Shown here piece by piece: positions 1 through 64,000 of a stretch of DNA of 64,000 nucleotides; position 1 is the first letter of the stretch, and each line of letters starts with the position of its first letter. Under the pieces are notes generated by a model. That model ran no database searches. It was not told the origin of the DNA and was given only the letters and a program-made list of their open reading frames with translations. The position numbers were made by a program, and so were the translations under genes. The DNA is from Polyangiaceae bacterium (GTDB lineage Bacteria > Myxococcota_A > Polyangia > Polyangiales > Polyangiaceae): NCBI GenBank assembly GCA_033763455.1, contig JANRKO010000074.1, forward strand, positions 54,715 through 118,714, in the 5' to 3' direction.

Positions 1-128
1 CCGATTGCGCCACGCACGATCTGAAGCACAGTCGAGATTTTCACGAATGCCGTGAGCGTCATGAAGGCGAAGGGTAGGAGCGCGCTAGCAGCGACCAGCA
101 CAACTAGCGCGAGTGGGTTCGCGTCCAT
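1..128 (-). CDS. sctR: Type III export apparatus subunit SctR/FliP family, 5' part (runs off window)
   Basis: My translation from ATG 128: MDANPLALVVLVAASALLPFAFMTLTAFVKISTVLQIVRGAIG. This matches the YscR/FliP N-terminal pattern LLPF..M.T.F.KI..VL...R.A.G. The start overlaps the upstream stop (TGATG). Confidence 0.8.
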   Translation of the reverse strand, partial: MDANPLALVVLVAASALLPFAFMTLTAFVKISTVLQIVRGAI

Positions 129-448
129 CATTGTGGTTTCTCGTCGTTAGCAAGTGTTGGCAAAGCCTCCCCCACCTCAGCTGAAGATGAGGCCACGGTA
201 TGATTGCCCTCACCGAGCTTCACCAAGCCGGCTTCGCTCGCACCGATCACGTAGGTGGTGCTTCCTGCCCGCACCAAGTACACGGCTCTTCGCCCATCGA
301 GCGGCAGCTTGCCAAGGAGCTCCAGGGGCCCGTTGGGTCGCCCGAGGCCAGCGCGTCGAGCGCCGTACAGGATGAGCACCGCGAGCGCACTCACACCCAC
401 AAGGATGATCGAAGTTTGTACCACGTAGCTGACTACAGCGGGGCTCAC
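128..448 (-). CDS. fliO: FliO-family export-gate chaperone
   Basis: One N-terminal TM helix, then LELLGKLPLDGRRAVYLVRAGSTTYVIGASEAGLVKL, a typical FliO signature. Directly upstream of sctR/fliP. GTG 448 chosen as start. Confidence 0.75.
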   Translation of the reverse strand: MSPAVVSYVVQTSIILVGVSALAVLILYGARRAGLGRPNGPLELLGKLPLDGRRAVYLVRAGSTTYVIGASEAGLVKLGEGNHTVASSSAEVGEALPTLANDEKPQ

Positions 449-558
449 GGCTGCGGGGAGCCTACACCGGGGCACCGATGGCATGTCAGGGTCTTGCACC
501 TGCCGCACGCAGAAGCTACAGGCGGTGGGTCCAAGCGGCTTTTTTTCTGCCAGCTCGG

Positions 559-1785
559 ATGGCGCCCCCAGTGTCCGTGCACCCCGAGAATCTTCCCCGC
601 AGGTTCGGCAGATACGTCCTCTTCGACAAGATTGGGGAGGGCGGGATGGCTCGCATCTATTTGGGTCGGCCCGAAAGTGGCAGCGATAAGCTCTTGGTAG
701 TCAAGCAGATGCTGCCGTTGTTCTCGAACAGCGAGCGTTTTTCTAAGCTGCTTATCGACGAGGCGAAGCTCGCGGCTGAGCTCACCAACAGCAACATCGT
801 TCAAGTCTTCGATTTGGGGCGCGAGGGCGACGTCTTGTACATAGCCATGGAGTACGTGGAAGGCTTTGACCTTCGCCAGCTGCTCCAGCAGTGCAGCAAG
901 CGTCAGATCGCACTGCCCATTGAGTTTTCTTTGTTTGTTGTGGGGGAAACCTTGAAGGCGTTGGAGCATGCCCACAAGAAGAAAAACGAGCAGGGTGAGT
1001 CGCTCGGCATTGTGCATCGGGATGTTTCGCCCTCGAATGTTCTCTTGTCGTTTCACGGCGAGGTGAAGCTGTGTGATTTCGGGATTGCGCGTGCCATGGC
1101 GGCGCGTGAAGAGGTGCCCGACGAAGCGATTGAGGGCAAAGCTGGCTATATGAGTCCGGAAGCCGCGCGCGGTGAACCCATCGACGCACGCGCTGACGTA
1201 TTCTCGGTAGGCATTGTGCTGTGGGAGCTTGTGGCTGGGAGGAAGCTCTACCGGGGCGGCGGAGTGGGGCGAATGCCCAGCCTCGAACAAGCGAGCCAAG
1301 CTGAAATTCCTGCGCTTCCCGAGCGAGGCCTGCCGCACGAAACCGAGCTGCATCGCATCATCGGGCGCGCTCTCAGTGTGGATCGGGATATGCGTTACGC
1401 TTCCTGCCGGGACATGCGCCGCGATCTGGAAGCGTACGTGCTCGAAGCGGGCCTTACCGTGAGCCAGCTCAAATTCGGCGAATGGATCACCCAGAATTTC
1501 GGCACGGAGATCATCGAGCTGCGGCGCGAACGCGAGCGCGCCGCACGGGCATGGTTGAGCGAACGGCCACCGGCGCCCGTAGCGGTGAAGCCGTCGGAGC
1601 CGAAAGTTGCGACGGCAGTTCCGAGCGAGCGCCGAATTGAGGCCAAGCCTGGTCAGGCAGTGCGCAGCGAAGCGCCACTTCCTGGGACCCCGGCGGGCAC
1701 AACCGCAGGCGGGGGGAGCCCCGTGGTTGCCGTGTTAGGCGTCCTTCTGCTGGCGCTCATCGCGGCTTTCTGGCTACTTCGCTAG
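559..1785 (+). CDS. Hanks-type Ser/Thr protein kinase with C-terminal membrane anchor
   Basis: Motifs GEGGMA, VVK, HRDVSPSN, DFG and YMSPE; Pro/Ala linker and terminal hydrophobic helix. Confidence 0.95.
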   Translation: MAPPVSVHPENLPRRFGRYVLFDKIGEGGMARIYLGRPESGSDKLLVVKQMLPLFSNSERFSKLLIDEAKLAAELTNSNIVQVFDLGREGDVLYIAMEYVEGFDLRQLLQQCSKRQIALPIEFSLFVVGETLKALEHAHKKKNEQGESLGIVHRDVSPSNVLLSFHGEVKLCDFGIARAMAAREEVPDEAIEGKAGYMSPEAARGEPIDARADVFSVGIVLWELVAGRKLYRGGGVGRMPSLEQASQAEIPALPERGLPHETELHRIIGRALSVDRDMRYASCRDMRRDLEAYVLEAGLTVSQLKFGEWITQNFGTEIIELRRERERAARAWLSERPPAPVAVKPSEPKVATAVPSERRIEAKPGQAVRSEAPLPGTPAGTTAGGGSPVVAVLGVLLLALIAAFWLLR

Positions 1786-1786
1786 C

Positions 1787-4027
1787 GTGTTCGCTCGCGT
1801 TGCCGTTCCTGTTCCGTTGGGCCGTGCGTTTACGTACGAGGTGCCAGCAGCGCTTTTGAGCCAAGTGGTGCGTGGCGCTCGCGTGCTCTGCCCATTTGGT
1901 AAGCGCCGCATTGCGGGCGTCGTGTTGGAGTTGGTGGAGCAAGGGCCAGATATTCCAGTCGATAAGATCAAGAGCATCTTGGCGGTGGTGGATGCTGAGC
2001 CCGTGCTCGGAGATGAGCTGCTCAGCTTCTTGCTGGAGCTCAGCCGGTATTATCTGGCGCCGATTGGTGAGGTGATGCGTCTGGCTTTGCCTGCTGTGGA
2101 GCGCTCACGAGCTAACGCCCTTGAGGAGGCCGGGCTTTTGCAGAACGTCAAGCTGGGCGCGGTGGGGCGCATGGCGCAGTTTGCACGGCTGGAAGCCGGC
2201 GCGGATATGAGCGCACTCGCTGGCCAAGCGCTTGAGATTGTGCAGGCGCTTGCGGCAGGAGAGCAAGCCGTAGCGTCGCTCGGGAAGAAGTTCAAAAGTG
2301 CCCGTAGCGTGCTCGCTAGGCTTCAGAAGATGGGTGTGGTGCAGCTTGAGCAGCGCGCAGCGCTGCAGGATCCATTTGCCGCCGTGCCCACCGAGCGGGA
2401 GCCACCCAAGGTGCTTACGGGTGAACAAGCATTGGCTGTTGCTGCCATTCAGGAGCAGCTCACACTGAAAGTGCCTGGGCAATTCTTGCTCGATGGAGTC
2501 ACGGGTTCTGGAAAAACAGAAGTTTACCTGTGTGCCGTCGAACATTGCGTTGCACAGGGAGGAGGCGCATTGATCCTCGTGCCCGAGATCGCGCTGACTC
2601 CGCAGCTTGTGGGTCGTTTTCGGGCACGCCTCGGGGAGGGCGTTGCCGTGGTGCACAGTGGGCTTACCGAAGGGCAGCGCTACTCCATGTGGAAAGCGTT
2701 GCATTCGGGCGAACTCAAGGTGGCGGTAGGTGCCCGGTCTGCGCTCTTTGCTCCCGTAAGAAATCTACAGTTACTCTGCGTTGACGAAGAACACGACGGC
2801 TCCTTCAAGCAAGAAGAGGGGGTCCGTTATCATGCACGCGACATGGCGCTTTTACGCGCTCACCGTGCCGGGGCCGTGTGTGTGCTCGGCACAGCGACGC
2901 CCTCGCTGGCTACCGAGGCTTTAGTGCGCAACGGGCGAATCACTCGACTCCGCCTTCCGACCCGTGCGCGGGAAGCCGCACGCTTGCCGAGCGTAGAGAT
3001 TGTCGACCTGCGGCGTATGGGCCCGGGGCCCACGGGCGATCGCTGGCTCTCGCTCCCCATGTATCGAGCCATTGAGCGCACCTTGGCGGACAAGGGGCAA
3101 ACGATCCTATTTCTTAACCGGCGCGGTTACGCACCCAGTCTTATTTGCGACGCGTGTGGGCATATTGTGGAGTGCCCCAATTGTTCAGTGTCGCTCACTG
3201 TGCATCGGGTGCGGCGCGAAGAGGTGTGTTGCCATTATTGCGACTACACGAGCGCGTTGCCAAAGGCGTGCCCCAAGTGCCACTCGAAGCATTTTTGTGA
3301 AGAAGGCGCGGGCACCGAGCGGGTGGTGGCCGTCCTCGAACAAGCCTTTCCCGCGGCCAGAATTGCGCGGCTAGACCGCGATATTGCCGCCGGCGCCAAA
3401 AGCGAAGGGGTGCTGAAGCGGGTGCGCCAAGGTGAGGTGGATATTTTGGTGGGCACGCAAATGGTCACCAAAGGCCATGATTTACCGAACGTTACCTTTG
3501 TGGGCGTTTTGAACGCAGATGCGGCCCTGGCTGTGCCCGATTTTAACGCCAGCGAGCGCAGCTTTCATCTGTTGGTCCAAGTAGCAGGCCGTGCGGGGCG
3601 TGGTGACACACCTGGCACCGTGATGATCCAAACTCGGCAGCCCGATCACCCCGCCGTGCGCCTGGCGGCGCACCACGACGTAGCCGCGTTTGCGGAAGTC
3701 GCGTTGCGGGAGCGTGAAGAGCTTGGCTATCCTCCTTATTCAAGGATTGCGTTGGTGCGTTTCGATGGTCTGAACGAACAGGCGGTGCGAAAAGAGGCGC
3801 TGCGCCTCACCGAGCTCGCACGTCGCGTGGCGTCGCCGAAGGTGGAAGTTCTGGGGCCGGCCCCGGCGCCCATTGCGCGGGTGCGCAATCGCTACCGATA
3901 CCGGTTCATGTTGCGCAGCCGCGATCGCAAAGAGTTGCGCCAAACATTGCTAGCTGTTGCTCGCGCCATGAGCGATCGCATGGTGCGCGTGAGTATTGAT
4001 GTCGATCCGGTGAGCCTGTTAACGTAG
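1787..4027 (+). CDS. priA: Primosomal protein N' (replication restart helicase)
   Basis: GVTGSGKTEVY, LVPEIALTPQ, DEEHD, four CxxC zinc pairs, GTQMVTKGHD, QVAGRAGR. Confidence 0.98.
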   Translation: MFARVAVPVPLGRAFTYEVPAALLSQVVRGARVLCPFGKRRIAGVVLELVEQGPDIPVDKIKSILAVVDAEPVLGDELLSFLLELSRYYLAPIGEVMRLALPAVERSRANALEEAGLLQNVKLGAVGRMAQFARLEAGADMSALAGQALEIVQALAAGEQAVASLGKKFKSARSVLARLQKMGVVQLEQRAALQDPFAAVPTEREPPKVLTGEQALAVAAIQEQLTLKVPGQFLLDGVTGSGKTEVYLCAVEHCVAQGGGALILVPEIALTPQLVGRFRARLGEGVAVVHSGLTEGQRYSMWKALHSGELKVAVGARSALFAPVRNLQLLCVDEEHDGSFKQEEGVRYHARDMALLRAHRAGAVCVLGTATPSLATEALVRNGRITRLRLPTRAREAARLPSVEIVDLRRMGPGPTGDRWLSLPMYRAIERTLADKGQTILFLNRRGYAPSLICDACGHIVECPNCSVSLTVHRVRREEVCCHYCDYTSALPKACPKCHSKHFCEEGAGTERVVAVLEQAFPAARIARLDRDIAAGAKSEGVLKRVRQGEVDILVGTQMVTKGHDLPNVTFVGVLNADAALAVPDFNASERSFHLLVQVAGRAGRGDTPGTVMIQTRQPDHPAVRLAAHHDVAAFAEVALREREELGYPPYSRIALVRFDGLNEQAVRKEALRLTELARRVASPKVEVLGPAPAPIARVRNRYRYRFMLRSRDRKELRQTLLAVARAMSDRMVRVSIDVDPVSLLT

Positions 4028-4272
4028 GGTAAATCTCAGGGTTCGGTCGGGGTGGAGAGTGGGAGGGACTCTTTGAGTTTGGTGGGGAGAGTGAGAGGGC
4101 GTGGGGGACCGCGACGCTCAGATGTCTTTCGAGCCACCTGCAGCCCTCGCAGCCCACTCGGTAGATACTTAGCATGCTAAGTATTGCTCACACTGCTGGG
4201 ACACCTCTCCCCGGAGCGCGCAACACCTTCTCCAACCTTGACTGCGCCGCCTTCCCGGACCATTTCTGTTCT

Positions 4273-5337
4273 ATGTTTAGCGGGGGCGATCCAGGGTTCT
4301 GCATCATTCATGCGGCTGACCTGCATTTGGGCGCCCGGCGTTTTACTCAAGGCATGCCGAAGAACTTGGGCCTCCGGGAGAAGCTCTTCCATGCCGATCG
4401 CCTGGCCTTCTCTGCGCTGCTGGATCTCTGCATTTCAGAGCGTGCCAGGTTTCTCTTGTGCTCGGGGGATGTGATAGACGGTTGGTGTCGCGATGCGAGC
4501 GCTGGGCTATTTCTCGCAACAGAGCTCTTGCGGCTGCGGGAGGTTGGGTGTGAAACGCTCATCTTGCTCGGTAATCACGACATTCGTTCGCGCGCGATGC
4601 GGTCGCTCTTGTTGCCCTGTCAAGCTTCCTTAATTGGCGTGCAGGGGCCGGAAACGCGCAACAATGAACAGCTGGGGTTTTCCGTGCACGGTTGGAGTTT
4701 GCCCAGTGTTGCGCCCGGTGACGATGTGGTGTCGCACTATCCTGAGCCGATTTCAGGGCATCTAAACGTTGGGTTGCTGCACACCAGCGCCGAGGGCTGT
4801 AGAGGCCACATCGATTACGCCCCCTGTTCGCGTCTGAGCCTGCGCCGCAAGGGATATGATTATTGGGCACTCGGCCATGTGCACACTCGTGAGGTGGTGG
4901 CCACCAATCCGTGGATTGTGTTTCCCGGAAACCTGCAAGGGCGTGGGTTTCGTGAGCCGGGAGGCAAAGGTGCCACTCGCGTTGAAGTGCAGAACGGAAA
5001 CGTTGTGTCAGCGGAGCACCGCGCCATCAGTGCCGTGCAGTTCGAAAACTTGATCGTGGATGACCCGTCCATCTCAAGCTTTGAGCACATCGTGGAGGCG
5101 GTGCGATTAGCGGGAATGCGGGCCGCTCTGCGAGCGGGGCGTTGCCCGTTGGTGGTGCGCGTAGTGGTTTCCGGGGTGGAAAGCTCAGCAGCACTGCTCA
5201 GGGTGCCGTCGAAGCGCCGGCGCGTGGCGCTAGAATGGGCGCTCGGCGATCTCCCTCAGGAGTCGGTGTTTCTCGACGAACTCTGGATGGAGCCGGGCAG
5301 CTTCTCTGGCCCGATTCGCCTGGATGTTGCCGCGTAG
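4273..5337 (+). CDS. Mre11/SbcD (YhaO-like) metallophosphoesterase DNA repair exonuclease
   Basis: HAADLHLG, GDVID, GNHD, LLHT, YWALGHVH, PGNLQGR. Start uncertain (4174 or 4273). Confidence 0.88.
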   Translation: MFSGGDPGFCIIHAADLHLGARRFTQGMPKNLGLREKLFHADRLAFSALLDLCISERARFLLCSGDVIDGWCRDASAGLFLATELLRLREVGCETLILLGNHDIRSRAMRSLLLPCQASLIGVQGPETRNNEQLGFSVHGWSLPSVAPGDDVVSHYPEPISGHLNVGLLHTSAEGCRGHIDYAPCSRLSLRRKGYDYWALGHVHTREVVATNPWIVFPGNLQGRGFREPGGKGATRVEVQNGNVVSAEHRAISAVQFENLIVDDPSISSFEHIVEAVRLAGMRAALRAGRCPLVVRVVVSGVESSAALLRVPSKRRRVALEWALGDLPQESVFLDELWMEPGSFSGPIRLDVAA

Positions 5338-5377
5338 TGACGCCAGCGGGCATGCTCTTCTGGTGCGTGGTTCGGGC

Positions 5378-5911
5378 GTGAGGTGCTTGCTGGTCGGTTT
5401 GGTGTGTGGGGCGGCATGTCTGGTGGCGCCAGCGGCGGGCGCGTTCGAGAATCAATGGCAGCTCGGTTTCTCGCTTGGCCCAGCAACGGCTCTCCACAGG
5501 TCCCTTGGTTGGGGGCCGAGTGTGGCGTTAGACGGTGTTTATGGCCTAAGTGATACCTTCGATGCTGAGGTTTTCTTGCAGGGCTTTCAGCTGCCCAATG
5601 ACGGCAATCGTAGTTGGCGTGCGGGGCTTGTCGCCGCGGGTGTTGCCTACAAGTTGGACATCATTCAGTGGGTACCAAAGCTCGGCTTGCATGCTGGATA
5701 CTTTGGCGCGACTACTGAAATCTCGGGAGCGCAAGATGTGCGGCTGCCACAGGCTGGAGTCCTTGTGGGGGTGGTGCCCGGGCTCGACTATGCTTATTCG
5801 CGATCGCTTGGACTTGGGATTTCTGGGCGCTTTGAGAGCATTCTCAGCCGGCGTGTGCCGCCTTCGCTCGTCAGTGTGATCTTGAGTGCAGAGTACCGGT
5901 GGGGCTGGTGA
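5378..5911 (+). CDS. Small outer-membrane beta-barrel-like protein
   Basis: Signal peptide ending AGA, alternating amphipathic strands, C-terminal aromatic motif AEYRWGW. Start uncertain. Confidence 0.65.
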   Translation: MRCLLVGLVCGAACLVAPAAGAFENQWQLGFSLGPATALHRSLGWGPSVALDGVYGLSDTFDAEVFLQGFQLPNDGNRSWRAGLVAAGVAYKLDIIQWVPKLGLHAGYFGATTEISGAQDVRLPQAGVLVGVVPGLDYAYSRSLGLGISGRFESILSRRVPPSLVSVILSAEYRWGW

Positions 5912-8199
5912 ACGCTCGGTGTTCTTCCGCCGCAGGTTTTTTGCTCTCGGGTGCTCTCGCCCTTCTGAGCTGTAGCCGCAGTTCGCGCCCGCTCGAAACG
6001 GAAGACGCTTCCACGGCGGCAGCGGCCAACATGCGCGCCCAGAGTCAGCAGCAGCTGGTTTCCAGCGCTAAAGTGAGCGCAGCGGGGGCATCTGATGATT
6101 TTAGATATCTGCCGCAGCCGAGCGCAGCATTGAGCCAAGCTATCGCCAGGGTTCGTTTGGAAGATTACGCCACTGCTGATGAGCTTCTCGGTAAGCTGGT
6201 TGGGCGGGAGCAGGCGTTGCCCGAAGTGCGCTACCTCCGAGCCAAAGTGAAAAAAGGGCTCGAACAGTGCGAACAGGTGTTGCCGCTACTGGTGGAGTTG
6301 GACGGGAAGCTTGGGGTGCTTGATGAAGATCTGCCCCGGTTTCGCGCCTACTGTGAGCTTGGTGTGGGGCCTTTTGACAAAGCGGCTCAGTACTTCTCGG
6401 CTTCTTCCGATCCTCGAGACTGGCTCTCGGCGGCCGTGGCCGAGGAACGAGCAGGTAAGCTCGAAGTGGCGCGAAAGCTGACCGACAAAATCCTATTGAA
6501 GTTGCCGAAAGGTGCCAAAGAGCTGGAATTTCAGACGCGTGTAGTTCGGGCGCGGCTGGCCGAGGCGCAGAAGCTTTCACCTCTGGCGGCCACGGAGCTT
6601 CGGTGGTTGGCCACGATGCACCCGACACGAGCTGAAACAGCCACGGCCCCGGCTCGGCTGGCGGCGCTCTCCAAATACCCACTCACCCCTAAGGAACGCC
6701 TCACACGCGCCAAAGCTTTTTCCCAAGCGGGTCAAGTGGAAGCCTGTGAACAGGAATTGGCGCTTGTGCCGCAAGCTTCCGCCAAAAAAGGCGAACGCCA
6801 GAGCCTCTTGGGCTGGGCAAACTACACGAGCCGTAAAGATTACCTGAAAGCAGCAGAGCTATTAAGCTCGGCGGCTCGCAAGGGGAGCCGCGATCCGGTG
6901 ATGGATCTGTTCTACGCTGCGCGCGCTCTTTCGCGGGGCGATGACGATGAGCACGCATTGCGAAAGTACTCTGAGGTTGCTCAGCTGTACCCGAAAACGG
7001 TGTGGGCAGATCACTCGCGTTATCAGCGCGCACGTTTGCTGTTCATCCTTGGGCGCTGGAAGGAGTCGGAGGCCGCCTACCTTGATTATCAAAAGCGTTT
7101 GGGCAAAGCGGCTCGGCACAAATCCGACGTTCAGCGCGAGTTGGCGGTGTTATGGCTTATTTTGGGAAAATCCAAGCTCGCGGCTCCCGCGTTTGGGAAT
7201 CTAGCCAAGCAGGCAAAGGCGAGCCCCATGTACCAAGAAGGGCAGGCCGTGGCGCTGGAGCTCGGTGGCCAACGCGCCGAGGCGTCCAAGCTGTATCGAG
7301 AGATCATCGAGCGTGAGCCTTTGTCCTTGGCGGCGCAGTTGAGCCGGCTCCGTTTGTCTGCACTAGGTGAAAATGTGCCGGCCTTTCCAGCGTTAGTGCC
7401 GAAGCTGCGGCCCGCGAGACTCAAACCCAAACTTCCGCACAAAGTGCTGGCGCTCCTTGCTCTCGGGCTGGATCGCGAAGCCGAAAAAGTGCTCAAGGAA
7501 CACGAGGTCGACCTTGCTCGAGAATTCCCAACGCGCAAAGCCGAGGCGTTGTGTGCTGCGTACGGTGAATTGGCGACGGCCGAGCGACGTTTTCAGCTTG
7601 GCATGAACAACGCCAAGCCAGGTGCGTTCGATGCTTTGCCCGCACCCGAAGCCGAATGGCTATGGGAATGCGCGTACCCTCAACCTTACGCGGAACACGT
7701 ACAGCAATCGAGCACAGCCCAAGTGTCGAGTGCCCTCTTGTTTGGGCTCATGCGTCAAGAAAGCGGGTTCCGCGTGCAGGTGCAGTCGGCGGCGGCGGCG
7801 CGCGGGCTGATGCAAATTATCGACCCTACCGCCCAGCGAATTGCGCAAGATTTGGGCTTAGATCCACACTCGGTGAAGCTCGACCGCCCTCACATCAACG
7901 TGAGGTTTGGGGCTCACTATTTGGATAAGTTGGTGTCAACGTTCCAGGGCTCCGTGCCGCTGGCTCTTGCCGCGTACAACGCGGGGCCTCCCGCTGTGGC
8001 GCGTTGGCTAGAAAAAGGCCACGGGCTACCGCTAGACCTGTTCATTGCCAGTATCCCTTACGAAGAGACGCGCGGATACGTAGAACGAGTGATGAGCAAC
8101 TGGCTTCATTACGCCTATCTATCGGGAGATAGCTCGGGCTTGTCTCGGGTATCCCTGAAGCTACCCCAAGCAGTGAAGCTCGGCCCGGACGCCTATTAG
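5908..8199 (+). CDS. Slt-type lytic transglycosylase lipoprotein with TPR repeats
   Basis: Lipobox LALLSC, helical TPR-like body, catalytic motifs RQESGF, ARGLMQI, AAYNAG, ETRGYV. Confidence 0.93.
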   Translation: MNARCSSAAGFLLSGALALLSCSRSSRPLETEDASTAAAANMRAQSQQQLVSSAKVSAAGASDDFRYLPQPSAALSQAIARVRLEDYATADELLGKLVGREQALPEVRYLRAKVKKGLEQCEQVLPLLVELDGKLGVLDEDLPRFRAYCELGVGPFDKAAQYFSASSDPRDWLSAAVAEERAGKLEVARKLTDKILLKLPKGAKELEFQTRVVRARLAEAQKLSPLAATELRWLATMHPTRAETATAPARLAALSKYPLTPKERLTRAKAFSQAGQVEACEQELALVPQASAKKGERQSLLGWANYTSRKDYLKAAELLSSAARKGSRDPVMDLFYAARALSRGDDDEHALRKYSEVAQLYPKTVWADHSRYQRARLLFILGRWKESEAAYLDYQKRLGKAARHKSDVQRELAVLWLILGKSKLAAPAFGNLAKQAKASPMYQEGQAVALELGGQRAEASKLYREIIEREPLSLAAQLSRLRLSALGENVPAFPALVPKLRPARLKPKLPHKVLALLALGLDREAEKVLKEHEVDLAREFPTRKAEALCAAYGELATAERRFQLGMNNAKPGAFDALPAPEAEWLWECAYPQPYAEHVQQSSTAQVSSALLFGLMRQESGFRVQVQSAAAARGLMQIIDPTAQRIAQDLGLDPHSVKLDRPHINVRFGAHYLDKLVSTFQGSVPLALAAYNAGPPAVARWLEKGHGLPLDLFIASIPYEETRGYVERVMSNWLHYAYLSGDSSGLSRVSLKLPQAVKLGPDAY

Positions 8200-8201
8200 G
8201 G

Positions 8202-9494
8202 TTACGTAGAGGTTGGCTGCGAAGCTCGGAGGCTGGTTGCTCGCGGCCGCAAAAGCACACGCCGCACGCGGCGGCGTCGCACTTCGTCGACGATTGCGTC
8301 GAACGCTCCAATACGCACTTCGTCACCGGGATGCGCCGGGCGCCCGAGCATAGAGGTAATGTAGCCGGCCAAGGTATCTTCCGCCTCAGCCGACCCAGTA
8401 TCTAGGCCTGCCACCATGAGCTCGTGCACGAGCACGGCTCCTTCGGCGATGATGGTACCATCATCACGCAGGTGGATGCGTGGAGCTTCCTTGTCGAGTT
8501 CGTCGGTGATTTCCCCGACCACGGCTTCTACGGCATCTTCGAGTGTTACCAGGCCTGACGTTCCGCCAAACTCATCGACCACGATCGCGATCGGAATACC
8601 TTCCCGCTGAAACTCGGACAGCACATCCCCGACCAGCGAAGACTCCGGAACGAACAACAGCTTCCTGACGCGCGAGCGCAAGTTCTCAGAGCCGCCGGCT
8701 GGAGAGACGAACAGATCCTTCACGTAAAGATACCCGGTTATCTCGTCGGCGCCACCATGTTCACTCACAGGATAACGGCTGAAGCCATGATGGCGTGCGG
8801 CCTTGAGGCTCACCTCTGGAGGATCCGCAAGCGCGAGCGTGGTCATGTCGACGCGAGGCACCATGATGGCGCGCACCGGCAGGTCAAAACCTCCGAGGAC
8901 TCGGGTGAGCGTTTCCCGCTTTCGCTGATCGAGGCCCGATTCGGCGAAAGCACTCTGCAACACGATGCGCAACTCCGCGACCGAGAGAGCGTCGTTTCCG
9001 TGCTCCGCGGGGCGTACGCCTACCGTGCGCAGCAGGAGATTAGAGACGCCATTTAGTACCCAGAGTGCTGGCGAAAAAAGCCAGTAACACACCCCCATGG
9101 CTGCGGCAGTTTGGCGCGAAACGGCTTCTGGGAATTGGATGGCAAGGGATTTGGGGACAAGCTCACCCAAGATGATGTGAAGCACGCTAATGATCACGAA
9201 GGCGGTGGTGAGTGAAATAGCGTGACTGGCCTTTTCCGAAACCCCGAGGCCCGAGAGCAACGGCCCAAGCAGAGTGGCCACAGCCGGCTCACCCAACCAA
9301 CCGAGCGCCAAGGAAGCCAAGGTGATCCCGAGCTGCGTGGCGGCAAGGTACCCGTCCAATTTTCGGATGGCGGCAAGGGCTGCTTCGGCTTTGCTGTCGC
9401 CGGTCGCGGCCAGAGCCTGAAGCGACGTAGGGCGCACCTTGGCCAGCGCGAACTCCGTAGCCACGAAGAAGGCGTTTGCGAAAACACAGATCAA
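8202..9494 (-). CDS. HlyC/CorC (CNNM/DUF21 + CBS + CorC) family transporter
   Basis: NAFFVATEFAL, QLGITLASLALGWLGEP, GELVPK, FSRYPV, VVDEFGGTSGLVTLED. The natural start looks like GTG 9530 but an in-frame TAA interrupts it (see findings). Confidence 0.92.
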   Translation of the reverse strand: MICVFANAFFVATEFALAKVRPTSLQALAATGDSKAEAALAAIRKLDGYLAATQLGITLASLALGWLGEPAVATLLGPLLSGLGVSEKASHAISLTTAFVIISVLHIILGELVPKSLAIQFPEAVSRQTAAAMGVCYWLFSPALWVLNGVSNLLLRTVGVRPAEHGNDALSVAELRIVLQSAFAESGLDQRKRETLTRVLGGFDLPVRAIMVPRVDMTTLALADPPEVSLKAARHHGFSRYPVSEHGGADEITGYLYVKDLFVSPAGGSENLRSRVRKLLFVPESSLVGDVLSEFQREGIPIAIVVDEFGGTSGLVTLEDAVEAVVGEITDELDKEAPRIHLRDDGTIIAEGAVLVHELMVAGLDTGSAEAEDTLAGYITSMLGRPAHPGDEVRIGAFDAIVDEVRRRRVRRVLLRPRATSLRASQPTST

Positions 9495-9535
9495 AACAGC
9501 CAGGAGCAGCAGACCTTAGGATGCTGGCACAGCTC

Positions 9536-10714
9536 TCAATAAATCCCAACTGGCATCGCGCGCTTACTGAGCAGGGCCGCCCCCACTCCTTCAGTAGGAT
9601 CACTGGCCCAGCGGGCCGAAAACGCCTCCCGGAGCACCGTTTCGGCGAGCTTGGCTCTGGGGGAAAAACCCCAAGCAGGTTCCTGGGACGTGTCGTTGGG
9701 ATCAGCGTAAAGCCGCCACACGAAAAAGCCCATGAAGCGAGGCTCCGCCGTCATCGCCGAAAGCAACGCGCGGTAGGCATCGGCCTGAGCGGCTTCGTTC
9801 ACCTCCACGCGACCCAAGTGTTCCGGCCACTCCCAAGGCCGAATCGCGGGGTCGGTGCGCGTGGTGTAACCAAATTCGGTGAAGAGCACCGGCTTCTGCC
9901 ACCTCTCCGAGAGGCTGCGAACACCTTGGGCTACACGGCGCCCGCCTTCCATGAGTGCTTCGGGCGAAGCTCCGTCTTTGTCTCCCAAAGGATAGAAGGC
10001 GTTGATGCCAATCACGTCTAACTCGCCCCAAATGCTTGTATCCTCAGCGTCATCCCAATTCGCCGCGTACGTCAGCATCCCAGAGTAACGTCGCTTCACG
10101 CTGCGGATGACTCGCGAGAAAAGGGGCGCGCGCGTTGTTGTCACCCAGCTGCGAAGCTCCACCCCCATGGAAAACAGATCAGCATGTTTTAGTTCGGCAA
10201 CTTCGGCCCAGCTGAGCACAAAGCGTTCGTACGAGTCTGCCCAAGCGCGCCAACCGGCATCGCCTTCAGGCTCAATTTCTGCTCGCCAGCCGCCTGTTTC
10301 CACCCATAGGTGAGGAACCAACATCACTTTGAGCCCGCGAGTGTGGGCTTGTTCAATAGCTAACGCCACCTGCTTGCGGTTGGCTTCAAAGGGAGCTTCG
10401 AACGTCGAGGAAATTCCCGAAGGGGTTAAATCCCAGACGCGCCCAAACGGGGTAAGGCTCACCCACGTGGCTCCCATTCGCGCGGCTTCATCGAGTGTTT
10501 TCTCGTACGCCGGGCTTCCGTAGCCGCGTCCAGGATGCAAGCTATTTTCGATGGGTCCAATCGTTACCCCGCGTACAGTTTCCTGAGCCAAGGGCTGCGG
10601 CAGTTCCATGTTTCGCTCCGAGGGTGAAGCGAGCGCGGAGCCCACCACCAAACTAACGCCTAGGCCGAGCCAACGGAACGGAGCGGCTTTCATGCGTGCG
10701 CTCTCAACTGGCAC
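9536..10714 (-). CDS. Glycoside hydrolase family 113-like TIM-barrel protein (secreted)
   Basis: GLKVMLVPHLW, SMGVEL, LTYAANWD, DVIGINAFYPL, KPVLFTEFGY; N-terminal signal peptide. Confidence 0.8.
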   Translation of the reverse strand: MPVESARMKAAPFRWLGLGVSLVVGSALASPSERNMELPQPLAQETVRGVTIGPIENSLHPGRGYGSPAYEKTLDEAARMGATWVSLTPFGRVWDLTPSGISSTFEAPFEANRKQVALAIEQAHTRGLKVMLVPHLWVETGGWRAEIEPEGDAGWRAWADSYERFVLSWAEVAELKHADLFSMGVELRSWVTTTRAPLFSRVIRSVKRRYSGMLTYAANWDDAEDTSIWGELDVIGINAFYPLGDKDGASPEALMEGGRRVAQGVRSLSERWQKPVLFTEFGYTTRTDPAIRPWEWPEHLGRVEVNEAAQADAYRALLSAMTAEPRFMGFFVWRLYADPNDTSQEPAWGFSPRAKLAETVLREAFSARWASDPTEGVGAALLSKRAMPVGIY

Positions 10715-11408
10715 CGTAAAGGGCTCGGTATAAGTCAGCGAGCGCCTCGGCGTTCACGTCAAGAAGGGTAGGGAATGTTGCATCTGCACCTGCCGCAGAT
10801 AGCTCCGACTCTTGATAACTCTGGGCGACTCCGACACACGTGAGTCTGGCCGCCTTCGCCGCGCGAACACCCGCTAGCGAGTCTTCAATCACCAGTGCGC
10901 GCCTCGCAAGAACAGGATCCATGCGGGTGGCCAAATACGCCAAACCCATGTGGTACCCTTCTGGATCCGGCTTGGAGCGGCTGGTGTCTTCAGCGGAGAT
11001 GACGTGCTCGACACAGGCTTCGGCAGCCAAGAATTTCAGACCGAGCGTGATTTCATCGCGCAGCGCACCCGATACAATACAGACGGGGCCAGCCTTCGCC
11101 CTAAGTTCGAGCGCTTCACGGGCTCCCCTAAACCCTTTGAGCTGGGTTTGGGCGAGCCTCAGGTAAACCGGGCGTTTGCTTTCGATCAGCTCGCGCAGCA
11201 ATGCGGGCGAACACGGGCGCTGGGCGTCGGCGAAAATTGCCGAAAATGCACCCGCGTCGTCGAATCCGATGTAGCGCTCCCAATACGTTGCCTCGTCCAC
11301 CGGCAACCCAAGGGGCACTAGCACCTCGCGAAATGCCGCTAGGTGTACGGCTTCGTCGTCAATCAGGACACCATTGTAGTCAAACAAAGTCGCAGGGAAC
11401 GTCTGCAT
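10704..11408 (-). CDS. HAD-superfamily phosphatase
   Basis: LFDYNGVLID (DxN variant of motif I), VSGA, SKPDPEGY, VIEDSLAG. Confidence 0.9.
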   Translation of the reverse strand: MQTFPATLFDYNGVLIDDEAVHLAAFREVLVPLGLPVDEATYWERYIGFDDAGAFSAIFADAQRPCSPALLRELIESKRPVYLRLAQTQLKGFRGAREALELRAKAGPVCIVSGALRDEITLGLKFLAAEACVEHVISAEDTSRSKPDPEGYHMGLAYLATRMDPVLARRALVIEDSLAGVRAAKAARLTCVGVAQSYQESELSAAGADATFPTLLDVNAEALADLYRALYGAS

Positions 11409-11558
11409 GCCGTGCCCACCTAGCACAAGTTGACCCGAGACAACCCCCCGAGACGCGGTCTGGGTGTAAGGTTCCCGCCCCACCCAACGTTCACGGGGCG
11501 CAAGCGTTGTGTTTGCCGTCGGTTTTCGGCATTCTGATCGATTGAGGAAAGGGACATC

Positions 11559-12980
11559 ATGCGAACTACTGCGATATCTTGGGCATTTCTGGCTCTTATC
11601 GGCTGCGGCTCAGCCAAGCCTCCCGAGGCCGAGGCCCCCACCAACGCGGGCGTGGGCAGCCAGGAGGACGATCCTCAGCATCAAGTCTCCGCACAGGAAA
11701 GCGGCGAGGGGCTCACTGTGGCGACCGATCCGGAGGGGCGGGGCCAAGATGGGGATAACGGCGAGTGGGGGATCCTGGGAGATCCTAGCTACGCGAGCGT
11801 TGTGGAAAAGGTGGTGGGCATGGCCGGCGACCAGGCTCTCACCCAAGCCGTTAATCGGAGAGGGTTATCGCTTCTGAATGTGATGTGGGAAGACACCGGG
11901 CGTCAGGAGGGCTCAGCGCTCGGCCCCAACATTACGGATTTGACGCTTCAAGTTCGCTACCGTGTGCCCGGCGATGAGCAAGAACGGGCGGGCCTCTTGC
12001 CAGTGATTCGCTTTCCCAACTTCGAGGATCGCACGGCGGATATCCGCGCGGATAAGTTCTTTGTGCGAGTGGGTAACCAGCGCGACAAGAAGAATCTAAA
12101 GACGGTAGCGCTCAAAGACGTGCTTAAGAATATCCGAGGTTACCTTGCGACGCCATGGTCCCTAAAGGGGAGTGGTAACCTGCTCGCGGCGCGAGATACC
12201 CACTTTCTCGTGAGCGCCCAGGCAGTTTTTCTGCCCATTCCTAAAAAGGGCCAAGCGGAATTCAACCCCGTTGTTTTCAACTACCAATCGGCCCCAGGCT
12301 CTCCTGCTGTGCTCACCCTTCTGGTCACGCGCCAGGGCACCAGCATCACCGCGATCGAGAATAGCCCGCAAGACAGCACCACCTCCGGTTACGGCCAGGA
12401 GCTCTACTTCAATAATGAAGGTCAACGCGCGGCGTTCACCGCGGAGCGAAAACAGGACGTCGAACGGCGGATAAGCGCCCAGGGCGGCCCCAAAACTGCG
12501 GACGACAAGAGCGCCCTCGCACGCGGCGCGGACGTACTGTTTTTGGTGCAGGTGCCCCTCCGGCACCGGAACCGCGGTTACCTTGGAGGGATAGGGTCGA
12601 CGGGTGGCTCTGTCTACGCCCCTTCGGAATCCATGGCGCCTTCCGCTGCTCCCAAAGCGATGGCTAGCGAAGAGGGAGCTATGCAAAAGAGCGATGTGGA
12701 GCAGGCCGTGCTTGGGCACGGTAAGAACCGAGGCGCCTTTTTGGAAGGCAATGACCTTGCGCTCGAACGTGATCCTGCCTTCCCCATCCGCATCACGGTG
12801 CAGTTCTACAAAGCCACCAGCAATGGTGTGGTGAGCGAGAGAGATCTTGATGGCATTGCGGCCTCCATTGGCGGTGTGTATGAGCACGCCGATTTCGTGG
12901 GGTCGCTCGTGATCCCCGAAGGGGACCGCTCACGCCCCACCGAGTGGCAAAAAATGCCCCGCGAGTGGTTTCCTTGGTGA
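11559..12980 (+). CDS. Lipoprotein of unknown function
   Basis: Lipobox LALIGC, 473-aa ORF with upstream AGGA/GGGA ribosome-binding-like sequence, and globular conserved-looking blocks (WEDTGR..GPNITDLTL; RDPAFPIRITVQFY). Confidence 0.8.
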   Translation: MRTTAISWAFLALIGCGSAKPPEAEAPTNAGVGSQEDDPQHQVSAQESGEGLTVATDPEGRGQDGDNGEWGILGDPSYASVVEKVVGMAGDQALTQAVNRRGLSLLNVMWEDTGRQEGSALGPNITDLTLQVRYRVPGDEQERAGLLPVIRFPNFEDRTADIRADKFFVRVGNQRDKKNLKTVALKDVLKNIRGYLATPWSLKGSGNLLAARDTHFLVSAQAVFLPIPKKGQAEFNPVVFNYQSAPGSPAVLTLLVTRQGTSITAIENSPQDSTTSGYGQELYFNNEGQRAAFTAERKQDVERRISAQGGPKTADDKSALARGADVLFLVQVPLRHRNRGYLGGIGSTGGSVYAPSESMAPSAAPKAMASEEGAMQKSDVEQAVLGHGKNRGAFLEGNDLALERDPAFPIRITVQFYKATSNGVVSERDLDGIAASIGGVYEHADFVGSLVIPEGDRSRPTEWQKMPREWFPW

Positions 12981-13059
12981 GTCCTTAGGCCTACACGTTG
13001 TCGCCGCCGCCATCCGCGGTGAGCTAAGAATGTGGAGGGACGAGCCGCTCGGGAGCTTT

Positions 13060-14091
13060 TCAAAGTGGACAATCAGGATCAGCACCCCAACAACAATTGT
13101 CGGGGGTTAAATCACAGTTGCCGTTGCTCGGCAGGGGTGAGCACACTCCCGCGTTGGCACACTGGGCCGGCCTGGGCTGGCCTCCTACACCCGAGCAGTC
13201 CGGATCTTGCGAGCGACAACAATCTTCCAGCTTGCGGCCGCATTTTCCATCGGAAACCTCAATGTAGGCATCGCAGGCAGCGGCCTTACAAGCCGCTACA
13301 TTCGCGCAGTCTAGATCGGGAAATCCACAACACCCCGCAGTTGGGTTGGATAAAGCGCAATATCCATCGGGGGCCGCAGGCAAAACGGGTGGGCAACCGA
13401 CATTTGCGCAGTCGAGCGGTCCCGTTCCCGGCAAACATAACTGGGGTTCGACGCACGGCCCGTAACACGAGCCGTTGGAGGTCGGAACCTTACCAGGTTC
13501 ACATTGCACGAAGAGGTCGCAGGCTATCTGGTTGAGGTCGCAGTTGTATTTCGCGCCGCAATCCGGATCCAAGTATCCGCAGCAGGGCGTCGGGGCCTGT
13601 TCCTGGCACTTGCCATCCATGGGGAGAGAAGCACCCGGGCAAGCCACGTTCGCGCACATGTCCGTGCAGTCTGGATCCTGAAACCTGCAACAATCGGTGA
13701 CGGGACGCGCACAGGTGCCATCGGGCACTTCCGAAAAGGCCGCGCACTGAACCGTCGCGCAATTTACTGCATTTAGGCAATCCTGATCGGTAAAGCCGCA
13801 ACACGCGCTCGGAGCCTCTTGGCTACAGAGGCCATCAGGTGGCGAAACTGGTGCGCACGCCACGTTGCGACAATCGACCACTCCAGGTTTTCCCCCGGTG
13901 CTCGCGCTGTTTCCCCCGGTGTTCGCGCTGTTTCCTCCCGTGCCCACGCTGCCCCCTCCTGCCCCCGTGCGGCTTCCCCCAACACCCGACCCACCACCCG
14001 TCCCCGTGCTCGAAGTTTCGACGAACTTTCCGCTGCAAGCGACAAACAGGAGGGCGAAGGTGCTGGCGAGGGCGAAGGACGCAGTATTCAT
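13060..14091 (-). CDS. Cys-rich repeat lipoprotein
   Basis: Lipobox LFVAC, Gly/Thr/Ser linker, then six copies of a six-Cys module ending CC-x3-D(P/Q/L)DC. Confidence 0.88.
   Translation of the reverse strand: MNTASFALASTFALLFVACSGKFVETSSTGTGGGSGVGGSRTGAGGGSVGTGGNSANTGGNSASTGGKPGVVDCRNVACAPVSPPDGLCSQEAPSACCGFTDQDCLNAVNCATVQCAAFSEVPDGTCARPVTDCCRFQDPDCTDMCANVACPGASLPMDGKCQEQAPTPCCGYLDPDCGAKYNCDLNQIACDLFVQCEPGKVPTSNGSCYGPCVEPQLCLPGTGPLDCANVGCPPVLPAAPDGYCALSNPTAGCCGFPDLDCANVAACKAAACDAYIEVSDGKCGRKLEDCCRSQDPDCSGVGGQPRPAQCANAGVCSPLPSNGNCDLTPDNCCWGADPDCPL
13889..13942. repeat. 21-bp tandem repeat (about 2.5 copies) encoding the TGGNSA(N/S) linker
   Basis: TTTCCCCCGGTGCTCGCGCTG / TTTCCCCCGGTGTTCGCGCTG / TTTCCTCCCGTG. 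Confidence 0.85.
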
Positions 14092-14345
14092 ATCAGGCTC
14101 CAGAGAATCCTCCTCTTTCTAGGGCAAACCCTATGCCAACGCGAACAAACCCGCGCTGAGAGGGCTTACCAAGCTCTGAAAACTCTGGGCCGCCGGATCC
14201 AAACGCCGCGGAACTGTGCCAAGTGTGCCACCTCTACCTCTACGGCTTGGAAGGGCAGCGGCAGGTGGGGTGCTTATCCCCGCCGGGCAGTTTTAATCTT
14301 GCAGTCGCGCGGCGACGTTGTCCCGACGTCGGGTTCATAGCAGAG

Positions 14346-14771
14346 TTAGCCACCACCGCGGGGTGGCGTCATCGTAGGTATCGTTTGCCGACGGTTTCTT
14401 CGGTAGACACGAAAATCACTGTCCATTGTGAGTATTACCGAGTTGGCTTCGAGTTCTGTGATCCTCACAAGGCAGGCGTCCGCCAGGGACATCGGGACAT
14501 CGGAAAACTTCTTCATCAGGGCGCGGACTGCATCGACTTCGCTTGCCAGTCGAAACTCGCACTTGACCAGGTTTCGCGCCATTAGCGCCAAGACGGCATC
14601 GCGACCGCCCTCGAAGTCTCGCAAGAGATAGCAAGCCTCGGAAATCACGGCTTCGCACGTGACGATGGGAGGTTCGATGGTGTCGAGCACCGCCTTAGCC
14701 CATGCGTGTTGGCGATCTCGCTTGTTGAGAAAAGGAACTAATGGTCCGGTATCTATGACAAACGTTGTCAC
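14346..14771 (-). CDS. vapC: PIN-domain VapC toxin
   Basis: VIDTGPL, VISEACYLL, SLADACLV, LTMDSDF acidic PIN tetrad. Start overlaps the antitoxin stop (GTGA). Confidence 0.93.
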   Translation of the reverse strand: MTTFVIDTGPLVPFLNKRDRQHAWAKAVLDTIEPPIVTCEAVISEACYLLRDFEGGRDAVLALMARNLVKCEFRLASEVDAVRALMKKFSDVPMSLADACLVRITELEANSVILTMDSDFRVYRRNRRQTIPTMTPPRGGG

Positions 14772-15007
14772 TTGCCGTAGCCCGACATGTGCTTTGGATT
14801 TGTTGACAAATCTGAAGGGCCTTCGATGGACCCAACGAGGTCCTTAGCCGCCGCCGTGACCGAATTCCGCTTACCTTTAGCCAAAGCCTCCAGGGCTTCC
14901 CGTACGAGAGCAGAACGGCTAGATTTTCGCACTCGCGCCAGCTCATCGAGCTCTTGGTCGAGCTTTTCTGGCAGCTTAAACGACACGGTTTTCATCGGAC
15001 CTGCCAT
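14768..15007 (-). CDS. Ribbon-helix-helix (CopG-type) antitoxin
   Basis: MKTVSFKLPEKLDQELDELARVRKSSRSALVREAL RHH pattern; directly upstream of vapC. Confidence 0.9.
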   Translation of the reverse strand: MAGPMKTVSFKLPEKLDQELDELARVRKSSRSALVREALEALAKGKRNSVTAAAKDLVGSIEGPSDLSTNPKHMSGYGK

Positions 15008-15008
15008 G

Positions 15009-15037
15009 GTAATACTCCGACTGCAAAATAGTATTAC
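15009..15037. promoter_or_regulatory. Inverted-repeat operator of the vapBC operon
   Basis: GTAATACT-N13-AGTATTAC perfect 8-bp inverted repeat abutting the antitoxin ATG. Confidence 0.7.
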
Positions 15038-15157
15038 GTCGAGGTTTTCCGGTCAATCAATGCATTCGCGCTCGCGAGTGCTCGGCAATCTCCGGCGGGA
15101 GGGCAGCCGCGTCACCACGGGCTGGAGGGGTCGAGGAAGCTTTGAATTGCGGCGTCC

Positions 15158-15328
15158 TTAGTCAACCTCCGCGCACAGCTTCTTGTCGTAAGCGAGCAGA
15201 GCGCGCACGCCCCAAGGCAGAGAACCGACCCAGGGACGAATAGGCACGGCGGGCAGCACGTATCCTTCGAGGTGTACGGCCGTGTCGGCCATGCGGCGAC
15301 CGGCACAGGATGGGCAGAAGCCTCGACG
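15158..15328 (-). mobile_element. Remnant of an IS91-like (Y2/HUH) transposase zinc-binding domain
   Basis: My translation between two stops: RRGFCPSCAGRRMADTAVHLEGYVLPAVPIRPWVGSLPWGVRALLAYDKKLCAEVD. This matches the family pattern RGFCPSC.GRRMA.TA.HL...VLP.VP.RQWV.S.P. Not present in the ORF track. Confidence 0.85.
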
Positions 15329-15726
15329 CTATCTTCTCAGGATCGACCCTTGCGATCGGCGGGGATGGCGCTCCAGAATGACCGCCGTGGCGGTGGACCC
15401 CAAGCAGTCCACCGATGTGATCGCGCCCCGCGGTGGCGTAGGCCACCTGTCGTTTTTCGCACCAGGCAGTCGTTAACAGTGAGGGACTCATAGGGTGCAG
15501 TACCGGCGTTCACGGTAGCCCACGGCGTTGCGGTTTGGCGGCTTGACCGAGAGCCAACCGCACATTACTCAACAAGGGGACTTCGAATGGCAGCTTGTGG
15601 GTATTTCCAGTCGACTTTTGCGATGGCCCCCGAGTTGTTCCGCGCGCGCGCAGTGGCCCGACCAACAAAAGTGTTCGTGCGGGCCCATCGCGAGCTGCAT
15701 ATTAGCTTAGACGACGGCCCTTCCTT

Positions 15727-17076
15727 ATGAACTGGGGAAACGCGGATTTGCTCGTCGAGATGCTTGACCGTCAGTTGAGCTTCTTGCTCACGCAGCAGGA
15801 CGAACGCCGAGTTCTTCTACTGTCACGGTGGTTGACCTTCGTCAGTCGGGAACCACAGCTCCACGGCTTAGCAGCAGAGATGATCACCGAGGTCAGCAAA
15901 TCACTCGATGATCTCAGCAAGGAAGACCATCGCGTCCGAGAGCAAATCGAGAGGATCTGGCTGCAGCATGGCGATACGATTCGACGTCGCCTCGCAAGCG
16001 ATATGGCGAACGGCAAGGTGCACGCGTATTGCCATCTAGGCGAATTCGGGAAGAAGTTGGCAAATCGTCCCTTGGTCAAGATCCCTCCCCAGACGGTGTT
16101 TCAGGAGTCTCGCCGTGAAGTTGACAACCTCGTTCTAGCGTTGAAGCACTGGTGCCAGTGGGGGGCGGGAGCCGGTGCGGATGGAAACCTCGAAGAAGGT
16201 GACCTCACGTCAGTGCTCAAGCAGGCAAGTGAACTAGAGCGTAGCCGGGCCCATTGGTGGCGACTGTTCAGGACCCTCCTTGAGTCATCACCTGGAGCGG
16301 CGATCATTCGGTTGGGAATGCTGAGCCGCAGCACCAATCCGGTTCCGCCGCAGGCGTTTGAGTCACAGGCCCAGAACCAACAATCGCGGGAAACTCAAGC
16401 GGCCTTGTTCGAGAAGCAGAATGAATTTGCGGAGAAAGTACATAGCTTTAAAGCCTTGGAGCTGCGAATGCTCGAAGGCGACGAAGTATCAGGCGCTGCT
16501 GCGGACATCCAGTTGGACGCAACGCTGGTAACTCACGAGTTACAACTGCGACTTCTTGCTGGTCGTTCACGCCTTGCGCTCGTTCGCCGGTATGCCGCGC
16601 GATGTGAAGGCTTTGACGCAATGCTGCTTCGCGCGAAGATTGCGGACAAGCCTAAAGGGGTTGAGAGCCAACTGACCCTGGACTTTGCTCGATACCTGTT
16701 TGAGCAAGGCTTCACGCCCTTGATGGATCCAACGATTGGTGGCCTACGGCCAGACATTTTCGACACAACACGCGGCGGATTGCTGTACGTCGAAGCAAAA
16801 CAGTACTCTAAGCCTGGTGCACGGAGGCAGATCGTCAACGCGTATCGTCAAGTGTGGAGCACTTGGGGTCGATTGGAGAACGTTCACAGAGCGCCCGAGG
16901 CATTTCTACTGGTGTTTCGGGTCGGCGGACCCCGTGCGGAACTGCCCCCAATCCTGCGTCATGGCGGGCGCTGCCTTTACTCGGTCTTGGTGGACATCTC
17001 GCCGGAAGCAGGCAGCCGGGAAAAGCACCAGCCAATTTCGTTCCAGGAATCAGCATTGCTCCCAAGCAATGATTGA
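15727..17076 (+). CDS. Hypothetical protein with C-terminal PD-(D/E)xK nuclease-like domain
   Basis: GVESQLT...YL...G, RPDIFD, LLYVEAKQY and AYRQV motifs after a roughly 300-aa helical N-terminal region. Confidence 0.7.
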   Translation: MNWGNADLLVEMLDRQLSFLLTQQDERRVLLLSRWLTFVSREPQLHGLAAEMITEVSKSLDDLSKEDHRVREQIERIWLQHGDTIRRRLASDMANGKVHAYCHLGEFGKKLANRPLVKIPPQTVFQESRREVDNLVLALKHWCQWGAGAGADGNLEEGDLTSVLKQASELERSRAHWWRLFRTLLESSPGAAIIRLGMLSRSTNPVPPQAFESQAQNQQSRETQAALFEKQNEFAEKVHSFKALELRMLEGDEVSGAAADIQLDATLVTHELQLRLLAGRSRLALVRRYAARCEGFDAMLLRAKIADKPKGVESQLTLDFARYLFEQGFTPLMDPTIGGLRPDIFDTTRGGLLYVEAKQYSKPGARRQIVNAYRQVWSTWGRLENVHRAPEAFLLVFRVGGPRAELPPILRHGGRCLYSVLVDISPEAGSREKHQPISFQESALLPSND

Positions 17077-17090
17077 AAGGGATCCACGTC

Positions 17091-17282
17091 ATGATTCGAA
17101 ACTATCAGCGGCTAGCCGAGTACCTTCGAAGACACCGCGCGCTCTGCTCGGGCCCCGAAGCCAAGTACCAACAAGTGCTAGAGTTTGACGATAGAGAAAG
17201 TCGAATCCTCTTGGGCAAGCACCCGCGCGCGAGAGAGACGCTGCCACGTCTTGTCGGACTTCGGCTTCCGGAGCCCTCATGA
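17091..17282 (+). CDS. Small hypothetical protein (63 aa) or gene remnant
   Basis: AAAGGGA ribosome-binding-like sequence upstream of ATG 17091; the stop overlaps the next ATG (ATGA). Confidence 0.5.
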   Translation: MIRNYQRLAEYLRRHRALCSGPEAKYQQVLEFDDRESRILLGKHPRARETLPRLVGLRLPEPS

Positions 17283-19102
17283 CGGCCCTCCGCTTCGACA
17301 TCACCGCGTTCTTGCGCATGACCGAGGGCCAGCACTTCGAGCGGAAATCTCTGTTTAAGGGCGAACCCGACAAGAAGAAACCGCGTGATCGCAAAGACGT
17401 GCGCGACCAAATTGCCGAGTGTGTCGCTGCGTTCGCAAATGCCGAAGGCGGGGTTGCGATCTTCGGCATCGAAGATGATGCAAGCGTTACCGGTCACAAG
17501 TATCCGACGGACGCGGTTGACGAGATGTTAAGCGTGCCATCTTCGAGAACCCAACCGCCCCAAGCGAACGGATTTCGGATCGAGCACGAGGGGAAAGAAT
17601 TGCTGGTGTTTGAGGTGGCCGTTGCGGATTCCCCCGTCATGGTCACCGGCAATGGTTATCCCCTCCGAGTCGGCGATAAGACCGTCAAGATGGAGGAGCC
17701 GAAGATCCGAGCGTTGAAACTCGAAGGGCTCGCCGAGAGCTGGGTGAATCGCCCGTCACGAATGACCATTGCCGACCTCAATCAGGCCCGGCTAGGCCAA
17801 GCCAAAGGTGGCGCGGGCTACCCTGACATCACTGACGAGGAATATCTCCTCAGGCGCAAGCTTGCGGATCGGAAAGGTGCCGGCTTGGTGTTGCGGCGTG
17901 CTGCCGAGCTTCTGTTTGCAAACGAGCCCGATCATCCAAACGCAGGGATCCGTATTTTCCGTATTCTCGGCACTGAGCGGCGTGTTGGAACCAACTACAA
18001 CGTCGAGGAAAGGCCGCGCATTGAGGGTCCTCTGCCGGTGGTGCTCGATGGTGCGTTCACAGAGATTGCTGGTTTGCTCAGGAAGCCCTCACGGTTACGG
18101 GGAACGCGCTTCAAGGAAACGCCCGAGTATCCCGAGTTTGCCTGGCGCGAGGCGATTCTGAATGCTGTTGCTCATCGTGACTACGGCAACCAAGGCCGCA
18201 GTATCGAAGTGTCGCTGTTTGATGATCATCTGGAGGTCTCGAGCCCAGGAGCTCTCCTGCCCGAGATCCACATGGACACCTTGCGAGCACGACAGCGTGT
18301 CCACCAGAGCCGCAATCCGCGACTGGTGCGTGCCCTCGTCGATCTTGGGTTCATGCGCGATCAGGGCGAAGGGATCCCTCGACTTTTTGCGGAGATGGAA
18401 GGTTTGTTTCTGCCCGCCCCTGACCTCGAGTCAGCTGCAAGCTTGTTCCGAGTGACACTCCTCAATACGCCAACGTTGACAACTGCGGATGGGGAGTTCA
18501 TTGGGGCACTCGGATCGGAGGAGCTCACCGATCTCGAATTCCGCGCATTGCTCGAAGCCTCGCGTCACAGTCGGGTGGACAACGCCCGTATGCGGGAGAT
18601 CGCCGGGCTCGACACTCTCGGCGCGAGCAAGCTGCTCCGAGGTCTAAGAGACAGGAAGTTACTTGTTCTTCAAGCAGCCGGTTCAAGTACCTATTACGAG
18701 CTATCCGAGGGTTTACGAACTTCTGGAGGCCTTGTGCCAAATGGGGGGGGGCTCGACGCTGAATGGGGGGGGGTTCGGGAGCAAATGGGGGGGAGCTCGG
18801 GAGCAAATGGGGGGGGGTTGTCTCCCGAGCAGCGCCGTCTGGTGGAGGGGCTGGGCAAGAAACCGCGCGCCGAGAAACTGCGCCCCGTAATCGAGTCCCT
18901 GCTTAGCGAAAGGTGGTGGGCATCGCGTGAACTCGCGGCTGTTCTAAATCGGGACGTCGGATCACTCGTTGAGGATCACCTGAGTCCGATGGTTCATGAG
19001 GGACGCTTGGAACGATCGCATACGGACCCAAGTCATCCTGCGCTGACCTATCGGACTGTGATTGGGCCGTTGTTTTCTAAGCAAAAGAAGGGTGTGCCAT
19101 GA
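17279..19102 (+). CDS. Schlafen/AlbA_2 domain + HATPase_c_4 (RecG-C-like) + winged-HTH protein
   Basis: EGQHFERKS, VAAFANAEGG.AIFGIEDD (AlbA_2); REAILNAVAHRDY, SPGAL, SRNP, GEGI (HATPase_c_4); two HTH-like C-terminal segments. Confidence 0.9.
   Translation: MTALRFDITAFLRMTEGQHFERKSLFKGEPDKKKPRDRKDVRDQIAECVAAFANAEGGVAIFGIEDDASVTGHKYPTDAVDEMLSVPSSRTQPPQANGFRIEHEGKELLVFEVAVADSPVMVTGNGYPLRVGDKTVKMEEPKIRALKLEGLAESWVNRPSRMTIADLNQARLGQAKGGAGYPDITDEEYLLRRKLADRKGAGLVLRRAAELLFANEPDHPNAGIRIFRILGTERRVGTNYNVEERPRIEGPLPVVLDGAFTEIAGLLRKPSRLRGTRFKETPEYPEFAWREAILNAVAHRDYGNQGRSIEVSLFDDHLEVSSPGALLPEIHMDTLRARQRVHQSRNPRLVRALVDLGFMRDQGEGIPRLFAEMEGLFLPAPDLESAASLFRVTLLNTPTLTTADGEFIGALGSEELTDLEFRALLEASRHSRVDNARMREIAGLDTLGASKLLRGLRDRKLLVLQAAGSSTYYELSEGLRTSGGLVPNGGGLDAEWGGVREQMGGSSGANGGGLSPEQRRLVEGLGKKPRAEKLRPVIESLLSERWWASRELAAVLNRDVGSLVEDHLSPMVHEGRLERSHTDPSHPALTYRTVIGPLFSKQKKGVP
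18740..18820. repeat. 22-nt-period repeat with four poly-G tracts inside the AlbA_2 gene
   Basis: AAT followed by G9, G9, G7 and G9 tracts starting at 18743, 18765, 18787 and 18809. Confidence 0.9.
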
Positions 19103-19876
19103 GCCCCCTGTGCTGCAAGGGAGCACGTATGGGTACGTCAGCGTACCCGTTCGCATCCAGGAATGCTTGCATCATCGTTGATGAGCTGCGATGAACACGC
19201 TGGGCCCGCCAGGATCTCGTGTACGTCGGGGCGAGCGTTATGCGGGCGAAGAGGCATCCTGACGCGTCGCTTTCCCCCAACCTCAAAAGCAAGGTCAGTC
19301 ATTCCCGTGCCTGAATCTGCCTTGGCCACCCCGAGCAGTCGCCACTCCTTCTGCTGAGCGAAAGCCGCCGGCTTGTGAACCGCGGAAGCAACCCCAGACG
19401 CTCTCAACGGGGCACCAGCAAGGAGGGCTTCAGTGCGGCGCCCTGAAGCCATGGGTCTCCCTCGCGAGCGTTCGCAGCCGTGCATGTGTGGCGTCCAGCC
19501 GGCTTCTCAAAGCCGTGGTGTCGTACTCTACTTCAAACAGGCCGTAGCCGAACTGCGGTATAACAAGTTCTTCGGAAAGAGTTCTGAAACCGATGGCGAA
19601 GGAGTCTTGCCCGAAATCCAGCCAGTGCTGGTCGCCATCACGCTCGGGGGTGAAGCATCCGATGAAGACGTCGAACGCGCTGGCAAGCTTGCCCCGTTCG
19701 AGCTTTCGCGCTGCACGCTCACCCGCCGCGACCCACAGCGCAGATCCACCTTCTACCGTAGGCTCCCACGTGGTCGGCGCGGAGTTCGTACCCGAGGTAC
19801 CGACCTCGCCCGAAAACAAAAATGTAGAACGCCACACGAAAATGTCTTTTGACCGGCGATCGCCCGTCTGACACAT
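19077..19876 (-). pseudogene. Frameshifted DUF2971-like gene
   Basis: Family-like motifs occur in order across three frames: DVFIGCF...HW.DF...FAIGF...FEVEYD; HKPAAFAQQKEWRLL...VHEILAGP; AFLDANGYADVPIR. Confidence 0.65.
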
Positions 19877-19985
19877 TGGTTACAGGCAGAGCGCATCGCT
19901 CGGGTACCCCCTCCGTACCGCGAAGGCTGCTGTTCGCCTCGGTCAGGATCGTGTTGCGCCGCGAGAGCGGTAAGGGTGCGTTTTC

Positions 19986-21773
19986 ATGTCAGCTTTCGCC
20001 AAGCGTACGGGTCTCCTATTTCCTCTGCTCCTCGCAGGGTGCACGTCAAGCCTCGACACTAACGGTGGGCGTCGTCCTGGTGGTGGGCAGGTCGCGCCGG
20101 GCGCTACTACCGAGACGCCAGGTAGCCCCGGCACCCCTAGCGCGAGCCCTCTCACTCCACCAGGCGGGATGACGTCGGCGGTCGTAACCCCGCCCGTAGT
20201 GATTGGCCCGCCACCCGTGGTACCCATGACCTGCACGGCTCCGTTCGATCCGGGATTCACGCCCCTCCGCCGCATGTCGCGCGGTGAATACGACAATACT
20301 GTTCGCGACTTGCTGGGTGACACGACGGCGCCTGCGCGCGCTTTTCCCAATGACGACAGCGTCATCGCGGCCAACCTGACGCTCCCGCAACTCCTGTTCG
20401 AAAAGTACTTCGACGCCGCCAAGACGCTCGCGACGGACGCTTGGGCAAGGCAGGTCGCCGGGACGCAAACGGTGTCGCTCTGGCCTTGCACGCCGTCTGC
20501 TACTGACCTGACCTGCGCTCGGCAGATCGTCTCCAGCTTCGCGACGCGTGCCTTCCGGAGGCCGGTGCCTGAGAGCGACCTCGCTCCCTATTTCGCCATC
20601 CTCTCGAAAGCGGAGACGCTCGGTGATTCGCTTGAGGTTGGCACCAAACAAGCTCTCCGAGCCGTGCTGCTGTCACCGAACTTCATCTACCGTCCGGAAT
20701 TTGACGTACCGGAGACGCCCGATGCGATTCACCAACTGAACCCTTTCGAGATTGCCAGCAGGCTCTCCTACTTCCTGTGGGCCTCGATGCCAGACGCCGG
20801 TCTGTTCGATCTTGCCACCCAGGGCACGCTGAGCAATCCCGAGGTTCTGCGCGCTCAGGCTAACCGCATGCTCACGGATCCTCGTTCAGTTGGCTTCGTC
20901 GAGAAATTCGGTGCCTATTGGCTCGGCATTTCGGGTATTGAGAACGCCAACCCCGACCCGGCGATCTATCCTACGTGGAGCGAGGAGCTGCGGGCGTCGA
21001 TGGCCGCTGAGACGCGCACCTTCCTCGGTGCCTTCGTGCACGAGCCCCACCCGCTTCGGAGCTCTCTGGATGCGAACTTCACCTTCCTGGATCAGCGGCT
21101 ATCAGATCACTACGGCATTAGCTTATCCGGTGGTACCGCCGATCCCTCGGGCCTCACGCGTGTACCCCTCCCGCAAGGTGTTCGCATGGGGCTTCTGGGT
21201 CACGCAAGCCTGCTCACCATGAACTCAAAGGCCACCGAGACAGCGCCTGTGCGTCGCGGCAAGTGGGTCCTTGGCAATTTGCTGTGCAGCGCGCCGCCGC
21301 CACCTCCACCAAATATTGACACGACCGAAGCCCCGCCGATGCCCGGCTCGGGTCCCCAAACGGCACGTGAACGCCTAGCTATTCATCGGGCCGATCCGGC
21401 CTGCGCGGGCTGCCACGCGGCGATGGATCCGGTTGGGCTCGGCCTTGAGAACTTTGACGGGCTTGGGCGCTACCGAAGCGTGGACTCCAACAACATCCCC
21501 ATTGACCCCTCGGGCATGCTTCCTACGGGCGAAGCCTTCACGACTTTCGAAGAGCTTCGCAGCATCTTGAAGTCCGACCCACGCATCACCACCTGTGCTG
21601 CGAGCTCCGTTCTCACGTACGCGTTGGCCCGGAGCACTACGGAGTCGGACAGTTGCCTCACTACAGACCTTGCGACCAAAGCAGACACCGCCAACAGCAG
21701 CCTCAGTGATCTCCTGCTTGGAGTCATTGAGAGTCCCTGGTTTACGTTCCGCCGCGGCGAGAAGCTGCCCTAA
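19986..21773 (+). CDS. DUF1592-family lipoprotein (DUF1587/1595/1592/1588/1585) with c-type heme motif
   Basis: Lipobox LLLAGC; LRRMSRGEYDNTVRDLLG; ASRLSYFLW.SMPD; PVRRGKWV; CAGCH; GLENFD. Confidence 0.93.
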   Translation: MSAFAKRTGLLFPLLLAGCTSSLDTNGGRRPGGGQVAPGATTETPGSPGTPSASPLTPPGGMTSAVVTPPVVIGPPPVVPMTCTAPFDPGFTPLRRMSRGEYDNTVRDLLGDTTAPARAFPNDDSVIAANLTLPQLLFEKYFDAAKTLATDAWARQVAGTQTVSLWPCTPSATDLTCARQIVSSFATRAFRRPVPESDLAPYFAILSKAETLGDSLEVGTKQALRAVLLSPNFIYRPEFDVPETPDAIHQLNPFEIASRLSYFLWASMPDAGLFDLATQGTLSNPEVLRAQANRMLTDPRSVGFVEKFGAYWLGISGIENANPDPAIYPTWSEELRASMAAETRTFLGAFVHEPHPLRSSLDANFTFLDQRLSDHYGISLSGGTADPSGLTRVPLPQGVRMGLLGHASLLTMNSKATETAPVRRGKWVLGNLLCSAPPPPPPNIDTTEAPPMPGSGPQTARERLAIHRADPACAGCHAAMDPVGLGLENFDGLGRYRSVDSNNIPIDPSGMLPTGEAFTTFEELRSILKSDPRITTCAASSVLTYALARSTTESDSCLTTDLATKADTANSSLSDLLLGVIESPWFTFRRGEKLP

Positions 21774-21809
21774 GCCGTGTCAAAAAGACACGAGAAGAAG
21801 GACGATTTC

Positions 21810-23198
21810 ATGAGAAAATCCTGGAAAATCAACAGACGCTGGTTGTTTGCGGGCGCGGGCAGCGCGTTGGCTCTTCCGCTGCTGGAGCAAATGAATTTTG
21901 CAAGGGCACAGGCTAACGGCGCGCGACGCTACCTGGGTATTTGCATGCCCAACGGCGTGCCCTCTGAGCAGTGGGTGCCCGCAGCCACGGGGGCCAACTA
22001 CACCCTCACTACCGCCCAGACGTCGCTGGAGGTGGTGAAGTCGGATATTATGGTCGTGAGCGGGCTCAGCAACAAAATCGCGGAGCAAAATGGTATAGGC
22101 AGCCTTCATTATGGCGGCGTGGCGGGCCTACTGACCTGCGCGGTTCCACAGCCCGGCAGCAGCCCAGTTATCGGCATTTCGATCGATCAGGTGCTCGCCA
22201 ACGCGGTGCGTTCAGGGACCCGCATCGCTTCCTTGCAGCTGGGTTTGAAGGAGGGCACCACCGTGGGCAGCGGCGCACAATGTGGCGCTGGCACGCCGTG
22301 CGTGTACGGGCGCGAGCTCTCATGGTCCGGTCCATCCACGCCCGTCTTGAAGGAGATCAGCGCGAAGGCCGCCTTTGATCGCATCTTCACGGGAGTCTCG
22401 CCGACGCCCGCTCCACCACCTGGCCCAGACCCGGCGCCCGCGCCCGCACCAACGGTTGACAAGGAACGCGAATACAACCAGAGCGTGCTGGACGCCGTGC
22501 GCGCTGACGCGCAGTTGCTTCAGGCAAGGCTTGGCGCCTCGGACAAGGAACGGCTGGAGCAATACCTCACTGCCGTACGCGAGCTCGAGCTTCGCGTCGG
22601 CGGCAGCGGGCTGCCCACTGGCGGTGGAGGTGAACCTGGTGGCGGAGGCACGGTACCCATAAGCTCCGGCTGCCAACCGGGCACGGGGCCCGCCGCGACG
22701 CTCACTTACGAAGAGCACGTGGCGGCCATGTACGAGGTGATAGCCCTCGCGTTTCAGTGCGACCTCACACGCGTGGCCACTCTGCTTCTGGGCGAAGCGG
22801 AGTGCGACTATGTTTTTCGGAGCCTGGGCCAGGGCGCGGTGTGGCACGAGGAGGTCTCACACGGCCAGCCCCAGGCGCACAACGAGATTATCCGCTGGCA
22901 TCTGGGTGAGTTCGCGAAATTCGTGATGCGACTGAAGGGCATGGTGGAGCCAGGAGGCACTACTGTGCTCGACCAAAGCGCCGTGTTCTTTGGAAGCGAT
23001 GTCAACGATGGCCCTGAGCACACCTTCACGGATATGCCCGTGATCCTTGCGGGGAGGGCGGGTGGCGCCATCAACCCCGGGCGCCACGTGCGCTTCAATG
23101 GCCAGCCGCTCGCGAACCTGCACCTGACGATGGCCCAAGCCGTGGGTCTGACCCAACAGAGCTTTGCGAACAGCACTGGAACGGTAAATCTCGCCTAG
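21810..23198 (+). CDS. DUF1552-family Tat-exported protein
   Basis: RRWLFAGAG..LALPLLE Tat-like leader; MPNG, SIDQ, DKERLEQYL..VRELE, AFQCDLTRVAT. Confidence 0.92.
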   Translation: MRKSWKINRRWLFAGAGSALALPLLEQMNFARAQANGARRYLGICMPNGVPSEQWVPAATGANYTLTTAQTSLEVVKSDIMVVSGLSNKIAEQNGIGSLHYGGVAGLLTCAVPQPGSSPVIGISIDQVLANAVRSGTRIASLQLGLKEGTTVGSGAQCGAGTPCVYGRELSWSGPSTPVLKEISAKAAFDRIFTGVSPTPAPPPGPDPAPAPAPTVDKEREYNQSVLDAVRADAQLLQARLGASDKERLEQYLTAVRELELRVGGSGLPTGGGGEPGGGGTVPISSGCQPGTGPAATLTYEEHVAAMYEVIALAFQCDLTRVATLLLGEAECDYVFRSLGQGAVWHEEVSHGQPQAHNEIIRWHLGEFAKFVMRLKGMVEPGGTTVLDQSAVFFGSDVNDGPEHTFTDMPVILAGRAGGAINPGRHVRFNGQPLANLHLTMAQAVGLTQQSFANSTGTVNLA

Positions 23199-23434
23199 AG
23201 GCGAAGCTGCGTCTTCGCTATGGCGGAGCTTCCGCAGGGATGAACTTGAGCTTGCCAATTCTTCGTGACTGGTGAGAGCGACGCGACCTTGGCTCGGTGC
23301 CCGCCTCATCGTTCGACGGGCCTCTCTCATCTGGCACACGCCCTGAGCGAATGGAGGTATGCGGCTTCTTTGTCGTGAAGATTCCACTACCTAAACCGCG
23401 CGCATCTGCGACAATGGCCGGGTTGGACACCTGA

Positions 23435-24319
23435 ATGCTGGCACTCACCGATGCCTATACGCCCTGGATTCATCTCGCGGCCGCGCATCCTCGCGGCCCG
23501 TGGGCAATCGTAGACCGAGTGCTGGCGCACTATCTCCTCGTTGTCGCCTATGATGGTGAGGAGGAGCTGATAGTCGAAGGGAACTCCTATCGAATTCCTG
23601 AGGGGGGCTCCTACCTAGTCCAACCCGGCGTGCTTGCAGAATACATCGGCTCCAAGAGCGGCAATCGGCCGGCATACGCGCACTTCGACCTCATCTTCAA
23701 CCCGCACAGAGACGAACATGGCAATACTCTGGGCTCTTCACCGACGTTAGCGGGGCGTGAACACTTGCTTCAGCCGAAGGCCAAGGAAGTTTGGGGCGTC
23801 GATCTGCCTTTGATTGTTCCGAACACGCTGCGCCCAATGATGTTCAAGGCCCTGGACCCTATTGTTCGGCGCTGGGAAACTGGGCAACCCCACGAACAGC
23901 TCATTGCTAATCAAGAACTCATTGCACTGATGCACTCTTGGGTATCGTACGAAGCCTCAAAAGCCGGAGCGCCAGAATGGCTTGACCCCGACGCGCGTAT
24001 CCGTCGAGCTGAGGCGCAGGCGCGGGCCAGACTTTCGCACGGCTTCGGAGTAGACGACTTCGCGAAGGCCGCACAGATGCCACGCGTCAGGTTCTCCCGT
24101 CTCTATCAGCAGCGCCGTGGTGTCACACCCGGGAAGGCGCTGATGGAAATGCGTCTTTCAGAGGCCATGCGCTTGCTTTCTCACACCAAGCTTTCGGTGC
24201 AAGAGATTGGAATCGAGGTTGGGTACTCCAACGCAACCGTGCTCGGTCGCCTGTTTCGCGAACGCCACGGAGTTTCACCGACCGAATGGCGGGCACGCTT
24301 CGCGAGCAGAGCAGGTTAA
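23435..24319 (+). CDS. AraC-family transcriptional regulator
   Basis: N-terminal cupin-like region; C-terminal RLSEAMRLL..TKLSVQEIG.EVGY.N...GRLFR...GVSPTEWR. Confidence 0.92.
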   Translation: MLALTDAYTPWIHLAAAHPRGPWAIVDRVLAHYLLVVAYDGEEELIVEGNSYRIPEGGSYLVQPGVLAEYIGSKSGNRPAYAHFDLIFNPHRDEHGNTLGSSPTLAGREHLLQPKAKEVWGVDLPLIVPNTLRPMMFKALDPIVRRWETGQPHEQLIANQELIALMHSWVSYEASKAGAPEWLDPDARIRRAEAQARARLSHGFGVDDFAKAAQMPRVRFSRLYQQRRGVTPGKALMEMRLSEAMRLLSHTKLSVQEIGIEVGYSNATVLGRLFRERHGVSPTEWRARFASRAG

Positions 24320-24382
24320 TCGGCGGCCTAGCTCCCCGGTCGCGCACCCTAGCAGCTCTAGCTTTGCTCGGGCCCGAATGTT

Positions 24383-25795
24383 TCAAACGAGCACGCCTGC
24401 AAGTGGACCGGTACCAAATTGCGGATCACCGAAGGTGTCCGTATTGACACCGACGGCGTTCATCATGGCAACGTGTAGCTTTGTGTGAGACTGATTAGTG
24501 ACGGCCAGGTGTTGGCCCGTTCGAACCTTCCCGCCTGCGCTGCCAAACAGGAAGGCGCGAATGTCCTCGTACGTGTGGTCCGAAGAGAAGGCGACTTCCG
24601 AACACCAGAATACAAGCGAATTATCCAGCAAAGTGGCCCCTCCTTCGTTCACGGCGTCCATGCGCCCGAGTAGGTACGCGGTCTGTTCTGAATACCAGCG
24701 GTTGATAATGCTCATCTGAGCGTCGGAGCGCGCTTCGCCAGCTTCGTGCGAGATGCTGTGGTGCGTGCGAGTGAGCGCACCGCAGGCAGCGCAACCGGAG
24801 GTATCGATCCATTCAAGCCGCTCCGCGGAACGCGCATAGGAGTACTGCAGTGAGGCAACCCGGGTGATCCCACACGCCAGCGCAAACACCAGAAGATCCG
24901 CTTGCTGCCGACCCACAATCGGAAAGTTTTCGTGCATGAGGTGGCTAGCCACTGGCATGAAGTTTCCTGCTTGGTCACAAGCAACCGGCCCAGCGGAGCC
25001 GGTAGCCAAGCCTTGCTCAAGTTGGCGCAGGAGCGTGAGGTGCTGATCCAAGCGCTCTCGGTCCGCCATGGCCACCGTAGCATTCATTGTCTCGTATTCT
25101 TTGACAACGAAGTCGATGACACTACGCCGCTTCATCAGATTCTCTGCTACCATGGCCGGATCGCCACCACCTGACCCAGGAGTGGCACCCGCAAAGAGCC
25201 GCGTATAGGCCGCCATCGGGCTGTCCTCAGGCGACACCGGCTGCACCGGACCCGTGTAGATCATCCGCGAAAACGGATGATTGCCGTAGCGAACGCTCGT
25301 TTGCACACCAAATTCGAGGGATTTGTAGCGGCTATTGCCTCCAATGGCGTTGGCGATGGCTTGGTCTACGGAGATGCCATTGGCGAACCCCACGGGATAA
25401 TCAGTGTTGCCATCTGCCTGCATGAGCGTTGGATCAACAGAATAGGTGCGGCCCGTGAGCATATGCCCCATCCCAACGGCGTGTTGATCACCCACGTCGC
25501 CGGCCGACGCGCTCGCCATGTCCACTCCCGTGATCGCAAGAAGCTTGCTCTTGAAGGGCAACACCGGCGCTGATTCGATTCCCAACGTGAAGTTGGTGCC
25601 AGCGCCTTGGGGATGGAATTCATTCAAACTGTTGCTGCCATTCGGCGTGAAGGCAATCACAAAGCGGGGCAACACTGCTTGGGCATGTGCCCGCTTAGGG
25701 AAGGATTCGAGGAATGGCAACCCAACGGTAATGCCTCCGGCCGCTCTCAGAAACGCTCGTCGTGTCGCAGTTCGGGATGGCTTATTCATGAACAT
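24383..25795 (-). CDS. DUF1552-family Tat-exported protein (second copy)
   Basis: TRRAFLRAAGG..GLPFLE; TPNG, SVDQ, DRERLDQHL, ALACGITRVA. Confidence 0.92.
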   Translation of the reverse strand: MFMNKPSRTATRRAFLRAAGGITVGLPFLESFPKRAHAQAVLPRFVIAFTPNGSNSLNEFHPQGAGTNFTLGIESAPVLPFKSKLLAITGVDMASASAGDVGDQHAVGMGHMLTGRTYSVDPTLMQADGNTDYPVGFANGISVDQAIANAIGGNSRYKSLEFGVQTSVRYGNHPFSRMIYTGPVQPVSPEDSPMAAYTRLFAGATPGSGGGDPAMVAENLMKRRSVIDFVVKEYETMNATVAMADRERLDQHLTLLRQLEQGLATGSAGPVACDQAGNFMPVASHLMHENFPIVGRQQADLLVFALACGITRVASLQYSYARSAERLEWIDTSGCAACGALTRTHHSISHEAGEARSDAQMSIINRWYSEQTAYLLGRMDAVNEGGATLLDNSLVFWCSEVAFSSDHTYEDIRAFLFGSAGGKVRTGQHLAVTNQSHTKLHVAMMNAVGVNTDTFGDPQFGTGPLAGVLV

Positions 25796-25804
25796 CTCCC
25801 GCGC

Positions 25805-27601
25805 TCAAAAGGACTTTCGGTAAAGGAAGGAATCGGTTTGTGTCAACGCGACGAGCTGCTCAATGATGCTACCCGAAGAAGTCGCGAAGCTGTTCTTCAA
25901 CTGCGCAATCGAGCAGGCGTCTTCCTGAGTTTCAACGCGCCCGTACGCGAAATGGAACCAGCGAGCAGCCGCACAATCACTCACCATGCGGCTTGAAGAG
26001 AGCTTCTGTGCAAGCTCCACCGCACCAGTAAATGGGCCGTTCACGTCTGTTTGTGCGAGCTCACCCCGAGCATCCACTGGTCGCCCAGCTTCCTCAGCGC
26101 GCCAAACACCCACTGCGTCGTAGTGCTCGAAGCCAAGGCCGATCGGATCCATTAACACGTGGCAACCACCGCAGGTAGGGTCGCTACTGTGCGCGGCAAA
26201 GCGTTCCCTGGTTGTGAGAGCGGGGTCGAACGGAGGTACCGTAATATTGAGGTTAGTCGGTGGAGGCGGCGGGGTTTGACAGAACAAGGCGTCACGGACG
26301 AAAAACCCACGTGTTACCGGTGACCCCTGGGTGGAGTCCGAGTGCCCCGCGAGGAGGCCCGCTAAAGTCAACACGCCAGCCCGCTCGGCTGGCGGTAGCG
26401 CCACCGGGACCAGCGCATCGGCTGAACCTGGAGGCGCAATACCGTAGAACGACGCCAGCGTGTCGTTCATGTAAGACTGCCCCGCCGTCAGCAGTGCGCC
26501 CAGCGTACCCGGTCCGTCAAAGACCGTGCGCTCGATGAACACGTCCGCTTCAGAACGCATTAAGCTGGCAATCGTTGGATTGAAGGTGGGGAAGAGCGTG
26601 GCATCTTTGACCAGCTGCCCCATGGCAAAAAAATCCAACCATTGACTATGGAAGCTCACGACGTTGCCGCGAGCGCGCGGCAACTGAAGCAAGCGCCGCG
26701 CCTGAGCCGCGATCTGCTCCTTGGTGGAGAGCTCGTTCCGAGCCGCGGCTGCCAGCAGCTCCGGATCCGGCAGGCTCTGAGTCAGCAAGTAGGAAAGCCG
26801 TGAGGCACGCTCAAACTGGCCTGACTCGACGAGGCCCGGAGCTGCCGCCACGGCTGGCCCCGCCGTTGCCGCCGTTTCCATGCGGTAAAGAAACTGGGGG
26901 GCTTGCAGCATGGCCGCCATCACCATTTGTGTCGCCGCAGAGAATCCGTGAGTGGCTTTGGCAGACGTATAGAAGGCTTGCAAGCGTGAGCTCTCTTCGG
27001 CGCTCAACGGACGGCGGTAAGCGCGCTCGCCAACCGTAGTAATCAGCTGCGTGGCGCAGGCATCCTCACCTGCCGTGGCCGGATCGCAGCCAGCTAGAGC
27101 TGGAATTTTCATGGCGCCAGCCGTGGCCAGGCTCTGCGCAGCTCCTTCATAGAGTTCGATAAGGATGAGGCTGCTACCTCGCAAAGATGCATTGTTGTCG
27201 AAGCCGTAGAAGCGCTCCTCCAGCGGGAAGGCACGCGCAGGTGCGTCAACTACGCCGAGCAGATCCTGGACGGTGTTGTCGTATTCGGTGTGGTTGAGGC
27301 GACGCAGCGGAGAATCGCCGGGGGAAATCGCGGTGGGATCGGTACAAGCGGTTGCCGCAGCTGCGCCTCCGGTGCCCAGCGGAAGACCTCCCCCCATGCC
27401 TTGGGGCGGCTGGAGTGGATTTAACGCGCTACCGTTTCCCCCCGTTCCTGACTGACCTGGGCCCGGTTCACCCGCACCGGGGAGACCCGCATTGGGGCCC
27501 CCAGGCGACCCACCAGAGCTCCGCGTTGCGGAACTACAACCGGCCGTGCCGACGGCCCAAAGCAGCGCCCCAAGCGCGCTATAGCGATGCAACAATGCCA
27601 T
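25805..27601 (-). CDS. DUF1592-family lipoprotein (second copy)
   Basis: Lipobox GTAGC; LRRLNHTEYDNTVQDLLG; ASRLSYLL..SLPD; SPVTRG; CGGCH; GFEHYD. Confidence 0.93.
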   Translation of the reverse strand: MALLHRYSALGALLWAVGTAGCSSATRSSGGSPGGPNAGLPGAGEPGPGQSGTGGNGSALNPLQPPQGMGGGLPLGTGGAAAATACTDPTAISPGDSPLRRLNHTEYDNTVQDLLGVVDAPARAFPLEERFYGFDNNASLRGSSLILIELYEGAAQSLATAGAMKIPALAGCDPATAGEDACATQLITTVGERAYRRPLSAEESSRLQAFYTSAKATHGFSAATQMVMAAMLQAPQFLYRMETAATAGPAVAAAPGLVESGQFERASRLSYLLTQSLPDPELLAAAARNELSTKEQIAAQARRLLQLPRARGNVVSFHSQWLDFFAMGQLVKDATLFPTFNPTIASLMRSEADVFIERTVFDGPGTLGALLTAGQSYMNDTLASFYGIAPPGSADALVPVALPPAERAGVLTLAGLLAGHSDSTQGSPVTRGFFVRDALFCQTPPPPPTNLNITVPPFDPALTTRERFAAHSSDPTCGGCHVLMDPIGLGFEHYDAVGVWRAEEAGRPVDARGELAQTDVNGPFTGAVELAQKLSSSRMVSDCAAARWFHFAYGRVETQEDACSIAQLKNSFATSSGSIIEQLVALTQTDSFLYRKSF

Positions 27602-27735
27602 GGTGTGTACCTGCGCGTGGTGCAAGTGAATGGGCGGAAATACCGCCCAGAGGCTGAAGGAAATAGCCAATCGCGTGCGGCGAACAACTTCGCCGACACC
27701 ACAAGGACCTTAGCCGCTGCCGCTCTGCCCGTCAT

Positions 27736-27915
27736 TCAACGCTTTTGTACGGGGCTCCACATTTCGCATTCTTGGGGTACCGAGAGGCGGCCGAGGGTGT
27801 GTTGGCGTGCGCGTGCTCGACTTCGGATCGGCTTAACTTCGAGAACTGGACGGTGAATGTCCGTCACGATCAGGGTCTCGCCTGTTTCCTCGACCCGACG
27901 GGAGTACGCCAGCAT
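27736..27915 (-). pseudogene. Degenerate Phd/YefM-family antitoxin without a toxin partner
   Basis: MLAYSRRVEETGETLIVTDIHRPVLEVKPI matches the Phd core. The first strand/helix is missing and no toxin gene follows. Confidence 0.6.
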
Positions 27916-27995
27916 CCTCTCACCTGCACCACAAGTCATGCGGGTGCCATGGTTTGACAGGCCGGAGACTTCGAGGTTATGGGCAAGGTGGTCTC

Positions 27996-29198
27996 GTGGC
28001 TTCAGGCTTCATCGATAGAGCGGGAGAGGCAGCAGGCTCTGCAGAGTTCTTGGAGTGGCTCGCGTCAGACCTCGCTGCGAGCGAAAATCCAGCCAGTCTG
28101 ATCGAGCGCTTTGGGCACGGGCTGGCTGACATGGGGACTGGGGTAACGCGCATCAGCGCCTGGTTACCCACCTCGCATCCGGAGCTATGGGGAACTCAGA
28201 TCGTATGGGTGGCGGGCTCGGCCGCCGAAGTCGTCCCACGAAGTCACGACATCCTGCAAACTGACACCTATCTGAACACTCCAGGAGAGGCCGTGTATGC
28301 GCAGGGCGCACCATTGCGTTGGCGGTTGGATGGCGATGCGCAAACGCTGCCGTATCCAATGCTGCGCAAGTTCGCTGAAGAGGGCTACACGGATTACTAC
28401 ATTCGGCCATTTTTGCTGCACAACGAGCAAGCATGGATCGCGCTGGTATCGAGCAAGCCAGGTGGGCTCACGGGTTTCGAGCTAGAGAAGATAGAAGAGT
28501 TGTGCCGCAAGCTCGGTTGGAAGATCCGCGTCGCCGTTTCACATGAGAGCTTGGCTTCACTCTTGCGCGTTTATCTCGGCCAAAACGCCGCGCAGCGGGT
28601 GCTTGGCGGACAGTTTCGGCGCGGTACCGGCTCGACCATCGATGCTGCCATCTGGTTCTGCGATCTCAGAGGCTTTTCCCAGTTGAGCGATGCATCACCA
28701 CCGACGGAGATGGTGAAGATCTTGGACGAGTACTTCGAGGCCGTCGCAGGTCCCATCGAAGATGCGGGCGGCGAGATCTTGAAGTTCATTGGCGATGCGG
28801 TGATGGCGGTGTTTCCGTTCGACGAGGATAAGGCGAGCGTGTGCCGGCGAGCGCTCTCGGCGGCAGAGAAAGCCTTCGTTGCTCTGGCAGCGCGGCCTGG
28901 CCCAAAGTTGCAGATCGGCATCGGCCTGCATTGCGGGGAGGTGTACTACGGGAACATTGGCGGGCGATCGCGCCTCGACTTCACCGTGATAGGAGCGGCT
29001 GTCAACGAGGCCTGCCGCATTGAGTCCCTGTGCAAAGATCTGGTATGTCCGCTGTTGATGTCGGCCCAGTTTGCCCAGCATCTTAAGGGAATTGCGCTGA
29101 CCTCCTTCGGCCAACAGCAATTGAAAGGTGTAGCGCAGCCGCGTGAGGTGTTGACTCTGACAAGCCTCGCAGCCGAGCGCTCACATGCAGCGCCATGA
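27996..29198 (+). CDS. Class III adenylate/guanylate cyclase with GAF-like N-terminal region
   Basis: WFCDLRGFS, ILKFIGDAVMAVF, GNIG...RLDFTVIGAAVNEACRIE. Confidence 0.93.
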   Translation: MASGFIDRAGEAAGSAEFLEWLASDLAASENPASLIERFGHGLADMGTGVTRISAWLPTSHPELWGTQIVWVAGSAAEVVPRSHDILQTDTYLNTPGEAVYAQGAPLRWRLDGDAQTLPYPMLRKFAEEGYTDYYIRPFLLHNEQAWIALVSSKPGGLTGFELEKIEELCRKLGWKIRVAVSHESLASLLRVYLGQNAAQRVLGGQFRRGTGSTIDAAIWFCDLRGFSQLSDASPPTEMVKILDEYFEAVAGPIEDAGGEILKFIGDAVMAVFPFDEDKASVCRRALSAAEKAFVALAARPGPKLQIGIGLHCGEVYYGNIGGRSRLDFTVIGAAVNEACRIESLCKDLVCPLLMSAQFAQHLKGIALTSFGQQQLKGVAQPREVLTLTSLAAERSHAAP

Positions 29199-29800
29199 CT
29201 GATTCCCTCCTGTACCGTCCCGGTCACCGTCAGCTGCAAGCCGAGTTTCAGAGCGAGCGTATCGCTGACCGGCTTGAAGAAGTGAATCTGAGAACGGAGT
29301 TCAGCGAGAAGGACCAGGCCTTCGTCGAACGGGCGCCGTTCTTCTTTCTGGCAACCGTGGACGGCGAAGGGCAGCCCAGTGTGTCGTATAAAGGGGGCCT
29401 TCCCGGCTTCGTGCGTGTGGTGGGGAAAGCCGAGCTCGCGTACCCAGACTATGATGGCAACGGCATGTTCATGAGCCTCGGCAACGTGCTCGAAAACCCG
29501 AAGATATGCATGCTATTCATTGATTTCGAAACACCTGCACGCCTTGTGGTGCGCGGTCGCGCCAGTATTCATCGCGACGATCCGCTGCTTGCGCACACCG
29601 TTGGTGCTCAACTCATCGTGCGTGTGGCGGCAGAGTCGATCTATCCTAATTGCCCTCGCTACATACACCGCATGAAGTTACTCGAACCCTCGGAATACGC
29701 CCCACAAGTTACCAAGCCACCCGTGGAGCCTGCCTGGAAGTCTTTCCCGGAATTTCGTGACTTCGTGCCCCCACGCCGGCCGACCGCGAGTGGCCGCTGA
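29195..29800 (+). CDS. Pyridoxamine 5'-phosphate oxidase-like FMN-binding protein
   Basis: FFLATVD..G.PSVSYKGG.PGFV, PDYDGNG, SLGN, NCPRYI; ATGA overlap with the cyclase. Confidence 0.9.
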   Translation: MTDSLLYRPGHRQLQAEFQSERIADRLEEVNLRTEFSEKDQAFVERAPFFFLATVDGEGQPSVSYKGGLPGFVRVVGKAELAYPDYDGNGMFMSLGNVLENPKICMLFIDFETPARLVVRGRASIHRDDPLLAHTVGAQLIVRVAAESIYPNCPRYIHRMKLLEPSEYAPQVTKPPVEPAWKSFPEFRDFVPPRRPTASGR

Positions 29801-29986
29801 GGGATCGGTTTAGCGGCGTATTGAGGCCGACGGAGACGCATTTCGGTCACCCCCCTCCCCAAAACCCAAATCCGTCATTTAAGCCAGCCGGATGAGGGAA
29901 GAGTCAGGGAAGAGCCCCCGCCCTTGAAAAGCAGGGGCCGTTGTGTGAAGGTGCCGCGCCCCAAAACCCCCGAGGAATGCCCCTGA

Positions 29987-30208
29987 ATGAGCAAAGGTGA
30001 TCTTTTAGAAATGGAAGGCGTCATTCAAGACGCCCTCGGGGGCGGTCAATACACCGTCAAAGTGGACCAGGCGGAGGCCGTTGTCCGTGCTCAGCTGTCG
30101 GGTCGGATGCGTCGCCACCACATTCGCGTGCTCCCTGGTGACCGTGTTCGAGTTGCCGTCTCTCCGTACGATCTCAGTCACGGGTTGATCGTTTACCGCG
30201 GTAAGTAA
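29987..30208 (+). CDS. infA: Translation initiation factor IF-1
   Basis: LSGRMRRHHIRVLPGDRV.V..SPYDLSHG.I.YR. Confidence 0.98.
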   Translation: MSKGDLLEMEGVIQDALGGGQYTVKVDQAEAVVRAQLSGRMRRHHIRVLPGDRVRVAVSPYDLSHGLIVYRGK

Positions 30209-30213
30209 GTAGG

Positions 30214-31254
30214 GTGGTTCTTTCAGTGCTCTGGCAGCGCCGTCTGGTGTTGAAGAGTACTTGTTGGGCGCGGTGGGTGCGCCTCGTGGCGATTATCTGC
30301 ATTATTTGTTGGGGCTGTCGCTCTGAGAAGGCTCCTGCTGAGCGTCGCGACCCGATAAAGCCACTCCAGATTCCGGCGACTGCGTCGAGCGGTCTGAGTG
30401 CAGCTGGGCGCCCCGCAATCCTCTATTTGCCTGGCAGTGGTTTGGGAATTGTGCCATCGGCTCCTTTAGAGCAGCCTCGTGGAATTTGGGACCACGCACT
30501 CGACGCACGGCGCCGCTGCCCAAGCGAGATGGTGGATATTGAAGGCGAGTTCTGCGTCGATCGTTACGAAGCTAGCTTGGTAGATCGCGGTACGCGGCGA
30601 CCTTTGTCCCCGTATTTTCCCCCCAGCCGCGGGGACATTCAGGCTTCATTGGAACGGGGGGAGCTCTTGCGCGAGCGAGCACCCACCGCTCTTGGGCGCA
30701 GCATGCCGATACCTCAACCAGCGGAATACGAACTTACGGGCGAGGTGACGCCCATGGCCGTCTCACTTCCCGGGGAACTTCCGCACGGATATATGAGTGG
30801 GCAAACGGCGACTTCCGCGTGTCGCAATGCCGGCAAGAGGCTCTGCACGGCCAGTGAATGGCGGCGGGCTTGCCGGGGGCAGGGCCGCTCGAGGTTCCCG
30901 TACGGTAATGAGTATCGCCAGGGCGCATGCAACGTGTTTCGTGCGACTCACCCCGCCAGGGTGCTCCATGCCGATCCTTCGCTTCACCACCTGGATCCCC
31001 GCCTCAACCTCGTCACTGACAGTGAGGGGCCCCTGCTTCGCAAGACGGGTGCGGTTGGCACCTGCCGGAGCGCATTCGGAAGCGATGCGGTTTACGACAT
31101 GGTGGGCAACCTCGACGAATGGGTTGCGGGGCCGCCCGGCGTATTTCTGGGGGGATTTTACTCCCGCGCGACGCGGGAGGGCTGCGACGCTGAGATCTCA
31201 TCCCATGCCTTCGAATACCTCGATTACAGTCTCGGCTTCCGCTGTTGCCTCTAG
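30214..31254 (+). CDS. SUMF1/FGE-sulfatase-fold protein
   Basis: FCVDRYE, GKRLCTASEW..AC, FPYG, YDMVGNLDEWV, GFRCC. Start uncertain. Confidence 0.85.
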   Translation: MVLSVLWQRRLVLKSTCWARWVRLVAIICIICWGCRSEKAPAERRDPIKPLQIPATASSGLSAAGRPAILYLPGSGLGIVPSAPLEQPRGIWDHALDARRRCPSEMVDIEGEFCVDRYEASLVDRGTRRPLSPYFPPSRGDIQASLERGELLRERAPTALGRSMPIPQPAEYELTGEVTPMAVSLPGELPHGYMSGQTATSACRNAGKRLCTASEWRRACRGQGRSRFPYGNEYRQGACNVFRATHPARVLHADPSLHHLDPRLNLVTDSEGPLLRKTGAVGTCRSAFGSDAVYDMVGNLDEWVAGPPGVFLGGFYSRATREGCDAEISSHAFEYLDYSLGFRCCL

Positions 31255-31260
31255 GTTAGG

Positions 31261-33384
31261 GTGCCCCAATCGCGCACGGGGCAGCGCAAAACTCACGAAG
31301 ATTTGGCCCATTGGGGGCGCTTTTTGCATACTCGCCGCGTGGCTCGAATGTCGCTTCACGCGCGGAGCATGAGCCGCCTTAGGAGGATCAGAAAATCGCG
31401 ACGCCTTCGGCGTTGGGGCACGGTCGTGCTTTTTGCACTCACCAACCCGACCACCCATCCGTTGCCGTCCCCCGGCCTTATCGCGAAAACTCCCGAAGCC
31501 GCGCTCAGCATGCTGCTCGCCCGACGAAAGATCATTGCAGGCGAGCGCAATGTTCATTTCTTCGAAGACTGCAAGACCAAGTGGTTCTGCTACCTGCGCG
31601 GCCGGGGCGTTATCGCTCTTGGCCACCGACTCAACGCTTTGCCGGATATCTACCTGTTGCACGCGCGCTCCTCCCTTGAAGAGCGCCACGTCTTGGGGCT
31701 CTCCTTAACCTACAACACCACCCACACGCGCCTGGCCGAAGAAACCGAACTGGTGGTGGAGCCACCTTTCGCAGCCTGGACGATCTCCGACGGGGAGCGT
31801 TCGCAGATATTCCTCGCGGACACGCGTGGAGAGCCATCCCCGGTTGGACCGGATTGGACGCGGTTCAATCGCCTCCAGAATGCTCTCACTAATTTTCAGG
31901 AAACAGGTCAATTTGACGGCATCGGGCTGCGCTCATTTGAGCACCCACAAGCGCTCGGGATCCGGTTGGGCTTCGAGGGGGGAGCACTCAAGGTCGAAAC
32001 CCGGGCAGGCGTATCTCGCATTCCACTTGAGACCGGGAAGAAGCCGAGCGGTCTTGCGATCAAGGAAACGACCCAACCCAAAGCTCGCCCTGGCAACTTC
32101 GTAACCTGGGCCGTGGACCGCCTGCGGGCCGTACCTTGGATTGGAGCTTCGGGCATCGATTGGCTCAAGGCCGTCGCGTACAAAGCCGACGACGGACTCA
32201 ACCAGATAAAGAGCGACGTATTAGCGGATGATGGCAAGGACGCGGTGGAAGAAGCCTTGGGCTCGCTTTCTGCGGTCAAGGAGCTCAAGAAAACCACCGA
32301 TGTCTCCGGTTGGCCACCTGCTGCCATTGCACCGCTCTTTCGCAGATCTTTGCCCAATGAAGGGAAGTGGGCCTCCCTCGAAGGCGACCCGTTCGTGGGG
32401 ACTTTCGATGGGCATGCGCCATTTGCAACCACATTCCTGCGCATCGATCCTGCCCGCTCTTACTCACAAATGTTCGTAACGTTGTGGGATCCACGCCGCG
32501 TTAGCCTGCACATGGTGTGCGGAACCGTCGAGCCGCGCAGCGCCACAGCTGAGGTGGGTAGTGGAATTATTCCCCACGAGCCAGCCGTTATGGAGCGAGT
32601 TGTTGCCGCTTTTAACGGCGGCTTTCAGGCGATGCACGGCGAGTTTGGCATGATGGCCGATGACATCGTCTACCTTCCGCCCAAGCCGTATGCGGCCACA
32701 ATTGCCGAAACGCGGGACGGGGCAACAGCGTTCGGAACGTGGCCCGACTCGAATGTGATCCCCTACGGGCTGCTTTCGTTTCGCCAGAACCTCTCGCCAC
32801 TTGTGGTGGATGGGCAGATCAACCCTTACCGCCGCCATTGGTGGGGTGGCATGCCGGAGGGGTGGACGGAGGAATCTCGCACCGTGCGAAGCGCGATTTG
32901 CCTCACGCGCGACAACTTCGTGGCGTATTTTTACGGAAATAGTGCGGACCCAGGCCAATTGGCAAGGGCGCTGCAGCTCGTTGGTTGCACGTACGGAATT
33001 CATTTGGACATGAACTCTGGGCACAGCGGGTTTGAGTTCTATCGTGTTGCGAAAAAGGGCAATCTGCGGCCTCTGCCGACGCCCATCGAAGAATCTTGGC
33101 AGGCCGAAGGTGACGTGCCAGAAATGCCCGGTTACAGATTCCAAGCGCGGCTCATGACTAAATCCACCACGCTTATGAACTTTCCTCGTTATATTCACCG
33201 TTCAACGCGCGATTTCTTCTACCTCACGCTGCGCGATGCGCCGGTGCCCACCGAGCGTGCCGTGGCACGCATTTTCCCGAATACGCCCATATTACCGCCT
33301 ACAAAGTGGGCGTTTATGCAGGAGCGGCCCGCTCAAGCTGCGGTGCGCGAACCCAAACCTGAAACTGTGAAGGACGTTCGCTAG
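31261..33384 (+). CDS. Large hypothetical protein with a NAGPA/phosphodiester-glycosidase-like C-terminal domain
   Basis: AAFNGGF, RSAICLT and HLDMNSG resemble the family motifs NGGF / RTA.G / LDGG. True start is probably downstream of 31261. Confidence 0.6.
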   Translation: MPQSRTGQRKTHEDLAHWGRFLHTRRVARMSLHARSMSRLRRIRKSRRLRRWGTVVLFALTNPTTHPLPSPGLIAKTPEAALSMLLARRKIIAGERNVHFFEDCKTKWFCYLRGRGVIALGHRLNALPDIYLLHARSSLEERHVLGLSLTYNTTHTRLAEETELVVEPPFAAWTISDGERSQIFLADTRGEPSPVGPDWTRFNRLQNALTNFQETGQFDGIGLRSFEHPQALGIRLGFEGGALKVETRAGVSRIPLETGKKPSGLAIKETTQPKARPGNFVTWAVDRLRAVPWIGASGIDWLKAVAYKADDGLNQIKSDVLADDGKDAVEEALGSLSAVKELKKTTDVSGWPPAAIAPLFRRSLPNEGKWASLEGDPFVGTFDGHAPFATTFLRIDPARSYSQMFVTLWDPRRVSLHMVCGTVEPRSATAEVGSGIIPHEPAVMERVVAAFNGGFQAMHGEFGMMADDIVYLPPKPYAATIAETRDGATAFGTWPDSNVIPYGLLSFRQNLSPLVVDGQINPYRRHWWGGMPEGWTEESRTVRSAICLTRDNFVAYFYGNSADPGQLARALQLVGCTYGIHLDMNSGHSGFEFYRVAKKGNLRPLPTPIEESWQAEGDVPEMPGYRFQARLMTKSTTLMNFPRYIHRSTRDFFYLTLRDAPVPTERAVARIFPNTPILPPTKWAFMQERPAQAAVREPKPETVKDVR

Positions 33385-33385
33385 C

Positions 33386-34609
33386 GTGAACGCCGCCAAG
33401 ATCGCAATCGGCGCAGCGTTACTCGTCGCACTTCTGGCCGCCGTTATGGTTTCTGTCCAATTCCGGAATTCGCAAGCAACCGGAGCCACCTCCTTCGGGC
33501 CCGGAAAATCTGTGCGAGACCTGAAGAGGATGCCGGACAGCGCGGGTCTGGATGGTCAAGATGCAGGTGCCGAGGGCACGGGTGGGCAAGGCCAGAGCGA
33601 GCCAGGTTCCCTCCCGTCCTCTTCGACAGTCGAAACGCTGCCTCAGTTTCCGGCGGAGTTCGCGGAAAGCACACGTGAGCTTCGCCCGTTGGACGTCCAG
33701 CGCGAAGCGCTCCTCCAGATAATGAGCGAGTACTTTTCGCTAGATACGGATGTCGTGCAAAAGCTCGCGGGAATTTTCAACAACTCACCCTATTTGGGGC
33801 AGGGATTGCCCAAAGTCACCGAACATCCCATGAGCCGTGCCCAGTGCCTAAAGGTCCGGGCGCCGCTCGGGGTGCTCGATTCTGATGCGGCGGCCTGCGG
33901 AGCCAAGAACATGTCCCGCGTCTACGCGCGTTCCCGGGGCGAGATGGCGAGCACGGCTAACTTGTGTGTTGATCGCTTCGAGTTCCCGAATATCCCCTGT
34001 GAATATCCCTTAACTTGGGTGCGTTCGAGTGCAGCCGCCCAGATCTGCGAGGTCCTTGGCAAGCGCCTGTGTGATGCCCATGAGTGGGAGGGCGCCTGCG
34101 CCGGGGACCTTCGGCCGCCCGAGGAAGAGTATTTTTTCGGTAAACCACGCCTTCAAGCTGAATATCTGTCGAATCAGCGCCGGGAGTTGGTGTGGAGCTA
34201 TGGGTCTGTGAAAAATCACGCGCTGTGCGGTACAGGTGCTCTGAAGAGCCCCGAGTGTTTTGCGAGCGGGGTAAAATGCGGCTCGAACACCTTCCCTGCG
34301 GGGTCCTTCCCGGAGTGCAAAAGCGCCTTTGACGTTTACGATTTGCACGGCAATGCCGCCGAACACATGAATCTACCGCTTGAGTCGAAGCAGTTAACTA
34401 GTAGAGGTGGTTCTGGTCGTACTGAGATGAAAGGTAGCTGGTTCATCTTCCAACAGAAAGAAGCCCACCCGGATGATTGCCGTTGGCGCGCCAAGAACTG
34501 GCACGGCAGCGACGTAGACGACCCGCACAGCCACCATAACTATCACCTAGGCTTTCGCTGCTGCAAAACGCTTGGCAAAAGTTCGGACGCCAACCCAGCA
34601 AAACGTTGA
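33386..34609 (+). CDS. SUMF1/FGE-sulfatase-fold protein (membrane-anchored or secreted)
   Basis: CVDRFEFPN, GKRLCDAHEWEGAC, YDLHGNAAEH, GFRCC; N-terminal hydrophobic segment. Confidence 0.88.
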   Translation: MNAAKIAIGAALLVALLAAVMVSVQFRNSQATGATSFGPGKSVRDLKRMPDSAGLDGQDAGAEGTGGQGQSEPGSLPSSSTVETLPQFPAEFAESTRELRPLDVQREALLQIMSEYFSLDTDVVQKLAGIFNNSPYLGQGLPKVTEHPMSRAQCLKVRAPLGVLDSDAAACGAKNMSRVYARSRGEMASTANLCVDRFEFPNIPCEYPLTWVRSSAAAQICEVLGKRLCDAHEWEGACAGDLRPPEEEYFFGKPRLQAEYLSNQRRELVWSYGSVKNHALCGTGALKSPECFASGVKCGSNTFPAGSFPECKSAFDVYDLHGNAAEHMNLPLESKQLTSRGGSGRTEMKGSWFIFQQKEAHPDDCRWRAKNWHGSDVDDPHSHHNYHLGFRCCKTLGKSSDANPAKR

Positions 34610-35706
34610 GCCATGCCTGGCCAAGCGAACTCTTCGGCGAAGCTTCGACCACGCCGCGCCTGAAGGTCGTCCCCATCTGCGGTCAAAAGCGAACGCAGAT
34701 GAAGTGCCGTGGTTTCTGCGTCTGTCGCCAATCGGTAATCTTGCCCTGCCGTAAGTGAGAAACCCCGCACAGCAACCTCAGTGGCAACGAGCGGAAGCCC
34801 ACTGGCTAGGGCCTCCAAGATCTTGAGTGAGGAGCCGGCGCCTTGAGAAAGGGGCATCGCACACACCCTGGCTTGCTCAAGATACGGAGCTACAGAATGC
34901 ACTCTGCCGGTGACCTCCACGCGCTCGGATTGCAACTTCAGCACTTCACGAGCCGGGTTGGCTCCACACAGGGTCAGGCGCGCCTCCGGCTTTTCGCGCC
35001 AAACACGAGGCATTACCTGCTCGGCGAGAAACCGAGCGGCTTCAATATTCGGAGGGTGGTCCATCAGCCCCACAAATAGGATTTTCTGGCTGCGGCGCTC
35101 ACTTGGTGGAATGAAGCGGATCTTCGCGAGATCAACGCCATTCGGAATCAGAACGGGGGCATGTGTCGCGAACTCTGCGATGTGTGCTCGATCGGCCTCG
35201 GTAACGGCCACGATTTTCTCCGCACGCCGCCACAGAGTTCGTTCCCAAGCTTCAAGCTTTTTGAGCTCGTGGGGTCGTTGCCGCTTGCCCGTAGCCTGCC
35301 ACTTGGCGGCCACGTAGCGGCTCTCAATATTGTGCTCGTCGAGAAGGAGTGGAGCCTTCAAGTCGAAAGCCAATCCGGCCGCATGGCTATGCTCGGCGAC
35401 CAAGAGATCAAATGGTCCTTCTCGCTCCACGGCACGCTTCCAGCCCCTTGGCGAACCACGCAGCACGCGGGTGGGCAGCTTCAGCCATGGCCAAATCGGC
35501 TGCAGGCGTTGTGTTACGTAGACAGACGCAAACGTTTGAAGCTCCGCTGCTGAAGCGGCTTCGGCTCGTTCTTTCTTACCTGCCTGGGCGAACAGGTGTA
35601 CCTCCCCTACTTCACTCAGGCCGCGTGCCAATTCCGAGATGCGGATCCGGCCACCTGTAAATGCTGGTGCTGGGAGATACGGGGTAAAAAGGGCTATTTT
35701 GGCCAC
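34543..35706 (-). CDS. Glycosyltransferase family 4
   Basis: DEHNIES, IPNGVD, FVG.MD.PPN, LKILEALASGLPLVAT. Confidence 0.92.
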   Translation of the reverse strand: MAKIALFTPYLPAPAFTGGRIRISELARGLSEVGEVHLFAQAGKKERAEAASAAELQTFASVYVTQRLQPIWPWLKLPTRVLRGSPRGWKRAVEREGPFDLLVAEHSHAAGLAFDLKAPLLLDEHNIESRYVAAKWQATGKRQRPHELKKLEAWERTLWRRAEKIVAVTEADRAHIAEFATHAPVLIPNGVDLAKIRFIPPSERRSQKILFVGLMDHPPNIEAARFLAEQVMPRVWREKPEARLTLCGANPAREVLKLQSERVEVTGRVHSVAPYLEQARVCAMPLSQGAGSSLKILEALASGLPLVATEVAVRGFSLTAGQDYRLATDAETTALHLRSLLTADGDDLQARRGRSFAEEFAWPGMAQRFAGLASELLPSVLQQRKPR

Positions 35707-35721
35707 AGTGAGCTCGAAGGT

Positions 35722-36807
35722 CTACAGCGTTAGCAGCTTCCGATAAGCCTCGACGGTGGCTTGGCCCACGCCCTCTGGGGAAAGTGGCCCCAAGTGTTGT
35801 CCTAGCGTCCGCTCAGGCAACGATTCGGCCTGTTTGAGCGCCAGCGCCAGCTGCTCCGGGCCGAGCCTTCCCTCGTAGAGCTTCACCCAAGCGTCGCCCA
35901 CCAAATGTTCCAGATCTTCGGCCGCCCCCAACCGCGGCATCAGCACCGGGCGATCAAATGTGAGCCCCAATACGGCCGAGCCTGAGTTCAGGATCTCCTG
36001 AAATGGCAGCACCACCAGGTTGGCGGCTCGCAGATACGTTTGGAGATCCACGTCTTTCACGTGCCCCGCGTATAGAAGGATGCGGGTGTCGGATTGGGCG
36101 GCGGCCTTCAGTTGTTGCCACAGAAGGGCTGTTCGTGGTTGCCCTGCTATCACGAGCCGCAGATTATCTCCCGGCAAGCTGTGAAATGCGTGAATCAGCT
36201 CGGGCACGTTCTTGTAGTTTGCGATGGTGCCAACAAATAAGAGCACGCGTGCCGCACCTGGGAGGTTGAGGGTTGTACGCGCTTGCTCCCGCGTGACACT
36301 GTCCGGGTAGCAGCCACGATAGTGCGGGTGCGGGACCACGAAACCCGCTTTTTGCGCGAGCTCTGGGAAGCGTTCAAGTGCAGCCCTCTTGCCGGCCGGG
36401 GTGAGCAAGAAATAGCCGTCCAGCTTTGGGATAAAGGCTCGCCAAAACTCAGCTTCTTGCCGTGGGTAGCGGCGGTCGTGCGCCCGTAGATTGTGCACGG
36501 TCCACACGAGCTTCGCGCCCCGCTGCTTCTGGCGCCTCATGGCGAGGAGCAGCGCTCCGGTTGTTAGCTTGGCGGACAGCAGCCCGTGGTTGAATACGGA
36601 CTCGGGCCAGTGAATGTGAAAGATGTCGTAGCGCCCCAGGAGGGCCCGCGCCGGGCTGTAGCTCTCCACCGTGGCACCGGCCTTTCGAACCTCTTGGTAC
36701 AGCAGGTTCGTGTAGGGGTTGAGCTTCGATGAGGCGGGACGCGCCAGGACGGCAATGGTGCGCGCTTGGGACTCGCTGGACGAAGACAAGGCCGAGGAAG
36801 CTAGCAT
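35722..36807 (-). CDS. Glycosyltransferase family 4 (GumI-like)
   Basis: NPYT.LL, HIHWPE, VWTVHNL..HD, YKNV, VVLPF..ILNSGS. Confidence 0.88.
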   Translation of the reverse strand: MLASSALSSSSESQARTIAVLARPASSKLNPYTNLLYQEVRKAGATVESYSPARALLGRYDIFHIHWPESVFNHGLLSAKLTTGALLLAMRRQKQRGAKLVWTVHNLRAHDRRYPRQEAEFWRAFIPKLDGYFLLTPAGKRAALERFPELAQKAGFVVPHPHYRGCYPDSVTREQARTTLNLPGAARVLLFVGTIANYKNVPELIHAFHSLPGDNLRLVIAGQPRTALLWQQLKAAAQSDTRILLYAGHVKDVDLQTYLRAANLVVLPFQEILNSGSAVLGLTFDRPVLMPRLGAAEDLEHLVGDAWVKLYEGRLGPEQLALALKQAESLPERTLGQHLGPLSPEGVGQATVEAYRKLLTL

Positions 36808-36888
36808 GGGCGAGAGGACGTCGCTAGCATCCAGCCTTCGAAGAGAACCGATTCCCACTTTGCGCGCGCCACACGTTTTTACCGGACG

Positions 36889-37827
36889 ATGATACCTCTC
36901 GTTGCACACTTTATTTGGATTGGAAGTTCGCTGCCATATACGCACCTTATTGCGCTGCGGTCAGCCGCGCGATCGGGCGGATTTTCCCAAGTAATTTTGC
37001 ATCACACGCACGATTTTACGGAGGGAGAAGTGTGGCTGGCGCTAAAGAGTGAGCCAAAAGTTGTGATGCGGCGGCTTGAGTTGGAGCAACGCGTGAGAGC
37101 GGTTGAGTCGCGTTTCGGTTTGCTCGGTCGCTTTCAGCAGCTTTCCCAACCCGCAGCACTTGCAAACGTAGTGCGTGCCATCATTCTTTGGGAAGAAGGG
37201 GGCGTATATTTGGATCTTGATACTATAACGATCAAAAGCTTTGCACCTCTTTGCCAAGAGGCGAGCTTCTTCTGCGGAGTTGAGCGCTTGGTGTTTCCTG
37301 CAGCGGTGCGCGGCTCTAGGAGTCCCTTCGTGCATGGCCAGGCACTCTTTCGCACGGCACTGCGCGACGGGTTGCGGCGGCTACCTAGTGGCTGGCGGTG
37401 GTTTAAACGGGTGGCAGGGCTGTACCCAGTAGCTGCAAATAACGCCGTAATGGGAGCCGAGGCGAAGCATCCGTTTCTCGAGCACCTACTTGCAAACATG
37501 GCGGCACTTTCCGATGTCGAGTGGCAGCGGCGGTTTCGGCTAGGCACCCACTTGCTGCAGCGTTCGTTGGGCACCTATGCGGGAAAGGACGCAACGGTGT
37601 TGCTTCCGGAAGCGTTTTATCCCCTTGGCCCAGAGATCAGCGAACATTGGTTCCGTTCTCAGAGGCCCCTAGCGCTTTCTGAGATGCTCGATGATTCCAC
37701 GCTGTCGGTGCATTGGTACGCTTCGGTACGAACTGCGAACTACACGCGCGACATCACTGCCGAATCGATACGTAGAGACGCTGGCCACCAGCCTTATGCT
37801 GCTCTGGCTGAGCCTTTCATCGAATGA
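36889..37827 (+). CDS. GT32 / DXD-motif glycosyltransferase
   Basis: MIPLVAHFIWIG, VR..ILWEEGGVYLDLD, NNAVMGA...HPF. Confidence 0.88.
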   Translation: MIPLVAHFIWIGSSLPYTHLIALRSAARSGGFSQVILHHTHDFTEGEVWLALKSEPKVVMRRLELEQRVRAVESRFGLLGRFQQLSQPAALANVVRAIILWEEGGVYLDLDTITIKSFAPLCQEASFFCGVERLVFPAAVRGSRSPFVHGQALFRTALRDGLRRLPSGWRWFKRVAGLYPVAANNAVMGAEAKHPFLEHLLANMAALSDVEWQRRFRLGTHLLQRSLGTYAGKDATVLLPEAFYPLGPEISEHWFRSQRPLALSEMLDDSTLSVHWYASVRTANYTRDITAESIRRDAGHQPYAALAEPFIE

Positions 37828-37831
37828 GAGC

Positions 37832-39334
37832 TCAGATGGCGAGCGGCTGCACTTGGAGCTTAGGCTTCGAGCCGCTTGGTGGCATTTCCGTTACGCGCGG
37901 CAACTCGCTCCACACCGGCTGTCTAATGCTAGCTAGGTCCATCGCCGAAGGTGGGCGGAGGCAGCCGCCAAGCGCCAACAGCCCGTGCACGACACTCATG
38001 CTGACCAGGCTTCCCAAGCCGCTCTTAGCCGCACTTTGCGCTGATTCGCGCTCCAGGTGCTCGCGGGCCGAGGCGAAGGCTTCGTAGTAAGCCTGAATGC
38101 CTCGCTCCGGGTGCCGAAGATGGCGCACCAGCTGCGAGGCTTGCTGCCCAAGCTGTACGCGTAGGGCCGGGTCGCGAAGCAGCCGCAGTACGGCGTTGGC
38201 GAAGCGCCAATTGGCTTCCTCGACGTTCTGCCCATTGGGGATCAATACTCCGTTTCGATCGGTCTGAACCTGTTCGCTCACACCCATGTTGTCGGCGAGA
38301 GCAACTACAGGTAATCCGCACCACATGGCCTCGCTCACAACCTGCCCGTAGGTCTCGGAGAGCGAGGTGTACACGAAGAGGTCTGCGTGTTGATAATAGA
38401 GGGGCACCTCGGTGAGCGGCTTCTCGCCCAGGAAAAGCGTGCGGTCGGCAACGCCAAGCTTGGCGGCGTGCGCCTTGAAGGCTCCGTGATCTGGCCCGTC
38501 TCCGATGAGCGTGAGGGTCGCGTCCGGGCAGGCTACTGCAACCAACGAGGCAAAGATGTTGAGGAGCCGTTCGACTTCCTTTTCGCGCGTGTGGCGGCAC
38601 ACCACGAGCAACCGATAGCCGCGCTTCATGTGTGCGGGGTAAGGATCTACGGTCGTAGTGAGGTTGAAGATCTTGGGATCTACACTGCGCGGAATTACGT
38701 GGATGGGGCAGCGCACGCCCAGCTCTTCCCAGTAGCGCTTAAGCCCGGAAGAGAGCACCACGACGCCATCGGTCTGATTGTAGAGTGCGGCGTTTTGCCG
38801 CTGTGCCCACGGCACGATGCTTTCGGAAAGGGCGCGCTGCAGCAACGGCTGCTTTCGCAACGAGTCGGGCAAGATGACGTTTGCCACGGAAGGAAGGTGA
38901 ACGGTGTTGACGCACAACATCGGCACGCGGTGCTTCTGACGGAGCCAAACCCCAAGCTCGGTGAGCCGAGAGCCACTCTGAGCCAGGACCATATCAAAAT
39001 TCTCCTGGGCGACGCGGGCTAGCGCCTTCTGGCCAGGAAACGGCAGGTACACGCCGGGATGAAAGCGTAAGGGCACGCTGGGCAGGGAGATGTGTCGCGC
39101 CGGAAGCTCTTCAGGCCGGGCCGTCGGGTCGTGGGGGCCAACTACGGTTGTCTCGTGGCCACGCCGGGCAAACTCGCGATACAGCATCTGCGAGGCAAAC
39201 GAAGACCCGTTGGCGTAAGGGACACGCACGTAATCGTTGAGGATAGCGATCTTGCGGGGCCACTCGTCGTGCCCTTGGGTTCGCTCGCTGGACGGATACG
39301 TATTCGAAGAATAAGGGAAAGTTGGAGCGTTCAT
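37832..39334 (-). CDS. Glycosyltransferase family 4 (diacylglycerol glycosyltransferase-like)
   Basis: NDY....NG, RHTREKEV, GDGP, DLFVYTSLSETYGQVVSEAM.CGLPVV. Confidence 0.88.
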   Translation of the reverse strand: MNAPTFPYSSNTYPSSERTQGHDEWPRKIAILNDYVRVPYANGSSFASQMLYREFARRGHETTVVGPHDPTARPEELPARHISLPSVPLRFHPGVYLPFPGQKALARVAQENFDMVLAQSGSRLTELGVWLRQKHRVPMLCVNTVHLPSVANVILPDSLRKQPLLQRALSESIVPWAQRQNAALYNQTDGVVVLSSGLKRYWEELGVRCPIHVIPRSVDPKIFNLTTTVDPYPAHMKRGYRLLVVCRHTREKEVERLLNIFASLVAVACPDATLTLIGDGPDHGAFKAHAAKLGVADRTLFLGEKPLTEVPLYYQHADLFVYTSLSETYGQVVSEAMWCGLPVVALADNMGVSEQVQTDRNGVLIPNGQNVEEANWRFANAVLRLLRDPALRVQLGQQASQLVRHLRHPERGIQAYYEAFASAREHLERESAQSAAKSGLGSLVSMSVVHGLLALGGCLRPPSAMDLASIRQPVWSELPRVTEMPPSGSKPKLQVQPLAI

Positions 39335-39685
39335 GGCTTGCGGGAAGTTGAGGCTGCCCCCTATAGGGCGCAGGGCTTGGTGCGTGAAGGCGTCTTCCAG
39401 ATCTTAAAAAGTGGCCAACTTTGGGGTTACCAGTGCTTTTCGAGCGCTTGCTTGCAAGGACCTGGCCAGCGGTAATCTCACGAGAAAAAGAGCATGTTGC
39501 CGAGAGTTCTCCACTTCGCCGCCCCATACGTGTCGCCGACCAGCGACACTTTCACCGCATCTGTGAATCAGGGATACAGTGGGCGGTCACGTAGGCGGTC
39601 CAGCTACAGTGTCGGCGTAGCTAGTGCCCTTCGTGGACCCGGGAGGCCAGGTGCACTTCCGGCGGAGCTGGATCTGGTCACCCCA

Positions 39686-39705
39686 AACACAGGTTTAACA
39701 CAGGT
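39686..39705. promoter_or_regulatory. Direct repeat with 11-bp period (OmpR/PhoB-type box candidate)
   Basis: AACACAGGT-TT-AACACAGGT, about 30 bp upstream of the MMPL start, in an AT-rich patch. Confidence 0.45.
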
Positions 39706-39734
39706 CTAATATCTCTAAATTATTAAGGAATCTC

Positions 39735-42251
39735 ATGAGCATCGTCGCCCAAGAACAAGCCGCGGATCGATGGCTTCGCCGCGTAACCAACTGCGCACTT
39801 AACAAGCCCTGGCGGATCTTGATCCTCGGCGGGGTCCTTTTGCTGGTTCTCGGGGGCTTAGCCTCCCGCCTGCGAGTCAACGGTAACTTCGTGATGCTCC
39901 TGCCTTCCAAGAGTGAGGCCGCTCAGCGATTCACCAAGACCGTCGATCGAAAGGGAGGCGCGGGCTCATCGCTCATCGTGCTGGTTACCTCGCCAGATGC
40001 AAACTCCAATCAACGCTTCATTGATGACTTGGAGCGGCGCATTAGCGCCCTCAAGCTCAGTTCCATCCAAAGCATGGAGCACGGGCCTTTGGAGGTTCGG
40101 GCATTCTACCAGAAATGGCGGTGGCTATTTGCCCCGCTTGCTGATCTTACACGCCTTGAGTGCGAAGTCACTCAAGAGGTGGGGCGGCAAAGCCCTGGGT
40201 ATTTGGGGCTAGATGAGCCGTGTGAATCGGTGTCGAAGAGCAACGGAGAAAAGTCCGCGGACCTTCCACCCGGGGAGGGTTCAGCGTTAACACGCTTGCG
40301 TCGCAAGTTTGAGCAAGAAGCGGCCAAGGCCGATCCGTTCCCAACCAACTACTACCGGACCCCCGATGGGCGTACGTACGCGCTTTTGATCCGCAGCCGT
40401 GCCGGTGGGATGGGGGAATTCTCAACGGACAGTCTTTTTTTGAAGGTCCAGGAGCTTGCTCAGGCGTTGCCGAAAAGCGCGTACCACCGGGAATCTCAAT
40501 ACGGGTTCGGCGGGGATATTCCGAACGCTATCGCTGAACGTGACGCCCTCGTCGACGACATGACGATCGTGTCGACGGTTGCTATTGTGCTGATTTTAGG
40601 CGCTATTGTGATCTTCTTTCGGTCGCCGTTTGTCCTTTCGCACATCGGCCTTGCGGTTGCGATTGGCTGTTCCACGGCCTTTGCCACTGCCTATGTAGCG
40701 TTTGGCCACCTCAATGCCGCCACAAGTTTTCTCGTCGCTATCATCGCCGGCAACGGTATCAATCCAGCGATCATGTATTTGGCGCGCTTCGTTGAATTGA
40801 AGCCTAGTCACGGATTTGCGCCAGCCGTTTTGCAGGCAGCCGTGGATACTCGAAGGGGTACATGGCTGGCCGCGCTTGCGGCCGCAGGAGCTTACGGGGC
40901 CTTGATGGTCACCAACTTCCGTGGCTTCAGCGAATTCGGCCTGATAGGGGCGGTGGGCATGCTCGCATGCTGGAGCGCCACCTTCGTGTTTTGTCCAGCG
41001 TCATTGGCGGCGGGAGAGTCCATTCGGCAGCGCTTTTCTCTGCGACGAGCCGAGGCGCACCGACAAAGCACTGGGCGAATGGAGCATTTCGTGGCGAACC
41101 TAACTGGGCGTTACCCGGGATGGGTGATGCTCGTTGGCGTTGCCATTACGTTGGGTTTAGCTTGGCCGATTCCGGGCTACCTGGCTAACCCCTGGGAGTA
41201 CAACTTCGCACGTTTGAAGAGCCGTTCCAGTTCGGATCGGGGTGCGGGATACTGGAGTGTGAAGTCGGGCCAAGTGTTCGCAAGCCGGGGCTCGGATCAG
41301 CTGCTTTTGGCTGATTCCATGGAGGAAGCGCCGCTTTTAGCCGAACGTGTATTGGCGCGGGATAAGCAGCTATTTCACGGGCGATATGTCGAAAAAGTTC
41401 AGACCATTTACGATCAACTCGGCGGCTCTCCTGAGGTCGTGCAACAGAAGCTTGAGCTCTTGGCTTCGATTCGTGAAGCGCTTGACAGCGCCATGGGCAA
41501 GCTCAAGGGTGAGGATCTGAAGTTTGCCAATGATTGGCGCCCACCAGAATATCTGCGAGCGCTTGCTCCGAACGATCTGCCGCCACTCTTATTGGAGCGA
41601 TTTAGGGAAACCAACGGCAAGATTGGTACGCCCGTTTACGTGACTCTGGCACGCGATGTGTCGCAAAGCCGCGGGGAGAATCTTCTCGCCATCTCCGATG
41701 TTCTGGAGGGGGTTAAGCTCAAGAGTGGGGAGGTGGTTCCGAATGCTAGCCGGGCCTCCATTTTTGCTGAGATGATCCGTTCTATGGGGCGAGATGGCCC
41801 GAAGGCAACCCTTCTAGCTTTGCTTCTGGTGAGCATTCTCACCATCGGAGTGACGCGCAGCCTTTGGGGATCGGCTGCTGTGCTAGGTTCGCTCATTGCC
41901 GCGGTGGTGTGGATGGTAGGCTTTGCCGCCTATGCGGATATTCGCCTGAATTTCCTCAATTTTGTGGCCCTTCCTCTGACTTTTGGCATTGGGGTGGAGT
42001 ACGCCATCAACCTATTCGAACGCGTTCGCGCTGAAGGCGGCGATGTCGGCAAGGGTATTCGTTCGGCTGCTGGCCCCGTTGCACTTTGCAGCTTAACGAC
42101 TATTTTAGGTTATGCTTCCTTGCTGAAGGCTGACAATCAAGCGTTACAGTCGTTCGGGCACTACGCCATCATCGGAGAGTTCGCCTGCATTCTGAGTGCT
42201 GCTCTCTTGATGCCCGCAGGGCTCGTACTCGCCAAGAGGCTTCGGAAATGA
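39735..42251 (+). CDS. MMPL/RND-family lipid exporter
   Basis: Two repeats of TM + periplasmic domain + TM bundle; GNGIN, GIGVEYAI, SLTTILGYASL. Confidence 0.9.
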   Translation: MSIVAQEQAADRWLRRVTNCALNKPWRILILGGVLLLVLGGLASRLRVNGNFVMLLPSKSEAAQRFTKTVDRKGGAGSSLIVLVTSPDANSNQRFIDDLERRISALKLSSIQSMEHGPLEVRAFYQKWRWLFAPLADLTRLECEVTQEVGRQSPGYLGLDEPCESVSKSNGEKSADLPPGEGSALTRLRRKFEQEAAKADPFPTNYYRTPDGRTYALLIRSRAGGMGEFSTDSLFLKVQELAQALPKSAYHRESQYGFGGDIPNAIAERDALVDDMTIVSTVAIVLILGAIVIFFRSPFVLSHIGLAVAIGCSTAFATAYVAFGHLNAATSFLVAIIAGNGINPAIMYLARFVELKPSHGFAPAVLQAAVDTRRGTWLAALAAAGAYGALMVTNFRGFSEFGLIGAVGMLACWSATFVFCPASLAAGESIRQRFSLRRAEAHRQSTGRMEHFVANLTGRYPGWVMLVGVAITLGLAWPIPGYLANPWEYNFARLKSRSSSDRGAGYWSVKSGQVFASRGSDQLLLADSMEEAPLLAERVLARDKQLFHGRYVEKVQTIYDQLGGSPEVVQQKLELLASIREALDSAMGKLKGEDLKFANDWRPPEYLRALAPNDLPPLLLERFRETNGKIGTPVYVTLARDVSQSRGENLLAISDVLEGVKLKSGEVVPNASRASIFAEMIRSMGRDGPKATLLALLLVSILTIGVTRSLWGSAAVLGSLIAAVVWMVGFAAYADIRLNFLNFVALPLTFGIGVEYAINLFERVRAEGGDVGKGIRSAAGPVALCSLTTILGYASLLKADNQALQSFGHYAIIGEFACILSAALLMPAGLVLAKRLRK

Positions 42252-43426
42252 AGATCGTCGATTTGTGTGAGTTCTACTCCGAGCGAGGTGGAGGAGTGCG
42301 TTCGTACCTCGATAAGATGCTGAAGGCTGCCCACGGCACCGAACACGAGGTGATTGTCGTGGCCCCCGGACCAGAAGATTCAGTGATTACCGAGGGGCAG
42401 GGAACCATCCGACGTTTTGCGGCGCCGCCCATGCCGTACGACCCCACCTATCGCATGCCCTGGCGGCTCGATCGCATGCGCAGCATTGTGAAGGAGCTGA
42501 AGCCTGATGTTTTGCAGGTTTCAAGCCCTTTTGCACCCGCGTGGGTGGCGGCGACGATCTCGGATGTGCCTTTAAAGACGTATGTTTACCATTCGGATCC
42601 CATTGGCTGTTACGTCACACGCGCCGCGCGGTGGGTGCGTTTGGCGCCTGTTTCGGACCTCATGCACGGAGTGAGTTGGGGCTACCTTCGGCGCATTTGT
42701 AACTCGTTTGATGCAACGCTCGTGGCGGGGAAATGGCTGGCGGAGCTCCTGCTTTCCAAGGGATGCGAGCGCGTGCACACTGTGCCTTTCGGAATCGACC
42801 ACGCTGATTTCGGTCCAGAGCGGCGGGATGCCGTGCTGCGCGAGCGGTTGCTCGGGCCTTTTGCTTCTCGCCCCGGTGCGCAGTTAGCTTTAATTGGCGG
42901 GCGATTGGCTAGCGATAAGCGGCAGAGCTTGCTGCTTTCAGCAATGAAGCTCGTGAACGAGAAACGACCCGTCGCCGTGGTGCTACTTGGCGACGGGCCT
43001 GAGCGTGAACGGCTTGAAGCAATGGGTCGCACGTTGCCGGCTTTTTCATCGCTGCTTTTTACAAAAAATCGAGCAGAATACGCCGCTCTTTTGGCGAGTG
43101 TCGATGTCGTGCTTCAAGGCTCCATGTGCGAAACTTTCGGATTTTTCCCCTCGGAAGCCTTGGCTTCAGGCGTGCCGTTGGTGGTCCCCGATCAGGGCGG
43201 TGCTGCCTTCTTGGGAGATCCAAGTTGCGTTGTGCAGTATCCATCGTTCGGTGGTGCGAGCGCGGTAGCAGCGGCCATTGAGAACATTCTGCAGCGGCCT
43301 CGCAAAGATCTACAGCTTGGTGCCATCCAGGCAGCCCATGCCATACCGGAAAGCCGGGAGCACTATCAGAACCTGTTTCGCTTCTACGAAGAGCAATTGC
43401 TACAGGTGGCATCGAAGAAATCCTGA
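42248..43426 (+). CDS. Glycosyltransferase family 4
   Basis: FYSERGGGVRSY, GRLASDKR, GDGP, ETFGFFPSEALASGVPLV; ATGA overlap with the MMPL gene. Confidence 0.92.
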   Translation: MKIVDLCEFYSERGGGVRSYLDKMLKAAHGTEHEVIVVAPGPEDSVITEGQGTIRRFAAPPMPYDPTYRMPWRLDRMRSIVKELKPDVLQVSSPFAPAWVAATISDVPLKTYVYHSDPIGCYVTRAARWVRLAPVSDLMHGVSWGYLRRICNSFDATLVAGKWLAELLLSKGCERVHTVPFGIDHADFGPERRDAVLRERLLGPFASRPGAQLALIGGRLASDKRQSLLLSAMKLVNEKRPVAVVLLGDGPERERLEAMGRTLPAFSSLLFTKNRAEYAALLASVDVVLQGSMCETFGFFPSEALASGVPLVVPDQGGAAFLGDPSCVVQYPSFGGASAVAAAIENILQRPRKDLQLGAIQAAHAIPESREHYQNLFRFYEEQLLQVASKKS

Positions 43427-43442
43427 GAGTACTGGCAAAGCT

Positions 43443-43502
43443 GGGACGGCTTGCACTGCAAGCGGAGAGCGGGCGAAGGGACGGCTTGCACTGCAAGCGG
43501 AG
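43443..43502. repeat. Two 25-bp direct repeats, each containing a perfect palindrome (REP-like)
   Basis: GGGACGGCTTGCACTGCAAGCGGAG at 43443 and 43478; internal GCTTGCA-C-TGCAAGC. Confidence 0.85.
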
Positions 43503-43684
43503 GGCGCAGGGCGAGCCACGTTCCCCATGGGAGCGGATCGAGTCTAGTGTTCTTGGCACTGAATTCCCTTTGACCATCCGCGACGGGAGCAAGTCGCCCA
43601 GATTTGTCCTGAACAGCGTCTCCAGATTCTTATATAGGTAGAATTTTGTAGCTATATGTAGGCAAGTGTCGTACTGTGTAGGTG

Positions 43685-44080
43685 ATGGCTCGCGCTACCT
43701 TTGCTTTCTCGACAATCAGTGGGGTGTTCTCCCTGGTGGTCTTGACCGGGTGCGCCCACCCAATGGCGAAGAAGTTGGAGGGGCGCTGGTTTGGGGACTC
43801 CATTGAGAACTTCCGGGACGAGCACGTTGCCGCCGCCACAGGTTGGGCAAAAGGCACGAGCATGGAGTTTTCCGGATCGACAGTGCGCGTGACCATCCCG
43901 ACCGAGGAACCGCGCGTTGGACGCTACTCCGTTACCGGAGCGCACGGCACAGATGTGTTCCTGACGGTGACCTCTAAGGAAGCTCCGGCTTCCAAGGTTC
44001 ACTTCAAAATGGACGATGAGAACAGTCTGCGTTGGCTGCTCGCAGGTGGGCGCGCTGTCGTCATGCGCCGAGAACACTGA
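43685..44080 (+). CDS. Small lipoprotein, hypothetical
   Basis: Lipobox VLTGC; LEGRW motif followed by beta-rich sequence. Confidence 0.75.
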   Translation: MARATFAFSTISGVFSLVVLTGCAHPMAKKLEGRWFGDSIENFRDEHVAAATGWAKGTSMEFSGSTVRVTIPTEEPRVGRYSVTGAHGTDVFLTVTSKEAPASKVHFKMDDENSLRWLLAGGRAVVMRREH

Positions 44081-44178
44081 TTTTACAAGAAAACGAGAAA
44101 CCCTATGTTCCTACTAGTTATTGCCTACTTGTTGACCCGCAATCGCAGCGCCCGAGCCTGAGAACGCGGCACCTCGCC

Positions 44179-45381
44179 TCAGCGCGGCGAAAGATCTATC
44201 TCGAGCCGACGAAAAAGCTCAGCGCCCTTTTGGGACTCACCAAAATTGAGCGTCTGAATTTGTCTGCGTAAGCAGGCGTCAGCCTGAGGTAGAAAGGGCG
44301 GCGCGAACTCTAGTTCTGTCAGGTCGCCCTTTGAGTTAACTTGTAACCGCGCTTGCGTTGTGAACTTAGAAGACAGTGGGTGCCCATTCTTTGCCACGTT
44401 GCTATAAAGGCAATCGCGTGCGCTACGAACCAGGGCGTCGACGCCGGCATTCGCCTGCGAGAGGTTGAGTGTTAGCGGGATTTCAGCTGGAATTGCGGTG
44501 TCCTGTTCGGGAGCACGGGTCAGCTTGGAGCTGAGCTTCTTGGGTGGCGATGCCTCTACAGCGCTTCGCGGATCTGTACTTTCGAGGTTGGCCGCCCCCC
44601 TGGTTTCGTTGGCGCGTGCAAGTTCGTTCGGGCTTGCGGCTTTGGCTCCAACGAGCGTACCGCTTGGTTCCCACACTTGGCCGCTGCTCGCATCAAGTGC
44701 GAAGTCCCCGCTTGCTGGGGCGCGGAGAGGGAATATCTGGCGACCCGCTCCGAGCGAACTTACCGCGACTTCGCCTCGCATGAGATCCACGTGCACGTGA
44801 TCCAAACTGCGCCTAACTCGGAATACCGTACCCTTAACGGCCACCCGTGTCTGTGCTGCTTCCACCGCGAAGATGTCGGGTCCAAGGCCTGGTGTGATCT
44901 CCGCAAGCAGCTCGCCCTGTGCGAGCTGCATCACGAGCGGATCACGCCGAAGTAGCGTGGCTTCTCCACCGCTCGACAGAACCCACTTTCCAAGGCGTGC
45001 ATCTGTGATCGTAATGTCTGAATGGCTTGCAACAAAGCGATCGCCCACTTTGGTCTGGGCGTTGTCCACGTTGGGAGAAGTCCACGTCCGAGCACTCGCA
45101 GTTCCTGCCTGAGAAGGTAGGTCTTGGTGGTGGTTGTTCAGAACGCGGTAGCCGCCCAGCGCCAGGACTGCTCCAGCTGCTGCGGCAAGGCCCCAAGCCA
45201 GGCCACTCTGCGGAAACCCAGAGCGCCGCGGGGCCAACCCCGATGCCGAAGGCGCCTGCCCTTCAAGCTCCGAGAACAGCTCTTGCTCAAGTGCCGCCCA
45301 CTGGATGGGCGGAACCCGGGCGGCTTTCACTTCTTCGACGAGCTGCCGTACTCGACGTATATCGGAGCTACTGTCGGTCAC
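44179..45381 (-). CDS. FecR-domain anti-sigma factor
   Basis: Single TM helix, LAQGEL, RVAVKGTVFRV, RGEVAV; coupled to the ECF sigma gene (GTGA overlap). Confidence 0.82.
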   Translation of the reverse strand: MTDSSSDIRRVRQLVEEVKAARVPPIQWAALEQELFSELEGQAPSASGLAPRRSGFPQSGLAWGLAAAAGAVLALGGYRVLNNHHQDLPSQAGTASARTWTSPNVDNAQTKVGDRFVASHSDITITDARLGKWVLSSGGEATLLRRDPLVMQLAQGELLAEITPGLGPDIFAVEAAQTRVAVKGTVFRVRRSLDHVHVDLMRGEVAVSSLGAGRQIFPLRAPASGDFALDASSGQVWEPSGTLVGAKAASPNELARANETRGAANLESTDPRSAVEASPPKKLSSKLTRAPEQDTAIPAEIPLTLNLSQANAGVDALVRSARDCLYSNVAKNGHPLSSKFTTQARLQVNSKGDLTELEFAPPFLPQADACLRRQIQTLNFGESQKGAELFRRLEIDLSPR

Positions 45382-46031
45382 GAGTTCTCCTCCTCTGCCA
45401 AAGCTAGCTCTTTGGGAACATGGGCTAGATACGGCTCGTCTTTCATCATCGCAGCCAGTTCTCTTCTCGCGTAGAAGAGCCTTGTGCGCACGGTAAGCGC
45501 CGGAGCACCCACGGTTGCAGCAATTTCGGATGGTGTAAGCCCTTCGAGCTCGTGCAGAACGAACACAGTTCTCTTCTTTTCGCTCAGACGATTCAACAAG
45601 CGATAGAACGCCGCCATGCGAGCTTGCCGTGCAACTTCTTCGTCCGCCGCCGCACCCCGCTCGTCAGCTCTCTCTAGCAACGGGAGCTCCTCGAATTGGG
45701 GTCGGCTCTTGGCGGCCCGCCGGTGCATTAACACTACGTTGACGGTCACCCGATAGAGCCAGGTGGTGAATTTAGACTGCCCCTTGAAATCACGCAGGCT
45801 CCGGAACACCTGAACGAAGACCTCTTGGATCAAGTCTTCGAGCTCATGCTTCGCTCTTGGCCCGAGCATCCTATAAACGATTCGGGCTACGGCCTCTCGA
45901 TGTTGGATGAAGAGCGCACGGAAGGCTTCGCTTTCCCCGGCCTGGCAACGGCTTATGAGCACGGCTAGCGCTGAGGGTTCGTCCACGAAGCGAAGAGTAG
46001 CGGAGGTTGCAGCAGATGGCTCAGCCGACAT
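45378..46031 (-). CDS. ECF RNA polymerase sigma factor
   Basis: EDLIQEVF, FTTWLYRVTVN, VFVLHELEGL...EIA, TVRTRLFYAR. Confidence 0.95.
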   Translation of the reverse strand: MSAEPSAATSATLRFVDEPSALAVLISRCQAGESEAFRALFIQHREAVARIVYRMLGPRAKHELEDLIQEVFVQVFRSLRDFKGQSKFTTWLYRVTVNVVLMHRRAAKSRPQFEELPLLERADERGAAADEEVARQARMAAFYRLLNRLSEKKRTVFVLHELEGLTPSEIAATVGAPALTVRTRLFYARRELAAMMKDEPYLAHVPKELALAEEENS

Positions 46032-46140
46032 AGAGGGAAGGGAACAGCCCTAGTGAAGTAGGCCGACCCCAAGGTTAGTTGCCAGCCGCACCGATCTTTT
46101 TCACGTGCCCGAGCGATCCGTTGGCTAAATTTTGCCCCCA

Positions 46141-46184
46141 AAATGAGAAAACGCCCAAAGCTAGTAAGGTCAGGCTTTGGGCGT
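46141..46184 (-). terminator. Rho-independent terminator
   Basis: ACGCCCAAAGC-N12-GCTTTGGGCGT 11-bp stem followed on the minus strand by a T-rich run, downstream of the 46228..46563 gene. Confidence 0.8.
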
Positions 46185-46227
46185 CTATTTTCGCTTTCGG
46201 ACGCTGTTTGGCGTTTCGAAAAGCGGC

Positions 46228-46563
46228 TTAGAACAGAGCTTTGAGCTCGACGGGGCTCTTCTTCCGCTGTGAGAGAATGTGGTTTACGGCACGCAGCAGA
46301 CGTTGCTTGTTGGGGCCGGTGACGCCCTTGGTGCTCGCTCGAGCGATGAGAACCAGGCTCGCGCCACGGCCGGAGCGCGGCTTCGTAACTGCTTTCTTGT
46401 CTTCGCCGGCAGCAGGCGCCGAGCCCTCTTTCTTGGAGTCACGCTTCTGGAGCTTCGCCATGCGATCTTCGAGCCGTAGGCGTTCCAACTCGTGCGAGGC
46501 CGCGACAACGCGCCGCGGATCGATTTTGTTTTCCTTCAGAAACTGGGCGAACTTGCTTTCCAT
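46228..46563 (-). CDS. Small basic hypothetical protein
   Basis: 111 aa from MESKFAQFL, Lys/Arg-rich, followed by a terminator. Confidence 0.75.
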   Translation of the reverse strand: MESKFAQFLKENKIDPRRVVAASHELERLRLEDRMAKLQKRDSKKEGSAPAAGEDKKAVTKPRSGRGASLVLIARASTKGVTGPNKQRLLRAVNHILSQRKKSPVELKALF

Positions 46564-46817
46564 AAACGTGAGACTCGCTTTAGACAGTGATTGGGGCGCA
46601 AAAGCGCACGAGATTGTTCGGGGGGCGGACGCTAGCACCAGGCGTTGCGTGGTCCAAGGTCCTCTTTCCTCGATCACCCCTGGACAAGAATTCAGTTGTG
46701 GCGGGAACGGGCCGCCGGGTGGTGCCTGCCCTTTCTCGATGTTTCGCGCGGCCTAGGTTGCCGTTCGGCACGTGAGTTGGCCCAGGTTGAGTTCTGAAGG
46801 CACTTTTAGGCCTGCTT

Positions 46818-47651
46818 ATGGATCCCAAGACTGATTTTAGTGTGGTTCAGGCGGCGGCGGCCGTGCGCGCTTTCGACGGAAGGGCGCCTCTAGTAGGCGC
46901 GGTGCTCGGGTCGGGCCTAGGGGATTTTGTGTCCGAGCTCGGAGATGCGACCGCTCTCGCCTTCGCTTCTATTCCGGGGATGCCCGCCTCAAGTGTGGCC
47001 GGGCATGCGGGGAAGTTGTGGCTTGGAACGCTAGGCGACGTCACCGTGGCTTGCTTGGCTGGTCGAGTTCACTCGTACGAGGGGCATCCTCCGGAACGTG
47101 TGGTTTTCGGCGCGCGCTTGTTGGCAGAACTTGGATGTAAAGCTGTAATTGTAACCAATGCGGCCGGCGGCATTCGCAAGGACCTTTCAGCCGGCGATTT
47201 GCTCTTGATCCGAGATCATTTGAACTTGAGTGGGCAAAGCCCGCTCGTGGGTCCTGCTCCTCCTCGTGGGGAACGTTTTGTAGACATGACGCGCGCGTAC
47301 GACCCTGCGCTGCTTGAGGCGGGGGAGCGAGCCGCGTTCGAGGCACAGATCCAGATAAAAATGGGTGTCTACGCCTCGCTTTTGGGCCCGAGTTACGAGA
47401 CCCCTGCGGAGGTGCGCATGTTGGGCACGCTGGGTGCGGATGCCGTGGGTATGAGCACGGTGCTCGAAGTGTTGGCCTTGCGTCAGCTGGGCGTACGCGT
47501 GGGTGGTCTGAGCCTGATTTCAAACCAAGCAGCGGGTATCTCCCAGGCCGAGCTTTCGCATGCTGAGGTTCAGGCAACAGCTCTCCAAGCTAAGCCAAAA
47601 TTGGCGCGCTTCATGCGGTTGTGGATCAAAAATTTAGCAGGCCTGCTATGA
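46818..47651 (+). CDS. punA: Purine nucleoside phosphorylase (trimeric type)
   Basis: VLGSGLG, GHAG, GRVHSYEG, TNAAGG, GPSYETPAE, GADAVGMSTV.E. Confidence 0.93.
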   Translation: MDPKTDFSVVQAAAAVRAFDGRAPLVGAVLGSGLGDFVSELGDATALAFASIPGMPASSVAGHAGKLWLGTLGDVTVACLAGRVHSYEGHPPERVVFGARLLAELGCKAVIVTNAAGGIRKDLSAGDLLLIRDHLNLSGQSPLVGPAPPRGERFVDMTRAYDPALLEAGERAAFEAQIQIKMGVYASLLGPSYETPAEVRMLGTLGADAVGMSTVLEVLALRQLGVRVGGLSLISNQAAGISQAELSHAEVQATALQAKPKLARFMRLWIKNLAGLL

Positions 47652-48055
47652 GTGACAAACAATCAATAACAGACCAAGAGTTGCTCGAAGCAGCGAGGCG
47701 TGCTCGGGCTCACGCCTACGCACCGTACTCCAAATTCTTGGTGGGAGCGGCCGTTCTCGGTCAAAGCGGGCGTGTTTTTAGCGGTTGCAACGTGGAAAAT
47801 GCGTCCTACGGAGCCACCATCTGCGCCGAGCGGGTAGCTATCACCAAGATGGTAAGCGAAGGCGAAATAGTGCCAGTTGCCGTCGCTATCTATACAGAGG
47901 CCGAAGAGCTCACGATGCCGTGCGGTGTGTGTCGGCAAGTGCTTCGGGAGTTCTCTCCAACACTCAGGGTGCTCGTGGGTGGCCCTCGCTCTCACGAGGA
48001 AATGTCATTGGCACAGCTTTTTCCTCGCCCCTTTTCCTTTTCAAAAGAACCTTGA
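47648..48055 (+). CDS. cdd: Cytidine deaminase
   Basis: AYAPYSKF.VGAA, GCNVENASYG.TICAER, PCGVCRQ. Confidence 0.97.
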   Translation: MSDKQSITDQELLEAARRARAHAYAPYSKFLVGAAVLGQSGRVFSGCNVENASYGATICAERVAITKMVSEGEIVPVAVAIYTEAEELTMPCGVCRQVLREFSPTLRVLVGGPRSHEEMSLAQLFPRPFSFSKEP

Positions 48056-48123
48056 GATTGCGCGGGCTGCGGCCTCCTTCGCCGGAGGTGCAAGCTCTCC
48101 CGAATCAAGCTATCCTTGTGGGC

Positions 48124-48864
48124 ATGGCCAGGCCTCAAGGTCCACTCCCGCAACTGATTGCGGGTAGTCCGCCAGAGCTTTTGGTCTACGACGAACCCCA
48201 GCGTTGCCCGTACCTACCGGATAGGATTGCGCGCATGCCGCTGCGCCTCCCTGCGCGTCAGCTGCGCGCACACGAGTTGGACCAACGCTTGAGTGTTGGA
48301 GATCGTCGGCAGGGGTTCGTGCTTTACCGTACATCTTGCGCCACGTGCCGCGCGTGCGAGCCGGTGCGTATTCCGGTTGAAACGTTTGAACGCAACCGAT
48401 CACATCGACGCATCTTCCGCCGTGGTGAGCGTGAGCTTTCAGTCGATATTGGTTTCCCGGTGGCGGATCAGGTTCGCGTTGATCTTTATAACAAGCACAA
48501 GCGCGGCAGAGGCCTAGGAGACGGGCAGCCTGATATTGATGTCGCCGGCTACCAGGATTTCTTGGTGAACAGCTGCTGCGAAAGCCTCGAGATCAGATTT
48601 CGCCTAGGGCAAGAATTGGTCGGCGTGGCCGTGGCGGATCGAGGAAAGTCTTCACTTTCTGCGGTCTATTGCTTCTACAATCCAGACCACCAACACTTGA
48701 GCCTTGGTACCTACGCGATCTTGAAGCAGCTTGAGCTGTGTCGCGACTGGGGGCTCAGTTATTTGTATTTAGGCTTGTACATCGCTGACAGCTCGGTCAT
48801 GCGTTACAAGGCTCGCTTTCTGCCCCACGAGCGTTTAATCGCAGGTGCCTGGCGCCGCTTTTAG
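48124..48864 (+). CDS. Bacterial arginyl/leucyl-tRNA-protein transferase (Ate/Bpt)
   Basis: CPYLP, GDRRQG..LYR..C..C.AC, LSAVYCFY.P, SLGTYAIL, YLYLG.YI, MRYK. Confidence 0.92.
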   Translation: MARPQGPLPQLIAGSPPELLVYDEPQRCPYLPDRIARMPLRLPARQLRAHELDQRLSVGDRRQGFVLYRTSCATCRACEPVRIPVETFERNRSHRRIFRRGERELSVDIGFPVADQVRVDLYNKHKRGRGLGDGQPDIDVAGYQDFLVNSCCESLEIRFRLGQELVGVAVADRGKSSLSAVYCFYNPDHQHLSLGTYAILKQLELCRDWGLSYLYLGLYIADSSVMRYKARFLPHERLIAGAWRRF

Positions 48865-48872
48865 GGTGCCGC

Positions 48873-51749
48873 TCAGCTGAGCGGTCGTCCTTCCGTCTCT
48901 TCGATTTGCGCCAGGGCCGCTGCCAACGCATCTTTGGCGCGCTCCAGCGAACCTCGATCTTGCTCCCACTTGGAGACGGCGTTTCGGTTCCGCTCTTGTT
49001 CGTCTTTCAGCGCTGAACGGGTTTCGCCGAGCTCGGTACCAAGGCTTTCTCGGGTAGCTGCGAGCTCCGTTCGAAGCTGGTCACGTTCATGGCTTAGCTC
49101 CGCAGCTCGACTCTGCGCCGCGGCCAATTCGGCGCCTAACTCCGCTTGGAGCCGCTCGGTATCTTCCTTCGCCTTCCGCTGGGCTTGTTCAATCTCAAGG
49201 GCAGCCTGGGTGCGCGCGGAATCGGCATCGCGCGCGAGGCGAATGCTCGTGTCGTGGAGCAATTCTTGAACCGAAGTAAGCTCCGTGCGCAGTGCCTCAG
49301 AATCAGCGCGTTCCTGGGCGTAGGCTGCCTCAAGCTCAGTGATCTTTTGCGTTAGTTGGCTAATGCGTTCGCTTGCTGCCGCCTGCTCTCGTTCACGTTC
49401 CGAACGAGTCTGTGCGTGTGCATGTTTTTCAGCGTCAAGGCTAGCTTCAGCGGTGCCGACCGCCTGCTCTAGCGCGAGCAGAGCTTGGGCGTTTTCGTCG
49501 TTCAAAGCCGCCAGGTGAGTGGCCAACGCGGCATCCCATTCAGCCTTCTGCTGGGAGAGTGTGGCTTCGGCTTGGGCTTGCGCTTGACGCAGTTGTGTCT
49601 GGTATTCGTCGACGGTGGCAGCAAGAGTTCGAGCGTGTTCAGCTTCTGCCGCGGAGGCTGCCTCGGCCTGGCTCCTCTCACGTTCGGCGAGGGCCTCGTT
49701 GTGTGCCCCAAGCTGTGCCGCGAGCGCCTGTTCGTGCTTGGCCTGAAGTTCGGCGAGGGCTTGGTCGTGAGCCGCCTGAAGTTCGGCGATGGTGCGTTCG
49801 TGTTCGATTTTTTGCTGCGAAAGAGCGGCCTCGCTTTGGGCCTTTAGGTCAGCCTCACGGAGGGCAAGCTCGTCTGCCGCCTGCTTTTTGAGCAGCTGCG
49901 AGGTGGCTGCAAGCTCTGCTTCGGCCGCAAGCTTCGCCTTCTCAAGTGCTTCACTGAGGTTGGCGTCGAAAGCCTGTTGGGCTTCGGCGACGGCGGCTTG
50001 CCGGCGTTCACCGAGCTCAGCGAGCTGAGCGGAGTATTGCGCATCCAGCTGTTCAAGTGAGAGCGCATGCTCTTCATCCTTCTTGCGCAGTTCAGCGTCA
50101 AGGCTGTTTCTGAGCTCCGCAAATTCACTGGCCTTCGCGTCGAATTCCGTTCTCAGCTTCTCAGCTTTGCGCTTGAAATCATCGGCGCGCTTATTCGCCT
50201 GGTCTTTATCGTTCTTGAATGCTTCGGCCGCACGCTCAAGTTCCGTCGCTCGCCGCTCCAGCTCCGTCGCGCGATCCGCGCTGTCGGCCTTTTCGCGCTC
50301 CAGCGAGAGCAAGTTGTCCCTCAGGCCAAGCAGCTCCTTCTCTTTGTGGCTCAGCTCATCCCGAACCTCCAGGATCTCTTTGTCCTTGCGGTTGAGCTGC
50401 TCGCGCAGATCGAGAAATTCCCTTGCGGAACCAGCGCCGGTCCCGGAGGAGAGCTTCGCTTTTGCGTCGTCCAGCTCCCTCCGCAGCTTCTGTACTTCGC
50501 CGTCTTTTGCCAAGCCACGCTGTAGGGTGTCGTCGAGCTGTTGCGCTCGGGCTCTGGCTTTTCCAAGCTCACCTTCAAGCTCGGCGATTCTACTCTCCAG
50601 CCGCGAACGCTCCTGATCGAACGTGATAGGAATGGAGGTGTTTGGGCGGGGAGGAAATGAGGAACCCCTCGGTGGGGAGGACGTGATGGGGCGTGTACTA
50701 GGATTTGCCGTGGGGATGTCGGGGACCCGGCTCGGCGGAGGCAAGGAGTCCACGGCGGGGTCGAATTCCCCGTCGGGAGCCATGTCCTCGAACGCCTCTT
50801 CGGCATCTAGGACCTCCATCTCAGCCTCAGCCGGCGCAGCTTCCGCCTCTAGCGGCGCGCCGGGAGCCTCGGCGTCTGTGGCTTCGGGGCTGACGGGCTC
50901 GGGCAACGCGCTTCCGAGCTCAAGCTCTTCAGCTGCTTGGTGGGCAAGCGTCTCGTCGTAGCTAACCTGTGAGTGTAGAGTCTGACTGCTCGTGGTGCGC
51001 AAGTCGGCGCTCATTTCCAGATCGGGTGTGCTTTCTAGCTCCAAGCTGGAAGTGACTGCCTGTGGTGGCTCCAGGTGTTGGGCTGCTTCCGCTGGGGTTT
51101 CCAAGATGGCGTCGAATGCGTTGTCCGCGAAATCCTCGACGTCCGCATCGACAATGCTCGGGCGCTCTTCAGCTTCAAATCCGGGCTCTTCGCTGTTGGG
51201 GCCAACTTCAATCTCGACCAGCTCTTCATCCAGCAACTCGGCGTCGAGCGCGGCGTCGAGCTCAGATTCGCTGACTTCTAGGGCTGGGGCCTCCTCAACC
51301 AAAGGATCCTCGTCGAGTAGGACCTCCTCGGCTTTGGATAAGCCGGGGGCCGCCTCGGGGGCTGCCTCGGGACCCGCAAGCGGAACGAACGGCCGGATCT
51401 TTTCTACTAGCTCGGTCACCCCGATGGGCTTGTGCAGGTAGTCCTCGGCGCGAGTGCGCAAGCGCCGGTGCTGCTCGAAGGTTTCCTCGGTGGAATCCGA
51501 ACTCATGATAATGAGAGGGACACTCTTGAGGGCTGCGTCACGCTTGAGCTTGTTGCAGACGCTGAACCCATTCATCTTGGGGAGCTCAATGGCCAGCAAG
51601 ACTAAGTCGGGCTTGTTGCTAGCGGCAGCTTGCAATCCCAATGTGGCATCATCCACCACCGTAACTTCACATCCGTAGGCTGCGAGGCCAGATTGAAGCT
51701 CGTGAGCGAACCCTGAATCACTCTCAAAAACCAGAACTTTGGTTGGCAT
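48873..51749 (-). CDS. aglZ: AglZ-like pseudo-receiver + long coiled-coil protein
   Basis: Receiver fold with VLVFESD and LVLLAIELP (phospho-Asp replaced by Ala), acidic/Pro linker, more than 500 aa of heptad coiled coil. Architecture and N-terminus recall Myxococcus AglZ; orthology not verified. Confidence 0.65.
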   Translation of the reverse strand: MPTKVLVFESDSGFAHELQSGLAAYGCEVTVVDDATLGLQAAASNKPDLVLLAIELPKMNGFSVCNKLKRDAALKSVPLIIMSSDSTEETFEQHRRLRTRAEDYLHKPIGVTELVEKIRPFVPLAGPEAAPEAAPGLSKAEEVLLDEDPLVEEAPALEVSESELDAALDAELLDEELVEIEVGPNSEEPGFEAEERPSIVDADVEDFADNAFDAILETPAEAAQHLEPPQAVTSSLELESTPDLEMSADLRTTSSQTLHSQVSYDETLAHQAAEELELGSALPEPVSPEATDAEAPGAPLEAEAAPAEAEMEVLDAEEAFEDMAPDGEFDPAVDSLPPPSRVPDIPTANPSTRPITSSPPRGSSFPPRPNTSIPITFDQERSRLESRIAELEGELGKARARAQQLDDTLQRGLAKDGEVQKLRRELDDAKAKLSSGTGAGSAREFLDLREQLNRKDKEILEVRDELSHKEKELLGLRDNLLSLEREKADSADRATELERRATELERAAEAFKNDKDQANKRADDFKRKAEKLRTEFDAKASEFAELRNSLDAELRKKDEEHALSLEQLDAQYSAQLAELGERRQAAVAEAQQAFDANLSEALEKAKLAAEAELAATSQLLKKQAADELALREADLKAQSEAALSQQKIEHERTIAELQAAHDQALAELQAKHEQALAAQLGAHNEALAERERSQAEAASAAEAEHARTLAATVDEYQTQLRQAQAQAEATLSQQKAEWDAALATHLAALNDENAQALLALEQAVGTAEASLDAEKHAHAQTRSEREREQAAASERISQLTQKITELEAAYAQERADSEALRTELTSVQELLHDTSIRLARDADSARTQAALEIEQAQRKAKEDTERLQAELGAELAAAQSRAAELSHERDQLRTELAATRESLGTELGETRSALKDEQERNRNAVSKWEQDRGSLERAKDALAAALAQIEETEGRPLS

Positions 51750-51878
51750 AGGACTCTTCTGCCGCCGAAAGCGAAAGCTCTGGCCGGGCACTTCCTTCAA
51801 GATATCGGCCGTAGCCGGGGGGGTCAAACTCGGCTTTCCGTCGGCTCAAAGGTCGCTCGATCGCTAAGCCTTGGGTGC

Positions 51879-52568
51879 TTAGCCCTTGGGAGTGCGCGAG
51901 GCTTTTTCCGCGTGACCGCTCATGTGGGTGCGACGATCAAGGGCTTCAATAACTGCGCGCAGAGAAACATCTCGCAGCCGGAGCCCCACCATCAGATGGT
52001 AGAGCAGATCAGCGGCTTCGGAGGCCACGCGTTCGGTTGATTCGTGCGCTAACGCTTCCCCAAGTTCACCCGCTTCTTCGGTGAGCTTCTCGCTGACCTT
52101 TACAGCACCGGCTTCCAGCAGTGAGCGCGTGTAACTCTTCTGCGCAGTGCTTGCGCGTCGAGCTTCGATGGTTTGTTCTAGCTGTTCAAGAAAAGGAACG
52201 CATTCCGACGCAAGATCTTCGAGCGAGCCGTCTGGGTTGAGTTGCCGAAAGAAACAGCTAGGGCGCCCCGTGTGGCACGTCGGGCCCAGCGCATCCACCA
52301 GCACGAGCAGCGTATCGGTGTCGCAATCGGCGACGATGGAGCGCACGCTGAGAAAATTACCGCTCGTTTCCCCCTTAATCCACAGGCGTTGCTTGGAACG
52401 ACTGAAGAACGTAACGCGCCCGGACGAAAGCGTTTGTTCGACGGCTTCGCGATTCATGAACCCCACCATGCGCACCTGCCCGGTGAGATAGTCTTGCGCC
52501 ACCGCTGGCAAAAGGCCTTCAGCATCGAATTTGAGGGACACGGGCGTGGTAGCGTTGGAGTGAGACAC
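51879..52568 (-). CDS. hisIE: Bifunctional phosphoribosyl-AMP cyclohydrolase / phosphoribosyl-ATP pyrophosphatase
   Basis: FFSRS..RLW.KGETSGN, DCDTD, CHTG..SCF, SYT, KL.EEAGE, EAADLLYH. Confidence 0.97.
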   Translation of the reverse strand: MSHSNATTPVSLKFDAEGLLPAVAQDYLTGQVRMVGFMNREAVEQTLSSGRVTFFSRSKQRLWIKGETSGNFLSVRSIVADCDTDTLLVLVDALGPTCHTGRPSCFFRQLNPDGSLEDLASECVPFLEQLEQTIEARRASTAQKSYTRSLLEAGAVKVSEKLTEEAGELGEALAHESTERVASEAADLLYHLMVGLRLRDVSLRAVIEALDRRTHMSGHAEKASRTPKG

Positions 52569-52882
52569 GGGCTTGCAGCCTAACCGGCGCGACTTCTGGG
52601 CTCAACGTGTCGCTCCACAGTTCCAGGTAGAAGATCGAATCGAGGACACAGCCCAAGCCAAGCAAGCCAAAACAGCGCATCAACGCTGCACAAGGGTTTC
52701 GAGATTAAGGCCGGCGCCCAACTGGGGATAGAGAGAAGCGTAGGGGGGATGCGCTCTCGTTCTCCATCGGCAGGGGAGGGGCGGGAGGTCTGCGACACTT
52801 CCTTGGAAGTGCCCCCAGCGGGCGCCGACGAGAATTAATCTAATACCGGCCGGCGCGCGCGCCAGGTGTTCCAGCAAAAAAA

Positions 52883-54115
52883 CTACACGCGTTCCAGAAT
52901 TGTAGCGATCCCCATGCCTCCGCCAATGCAGAGCGTTACGAGTGCGGTCGCTAGCCCTCGCCGCTCAAGTTCATCCAAAGCCGTCCCGACCAAAATGGCG
53001 CCGGTTGCACCGAGCGGGTGCCCGAGCGCGATGGCGCCGCCGTTCACATTCACCCGTGCAGGATCCAGCTCAAGCTCACGCATTGTCTGCAGGGGCACCG
53101 TAGCGAACGCTTCGTTGATCTCCCACAAATCGATGTCAGACGCTTGCATTTGGGCTTTCTTGAGCGCGCGCCGGGATGCGGGAGCAGGCGCCGTGAGCAT
53201 AATGATGGGTTCGGAACCGACGGTCGTGCAAGCGCGGATCCGGGCGCGAGGCTTAAGCTTTTGGTCGCGAACATAGCTCTCAGAAGCTAGGGCCACGAGG
53301 GCAGCACCATCCACAATTCCGCTGGAATTGCCTGCATGATGTAAATGGTGGATCTGCTTGGCCTGCGGGTAAGCGGCAAGGGCCATTTGATCGAGTGTTT
53401 CACCGTTGGGGCCCGCAGCCATTTGGCCTAGCTGTTCAAAGGCTGGTCGAAGCTGCGCGAGTGATTCGGTGGTTGTTTCTGGCCGTGGGAGCTCATCCTT
53501 TTCGAGGACAACTTCGCCAGCGTCGTTTTTCACAGCAAACAAGCTGCGCGCGAACCTGTTCTCCGCCATGGCATGCCCGGCTTTGCGCTGGCTTTCGGCG
53601 GCAAAGGTGTCCAGCGTTTCACGGCTAAAGCCTTCTAGTGTGGCGATCAGATCGGCGCTAATACCTTGGGGTACCTGGAAAATTCTCTTCCGAAGTTCGA
53701 GATTGTTGCCATCCATGCCGGCTTCATCCGAACCCATTGGAACCCGAGACATGCTTTCGACACCACCGGCCAGCACGAGATCCTGCTGACCGCTCATGAC
53801 GCCCATGGCCGCGAAATTGACGGCTTGGAGGCCTGAGCCGCAGAACCGATTCAAAGTAACGCCCGTCGTGGTTTGCGGCAGGGAAGAGCGAAGCACTGCA
53901 TTACGAGCGATATTCGCTCCTTGTTCCCGTACTTGGGTAACGGAGCCCACGATCAGATCTTCCACATCGGACGCGCCAAACGTTTTGCGGCCGATGAGCT
54001 GTTCGATTGTTTGTGCTAAAAGCTCCTGAGGATGAAGGCCGCTCAGGGCCCCTTTTCCGGCCTTTCCGCGACCACGGGGCGTGCGTACAGCATCGAGAAT
54101 GTAGGCGTAAGTCAT
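52883..54115 (-). CDS. Acetyl-CoA C-acyltransferase (thiolase)
   Basis: [30 protein letters not shown]. Confidence 0.96.
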
Positions 54116-54172
54116 GCGTTGTTTTCCTTATTCGAGGTGGGTGCTGGGGGCTGTTGGTCTGGCGTTTCGAGG

Positions 54173-55591
54173 CTATTCCTCAGGCGTTAGCGGCGGCACG
54201 GAGGCGCGGGCGAGGCCAGGAGTGGTGAGGCGGTCGGCAAGGTGTGTCACCAGGTCGATCTTGGTAACCAGCCCGGCAAGCTTGCCGTTGTCGAGTACGA
54301 GCGCGAGCTTCGCTTGCCCAAGCACGGTTTGAAGGAGCTCCACCTTCGTGTCGGGAGAAACAGTGGCGTAGTCGCTTTCGATGAGCGGCCCAATTGCAGT
54401 GTCTAAGGTGCCTGTTTGCGAGACGAGATGCCGCAACAAGTCCACCTCGTGCACGATTCCGAGCAAGGTATCCCTGTCTAGCACGGGAAGTTGGCTAATC
54501 CCCAAAGAGCGGAGCTTCGCGATGGCCTCGCGCACACTCGTTTCGGGGCTCGCGGTGATCAGGTGGTTCGACTTTTGGAGCAAGATATCGCGCACGGTGC
54601 CAAGGCTCGGCGCCTCCTCAAGAAAGCCATTTTCTCGCATCCAATTGTCGTTGAAAATCTTCGAGAGATACTTTTGTGCGGAATCGGGCAAGAGCACCAA
54701 GATGTTCATCTCGCGGTCCATCTTCTTGGCGTATTTGATGGCGCCAGCAACGGCCGCACCGGCGGAGCCCCCCACAAAGACGCCTTCCCGCCGCACCAGG
54801 TCTCGCGTCATCAAGAAGCACTCTTTATCGTCCACCCGTACGATATCATCCAAGATCGAGATGTTCATGGTTGAGGGCAGAAAGTCCTCGCCAATGCCTT
54901 CTACCTTGTACGAAAACGGCTGCGTGAGGCGCCCTGTTTTCACGAAATCGTAGTAGAGCGAGCCCACCGGATCTACGCCGATTAACTGGATGTTCGGGTT
55001 CTTCTCTTTCAGATATTTCCCGACGCCGCTCACTGTACCGCCCGTGCCCATGCCGGTTACAAACGCGTCGAGCTCGGCACCACATTGCTCCCAGATTTCG
55101 GGGCCCGTGGAGAGGTAGTGGGCTTCGGGGTTGGCGGGGTTGTGGTATTGATTGGCGTAGAAGCAATTGGGTGTTTCTTCAGATAGGCGCTTGGCCACGC
55201 TGTAGAAGCTCCGCGGGTCGTCGGCCTCCACAGCCGTGGGGCACACCACCACGCGCGCACCAAAGGCTCGAAGCGAATCGATTTTCTCCTGACTCATCTT
55301 ATCTGGCATCACAAACACGCAGCGATAACCTAAAACGGCTGCGTGCATGGCCAAAGCCGCCCCCGTGTTGCCGCTCGTGGCCTCAACGATGGTGCCGCCA
55401 GGCTTCAGGCCATTTTCAACCGCACGCTTCAGCAGGTTCTTAGCCACGCGATCTTTGTGGCTCCCGCCGGGGTTTAGAAATTCGCACTTCCCATACACCT
55501 TGGCCTTTATCCCCTCGGCTACCCGATGCAGCTGAATAATCGGCGTGCCACCGATGGCGTCAGTAATGTGCGAGAGAGCGCCCTTCATCAT
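54173..55591 (-). CDS. Cystathionine beta-synthase (PLP domain + CBS pair)
   Basis: NPGGSHKDR, EATSGNTG, GMGTGGT, EGIGEDF, C-terminal CBS domains. Confidence 0.93.
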   Translation of the reverse strand: MMKGALSHITDAIGGTPIIQLHRVAEGIKAKVYGKCEFLNPGGSHKDRVAKNLLKRAVENGLKPGGTIVEATSGNTGAALAMHAAVLGYRCVFVMPDKMSQEKIDSLRAFGARVVVCPTAVEADDPRSFYSVAKRLSEETPNCFYANQYHNPANPEAHYLSTGPEIWEQCGAELDAFVTGMGTGGTVSGVGKYLKEKNPNIQLIGVDPVGSLYYDFVKTGRLTQPFSYKVEGIGEDFLPSTMNISILDDIVRVDDKECFLMTRDLVRREGVFVGGSAGAAVAGAIKYAKKMDREMNILVLLPDSAQKYLSKIFNDNWMRENGFLEEAPSLGTVRDILLQKSNHLITASPETSVREAIAKLRSLGISQLPVLDRDTLLGIVHEVDLLRHLVSQTGTLDTAIGPLIESDYATVSPDTKVELLQTVLGQAKLALVLDNGKLAGLVTKIDLVTHLADRLTTPGLARASVPPLTPEE

Positions 55592-55893
55592 GGGCTAAGT
55601 ATGACGCCGTTTAGCCGTGGTACACACATGGTGCAGATCCGGCTCTGGGCCCGCACAGGGGAAAGGGGGAACAGTTGGGTTGTACGGCGCAGAAGTCCCT
55701 TCGGAACCAATATGCAAGCTCGTCGGAATACACAGTACGGCGCGCTTTTTGGTGGGGGGTACCCAAAAGTGGGCGAAGGTACACCTCCGTTGAGGAGCCA
55801 GCCTATCGCTATCTTAAGATCAGCGTGGAGGCAGCTGTGACCGGTGACGCCCAGTGGCGGCTCACAGCATTTCATGGGACCACTCTTGCAGGG

Positions 55894-57288
55894 CTAACCT
55901 GCTGAGAAAATTCCGTGCCTTGCAAGGGCGGCTTTCGCTCGCCGAGTCCAATTGGTGCCATGCAGTATTTTCATCGCAGCGAGGTCAGTGCGCTTCAAAT
56001 CGAGCCGGGCACTCACGTTGCGGGACCTTAGAATTGGCAACACGTGCTGCTCAAATGCTGCACGCTGGTAAACATAAGCTGCATTCCCAGTCTCAGAGAA
56101 CTCGACAACTACGATCTTCTCAAAGAACATGCAAAACGCGCTTGCTCCCTCGCCGGTTCCACGAATGGCCCGGCTAAGGACTGCCCGCCCCGTTTCGGTT
56201 CCGTTCAGGGTGCGTTGAAGGCTGCTGTAGGCGCTGCTGGCTAACACGCACTGCGTGCCACGAATGCTAGGCAGATACCGCAACCAGAACCGTTCGCGAT
56301 CCTCCTCCTTCATCGCGTGACGGAAGAATAGCGACAGATCTTCCCTCACCAAGATAGCAATAAACTCATCAAAAGCTGCTGGATTCTGGATGCGCACCTC
56401 GCTCCACGCATTCGACATGGGTGGCACACGGGGGTCCCCAAAGGCCGATTTCAGCAGAAGGTCAACAAGGCGGGATGACGCCGGGCTTGAGTGCGAATTG
56501 CAGTTAGCAAGCATCGCTGCGACTACTGTGACCTGACTGCGCAGTGGAGCGATGCCGCCACCGCCAGGCGGCCAGTTCTCTACCCACGTGGATCCGTTGA
56601 GTGCTGGGAGAGTGGGCTTAATCGCGCTCGAAAATGGGGCCAGCTCGGCCGCAATGTTCTCCCATGAGCGACAGGCGAGGGCGTTCGCCAGCCACTCTGC
56701 CGTTGCGGCATGCGTGAACTCCCAGTTCCGGCGGCAGCCCAGAGTTTGATAGAGGTAGTTGGTGAATTCAGCAAGCGTGCGTGGCGGCGAGAGCGCGACG
56801 TCCCGATGCCCGTCTTTGGCGGTTATGAGCCACGCATTTAGCCCACGATGGATTACTCGTACACCAGGCGGTGCTGCGCGCACTAGCTCGGCCCATTCTT
56901 CGCGAGTGGGGTCCTCTGAAAGCTGGCTCCAGTGTGAAAAGAAGGAATCAACAAGCCAGCCGTGGGCTTCTGGGCGCACTCGAAGCAGCGCTCCCATGGT
57001 TGCCGGAGAAATTGTCTGGAGCAGGTTGGTCGCGACGCGCAATTCGCGCCGCGAAAGAGAGGCAAAATCTCCAGCTAGAACGAGCGTTTCAACGCGCTGC
57101 ATCAGATCCTGAGTCGCGCGCTCCTGGTGTTTCGCGCTTACAAGGTCCTGTTTCTCAAGCGACGCCGTCAGGTGCGAATCTAGATTTTTACGACTACGCT
57201 GGAGGCTTTCCCAAACCGCAGCATGCGCAGATAACGCGCCTTGGACGCGCGTTTTCATCTGTGAAAGCAAACGGAGGGGATCCATCAC
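55894..57288 (-). CDS. zorC: ZorC-like EH-signature domain protein
   Basis: FGDPR......W, DLSLFF, DRERFWLRY, VVVEFSETGNAAYVY, ILHGTNW; last gene of the coupled operon. Confidence 0.85.
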   Translation of the reverse strand: MMDPLRLLSQMKTRVQGALSAHAAVWESLQRSRKNLDSHLTASLEKQDLVSAKHQERATQDLMQRVETLVLAGDFASLSRRELRVATNLLQTISPATMGALLRVRPEAHGWLVDSFFSHWSQLSEDPTREEWAELVRAAPPGVRVIHRGLNAWLITAKDGHRDVALSPPRTLAEFTNYLYQTLGCRRNWEFTHAATAEWLANALACRSWENIAAELAPFSSAIKPTLPALNGSTWVENWPPGGGGIAPLRSQVTVVAAMLANCNSHSSPASSRLVDLLLKSAFGDPRVPPMSNAWSEVRIQNPAAFDEFIAILVREDLSLFFRHAMKEEDRERFWLRYLPSIRGTQCVLASSAYSSLQRTLNGTETGRAVLSRAIRGTGEGASAFCMFFEKIVVVEFSETGNAAYVYQRAAFEQHVLPILRSRNVSARLDLKRTDLAAMKILHGTNWTRRAKAALARHGIFSAG

Positions 57289-58142
57289 GGCGCATTCTCT
57301 CGGTACTCGAGACCTGCGCGCACTCGGACTTTGAATACGACACGGCGATCGGCAGTGCGTGTTTCATGGTTCGTTCCCTTGGCCTCAACCGGCCCTCTCC
57401 CAGATACGGTAAACTTGTCGTTCAAGCACGCAGCAAGCGCACGGTCGCTGGCGACGGCCTGCCGCAGCCCGAAGAATAGATTCTGCGCACGGGCTCCGCT
57501 CAAGCGGACATTGTTCTCGAATCCGACGCTCTCACACTTGCTGAGCAGCTCGTTCTCGCAACCCGGGATCGGTCCCATATTGTTCGCCAATTTTGCGTCT
57601 TTGCAGCCATCAAGGAGATTGTTGCTGCAGCCTGGGGGCTTCTGTGCCCCGCATCGCGCGTTATCCGCAAGAAACGGTCTATCGTCAGTATGCCCCTCAA
57701 GACTGATTGAAAGCAAATACTGCCTCGCGCCTGCCGCCCTGCAGAGCGTTTCAACTAACTCGCGGAGACTGTCCTCCGTCGACGGGGACAGTTGTTCGTC
57801 CAGCTCACACTGCCCTGACTTGAATAGCGGGAACCGGTCTTCGTTTAGGGTCAATGTCAGAGAGTAAGGGTCGCTATTGCGATCGCTCTTATCGGCCGGA
57901 GGCTTCACAATGGAGTCTTTCTTGAAAACCTTCGAGAGACGATCAAGAAATTCTACTGCGCCTTGGTCTTGCCTCTTGATCCTGTCAAGTTCCTCCTTGT
58001 TTTGGGCCTCAACTTTCCGCTCCTTTGTTCTCGCTGCAATGGCCTGCACCATGAATATTGCCGCGATTAAGAGAAATGTGACCGCCACGCCCGACATTAG
58101 ATCCGTTGTGGCATGCGAAAACGCGTCCTCTCGCTTGCTCAC
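57285..58142 (-). CDS. zorB: ZorB-like MotB/OmpA peptidoglycan-binding protein
   Basis: TDLMSG TM helix with conserved Asp; FKSG, LEGHTD, N.RLSGARA, DRRVVFK. Confidence 0.88.
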   Translation of the reverse strand: MSKREDAFSHATTDLMSGVAVTFLLIAAIFMVQAIAARTKERKVEAQNKEELDRIKRQDQGAVEFLDRLSKVFKKDSIVKPPADKSDRNSDPYSLTLTLNEDRFPLFKSGQCELDEQLSPSTEDSLRELVETLCRAAGARQYLLSISLEGHTDDRPFLADNARCGAQKPPGCSNNLLDGCKDAKLANNMGPIPGCENELLSKCESVGFENNVRLSGARAQNLFFGLRQAVASDRALAACLNDKFTVSGRGPVEAKGTNHETRTADRRVVFKVRVRAGLEYRENAP

Positions 58143-59878
58143 GTCTGTCTACCGTCCTTCAACGCTTTCGTGAGCTGGCCCACCGCATCCTCGAGCTCCT
58201 CGGCACCAACGCGCCACTGGGATGTCGTGCTGTCCGCCAGTTGCCTAACCTTTTCGTGGAGGTCGCTCCAGGACGCAGCCAGTTGATTTGATTTGTCCTC
58301 AAAACTCCTGATGTAGGTCTCCAGTAACGTTGGCCAGACGCTCTGAAGTTCCGAGATGAGTTGCCGGTGATCTGCCGTTAGCTTCACTTCAACGAGCGAT
58401 TGATCCTTAGCTTCCTTGACGACAGCGCTAGTTTGCTCAAGTATTTGTTGAACAGATGCAGATTGAAGCGCAAGTTGGTCTGTCACGCGTCTCAGGCCCC
58501 CCACGGCTCCCTCTGTCGCCCCGATCATGTGGCTCGCCTCACCCGCTGCAGATTTGAGCGCACCCGCCGATCTGGTCAGGGCATCCTCAGCGCCAGAAAA
58601 AAGTCCGACGACAGCGCCAAGCCTTTTCTCCAGCGATTCCAGCGTTTCTCCGTGGAGAGTGGCCACCTTAGCAGTGGCTGCGATCGTATCGCCTCGCATT
58701 CTGCTGAATTCTTCCGATGTTGCAGTCTGGTGCGCGCGAAGGTGTTGCAACAATTCGTCTACCCGCTCAAAGACACGCTGAGCAGAAGCCTCGCCGCGAC
58801 CCTGTTGTTGCTCAACGGTCGTCACGAGCCGTTGCCCCACGGCGTCAAGATTGCGCGCCATCTCAGGTACCACTCGTGCAAACTGTTGGAGTGCAGTGTT
58901 CAACTGGGCAGTTTCCCCGGAATAGCCTTGGGACAGGGCGCTATTCAGCTGGTTGAGGAGTGTCTCAACCGGTGCCTGAGCTTGCCGTGAGATCTCGATG
59001 CGAATAGCGTCCAAATTGGCGACGATACGTTCCTGCGTCGCGGTAGCGATGCCGTCTATGCGTTCGAGCGCCTTACCCATCATGGCGCCGATCTGGTCGC
59101 CAACATCACGTGTGAGAATGTGTCTCAACTGTTCGGTGACATCGGTGGAGAGATTCTGAACGCTGACCTCAATGCTATTGAGCCGTTGCACGTCGCCCTG
59201 CAATGCTTGCAGTGAGCCGACCGTCGCGACCGACTGTTCGTGAATGTTTTGGAGAACCTCCAGGTGAAAGCGCTGAAGCAGGCCGTCGTAATCCTCTGGA
59301 GAGGCGAAGACATGCCGCATTTCGCGTTCAGCGTAGTCCAGAAGCTTCACGTGCTGGATCTCCTTGCGCATTGAGAACAGCGTGTAAATGACCGCGCACA
59401 AGACTCCGGTCGCCGAGATTATGAACTTCGCTCCCATGCCACTGACCGCATTCGACAGCTCTTCGTTGGCCCTGAGCACATCAGTGTTGCTGTGTCCGAT
59501 TGCTTCGCGAACGCTCGTCATCAGAACCCAGGCGATAAGCGCAAACGTGCACAGGAGCGAGAACCCCGTAAATATGGACGCCCACGGTAGTGGCTTGGCT
59601 CCCTCGGAAAGCTCTTGAAGAACCTGGAGTCTCGGCAACCGAAGGAGAAACCTATCATCCCCAGGATAGCCCACGCGCTCGCGGCCCGGTGCAAGATATT
59701 TTTCAAGCTCCCGAATGCTCGCATCTTCTTCCGTTTGCGGATCCCATTCCACGGAAATTCGTGAAATGCGGGTAAGCAGATTGCGGGTCCGTTTTGTTCG
59801 AAGCTCTTCGTGCAGCAAAAGCCCAATCAGCAGTATCAGGAGAGTCGCCACGGGCACCGCCGTAAGCGAGTCATGCAT
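58139..59878 (-). CDS. zorA: ZorA-like membrane protein with long coiled-coil tail
   Basis: Three hydrophobic helices (SIFTGFSLLCTF; GMGAKFIISATG) and about 400 aa of helical tail; immediately upstream of zorB. Alternative start TTG 59908. Confidence 0.82.
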   Translation of the reverse strand: MHDSLTAVPVATLLILLIGLLLHEELRTKRTRNLLTRISRISVEWDPQTEEDASIRELEKYLAPGRERVGYPGDDRFLLRLPRLQVLQELSEGAKPLPWASIFTGFSLLCTFALIAWVLMTSVREAIGHSNTDVLRANEELSNAVSGMGAKFIISATGVLCAVIYTLFSMRKEIQHVKLLDYAEREMRHVFASPEDYDGLLQRFHLEVLQNIHEQSVATVGSLQALQGDVQRLNSIEVSVQNLSTDVTEQLRHILTRDVGDQIGAMMGKALERIDGIATATQERIVANLDAIRIEISRQAQAPVETLLNQLNSALSQGYSGETAQLNTALQQFARVVPEMARNLDAVGQRLVTTVEQQQGRGEASAQRVFERVDELLQHLRAHQTATSEEFSRMRGDTIAATAKVATLHGETLESLEKRLGAVVGLFSGAEDALTRSAGALKSAAGEASHMIGATEGAVGGLRRVTDQLALQSASVQQILEQTSAVVKEAKDQSLVEVKLTADHRQLISELQSVWPTLLETYIRSFEDKSNQLAASWSDLHEKVRQLADSTTSQWRVGAEELEDAVGQLTKALKDGRQT

Positions 59879-59904
59879 TACAAGGTCAATCAAAACGACC
59901 CTCC

Positions 59905-62670
59905 TCAAGTGGCAAACACAACGTTCTGGAGTTCAACTTCATTGTCGGTTGGGGCAAGAAAGTCCCGCGCTATGCCCCGTTTTTTCCTCACCAATTCGTC
60001 CAGCTTCACGTCGAATCCTGAAGTGGGATCCCTTTCGTGGTGCAGAACCAGGTAATGCTCCTGCACTTCTTGGCTTTGTCCAATTCGGTGGGCACGTGCT
60101 GTCGCCTGATCCTCCTTGGCCGGGTTCCACCACCTGCCGTAGTGAATAACGTGACTTGCAGCGGTAACATTGAGACCAGCACCCGCTGCAAGTGGGCTCA
60201 TGATGAGCACGTCAAAACCACGTCCTCTGGAGAACTCGTCGATTAGTCTTTGTGAGCGATTTTGGGCGTTGGAATCCCCATTGATAACGTGCACACGCGG
60301 CAAGCCGAAACGGTTGCAAATGAGATCTCGCAACATGTCTTGCATCCGAACCCAAAGAGTAAAAACAATGGCTTTTTGTCCCTGCTTTTCGATTTCCTCC
60401 AACAACTCAAGGCACTTGGCCAGCTTGGGGCTTGAGGCCACTGCCTCATCCGGTGATAGCTCCCTGGTGTCATCACCGCGAAGAAGCGCAGGATGCTGAT
60501 ACAGCTTCTGGAGCTCCCCTAAGATCGGTAGGCCGCCCTTGTGGGTACGAACAATCTGCCGTTCGAGTTCTTCCTGTTCAAATGTCATGGCGATCGGGTG
60601 GACGGTGGTGCGCAGGGGCATCAACTCTCGAAGCGTGTCCCTTTTTTCACGATGCAATACGGGTGAGCCTATTGATGGGTACCTGAGCGCCTCCCGCAGT
60701 AGCAGAGGCCCCGCGGAGTTTTTCTCAAAGTCGCGCGAGAATGAAGGTGAGTCTCCAAATGGTGTTCCAGGGCTCAGGAAATCGAACTGCGTCCAGAGAT
60801 CTCGCAGGCGATTTTCCACCGGCGTTCCGGTTGAGCAAATACCAAACGAACGTTTGAGCCCTCTGGCGGCTGCGGCACGATATGTCCCGGGGTTCTTAAT
60901 GTTCTGGGATTCGTCCAGAATCACCGTTGCCCAGTCGGCTCGGAGTAACATTTTCTGGTGACGGGCCAATGTGTCGTAGGACATGACAACGACAGCCGGT
61001 CTGCGAAGGGAGAGCAATAGCGGTCCGAGCTCGCTGCGCATCGAAGTGGCGGTCACGGCGATCACTTCCGGCGCTGCACCAGTTCGGAAATACCTGGCTA
61101 TTTCCTTCTTCCAGTTCTCCATCAGTATGAGGGGGCATACGACGAGCGATGGCAGCTCGCGGTCGTGCGCTGGCCCGAATCGAAATTGGAGCGCCAGGAA
61201 ACAAGCAATCTGCAGCGTTTTGCCAAGTCCCATCTCATCGGCAAGTAGAACCCCACCACGTCCGGCCAAGTAGTGTCGCCACAGCCACTCGACGCCCTCT
61301 CGCTGGTGAGGTTTGAGGTGACATTCAGGCGTAATGATTGATTCAAGCTCCGCCCAAGGAACGACGAACTGTGAGTTGTCGATATCCTGAGGTAGCGCGG
61401 AGATTCCATCGGGGTCGGCGATGACTGCCGCATCCCGCTTGGGTTGCGGTAACCTGTGGTGCTCACCTGCATCGGTCGGTTTGACTTTCTGCGATTCTAG
61501 GCGAGCTAGCTGAGCTACCCCATCTTCGAGGTGTCGCAACAGTGCTTCCGTTGGCATCACAGACTGGCCGCCGAGTTCGACAACACGACCAAGTCGGCTG
61601 GCTTCGCGAGCCTCGGATAACTTGATCGGCGCTTCATCTTGCCGAAGGCCAATGTCTACAAGGGCGCCGTCGGTTGTGGATATTCTTAACCGGAGGATAG
61701 GGAGCGAGTCATCGCTATCCTTCCGGTACCACTCTATACCCGAAGTTAAGTCAACTTCGCGCTCGGGTCTGAGGATGGGTTCAAACCCGCGAACGCGCGG
61801 GCTGTACTCAGCAAAGTCGACGTCGTCGTAACTAGGTCCTTCCGGCAGCAGTCGGATCGGATCAGCTTCTACGTCTCTGGCGAATTGGTTCTGAAGCGGC
61901 TTCGCCGCGCGAGCAGCAGCTTCCATTCCTTCGGACAGCAACAGGTACTCCCGGGATGACTGCGCAACTACCGGCGCATCGGGGGAAAGGCGTGCCAGAT
62001 CAATCTGAGCGCGGCTCCCGTCGTCGTGAATCTCATCCAGCGTCAGGGAAAGTAGCTGAGACGCGAACTTGGCGGGCCTCCACTGGAGGGAAGCTTTCCT
62101 TACTGTGCGGATGCTGAATCCGGCCAGATGAGGATGGTAGTTGACGCTGATGGATCCAAAAGATCCTTCCATGTGCTCCGCTGCGCCATCCAGCTGCGAG
62201 CGTATCCTTGCTAGGCGATCAATTTGGGCGTCACGCGTGGTGGCGTTTGGAATTGCTGTGATTGCCTTCTGCGCTGCAAACACCACTGGAAGCAGTACGC
62301 GATTCCCAAAGATGGGCGACTCGTTTTCTCCAACGCGTTCACCATCGACGACGAGTTCAAAGCGGCAATCAGTGCCTCCGACATGTCCTCGCACGTCAAC
62401 AAGGACATTCTGTTTTTGCACGCCTAAAAGGCTAGCAAGATGGTCCTGTCGAGCGCTCCAGATGTCGACCTGCTCAGGATCCGTCTCCTGAGTTGGAACT
62501 TCCCCCACCGTGGCCCAATGCTGGACAGAAAACCGAACTCTGCGTTCGCTGTCAGCGATCAGTCCGCATGATTCGTCACGCTCCAGGGCGCGGAGCGCTC
62601 TGCTTTGTCGAGGATTCGGCGCAGCGCCGAGGTCGAGCAAGAGGTAACCTGATTCTATCGAAGTCTTCAT
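59905..62670 (-). CDS. zorD: SNF2-family helicase/ATPase (ZorD-like, no C-terminal nuclease)
   Basis: LKPHQREG, LADEMGLGKT, DESQNIKN, TGTPVEN, AGAGLNVTAA, QATARAHRIGQ; ends about 50 aa after motif VI. Confidence 0.8.
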   Translation of the reverse strand: MKTSIESGYLLLDLGAAPNPRQSRALRALERDESCGLIADSERRVRFSVQHWATVGEVPTQETDPEQVDIWSARQDHLASLLGVQKQNVLVDVRGHVGGTDCRFELVVDGERVGENESPIFGNRVLLPVVFAAQKAITAIPNATTRDAQIDRLARIRSQLDGAAEHMEGSFGSISVNYHPHLAGFSIRTVRKASLQWRPAKFASQLLSLTLDEIHDDGSRAQIDLARLSPDAPVVAQSSREYLLLSEGMEAAARAAKPLQNQFARDVEADPIRLLPEGPSYDDVDFAEYSPRVRGFEPILRPEREVDLTSGIEWYRKDSDDSLPILRLRISTTDGALVDIGLRQDEAPIKLSEAREASRLGRVVELGGQSVMPTEALLRHLEDGVAQLARLESQKVKPTDAGEHHRLPQPKRDAAVIADPDGISALPQDIDNSQFVVPWAELESIITPECHLKPHQREGVEWLWRHYLAGRGGVLLADEMGLGKTLQIACFLALQFRFGPAHDRELPSLVVCPLILMENWKKEIARYFRTGAAPEVIAVTATSMRSELGPLLLSLRRPAVVVMSYDTLARHQKMLLRADWATVILDESQNIKNPGTYRAAAARGLKRSFGICSTGTPVENRLRDLWTQFDFLSPGTPFGDSPSFSRDFEKNSAGPLLLREALRYPSIGSPVLHREKRDTLRELMPLRTTVHPIAMTFEQEELERQIVRTHKGGLPILGELQKLYQHPALLRGDDTRELSPDEAVASSPKLAKCLELLEEIEKQGQKAIVFTLWVRMQDMLRDLICNRFGLPRVHVINGDSNAQNRSQRLIDEFSRGRGFDVLIMSPLAAGAGLNVTAASHVIHYGRWWNPAKEDQATARAHRIGQSQEVQEHYLVLHHERDPTSGFDVKLDELVRKKRGIARDFLAPTDNEVELQNVVFAT

Positions 62671-63009
62671 TTCGCGTCTCCCCGGCGTGGCAGCAACACC
62701 ACTCGATCATTCGGCCGCAGCACTTTACTGGCGCATTGGGTGGGCACTCAAGTCTCGCGACGGCCGGGATCGGACATTGATCTGTCAGAGCGCGGGTGTT
62801 CAGTATGCTTGCGAAAGCAACTTTTCTGGCTGGCCCTGCGCAGAGCACGCGGGCAATTAGCTCAACGACAATTCTCCTGCAGACCGTTAGATTTCGGTAG
62901 GCCGCATGCCCGAAAATTAGGACCGAGCCCGGTGCAGCTCGGGACATCGCCAGACCTCGCTGACGTCGCGAGTAGCCAACTACCCAAGCCGAGACTCCGT
63001 TGCATGGGT

Positions 63010-63039
63010 GCCATGTGTCAATAGTTGTTGACACATGGC
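63010..63039. promoter_or_regulatory. 12-bp perfect inverted repeat containing TTGACA on both strands (hicAB operator/promoter candidate)
   Basis: GCCATGTGTCAA-TAGTTG-TTGACACATGGC, 24 bp upstream of the hicA GTG. Confidence 0.75.
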
Positions 63040-63063
63040 GGGTCGCGAGCTACAGAAATACTT

Positions 63064-63264
63064 GTGACGGCGCGGGAGTTGCTTCGTGTGCTGAAGCGCC
63101 TTGGGTGCGTGGAAGCTCGGAGGCGGGGGTCTCACATAGTCATCAAATGCGAGAAATGCACCACCGTAGTGGCGATGCATTCCGGTGCGGATATCCCTCT
63201 GGGGACCTTGCGCGCAATTGAAAGGCAGCTTGAACCCTGCCTAGGGAAAGGCTGGCTGAAATGA
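63064..63264 (+). CDS. hicA: HicA mRNA interferase toxin
   Basis: RELLRVL..LG....RRRGSH....VAMHSG.DIP.GTLRAI.RQ. Confidence 0.93.
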   Translation: MTARELLRVLKRLGCVEARRRGSHIVIKCEKCTTVVAMHSGADIPLGTLRAIERQLEPCLGKGWLK

Positions 63265-63662
63265 AAAAGTACAACATACGTCTTCTGCACGACAGCGAGT
63301 CTGGGCTCTGGACGGCGAGTTGGGACAAGGTCGGAGGCGGTGGTGTCGTCGCTATCGGGATGACCATTGAGTCGGCGATGAGGAAGTTCCGTTCTGCGCT
63401 GGGCATCTTTTTGGACGATAAGCAGGCAGCCAAGGGGGCCGTGTTGATACCGGAGGTTGCGGGTCTCCCCAAGCCTCTCCTTGCGAAGCTTGAGACCGCT
63501 CAGCTCGCCAAGGCAAGAGCAGACGCCGAGCAATTGCGGGCGGGAAAAGTCATCCGGCGCGTAGTGGGTGATTTGGCCAAGCGAGGGCTGAGTACACGAG
63601 ACGTTGGAACATTGCTTGGGGTTTCACGCCAGCGAGCCCACAAGCTATTGAAGGCTGGCTGA
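63261..63662 (+). CDS. hicB: HicB antitoxin with C-terminal HTH
   Basis: N-terminal partial RNase H-like fold (WTA......V.A.G.TIE.A); GLSTRDVGTLLGVSRQRAHKL HTH; ATGA overlap with hicA. Confidence 0.88.
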   Translation: MKKYNIRLLHDSESGLWTASWDKVGGGGVVAIGMTIESAMRKFRSALGIFLDDKQAAKGAVLIPEVAGLPKPLLAKLETAQLAKARADAEQLRAGKVIRRVVGDLAKRGLSTRDVGTLLGVSRQRAHKLLKAG

Positions 63663-63859
63663 GGCTTCGATTGAGCCGCTGTTGCTCCCACGAAGTCGAA
63701 GAACCTCGTTCCGGCAACGATCTCTGGCTCCATGGTGAGCAGGTGAGCACATCCCCACATTCGGCATCGACGCCGAAGCGTATGCCTTACGCTTTGCCTG
63801 CCAACGTCCCCTGGGCTCGGAAGCGCTGGCTTCCGTACACAATGCCGTCACCCTCGATC

Positions 63860-64000
63860 TGAAGTTGATCCGGTTTTCCGGACACCCCAAAAAGAGAGTA
63901 AATTGTGGGTGTCCGAACCATGTCAAAGAGAAAACAACACAACGAAGAGTTCAAGCGGGAGGCCGTGCGCCTGATGCAGAGTCGGGGCGAGCGCACAGTC
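63860..64000 (+). mobile_element. Left end of an IS3-family insertion sequence (partial)
   Basis: Terminal sequence TGAAGTTGATCCGGTTTTCCGGACACC beginning with TG, followed by orfA. Confidence 0.82.
63920..64000 (+). CDS. IS3-family transposase OrfA, N-terminus (partial)
   Basis: MSKRKQHNEEFKREAVRLMQSRGERTV matches the HTH_Tnp_1 pattern RKQ.S.EFKREAV.L. Confidence 0.88.
   Translation, partial: MSKRKQHNEEFKREAVRLMQSRGERTV

Follow-up and report, generated by a model that had tools for sequence, protein, structure and literature searches.

A helicase-first gene cassette in a Polyangiaceae bacterium is probably a diverged type I Zorya system of a mainly myxobacterial lineage

Introduction

Is a Zorya-like cassette that begins with its helicase gene and encodes no recognisable nuclease domain a new kind of anti-phage system, or a known type in an unfamiliar arrangement? 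The question is raised by four genes in the window, the 64,000-nucleotide stretch of contig JANRKO010000074.1 of a Polyangiaceae bacterium analysed here, to which all positions refer. Type I Zorya is defined by the presence of ZorC and ZorD, type II consists of ZorABE, with ZorE an HNH protein, and type III of ZorFABG. Our reference for type I is the system of E. coli NCTC9026 (EcZorI), for which structures of ZorAB (8qyd), ZorC (8r68) and ZorD (8qy7 and 8qyc) are available and in which the genes follow the canonical order zorA-zorB-zorC-zorD (Hu et al., Nature 2024, PMC11946911).

Results

The ORF check and the translations confirmed four closely spaced minus-strand ORFs at 55894–62670, all with open frames. 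Their order is zorD-zorA-zorB-zorC (D-A-B-C) and not the canonical one. A sequence-only reading of this DNA had proposed a Zorya-like operon with the four type I components in just this order, which ORFs, Pfam and PADLOC bear out; the family matches identifying the four Zorya genes are far above chance level. The zorA/zorB junction is a GTGA overlap, as is zorB/zorC, unless zorC starts at the next ATG, in which case the overlap is 1 nt. The longest zorA frame overlaps the zorD stop (TTGA), and an alternative zorA start, the second TTG, lies at 59893, 6 nt after an AGGAGG and 11 nt past the zorD stop. None of the four proteins matched a nuclease family in Pfam, PADLOC or NCBIfam, and ZorE, ZorF and ZorG were absent from the PADLOC matches listed for 13 ORFs in and around the locus (for ZorD, the best 25 of 37 families). 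A HicA toxin gene adjoins the cassette.

The unusual order is real and lineage-specific. In the gene-order survey of homologues, 15 of the 17 genome loci anchored on ZorC are complete, and every one of these has it, as does a metagenome locus (L006), the closest relative; we found no paper describing it. In a quick tree, the ZorDs of D-A-B-C loci form one well-supported group on a long separate branch, sister to the ZorDs of canonical A-B-C-D loci. The lineage occurs mostly in Myxococcota, and the conserved order and the intact, overlapping or abutting ORFs mark the cassette as being under selection. Its occurrence is patchy: of 41 related genomes, the cassette's own was the only one in which the ZorA-like protein was found, and of 401 genomes from the phylum, 7 gave a match to EH_Signature. 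The flanks are variable, each flanking gene family being common to at most two loci, and in another Corallococcus the syntenic position has only a deletion remnant (L021). Together with the adjoining HicA gene, the patchy occurrence, variable flanks and remnant locus are typical of accessory, mobile defence cassettes.

The first gene, zorD (59905–62670, minus strand), encodes a Snf2-family ATPase of 921 aa that matches SNF2-rel_dom (6.5e-41) and Helicase_C (8.5e-16) in Pfam and ZorD1 in PADLOC (7.1e-121), and whose best sequence match in the PDB is EcZorD (8qy7, phmmer 1.3e-69). Its NCBIfam score of 269 bits is far under the equivalog cut-off of 1500. Residues 446–909, approximately the Snf2 core, align with residues 574–1066 of the 1080 in EcZorD, leaving 12 aa after the last aligned residue. 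The core contains a Walker A motif (GLGKT, 481–485), a DESQ box in which D586/E587 match EcZorD D730/E731, and, according to the alignment, E523 as the equivalent of EcZorD E651. The C-terminal Snf2 half of EcZorD is reported to be an ATP-dependent nuclease that needs its DEAQ box and Glu651 (PMC11946911).

The N-terminal domain of ZorD (aa 1–445, nt 61336–62670, minus strand), which the sequence-only reading had left as an unassigned stretch of about 440 aa, gave no match to EcZorD at the sequence level (identity about 10–11%) and was assigned by fold comparison. The whole AF2 model (pLDDT 87.9) aligns with 8qy7 over 682 residues in VIA-align (Z 28.7, 3–906 against 24–1063); for other Snf2 structures among the entries listed, 459 residues or fewer are aligned with it. 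The N-terminal domain alone retrieved EcZorD as its sole match both at E ≤ 0.001 in Foldseek (8qy7, 1.6e-7) and at Z ≥ 8 in a wide VIA-align search (8qyc, Z 8.9). Judged from the model, these 445 aa adopt the fold of the EcZorD N-domain, so that both halves of ZorD, N-domain and Snf2 ATPase, match the EcZorD type in fold. Nuclease folds were not among the results listed by Foldseek or VIA-align for ZorD, whole or N-domain. The statement that the cassette encodes no discrete PD-(D/E)xK or HNH domain held in the family searches and, for ZorD, in these fold searches.

At its C-terminus, ZorD stops 56 aa past motif VI, as read from the translation, and Pfam gives no match there to the Mrr domain (PF04471). 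A truncated copy of an Mrr-bearing protein, which had been raised as an alternative, is ruled out: all six aligned ZorDs of the clade end alike, with a DFLAP motif followed by 10–20 aa, and PF04471 is absent from the precomputed Pfam lists of all ZorD homologues among the 120 listed. Several PADLOC ZorD1 profiles also stop just past the helicase (PDLC00633, matched to position 895 of 908; PDLC00632, to 1088 of 1101). The premise that type I ZorD carries a C-terminal Mrr nuclease stood for five of the six canonical-order ZorDs scanned, in which Mrr_cat is present, but not for the structurally characterised EcZorD, which has none. We considered the missing nuclease as an anomaly of this locus and rejected it: the ZorD studied here is not deviant, because it and EcZorD share their end point, and the Snf2 half of EcZorD is itself the reported nuclease.

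The second gene (58139–59908, minus strand) encodes 589 aa, or 584 aa with the TTG start at 59893. The protein has the organisation of a ZorA, a MotA/ExbB-like head with three hydrophobic segments (9–36, 107–134 and 155–181, by hydropathy), followed by a helical tail in the cytoplasm that is about 400 aa long. Direct PADLOC matches are weak, of partial coverage and confined to the tail (best 1.9e-4), and the head has no direct match in Pfam or PADLOC; under the system rules of PADLOC or DefenseFinder, such a ZorA would probably not pass. A profile built from the 6-member ZorA family finds 128 cluster representatives, among which 49 of the 76 full-length members match PADLOC ZorA1 (PDLC00598) at ≤ 1e-5. 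By hhalign, the family also aligns from TM2 to the tail end with P0121 (95.2%, E 2.6e-8), a ZorA relative with a phmmer match of 5.3e-22 to EcZorA (8qyd). A broad ZorA profile matches EcZorA itself at 9.6e-32, the head (13–208) being aligned to 26–220. Across 76 rows of the ZorA family, conservation is at least 90% for T121 and complete for S165; with residue numbers counted by hand from the alignment, they correspond to the ion-path residues T147 and S184 of EcZorA (GTF and GSA positions). From these profile alignments, the product of 58139–59908 is best described as a diverged ZorA.

ZorB (57285–58142, minus strand; 285 aa) is MotB-like, with one TM segment (11–39, by hydropathy) and an aspartate, D14, that is invariant in six of six rows and stands at the essential position. 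It matches PADLOC ZorB1 at 2.3e-15, and the clade profile matches the Shewanella type I ZorB (8vvn_B) at 2.5e-6. Pfam gives no OmpA match for it; NCBIfam gives a weak match to a TssL OmpA-type domain (1e-5, 25.5 bits against a cut-off of 139.8). The motifs LEGHTDD, NNVRLSxxRA and GRG, conserved in the clade, form a predicted peptidoglycan-binding site. Inside the putative OmpA-like periplasmic domain lies a Cys-rich insert (about aa 165–205), which is missing in four Corallococcus/Archangium rows and shorter in L006.

The last gene, zorC (55894–57288, minus strand), encodes an EH-signature protein of 464 aa that matches EH_Signature (PF15611) in Pfam at 2e-26 (cut-off 27.5 bits) over 29–452, against 33–421 of 423 profile positions, and PADLOC ZorC1 at 1e-16, with an NCBIfam score of 36.3 bits far under the equivalog cut-off of 490. 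The clade profile matches EcZorC (8r68) at 1.4e-11 in an alignment that stops near residue 480 of 560. E396 and H443, invariant in six of six rows, align with E400 and H443 of EcZorC. The C-terminal globular domain of the EcZorC type is absent, as the protein ends at 464, and with the shortest plausible start taken for each, the ZorC ORFs of the clade measure 462–479 aa. This domain is not universal in type I, because short ZorC1 profiles exist in PADLOC; PDLC00614, with 465 positions, spans this ZorC end to end over the C-terminal part.

Discussion

With four homologous proteins in which the residues tested in E. coli are conserved, shared folds, a conserved gene order and a patchy distribution, the locus is probably a type I Zorya anti-phage system of the D-A-B-C lineage, diverged but intact. 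By homology with the E. coli system, we propose the following hypothetical sequence of events: (i) ZorA and ZorB would form a proton-driven 5:2 motor in the inner membrane, anchored to peptidoglycan by the OmpA-like domain of ZorB; (ii) disturbance of the envelope by a phage would cause ZorA and its long cytoplasmic tail to rotate; (iii) a signal through the tail would recruit or activate ZorC, the EH domain of which would bind DNA, and ZorD; (iv) the N-domain of ZorD, which would otherwise auto-inhibit the Snf2 half, would release it for ATP-dependent degradation of the incoming DNA. According to this scenario, neither a separate nuclease domain nor a nuclease gene would be needed. The sequence-only reading had attributed the output to ZorC, to the helicase N-terminus or to some factor whose gene lies elsewhere; this is not supported, since EcZorD without Mrr is itself a reported nuclease and its key residues are conserved here.

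Several observations count against this explanation. ZorC is without the C-terminal globular domain that in E. coli is needed for DNA binding and defence (PMC11946911), and the nuclease activity of an Snf2 domain is known from a single study, on EcZorD (PMC11946911). Most of the canonical-order ZorDs scanned (five of six) carry Mrr_cat, so that the Mrr-less state of this ZorD may matter functionally. The ZorA head is not directly recognised by Pfam or PADLOC, with the tail matching at an E-value of about 1e-4; the ZorA tail is shorter than those of its nearest relatives; and the ZorD and ZorC scores are far under the NCBIfam equivalog cut-offs.

These points leave some room for other readings. 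The D-A-B-C loci, with their leading gene for an Mrr-less ZorD, a ZorC that has lost its C-terminal DNA-binding domain and a ZorA head that present models miss, could constitute a distinct Zorya subtype with an effector arm unlike both the E. coli type and the Mrr type. Its ZorD might, for example, be a translocase activated by the motor, stripping or blocking phage DNA instead of cutting it. We consider this unlikely; if it were true, annotation and possibly defence finders would overlook a subtype across Myxococcota. It is also rather doubtful that the cassette is derived from Zorya but has another output, with ZorD serving only as a translocase or remodeller and ZorC in an altered role, such that phage DNA is blocked or evicted, a host nuclease is recruited or the membrane is depolarised, in place of degradation by ZorD. 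The lack of nuclease domains in the four proteins and of a nuclease fold in ZorD, the short ZorC, the long ZorD branch and the presence of Mrr_cat in most canonical ZorDs sampled and in no aligned clade ZorD would all agree with such an output. However, EcZorD is also without Mrr, yet its Snf2 half degrades DNA (PMC11946911), the ATPase and ribose-contact residues required for EcZorD activity are conserved here, no conserved additional gene lies beside the cassette, and PADLOC already includes ZorC1 profiles as short as this protein (about 465 positions).

Co-option of a Zorya-like motor and helicase module in myxobacteria for a role other than defence, for instance in handling DNA or in regulating surface structures, is improbable. 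It would find a basis in the sub-threshold NCBIfam matches of the ZorD region to a 'pilus expression-regulating Snf2 family helicase' (151.7 bits, cut-off 1100) and to the SCO1167/SCO6262 helicase family (243.4 bits, cut-off 1200), but a Zorya protein is the best match for each component, and the rarity of ZorA-like and EH_Signature proteins, the variable flanks and the deletion remnant are those of a mobile accessory element. An inactive or decaying copy is highly improbable, since the two in-frame gaps (18 and 33 aa) in the ZorA tail relative to the five closest homologues, the unusual ZorB insert and remnants elsewhere (L021 and L022) are countered by four open frames, intact residues at all functional positions checked, a ZorA tail that still has its conserved C-terminal end, and retained overlapping junctions.

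Taken as a diverged type I system, the locus adds a conserved, lineage-specific layout in which the helicase gene comes first and the ZorD Mrr and ZorC C-terminal domains are absent; it extends the known Zorya types and does not represent a new kind of system. Zorya counts in myxobacteria may be underestimates, because ZorD homologues bear only the generic NCBI names 'DEAD/DEAH box helicase' or 'helicase SNF2' and the ZorA head is not recognised by PADLOC or Pfam. The lineage also offers a natural test of whether the Snf2 half without Mrr is sufficient as an effector outside E. coli, and of whether the C-terminal domain is necessary for ZorC.

Among known systems, EcZorI has the same four components as the locus described here. 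Its ZorD likewise consists of an N-domain and a Snf2 half, without Mrr and with the same C-terminal end, and the residues tested in EcZorI are kept: the ZorB Asp, the ZorA Thr/Ser filter, the ZorC Glu/His pair, and the ZorD DExQ box and Glu651 equivalent. The two differ in gene order (A-B-C-D in EcZorI), in the length of the ZorD N-domain (about 445 aa here, 502 aa in EcZorD), of ZorC (464 and 560 aa, the C-terminal globular domain being present only in EcZorC) and of the ZorA tail (about 400 and 507 aa), as well as in the ZorA head that Pfam and PADLOC do not recognise and the Cys-rich ZorB insert. Canonical-order, Mrr-bearing type I loci (e.g. L032, L033, L038, L039 and L047) share ZorA, ZorB, ZorC and the ZorD Snf2 core with the locus, whereas the D-A-B-C clade has neither their A-B-C-D order nor their ZorD Mrr_cat. 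Types II and III also have a motor of the ZorAB type in which ZorA bears a tail, but combine this motor with ZorE or with ZorF and ZorG, in place of the ZorC and ZorD encoded here.

Organisation and surroundings of the cassette

The four closely packed minus-strand genes that the sequence-only reading had described at window 55894–62670 were all found as ORFs and matched to families. The first gene, zorD (59905–62670), encodes a protein of 921 aa with Pfam SNF2-rel_dom (455–702, 6.5e-41) and Helicase_C (752–864, 8.5e-16) domains; it is followed by zorA (58139–59908), whose 589-aa product has hydrophobic segments at 9–36, 107–134 and 155–181, by zorB (57285–58142; 285 aa, PADLOC ZorB1 2.3e-15, one TM segment) and by zorC (55894–57288; 464 aa, full-length Pfam EH_Signature, 2e-26). 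The start/stop overlaps claimed at zorA/zorB and zorB/zorC hold, both junctions reading GTGA, and zorD and zorA are joined by a TTGA overlap, or separated by an 11-nt gap if the better-placed TTG after AGGAGG is used.

The G+C content over the cassette is 0.54–0.58, slightly below the 0.60–0.63 found farther downstream at window 49–51.5 kb. Housekeeping genes lie 3' of the cassette, assigned by Pfam as a PALP+CBS-domain enzyme, a thiolase and hisIE; the thiolase shares 62–70% identity with MAG-derived proteins from Sandaracinaceae, Polyangiaceae and Haliangiales, and two Acidobacteriota-labelled MAGs score equally high. The host itself probably belongs to Myxococcota. In the 300 bp that separate zorC from the PALP+CBS-domain enzyme gene, a 95-aa ORF (55588–55875, minus strand) matches no Pfam, PADLOC or NCBIfam family and is unlikely to be a gene. 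Some 350 bp upstream of zorD, but on the plus strand and directly before the contig end, with which the window end appears to coincide, a HicA toxin gene (HicA_toxin, 6.2e-14) and a HicB-like partner (133 aa, weak DUF1902/HTH_23) overlap by 4 nt at 63025–63662; neither has a PADLOC match. At 48873–51827 (minus strand), a 984-aa protein combines an N-terminal response-regulator receiver domain (4.5e-17) with a long remainder to which no family is assigned.

The zorA product is a diverged ZorA

The product of 58139–59908 is poorly captured by existing models. No Pfam family scored above cut-off, and its PADLOC ZorA matches are weak and confined to the tail (best 1.9e-4), with none at 1e-5 or below. 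A word-based search returned only five relatives (33–52% identity), and a genome scan with ZorA alone as first query returned no loci. Since a profile of six close ZorA sequences gave only coiled-coil noise against the PDB (tail of the E. coli protein, EcZorA, at E 0.042), a wider profile was needed to establish the link to EcZorA. The same six-sequence profile matched 128 proteins at E≤1e-3 among 1.84 billion cluster representatives, 89 of them at ≤1e-10, and 76 of these 128 were kept as rows of a wide alignment, the other 52, mostly shorter and fragmentary, being omitted. Within this family, 49 of the 76 rows match PADLOC ZorA1 (PDLC00598) at ≤1e-5, the best match of any row to any PADLOC ZorA model reaches 2e-201, and only four rows reach Pfam MotA_ExbB. 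By hhalign, the close ZorA family aligns from TM2 to the tail end with the relative P0121 (95.2% probability, E 2.6e-8), which itself matches EcZorA (8qyd) by phmmer at 5.3e-22. The 76-row profile matches EcZorA 8qyd at 9.6e-32 with the head included (13–208 on 26–220), and in this alignment T147 and S184 of the EcZorA ion path coincide with the TF and ISA motifs conserved in the family, where the window ZorA has T121 (at least 90% conserved in the 76 rows) and S165 (invariant). The product is a diverged ZorA. Compared with its five closest homologues, its tail has two gaps, both in frame, of 18 and 33 residues, which make it the shortest of that group (589 aa for the whole protein, against 623–644 aa).

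The helicase-first order defines a mostly myxobacterial lineage

Hu et al. describe Zorya genes as "typically" occurring in type-specific orders and left non-canonical arrangements out of their analyses (PMC11946911). Scanning one genome from each of 185,579 species with ZorC as anchor yielded 17 loci, of which 15 are complete according to HMMs built from our own alignments. In all 15, the genes run zorD-zorA-zorB-zorC (D-A-B-C) on a single strand and overlap or abut one another; four of the 15 are the same records as loci L002–L005 of a ZorA-profile scan, and the sole metagenome locus (L006) is arranged likewise. Carriers are Corallococcus (six records), Myxococcus, Pyxidicoccus, Hyalangium, Archangium, Polyangiaceae, other Myxococcota MAGs and one Paraperlucidibaca MAG. 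Full-text searching of the literature gave no description of a D-A-B-C Zorya layout; supplements could list such loci.

Three EH-signature loci of the window's own phylum (L031–L033) have the canonical order zorA-zorB-zorC-zorD (A-B-C-D), zorC of L031 and L032 being placed by a Pfam hit and zorB of L031 assumed from a gap, as the clade HMMs missed them; EH_Signature occurs in 7 of the 401 genomes sampled from this phylum. A ZorD-anchored sample consisted mostly of unrelated Snf2 genes and so added nothing to the D-A-B-C count: among the 80 loci listed, 75 have no Zor neighbour by our own HMMs, the other five being ABCD (2), ACD (1), AD (1) and a fragmented A..B..D (1), and none is D-A-B-C.

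A quick IQ-TREE of 33 ZorD/Snf2 rows combined 16 D-A-B-C rows, six A-B-C-D rows, locus L034 and 10 of the 75 solitary genes, picked by hand, omitting L009, the duplicates L016, L018, L019 and L023, the weak L035 hit and the split L078 gene. With midpoint rooting only, all 16 D-A-B-C rows fall on one side of a branch of length 0.98 (SH-aLRT 100) and adjoin a group containing the canonical ZorDs (SH-aLRT 97). The ZorD of locus L017 (1535–8644), a complete D-A-B-C cassette on a 9.2-kb contig of the gammaproteobacterial Paraperlucidibaca MAG, groups with the window ZorD; its presence there is due either to a binning error or to horizontal transfer from Myxococcota.

The cassette has the character of an accessory element in its distribution, the ZorA-like protein being found in only one of 41 related genomes, the window's own. 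Two of the 17 loci retain only a ZorC fragment. In Corallococcus sp. RDP092CA (L021), a 357-aa zorC piece is left at 8500–9573; because both flanks match those of the complete cassette L003 of C. aberystwythensis and only part of zorC is kept, we regard it as a deletion remnant, a pattern that fits the loss of zorD, zorA, zorB and the 5' part of zorC. The other, in an Archangiaceae MAG (L022), is a 146-aa piece.

ZorB and ZorC

Both remaining components can be linked to type I proteins. The clade ZorB profile matches the Shewanella type I ZorB 8vvn_B (2.5e-6), and in six clade ZorBs neither Asp D14 nor the OmpA-like motifs vary. The window ZorB has eight cysteines, four of which lie in an insert of about 40 aa in its periplasmic domain (aa ~165–205; window 57530–57650, minus strand); the insert is missing in the Corallococcus and Archangium ZorBs and present in a shorter form in the closest relative, L006.

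The clade ZorC profile matches EcZorC (8r68) at 1.4e-11, with E396 and H443 aligned to E400 and H443 of EcZorC. The alignment stops near residue 480 of 560, and the C-terminal globular domain, which Hu et al. report to be necessary for DNA binding and defence (PMC11946911), is missing from the window ZorC. Short ZorCs are already among the catalogued systems, as a 465-position PADLOC ZorC1 profile matches the window protein to its end.

ZorD and the expected nuclease

The best PADLOC match of the window helicase is ZorD1 (PDLC00629, 7.1e-121; residues 286–911 on profile 334–962 of 1012), and its best PDB sequence match is EcZorD 8qy7 (1.3e-69). According to Hu et al., EcZorD consists of an N-domain (1–502) and an Snf2 C-domain (503–1080); the complete protein leaves DNA uncut, the C-domain on its own breaks down plasmid and phage DNA, and this activity is lost in D730A/E731A or when Glu651 is mutated (PMC11946911). 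Counted on the EcZorD alignment, the window equivalents are D586/E587 of the DESQ box and E523; among 92 homologues D586 and E587 do not vary, and E523 is conserved at 90% or above. By analogy, we propose that the mechanism is most likely that of the E. coli type I system, in which the Snf2 half of ZorD would act as effector.

The sequence-only reading had expected an Mrr-like nuclease at the ZorD C-terminus, a domain for which Mariano et al. credit earlier work (PMC11890865). This is true of many ZorDs, Pfam Mrr_cat being present at the C-terminus of five of the six canonical-order ZorDs scanned, but not of EcZorD nor of several PADLOC ZorD1 profiles, which end just past the helicase; the NCBIfam ZorD model also stops with the helicase (match 570–1033 of 1035). 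In the tree, the Mrr-less ZorD of L031 (6483–9368) and the Mrr_cat-bearing ZorD of L032 (6085–9411), both from canonical-order loci of the window's phylum, are sister rows; as these neighbours differ, Mrr_cat has been gained or lost more than once within close lineages.

Because the ZorC C-terminal domain and the Mrr domain are both missing, there is room for a modified effector arm alongside the favoured E. coli-like mechanism. No conserved additional effector gene turned up next to the cassette, no flanking ORF family being common to more than two loci (blastp 1e-8 on ORFs of 120 aa or longer lying within 6 kb, settings that could overlook small or rapidly evolving genes).

A nuclease hidden in the N-terminus of ZorD, about 440 aa that had been left unassigned, was rejected on the basis of predicted structures. 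The confident full-length AF2 model, built on 92 homologues (pLDDT 87.9, pTM 0.85), retrieved 8qy7 first in Foldseek (3e-42), and VIA-align superposed the two over 682 residues (Z 28.7, rmsd 6.4; 3..906 on 24..1063), 8qy7 being the only entry to span both halves, with at most 459 residues aligned for other Snf2 entries. Word-based sequence searching with residues 1–445 found only the query itself. For a separate model of these residues (16 sequences, pLDDT 77.8), EcZorD was the sole Foldseek match at E≤0.001 (1.6e-7), followed by ASKHA-type ATPases at E≥0.06 and probability ≤0.21; in a wide VIA comparison with 48,161 chains, EcZorD alone reached Z≥8 (8qyc, Z 8.9, 282 aligned, 1..393 on 23..414), the runner-up scoring 5.3. 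The modelled domain is EcZorD-like in fold, with no nuclease fold among its matches, the low-confidence stretches 291–324 and 396–437 lying outside this fold test. The best-conserved stretch of this otherwise fast-evolving domain is YSxRVxGFE (aa 289–297; window 61780–61806, minus strand), in which, across 92 homologues, F296 never varies and the conservation of Y289, R292, V293 and G295 is 90% or above; the motif falls where model confidence is lower, directly precedes the disordered residues 302–311 and may be an interaction site.

A truncated copy was likewise rejected: the six clade ZorDs that were aligned all stop 10–20 aa past a shared DFLAP motif, and PF04471 is absent from the precomputed Pfam lists of the 120 ZorD homologues listed. 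As judged from the sequence alignment (446–909 of 921 on 574–1066 of 1080), the window ZorD and EcZorD both end about a dozen residues past their common point.

Comparison with E. coli Zorya

In summary, the cassette is an intact type I-like Zorya system of a distinct, mostly myxobacterial lineage in which the helicase gene comes first. EcZorC has a C-terminal globular domain, whereas the window ZorC does not, a difference that counts against reading the system as exactly like that of E. coli. The two ZorD proteins, in turn, are alike in being free of the Mrr domain and in having nearly the same C-terminal end.
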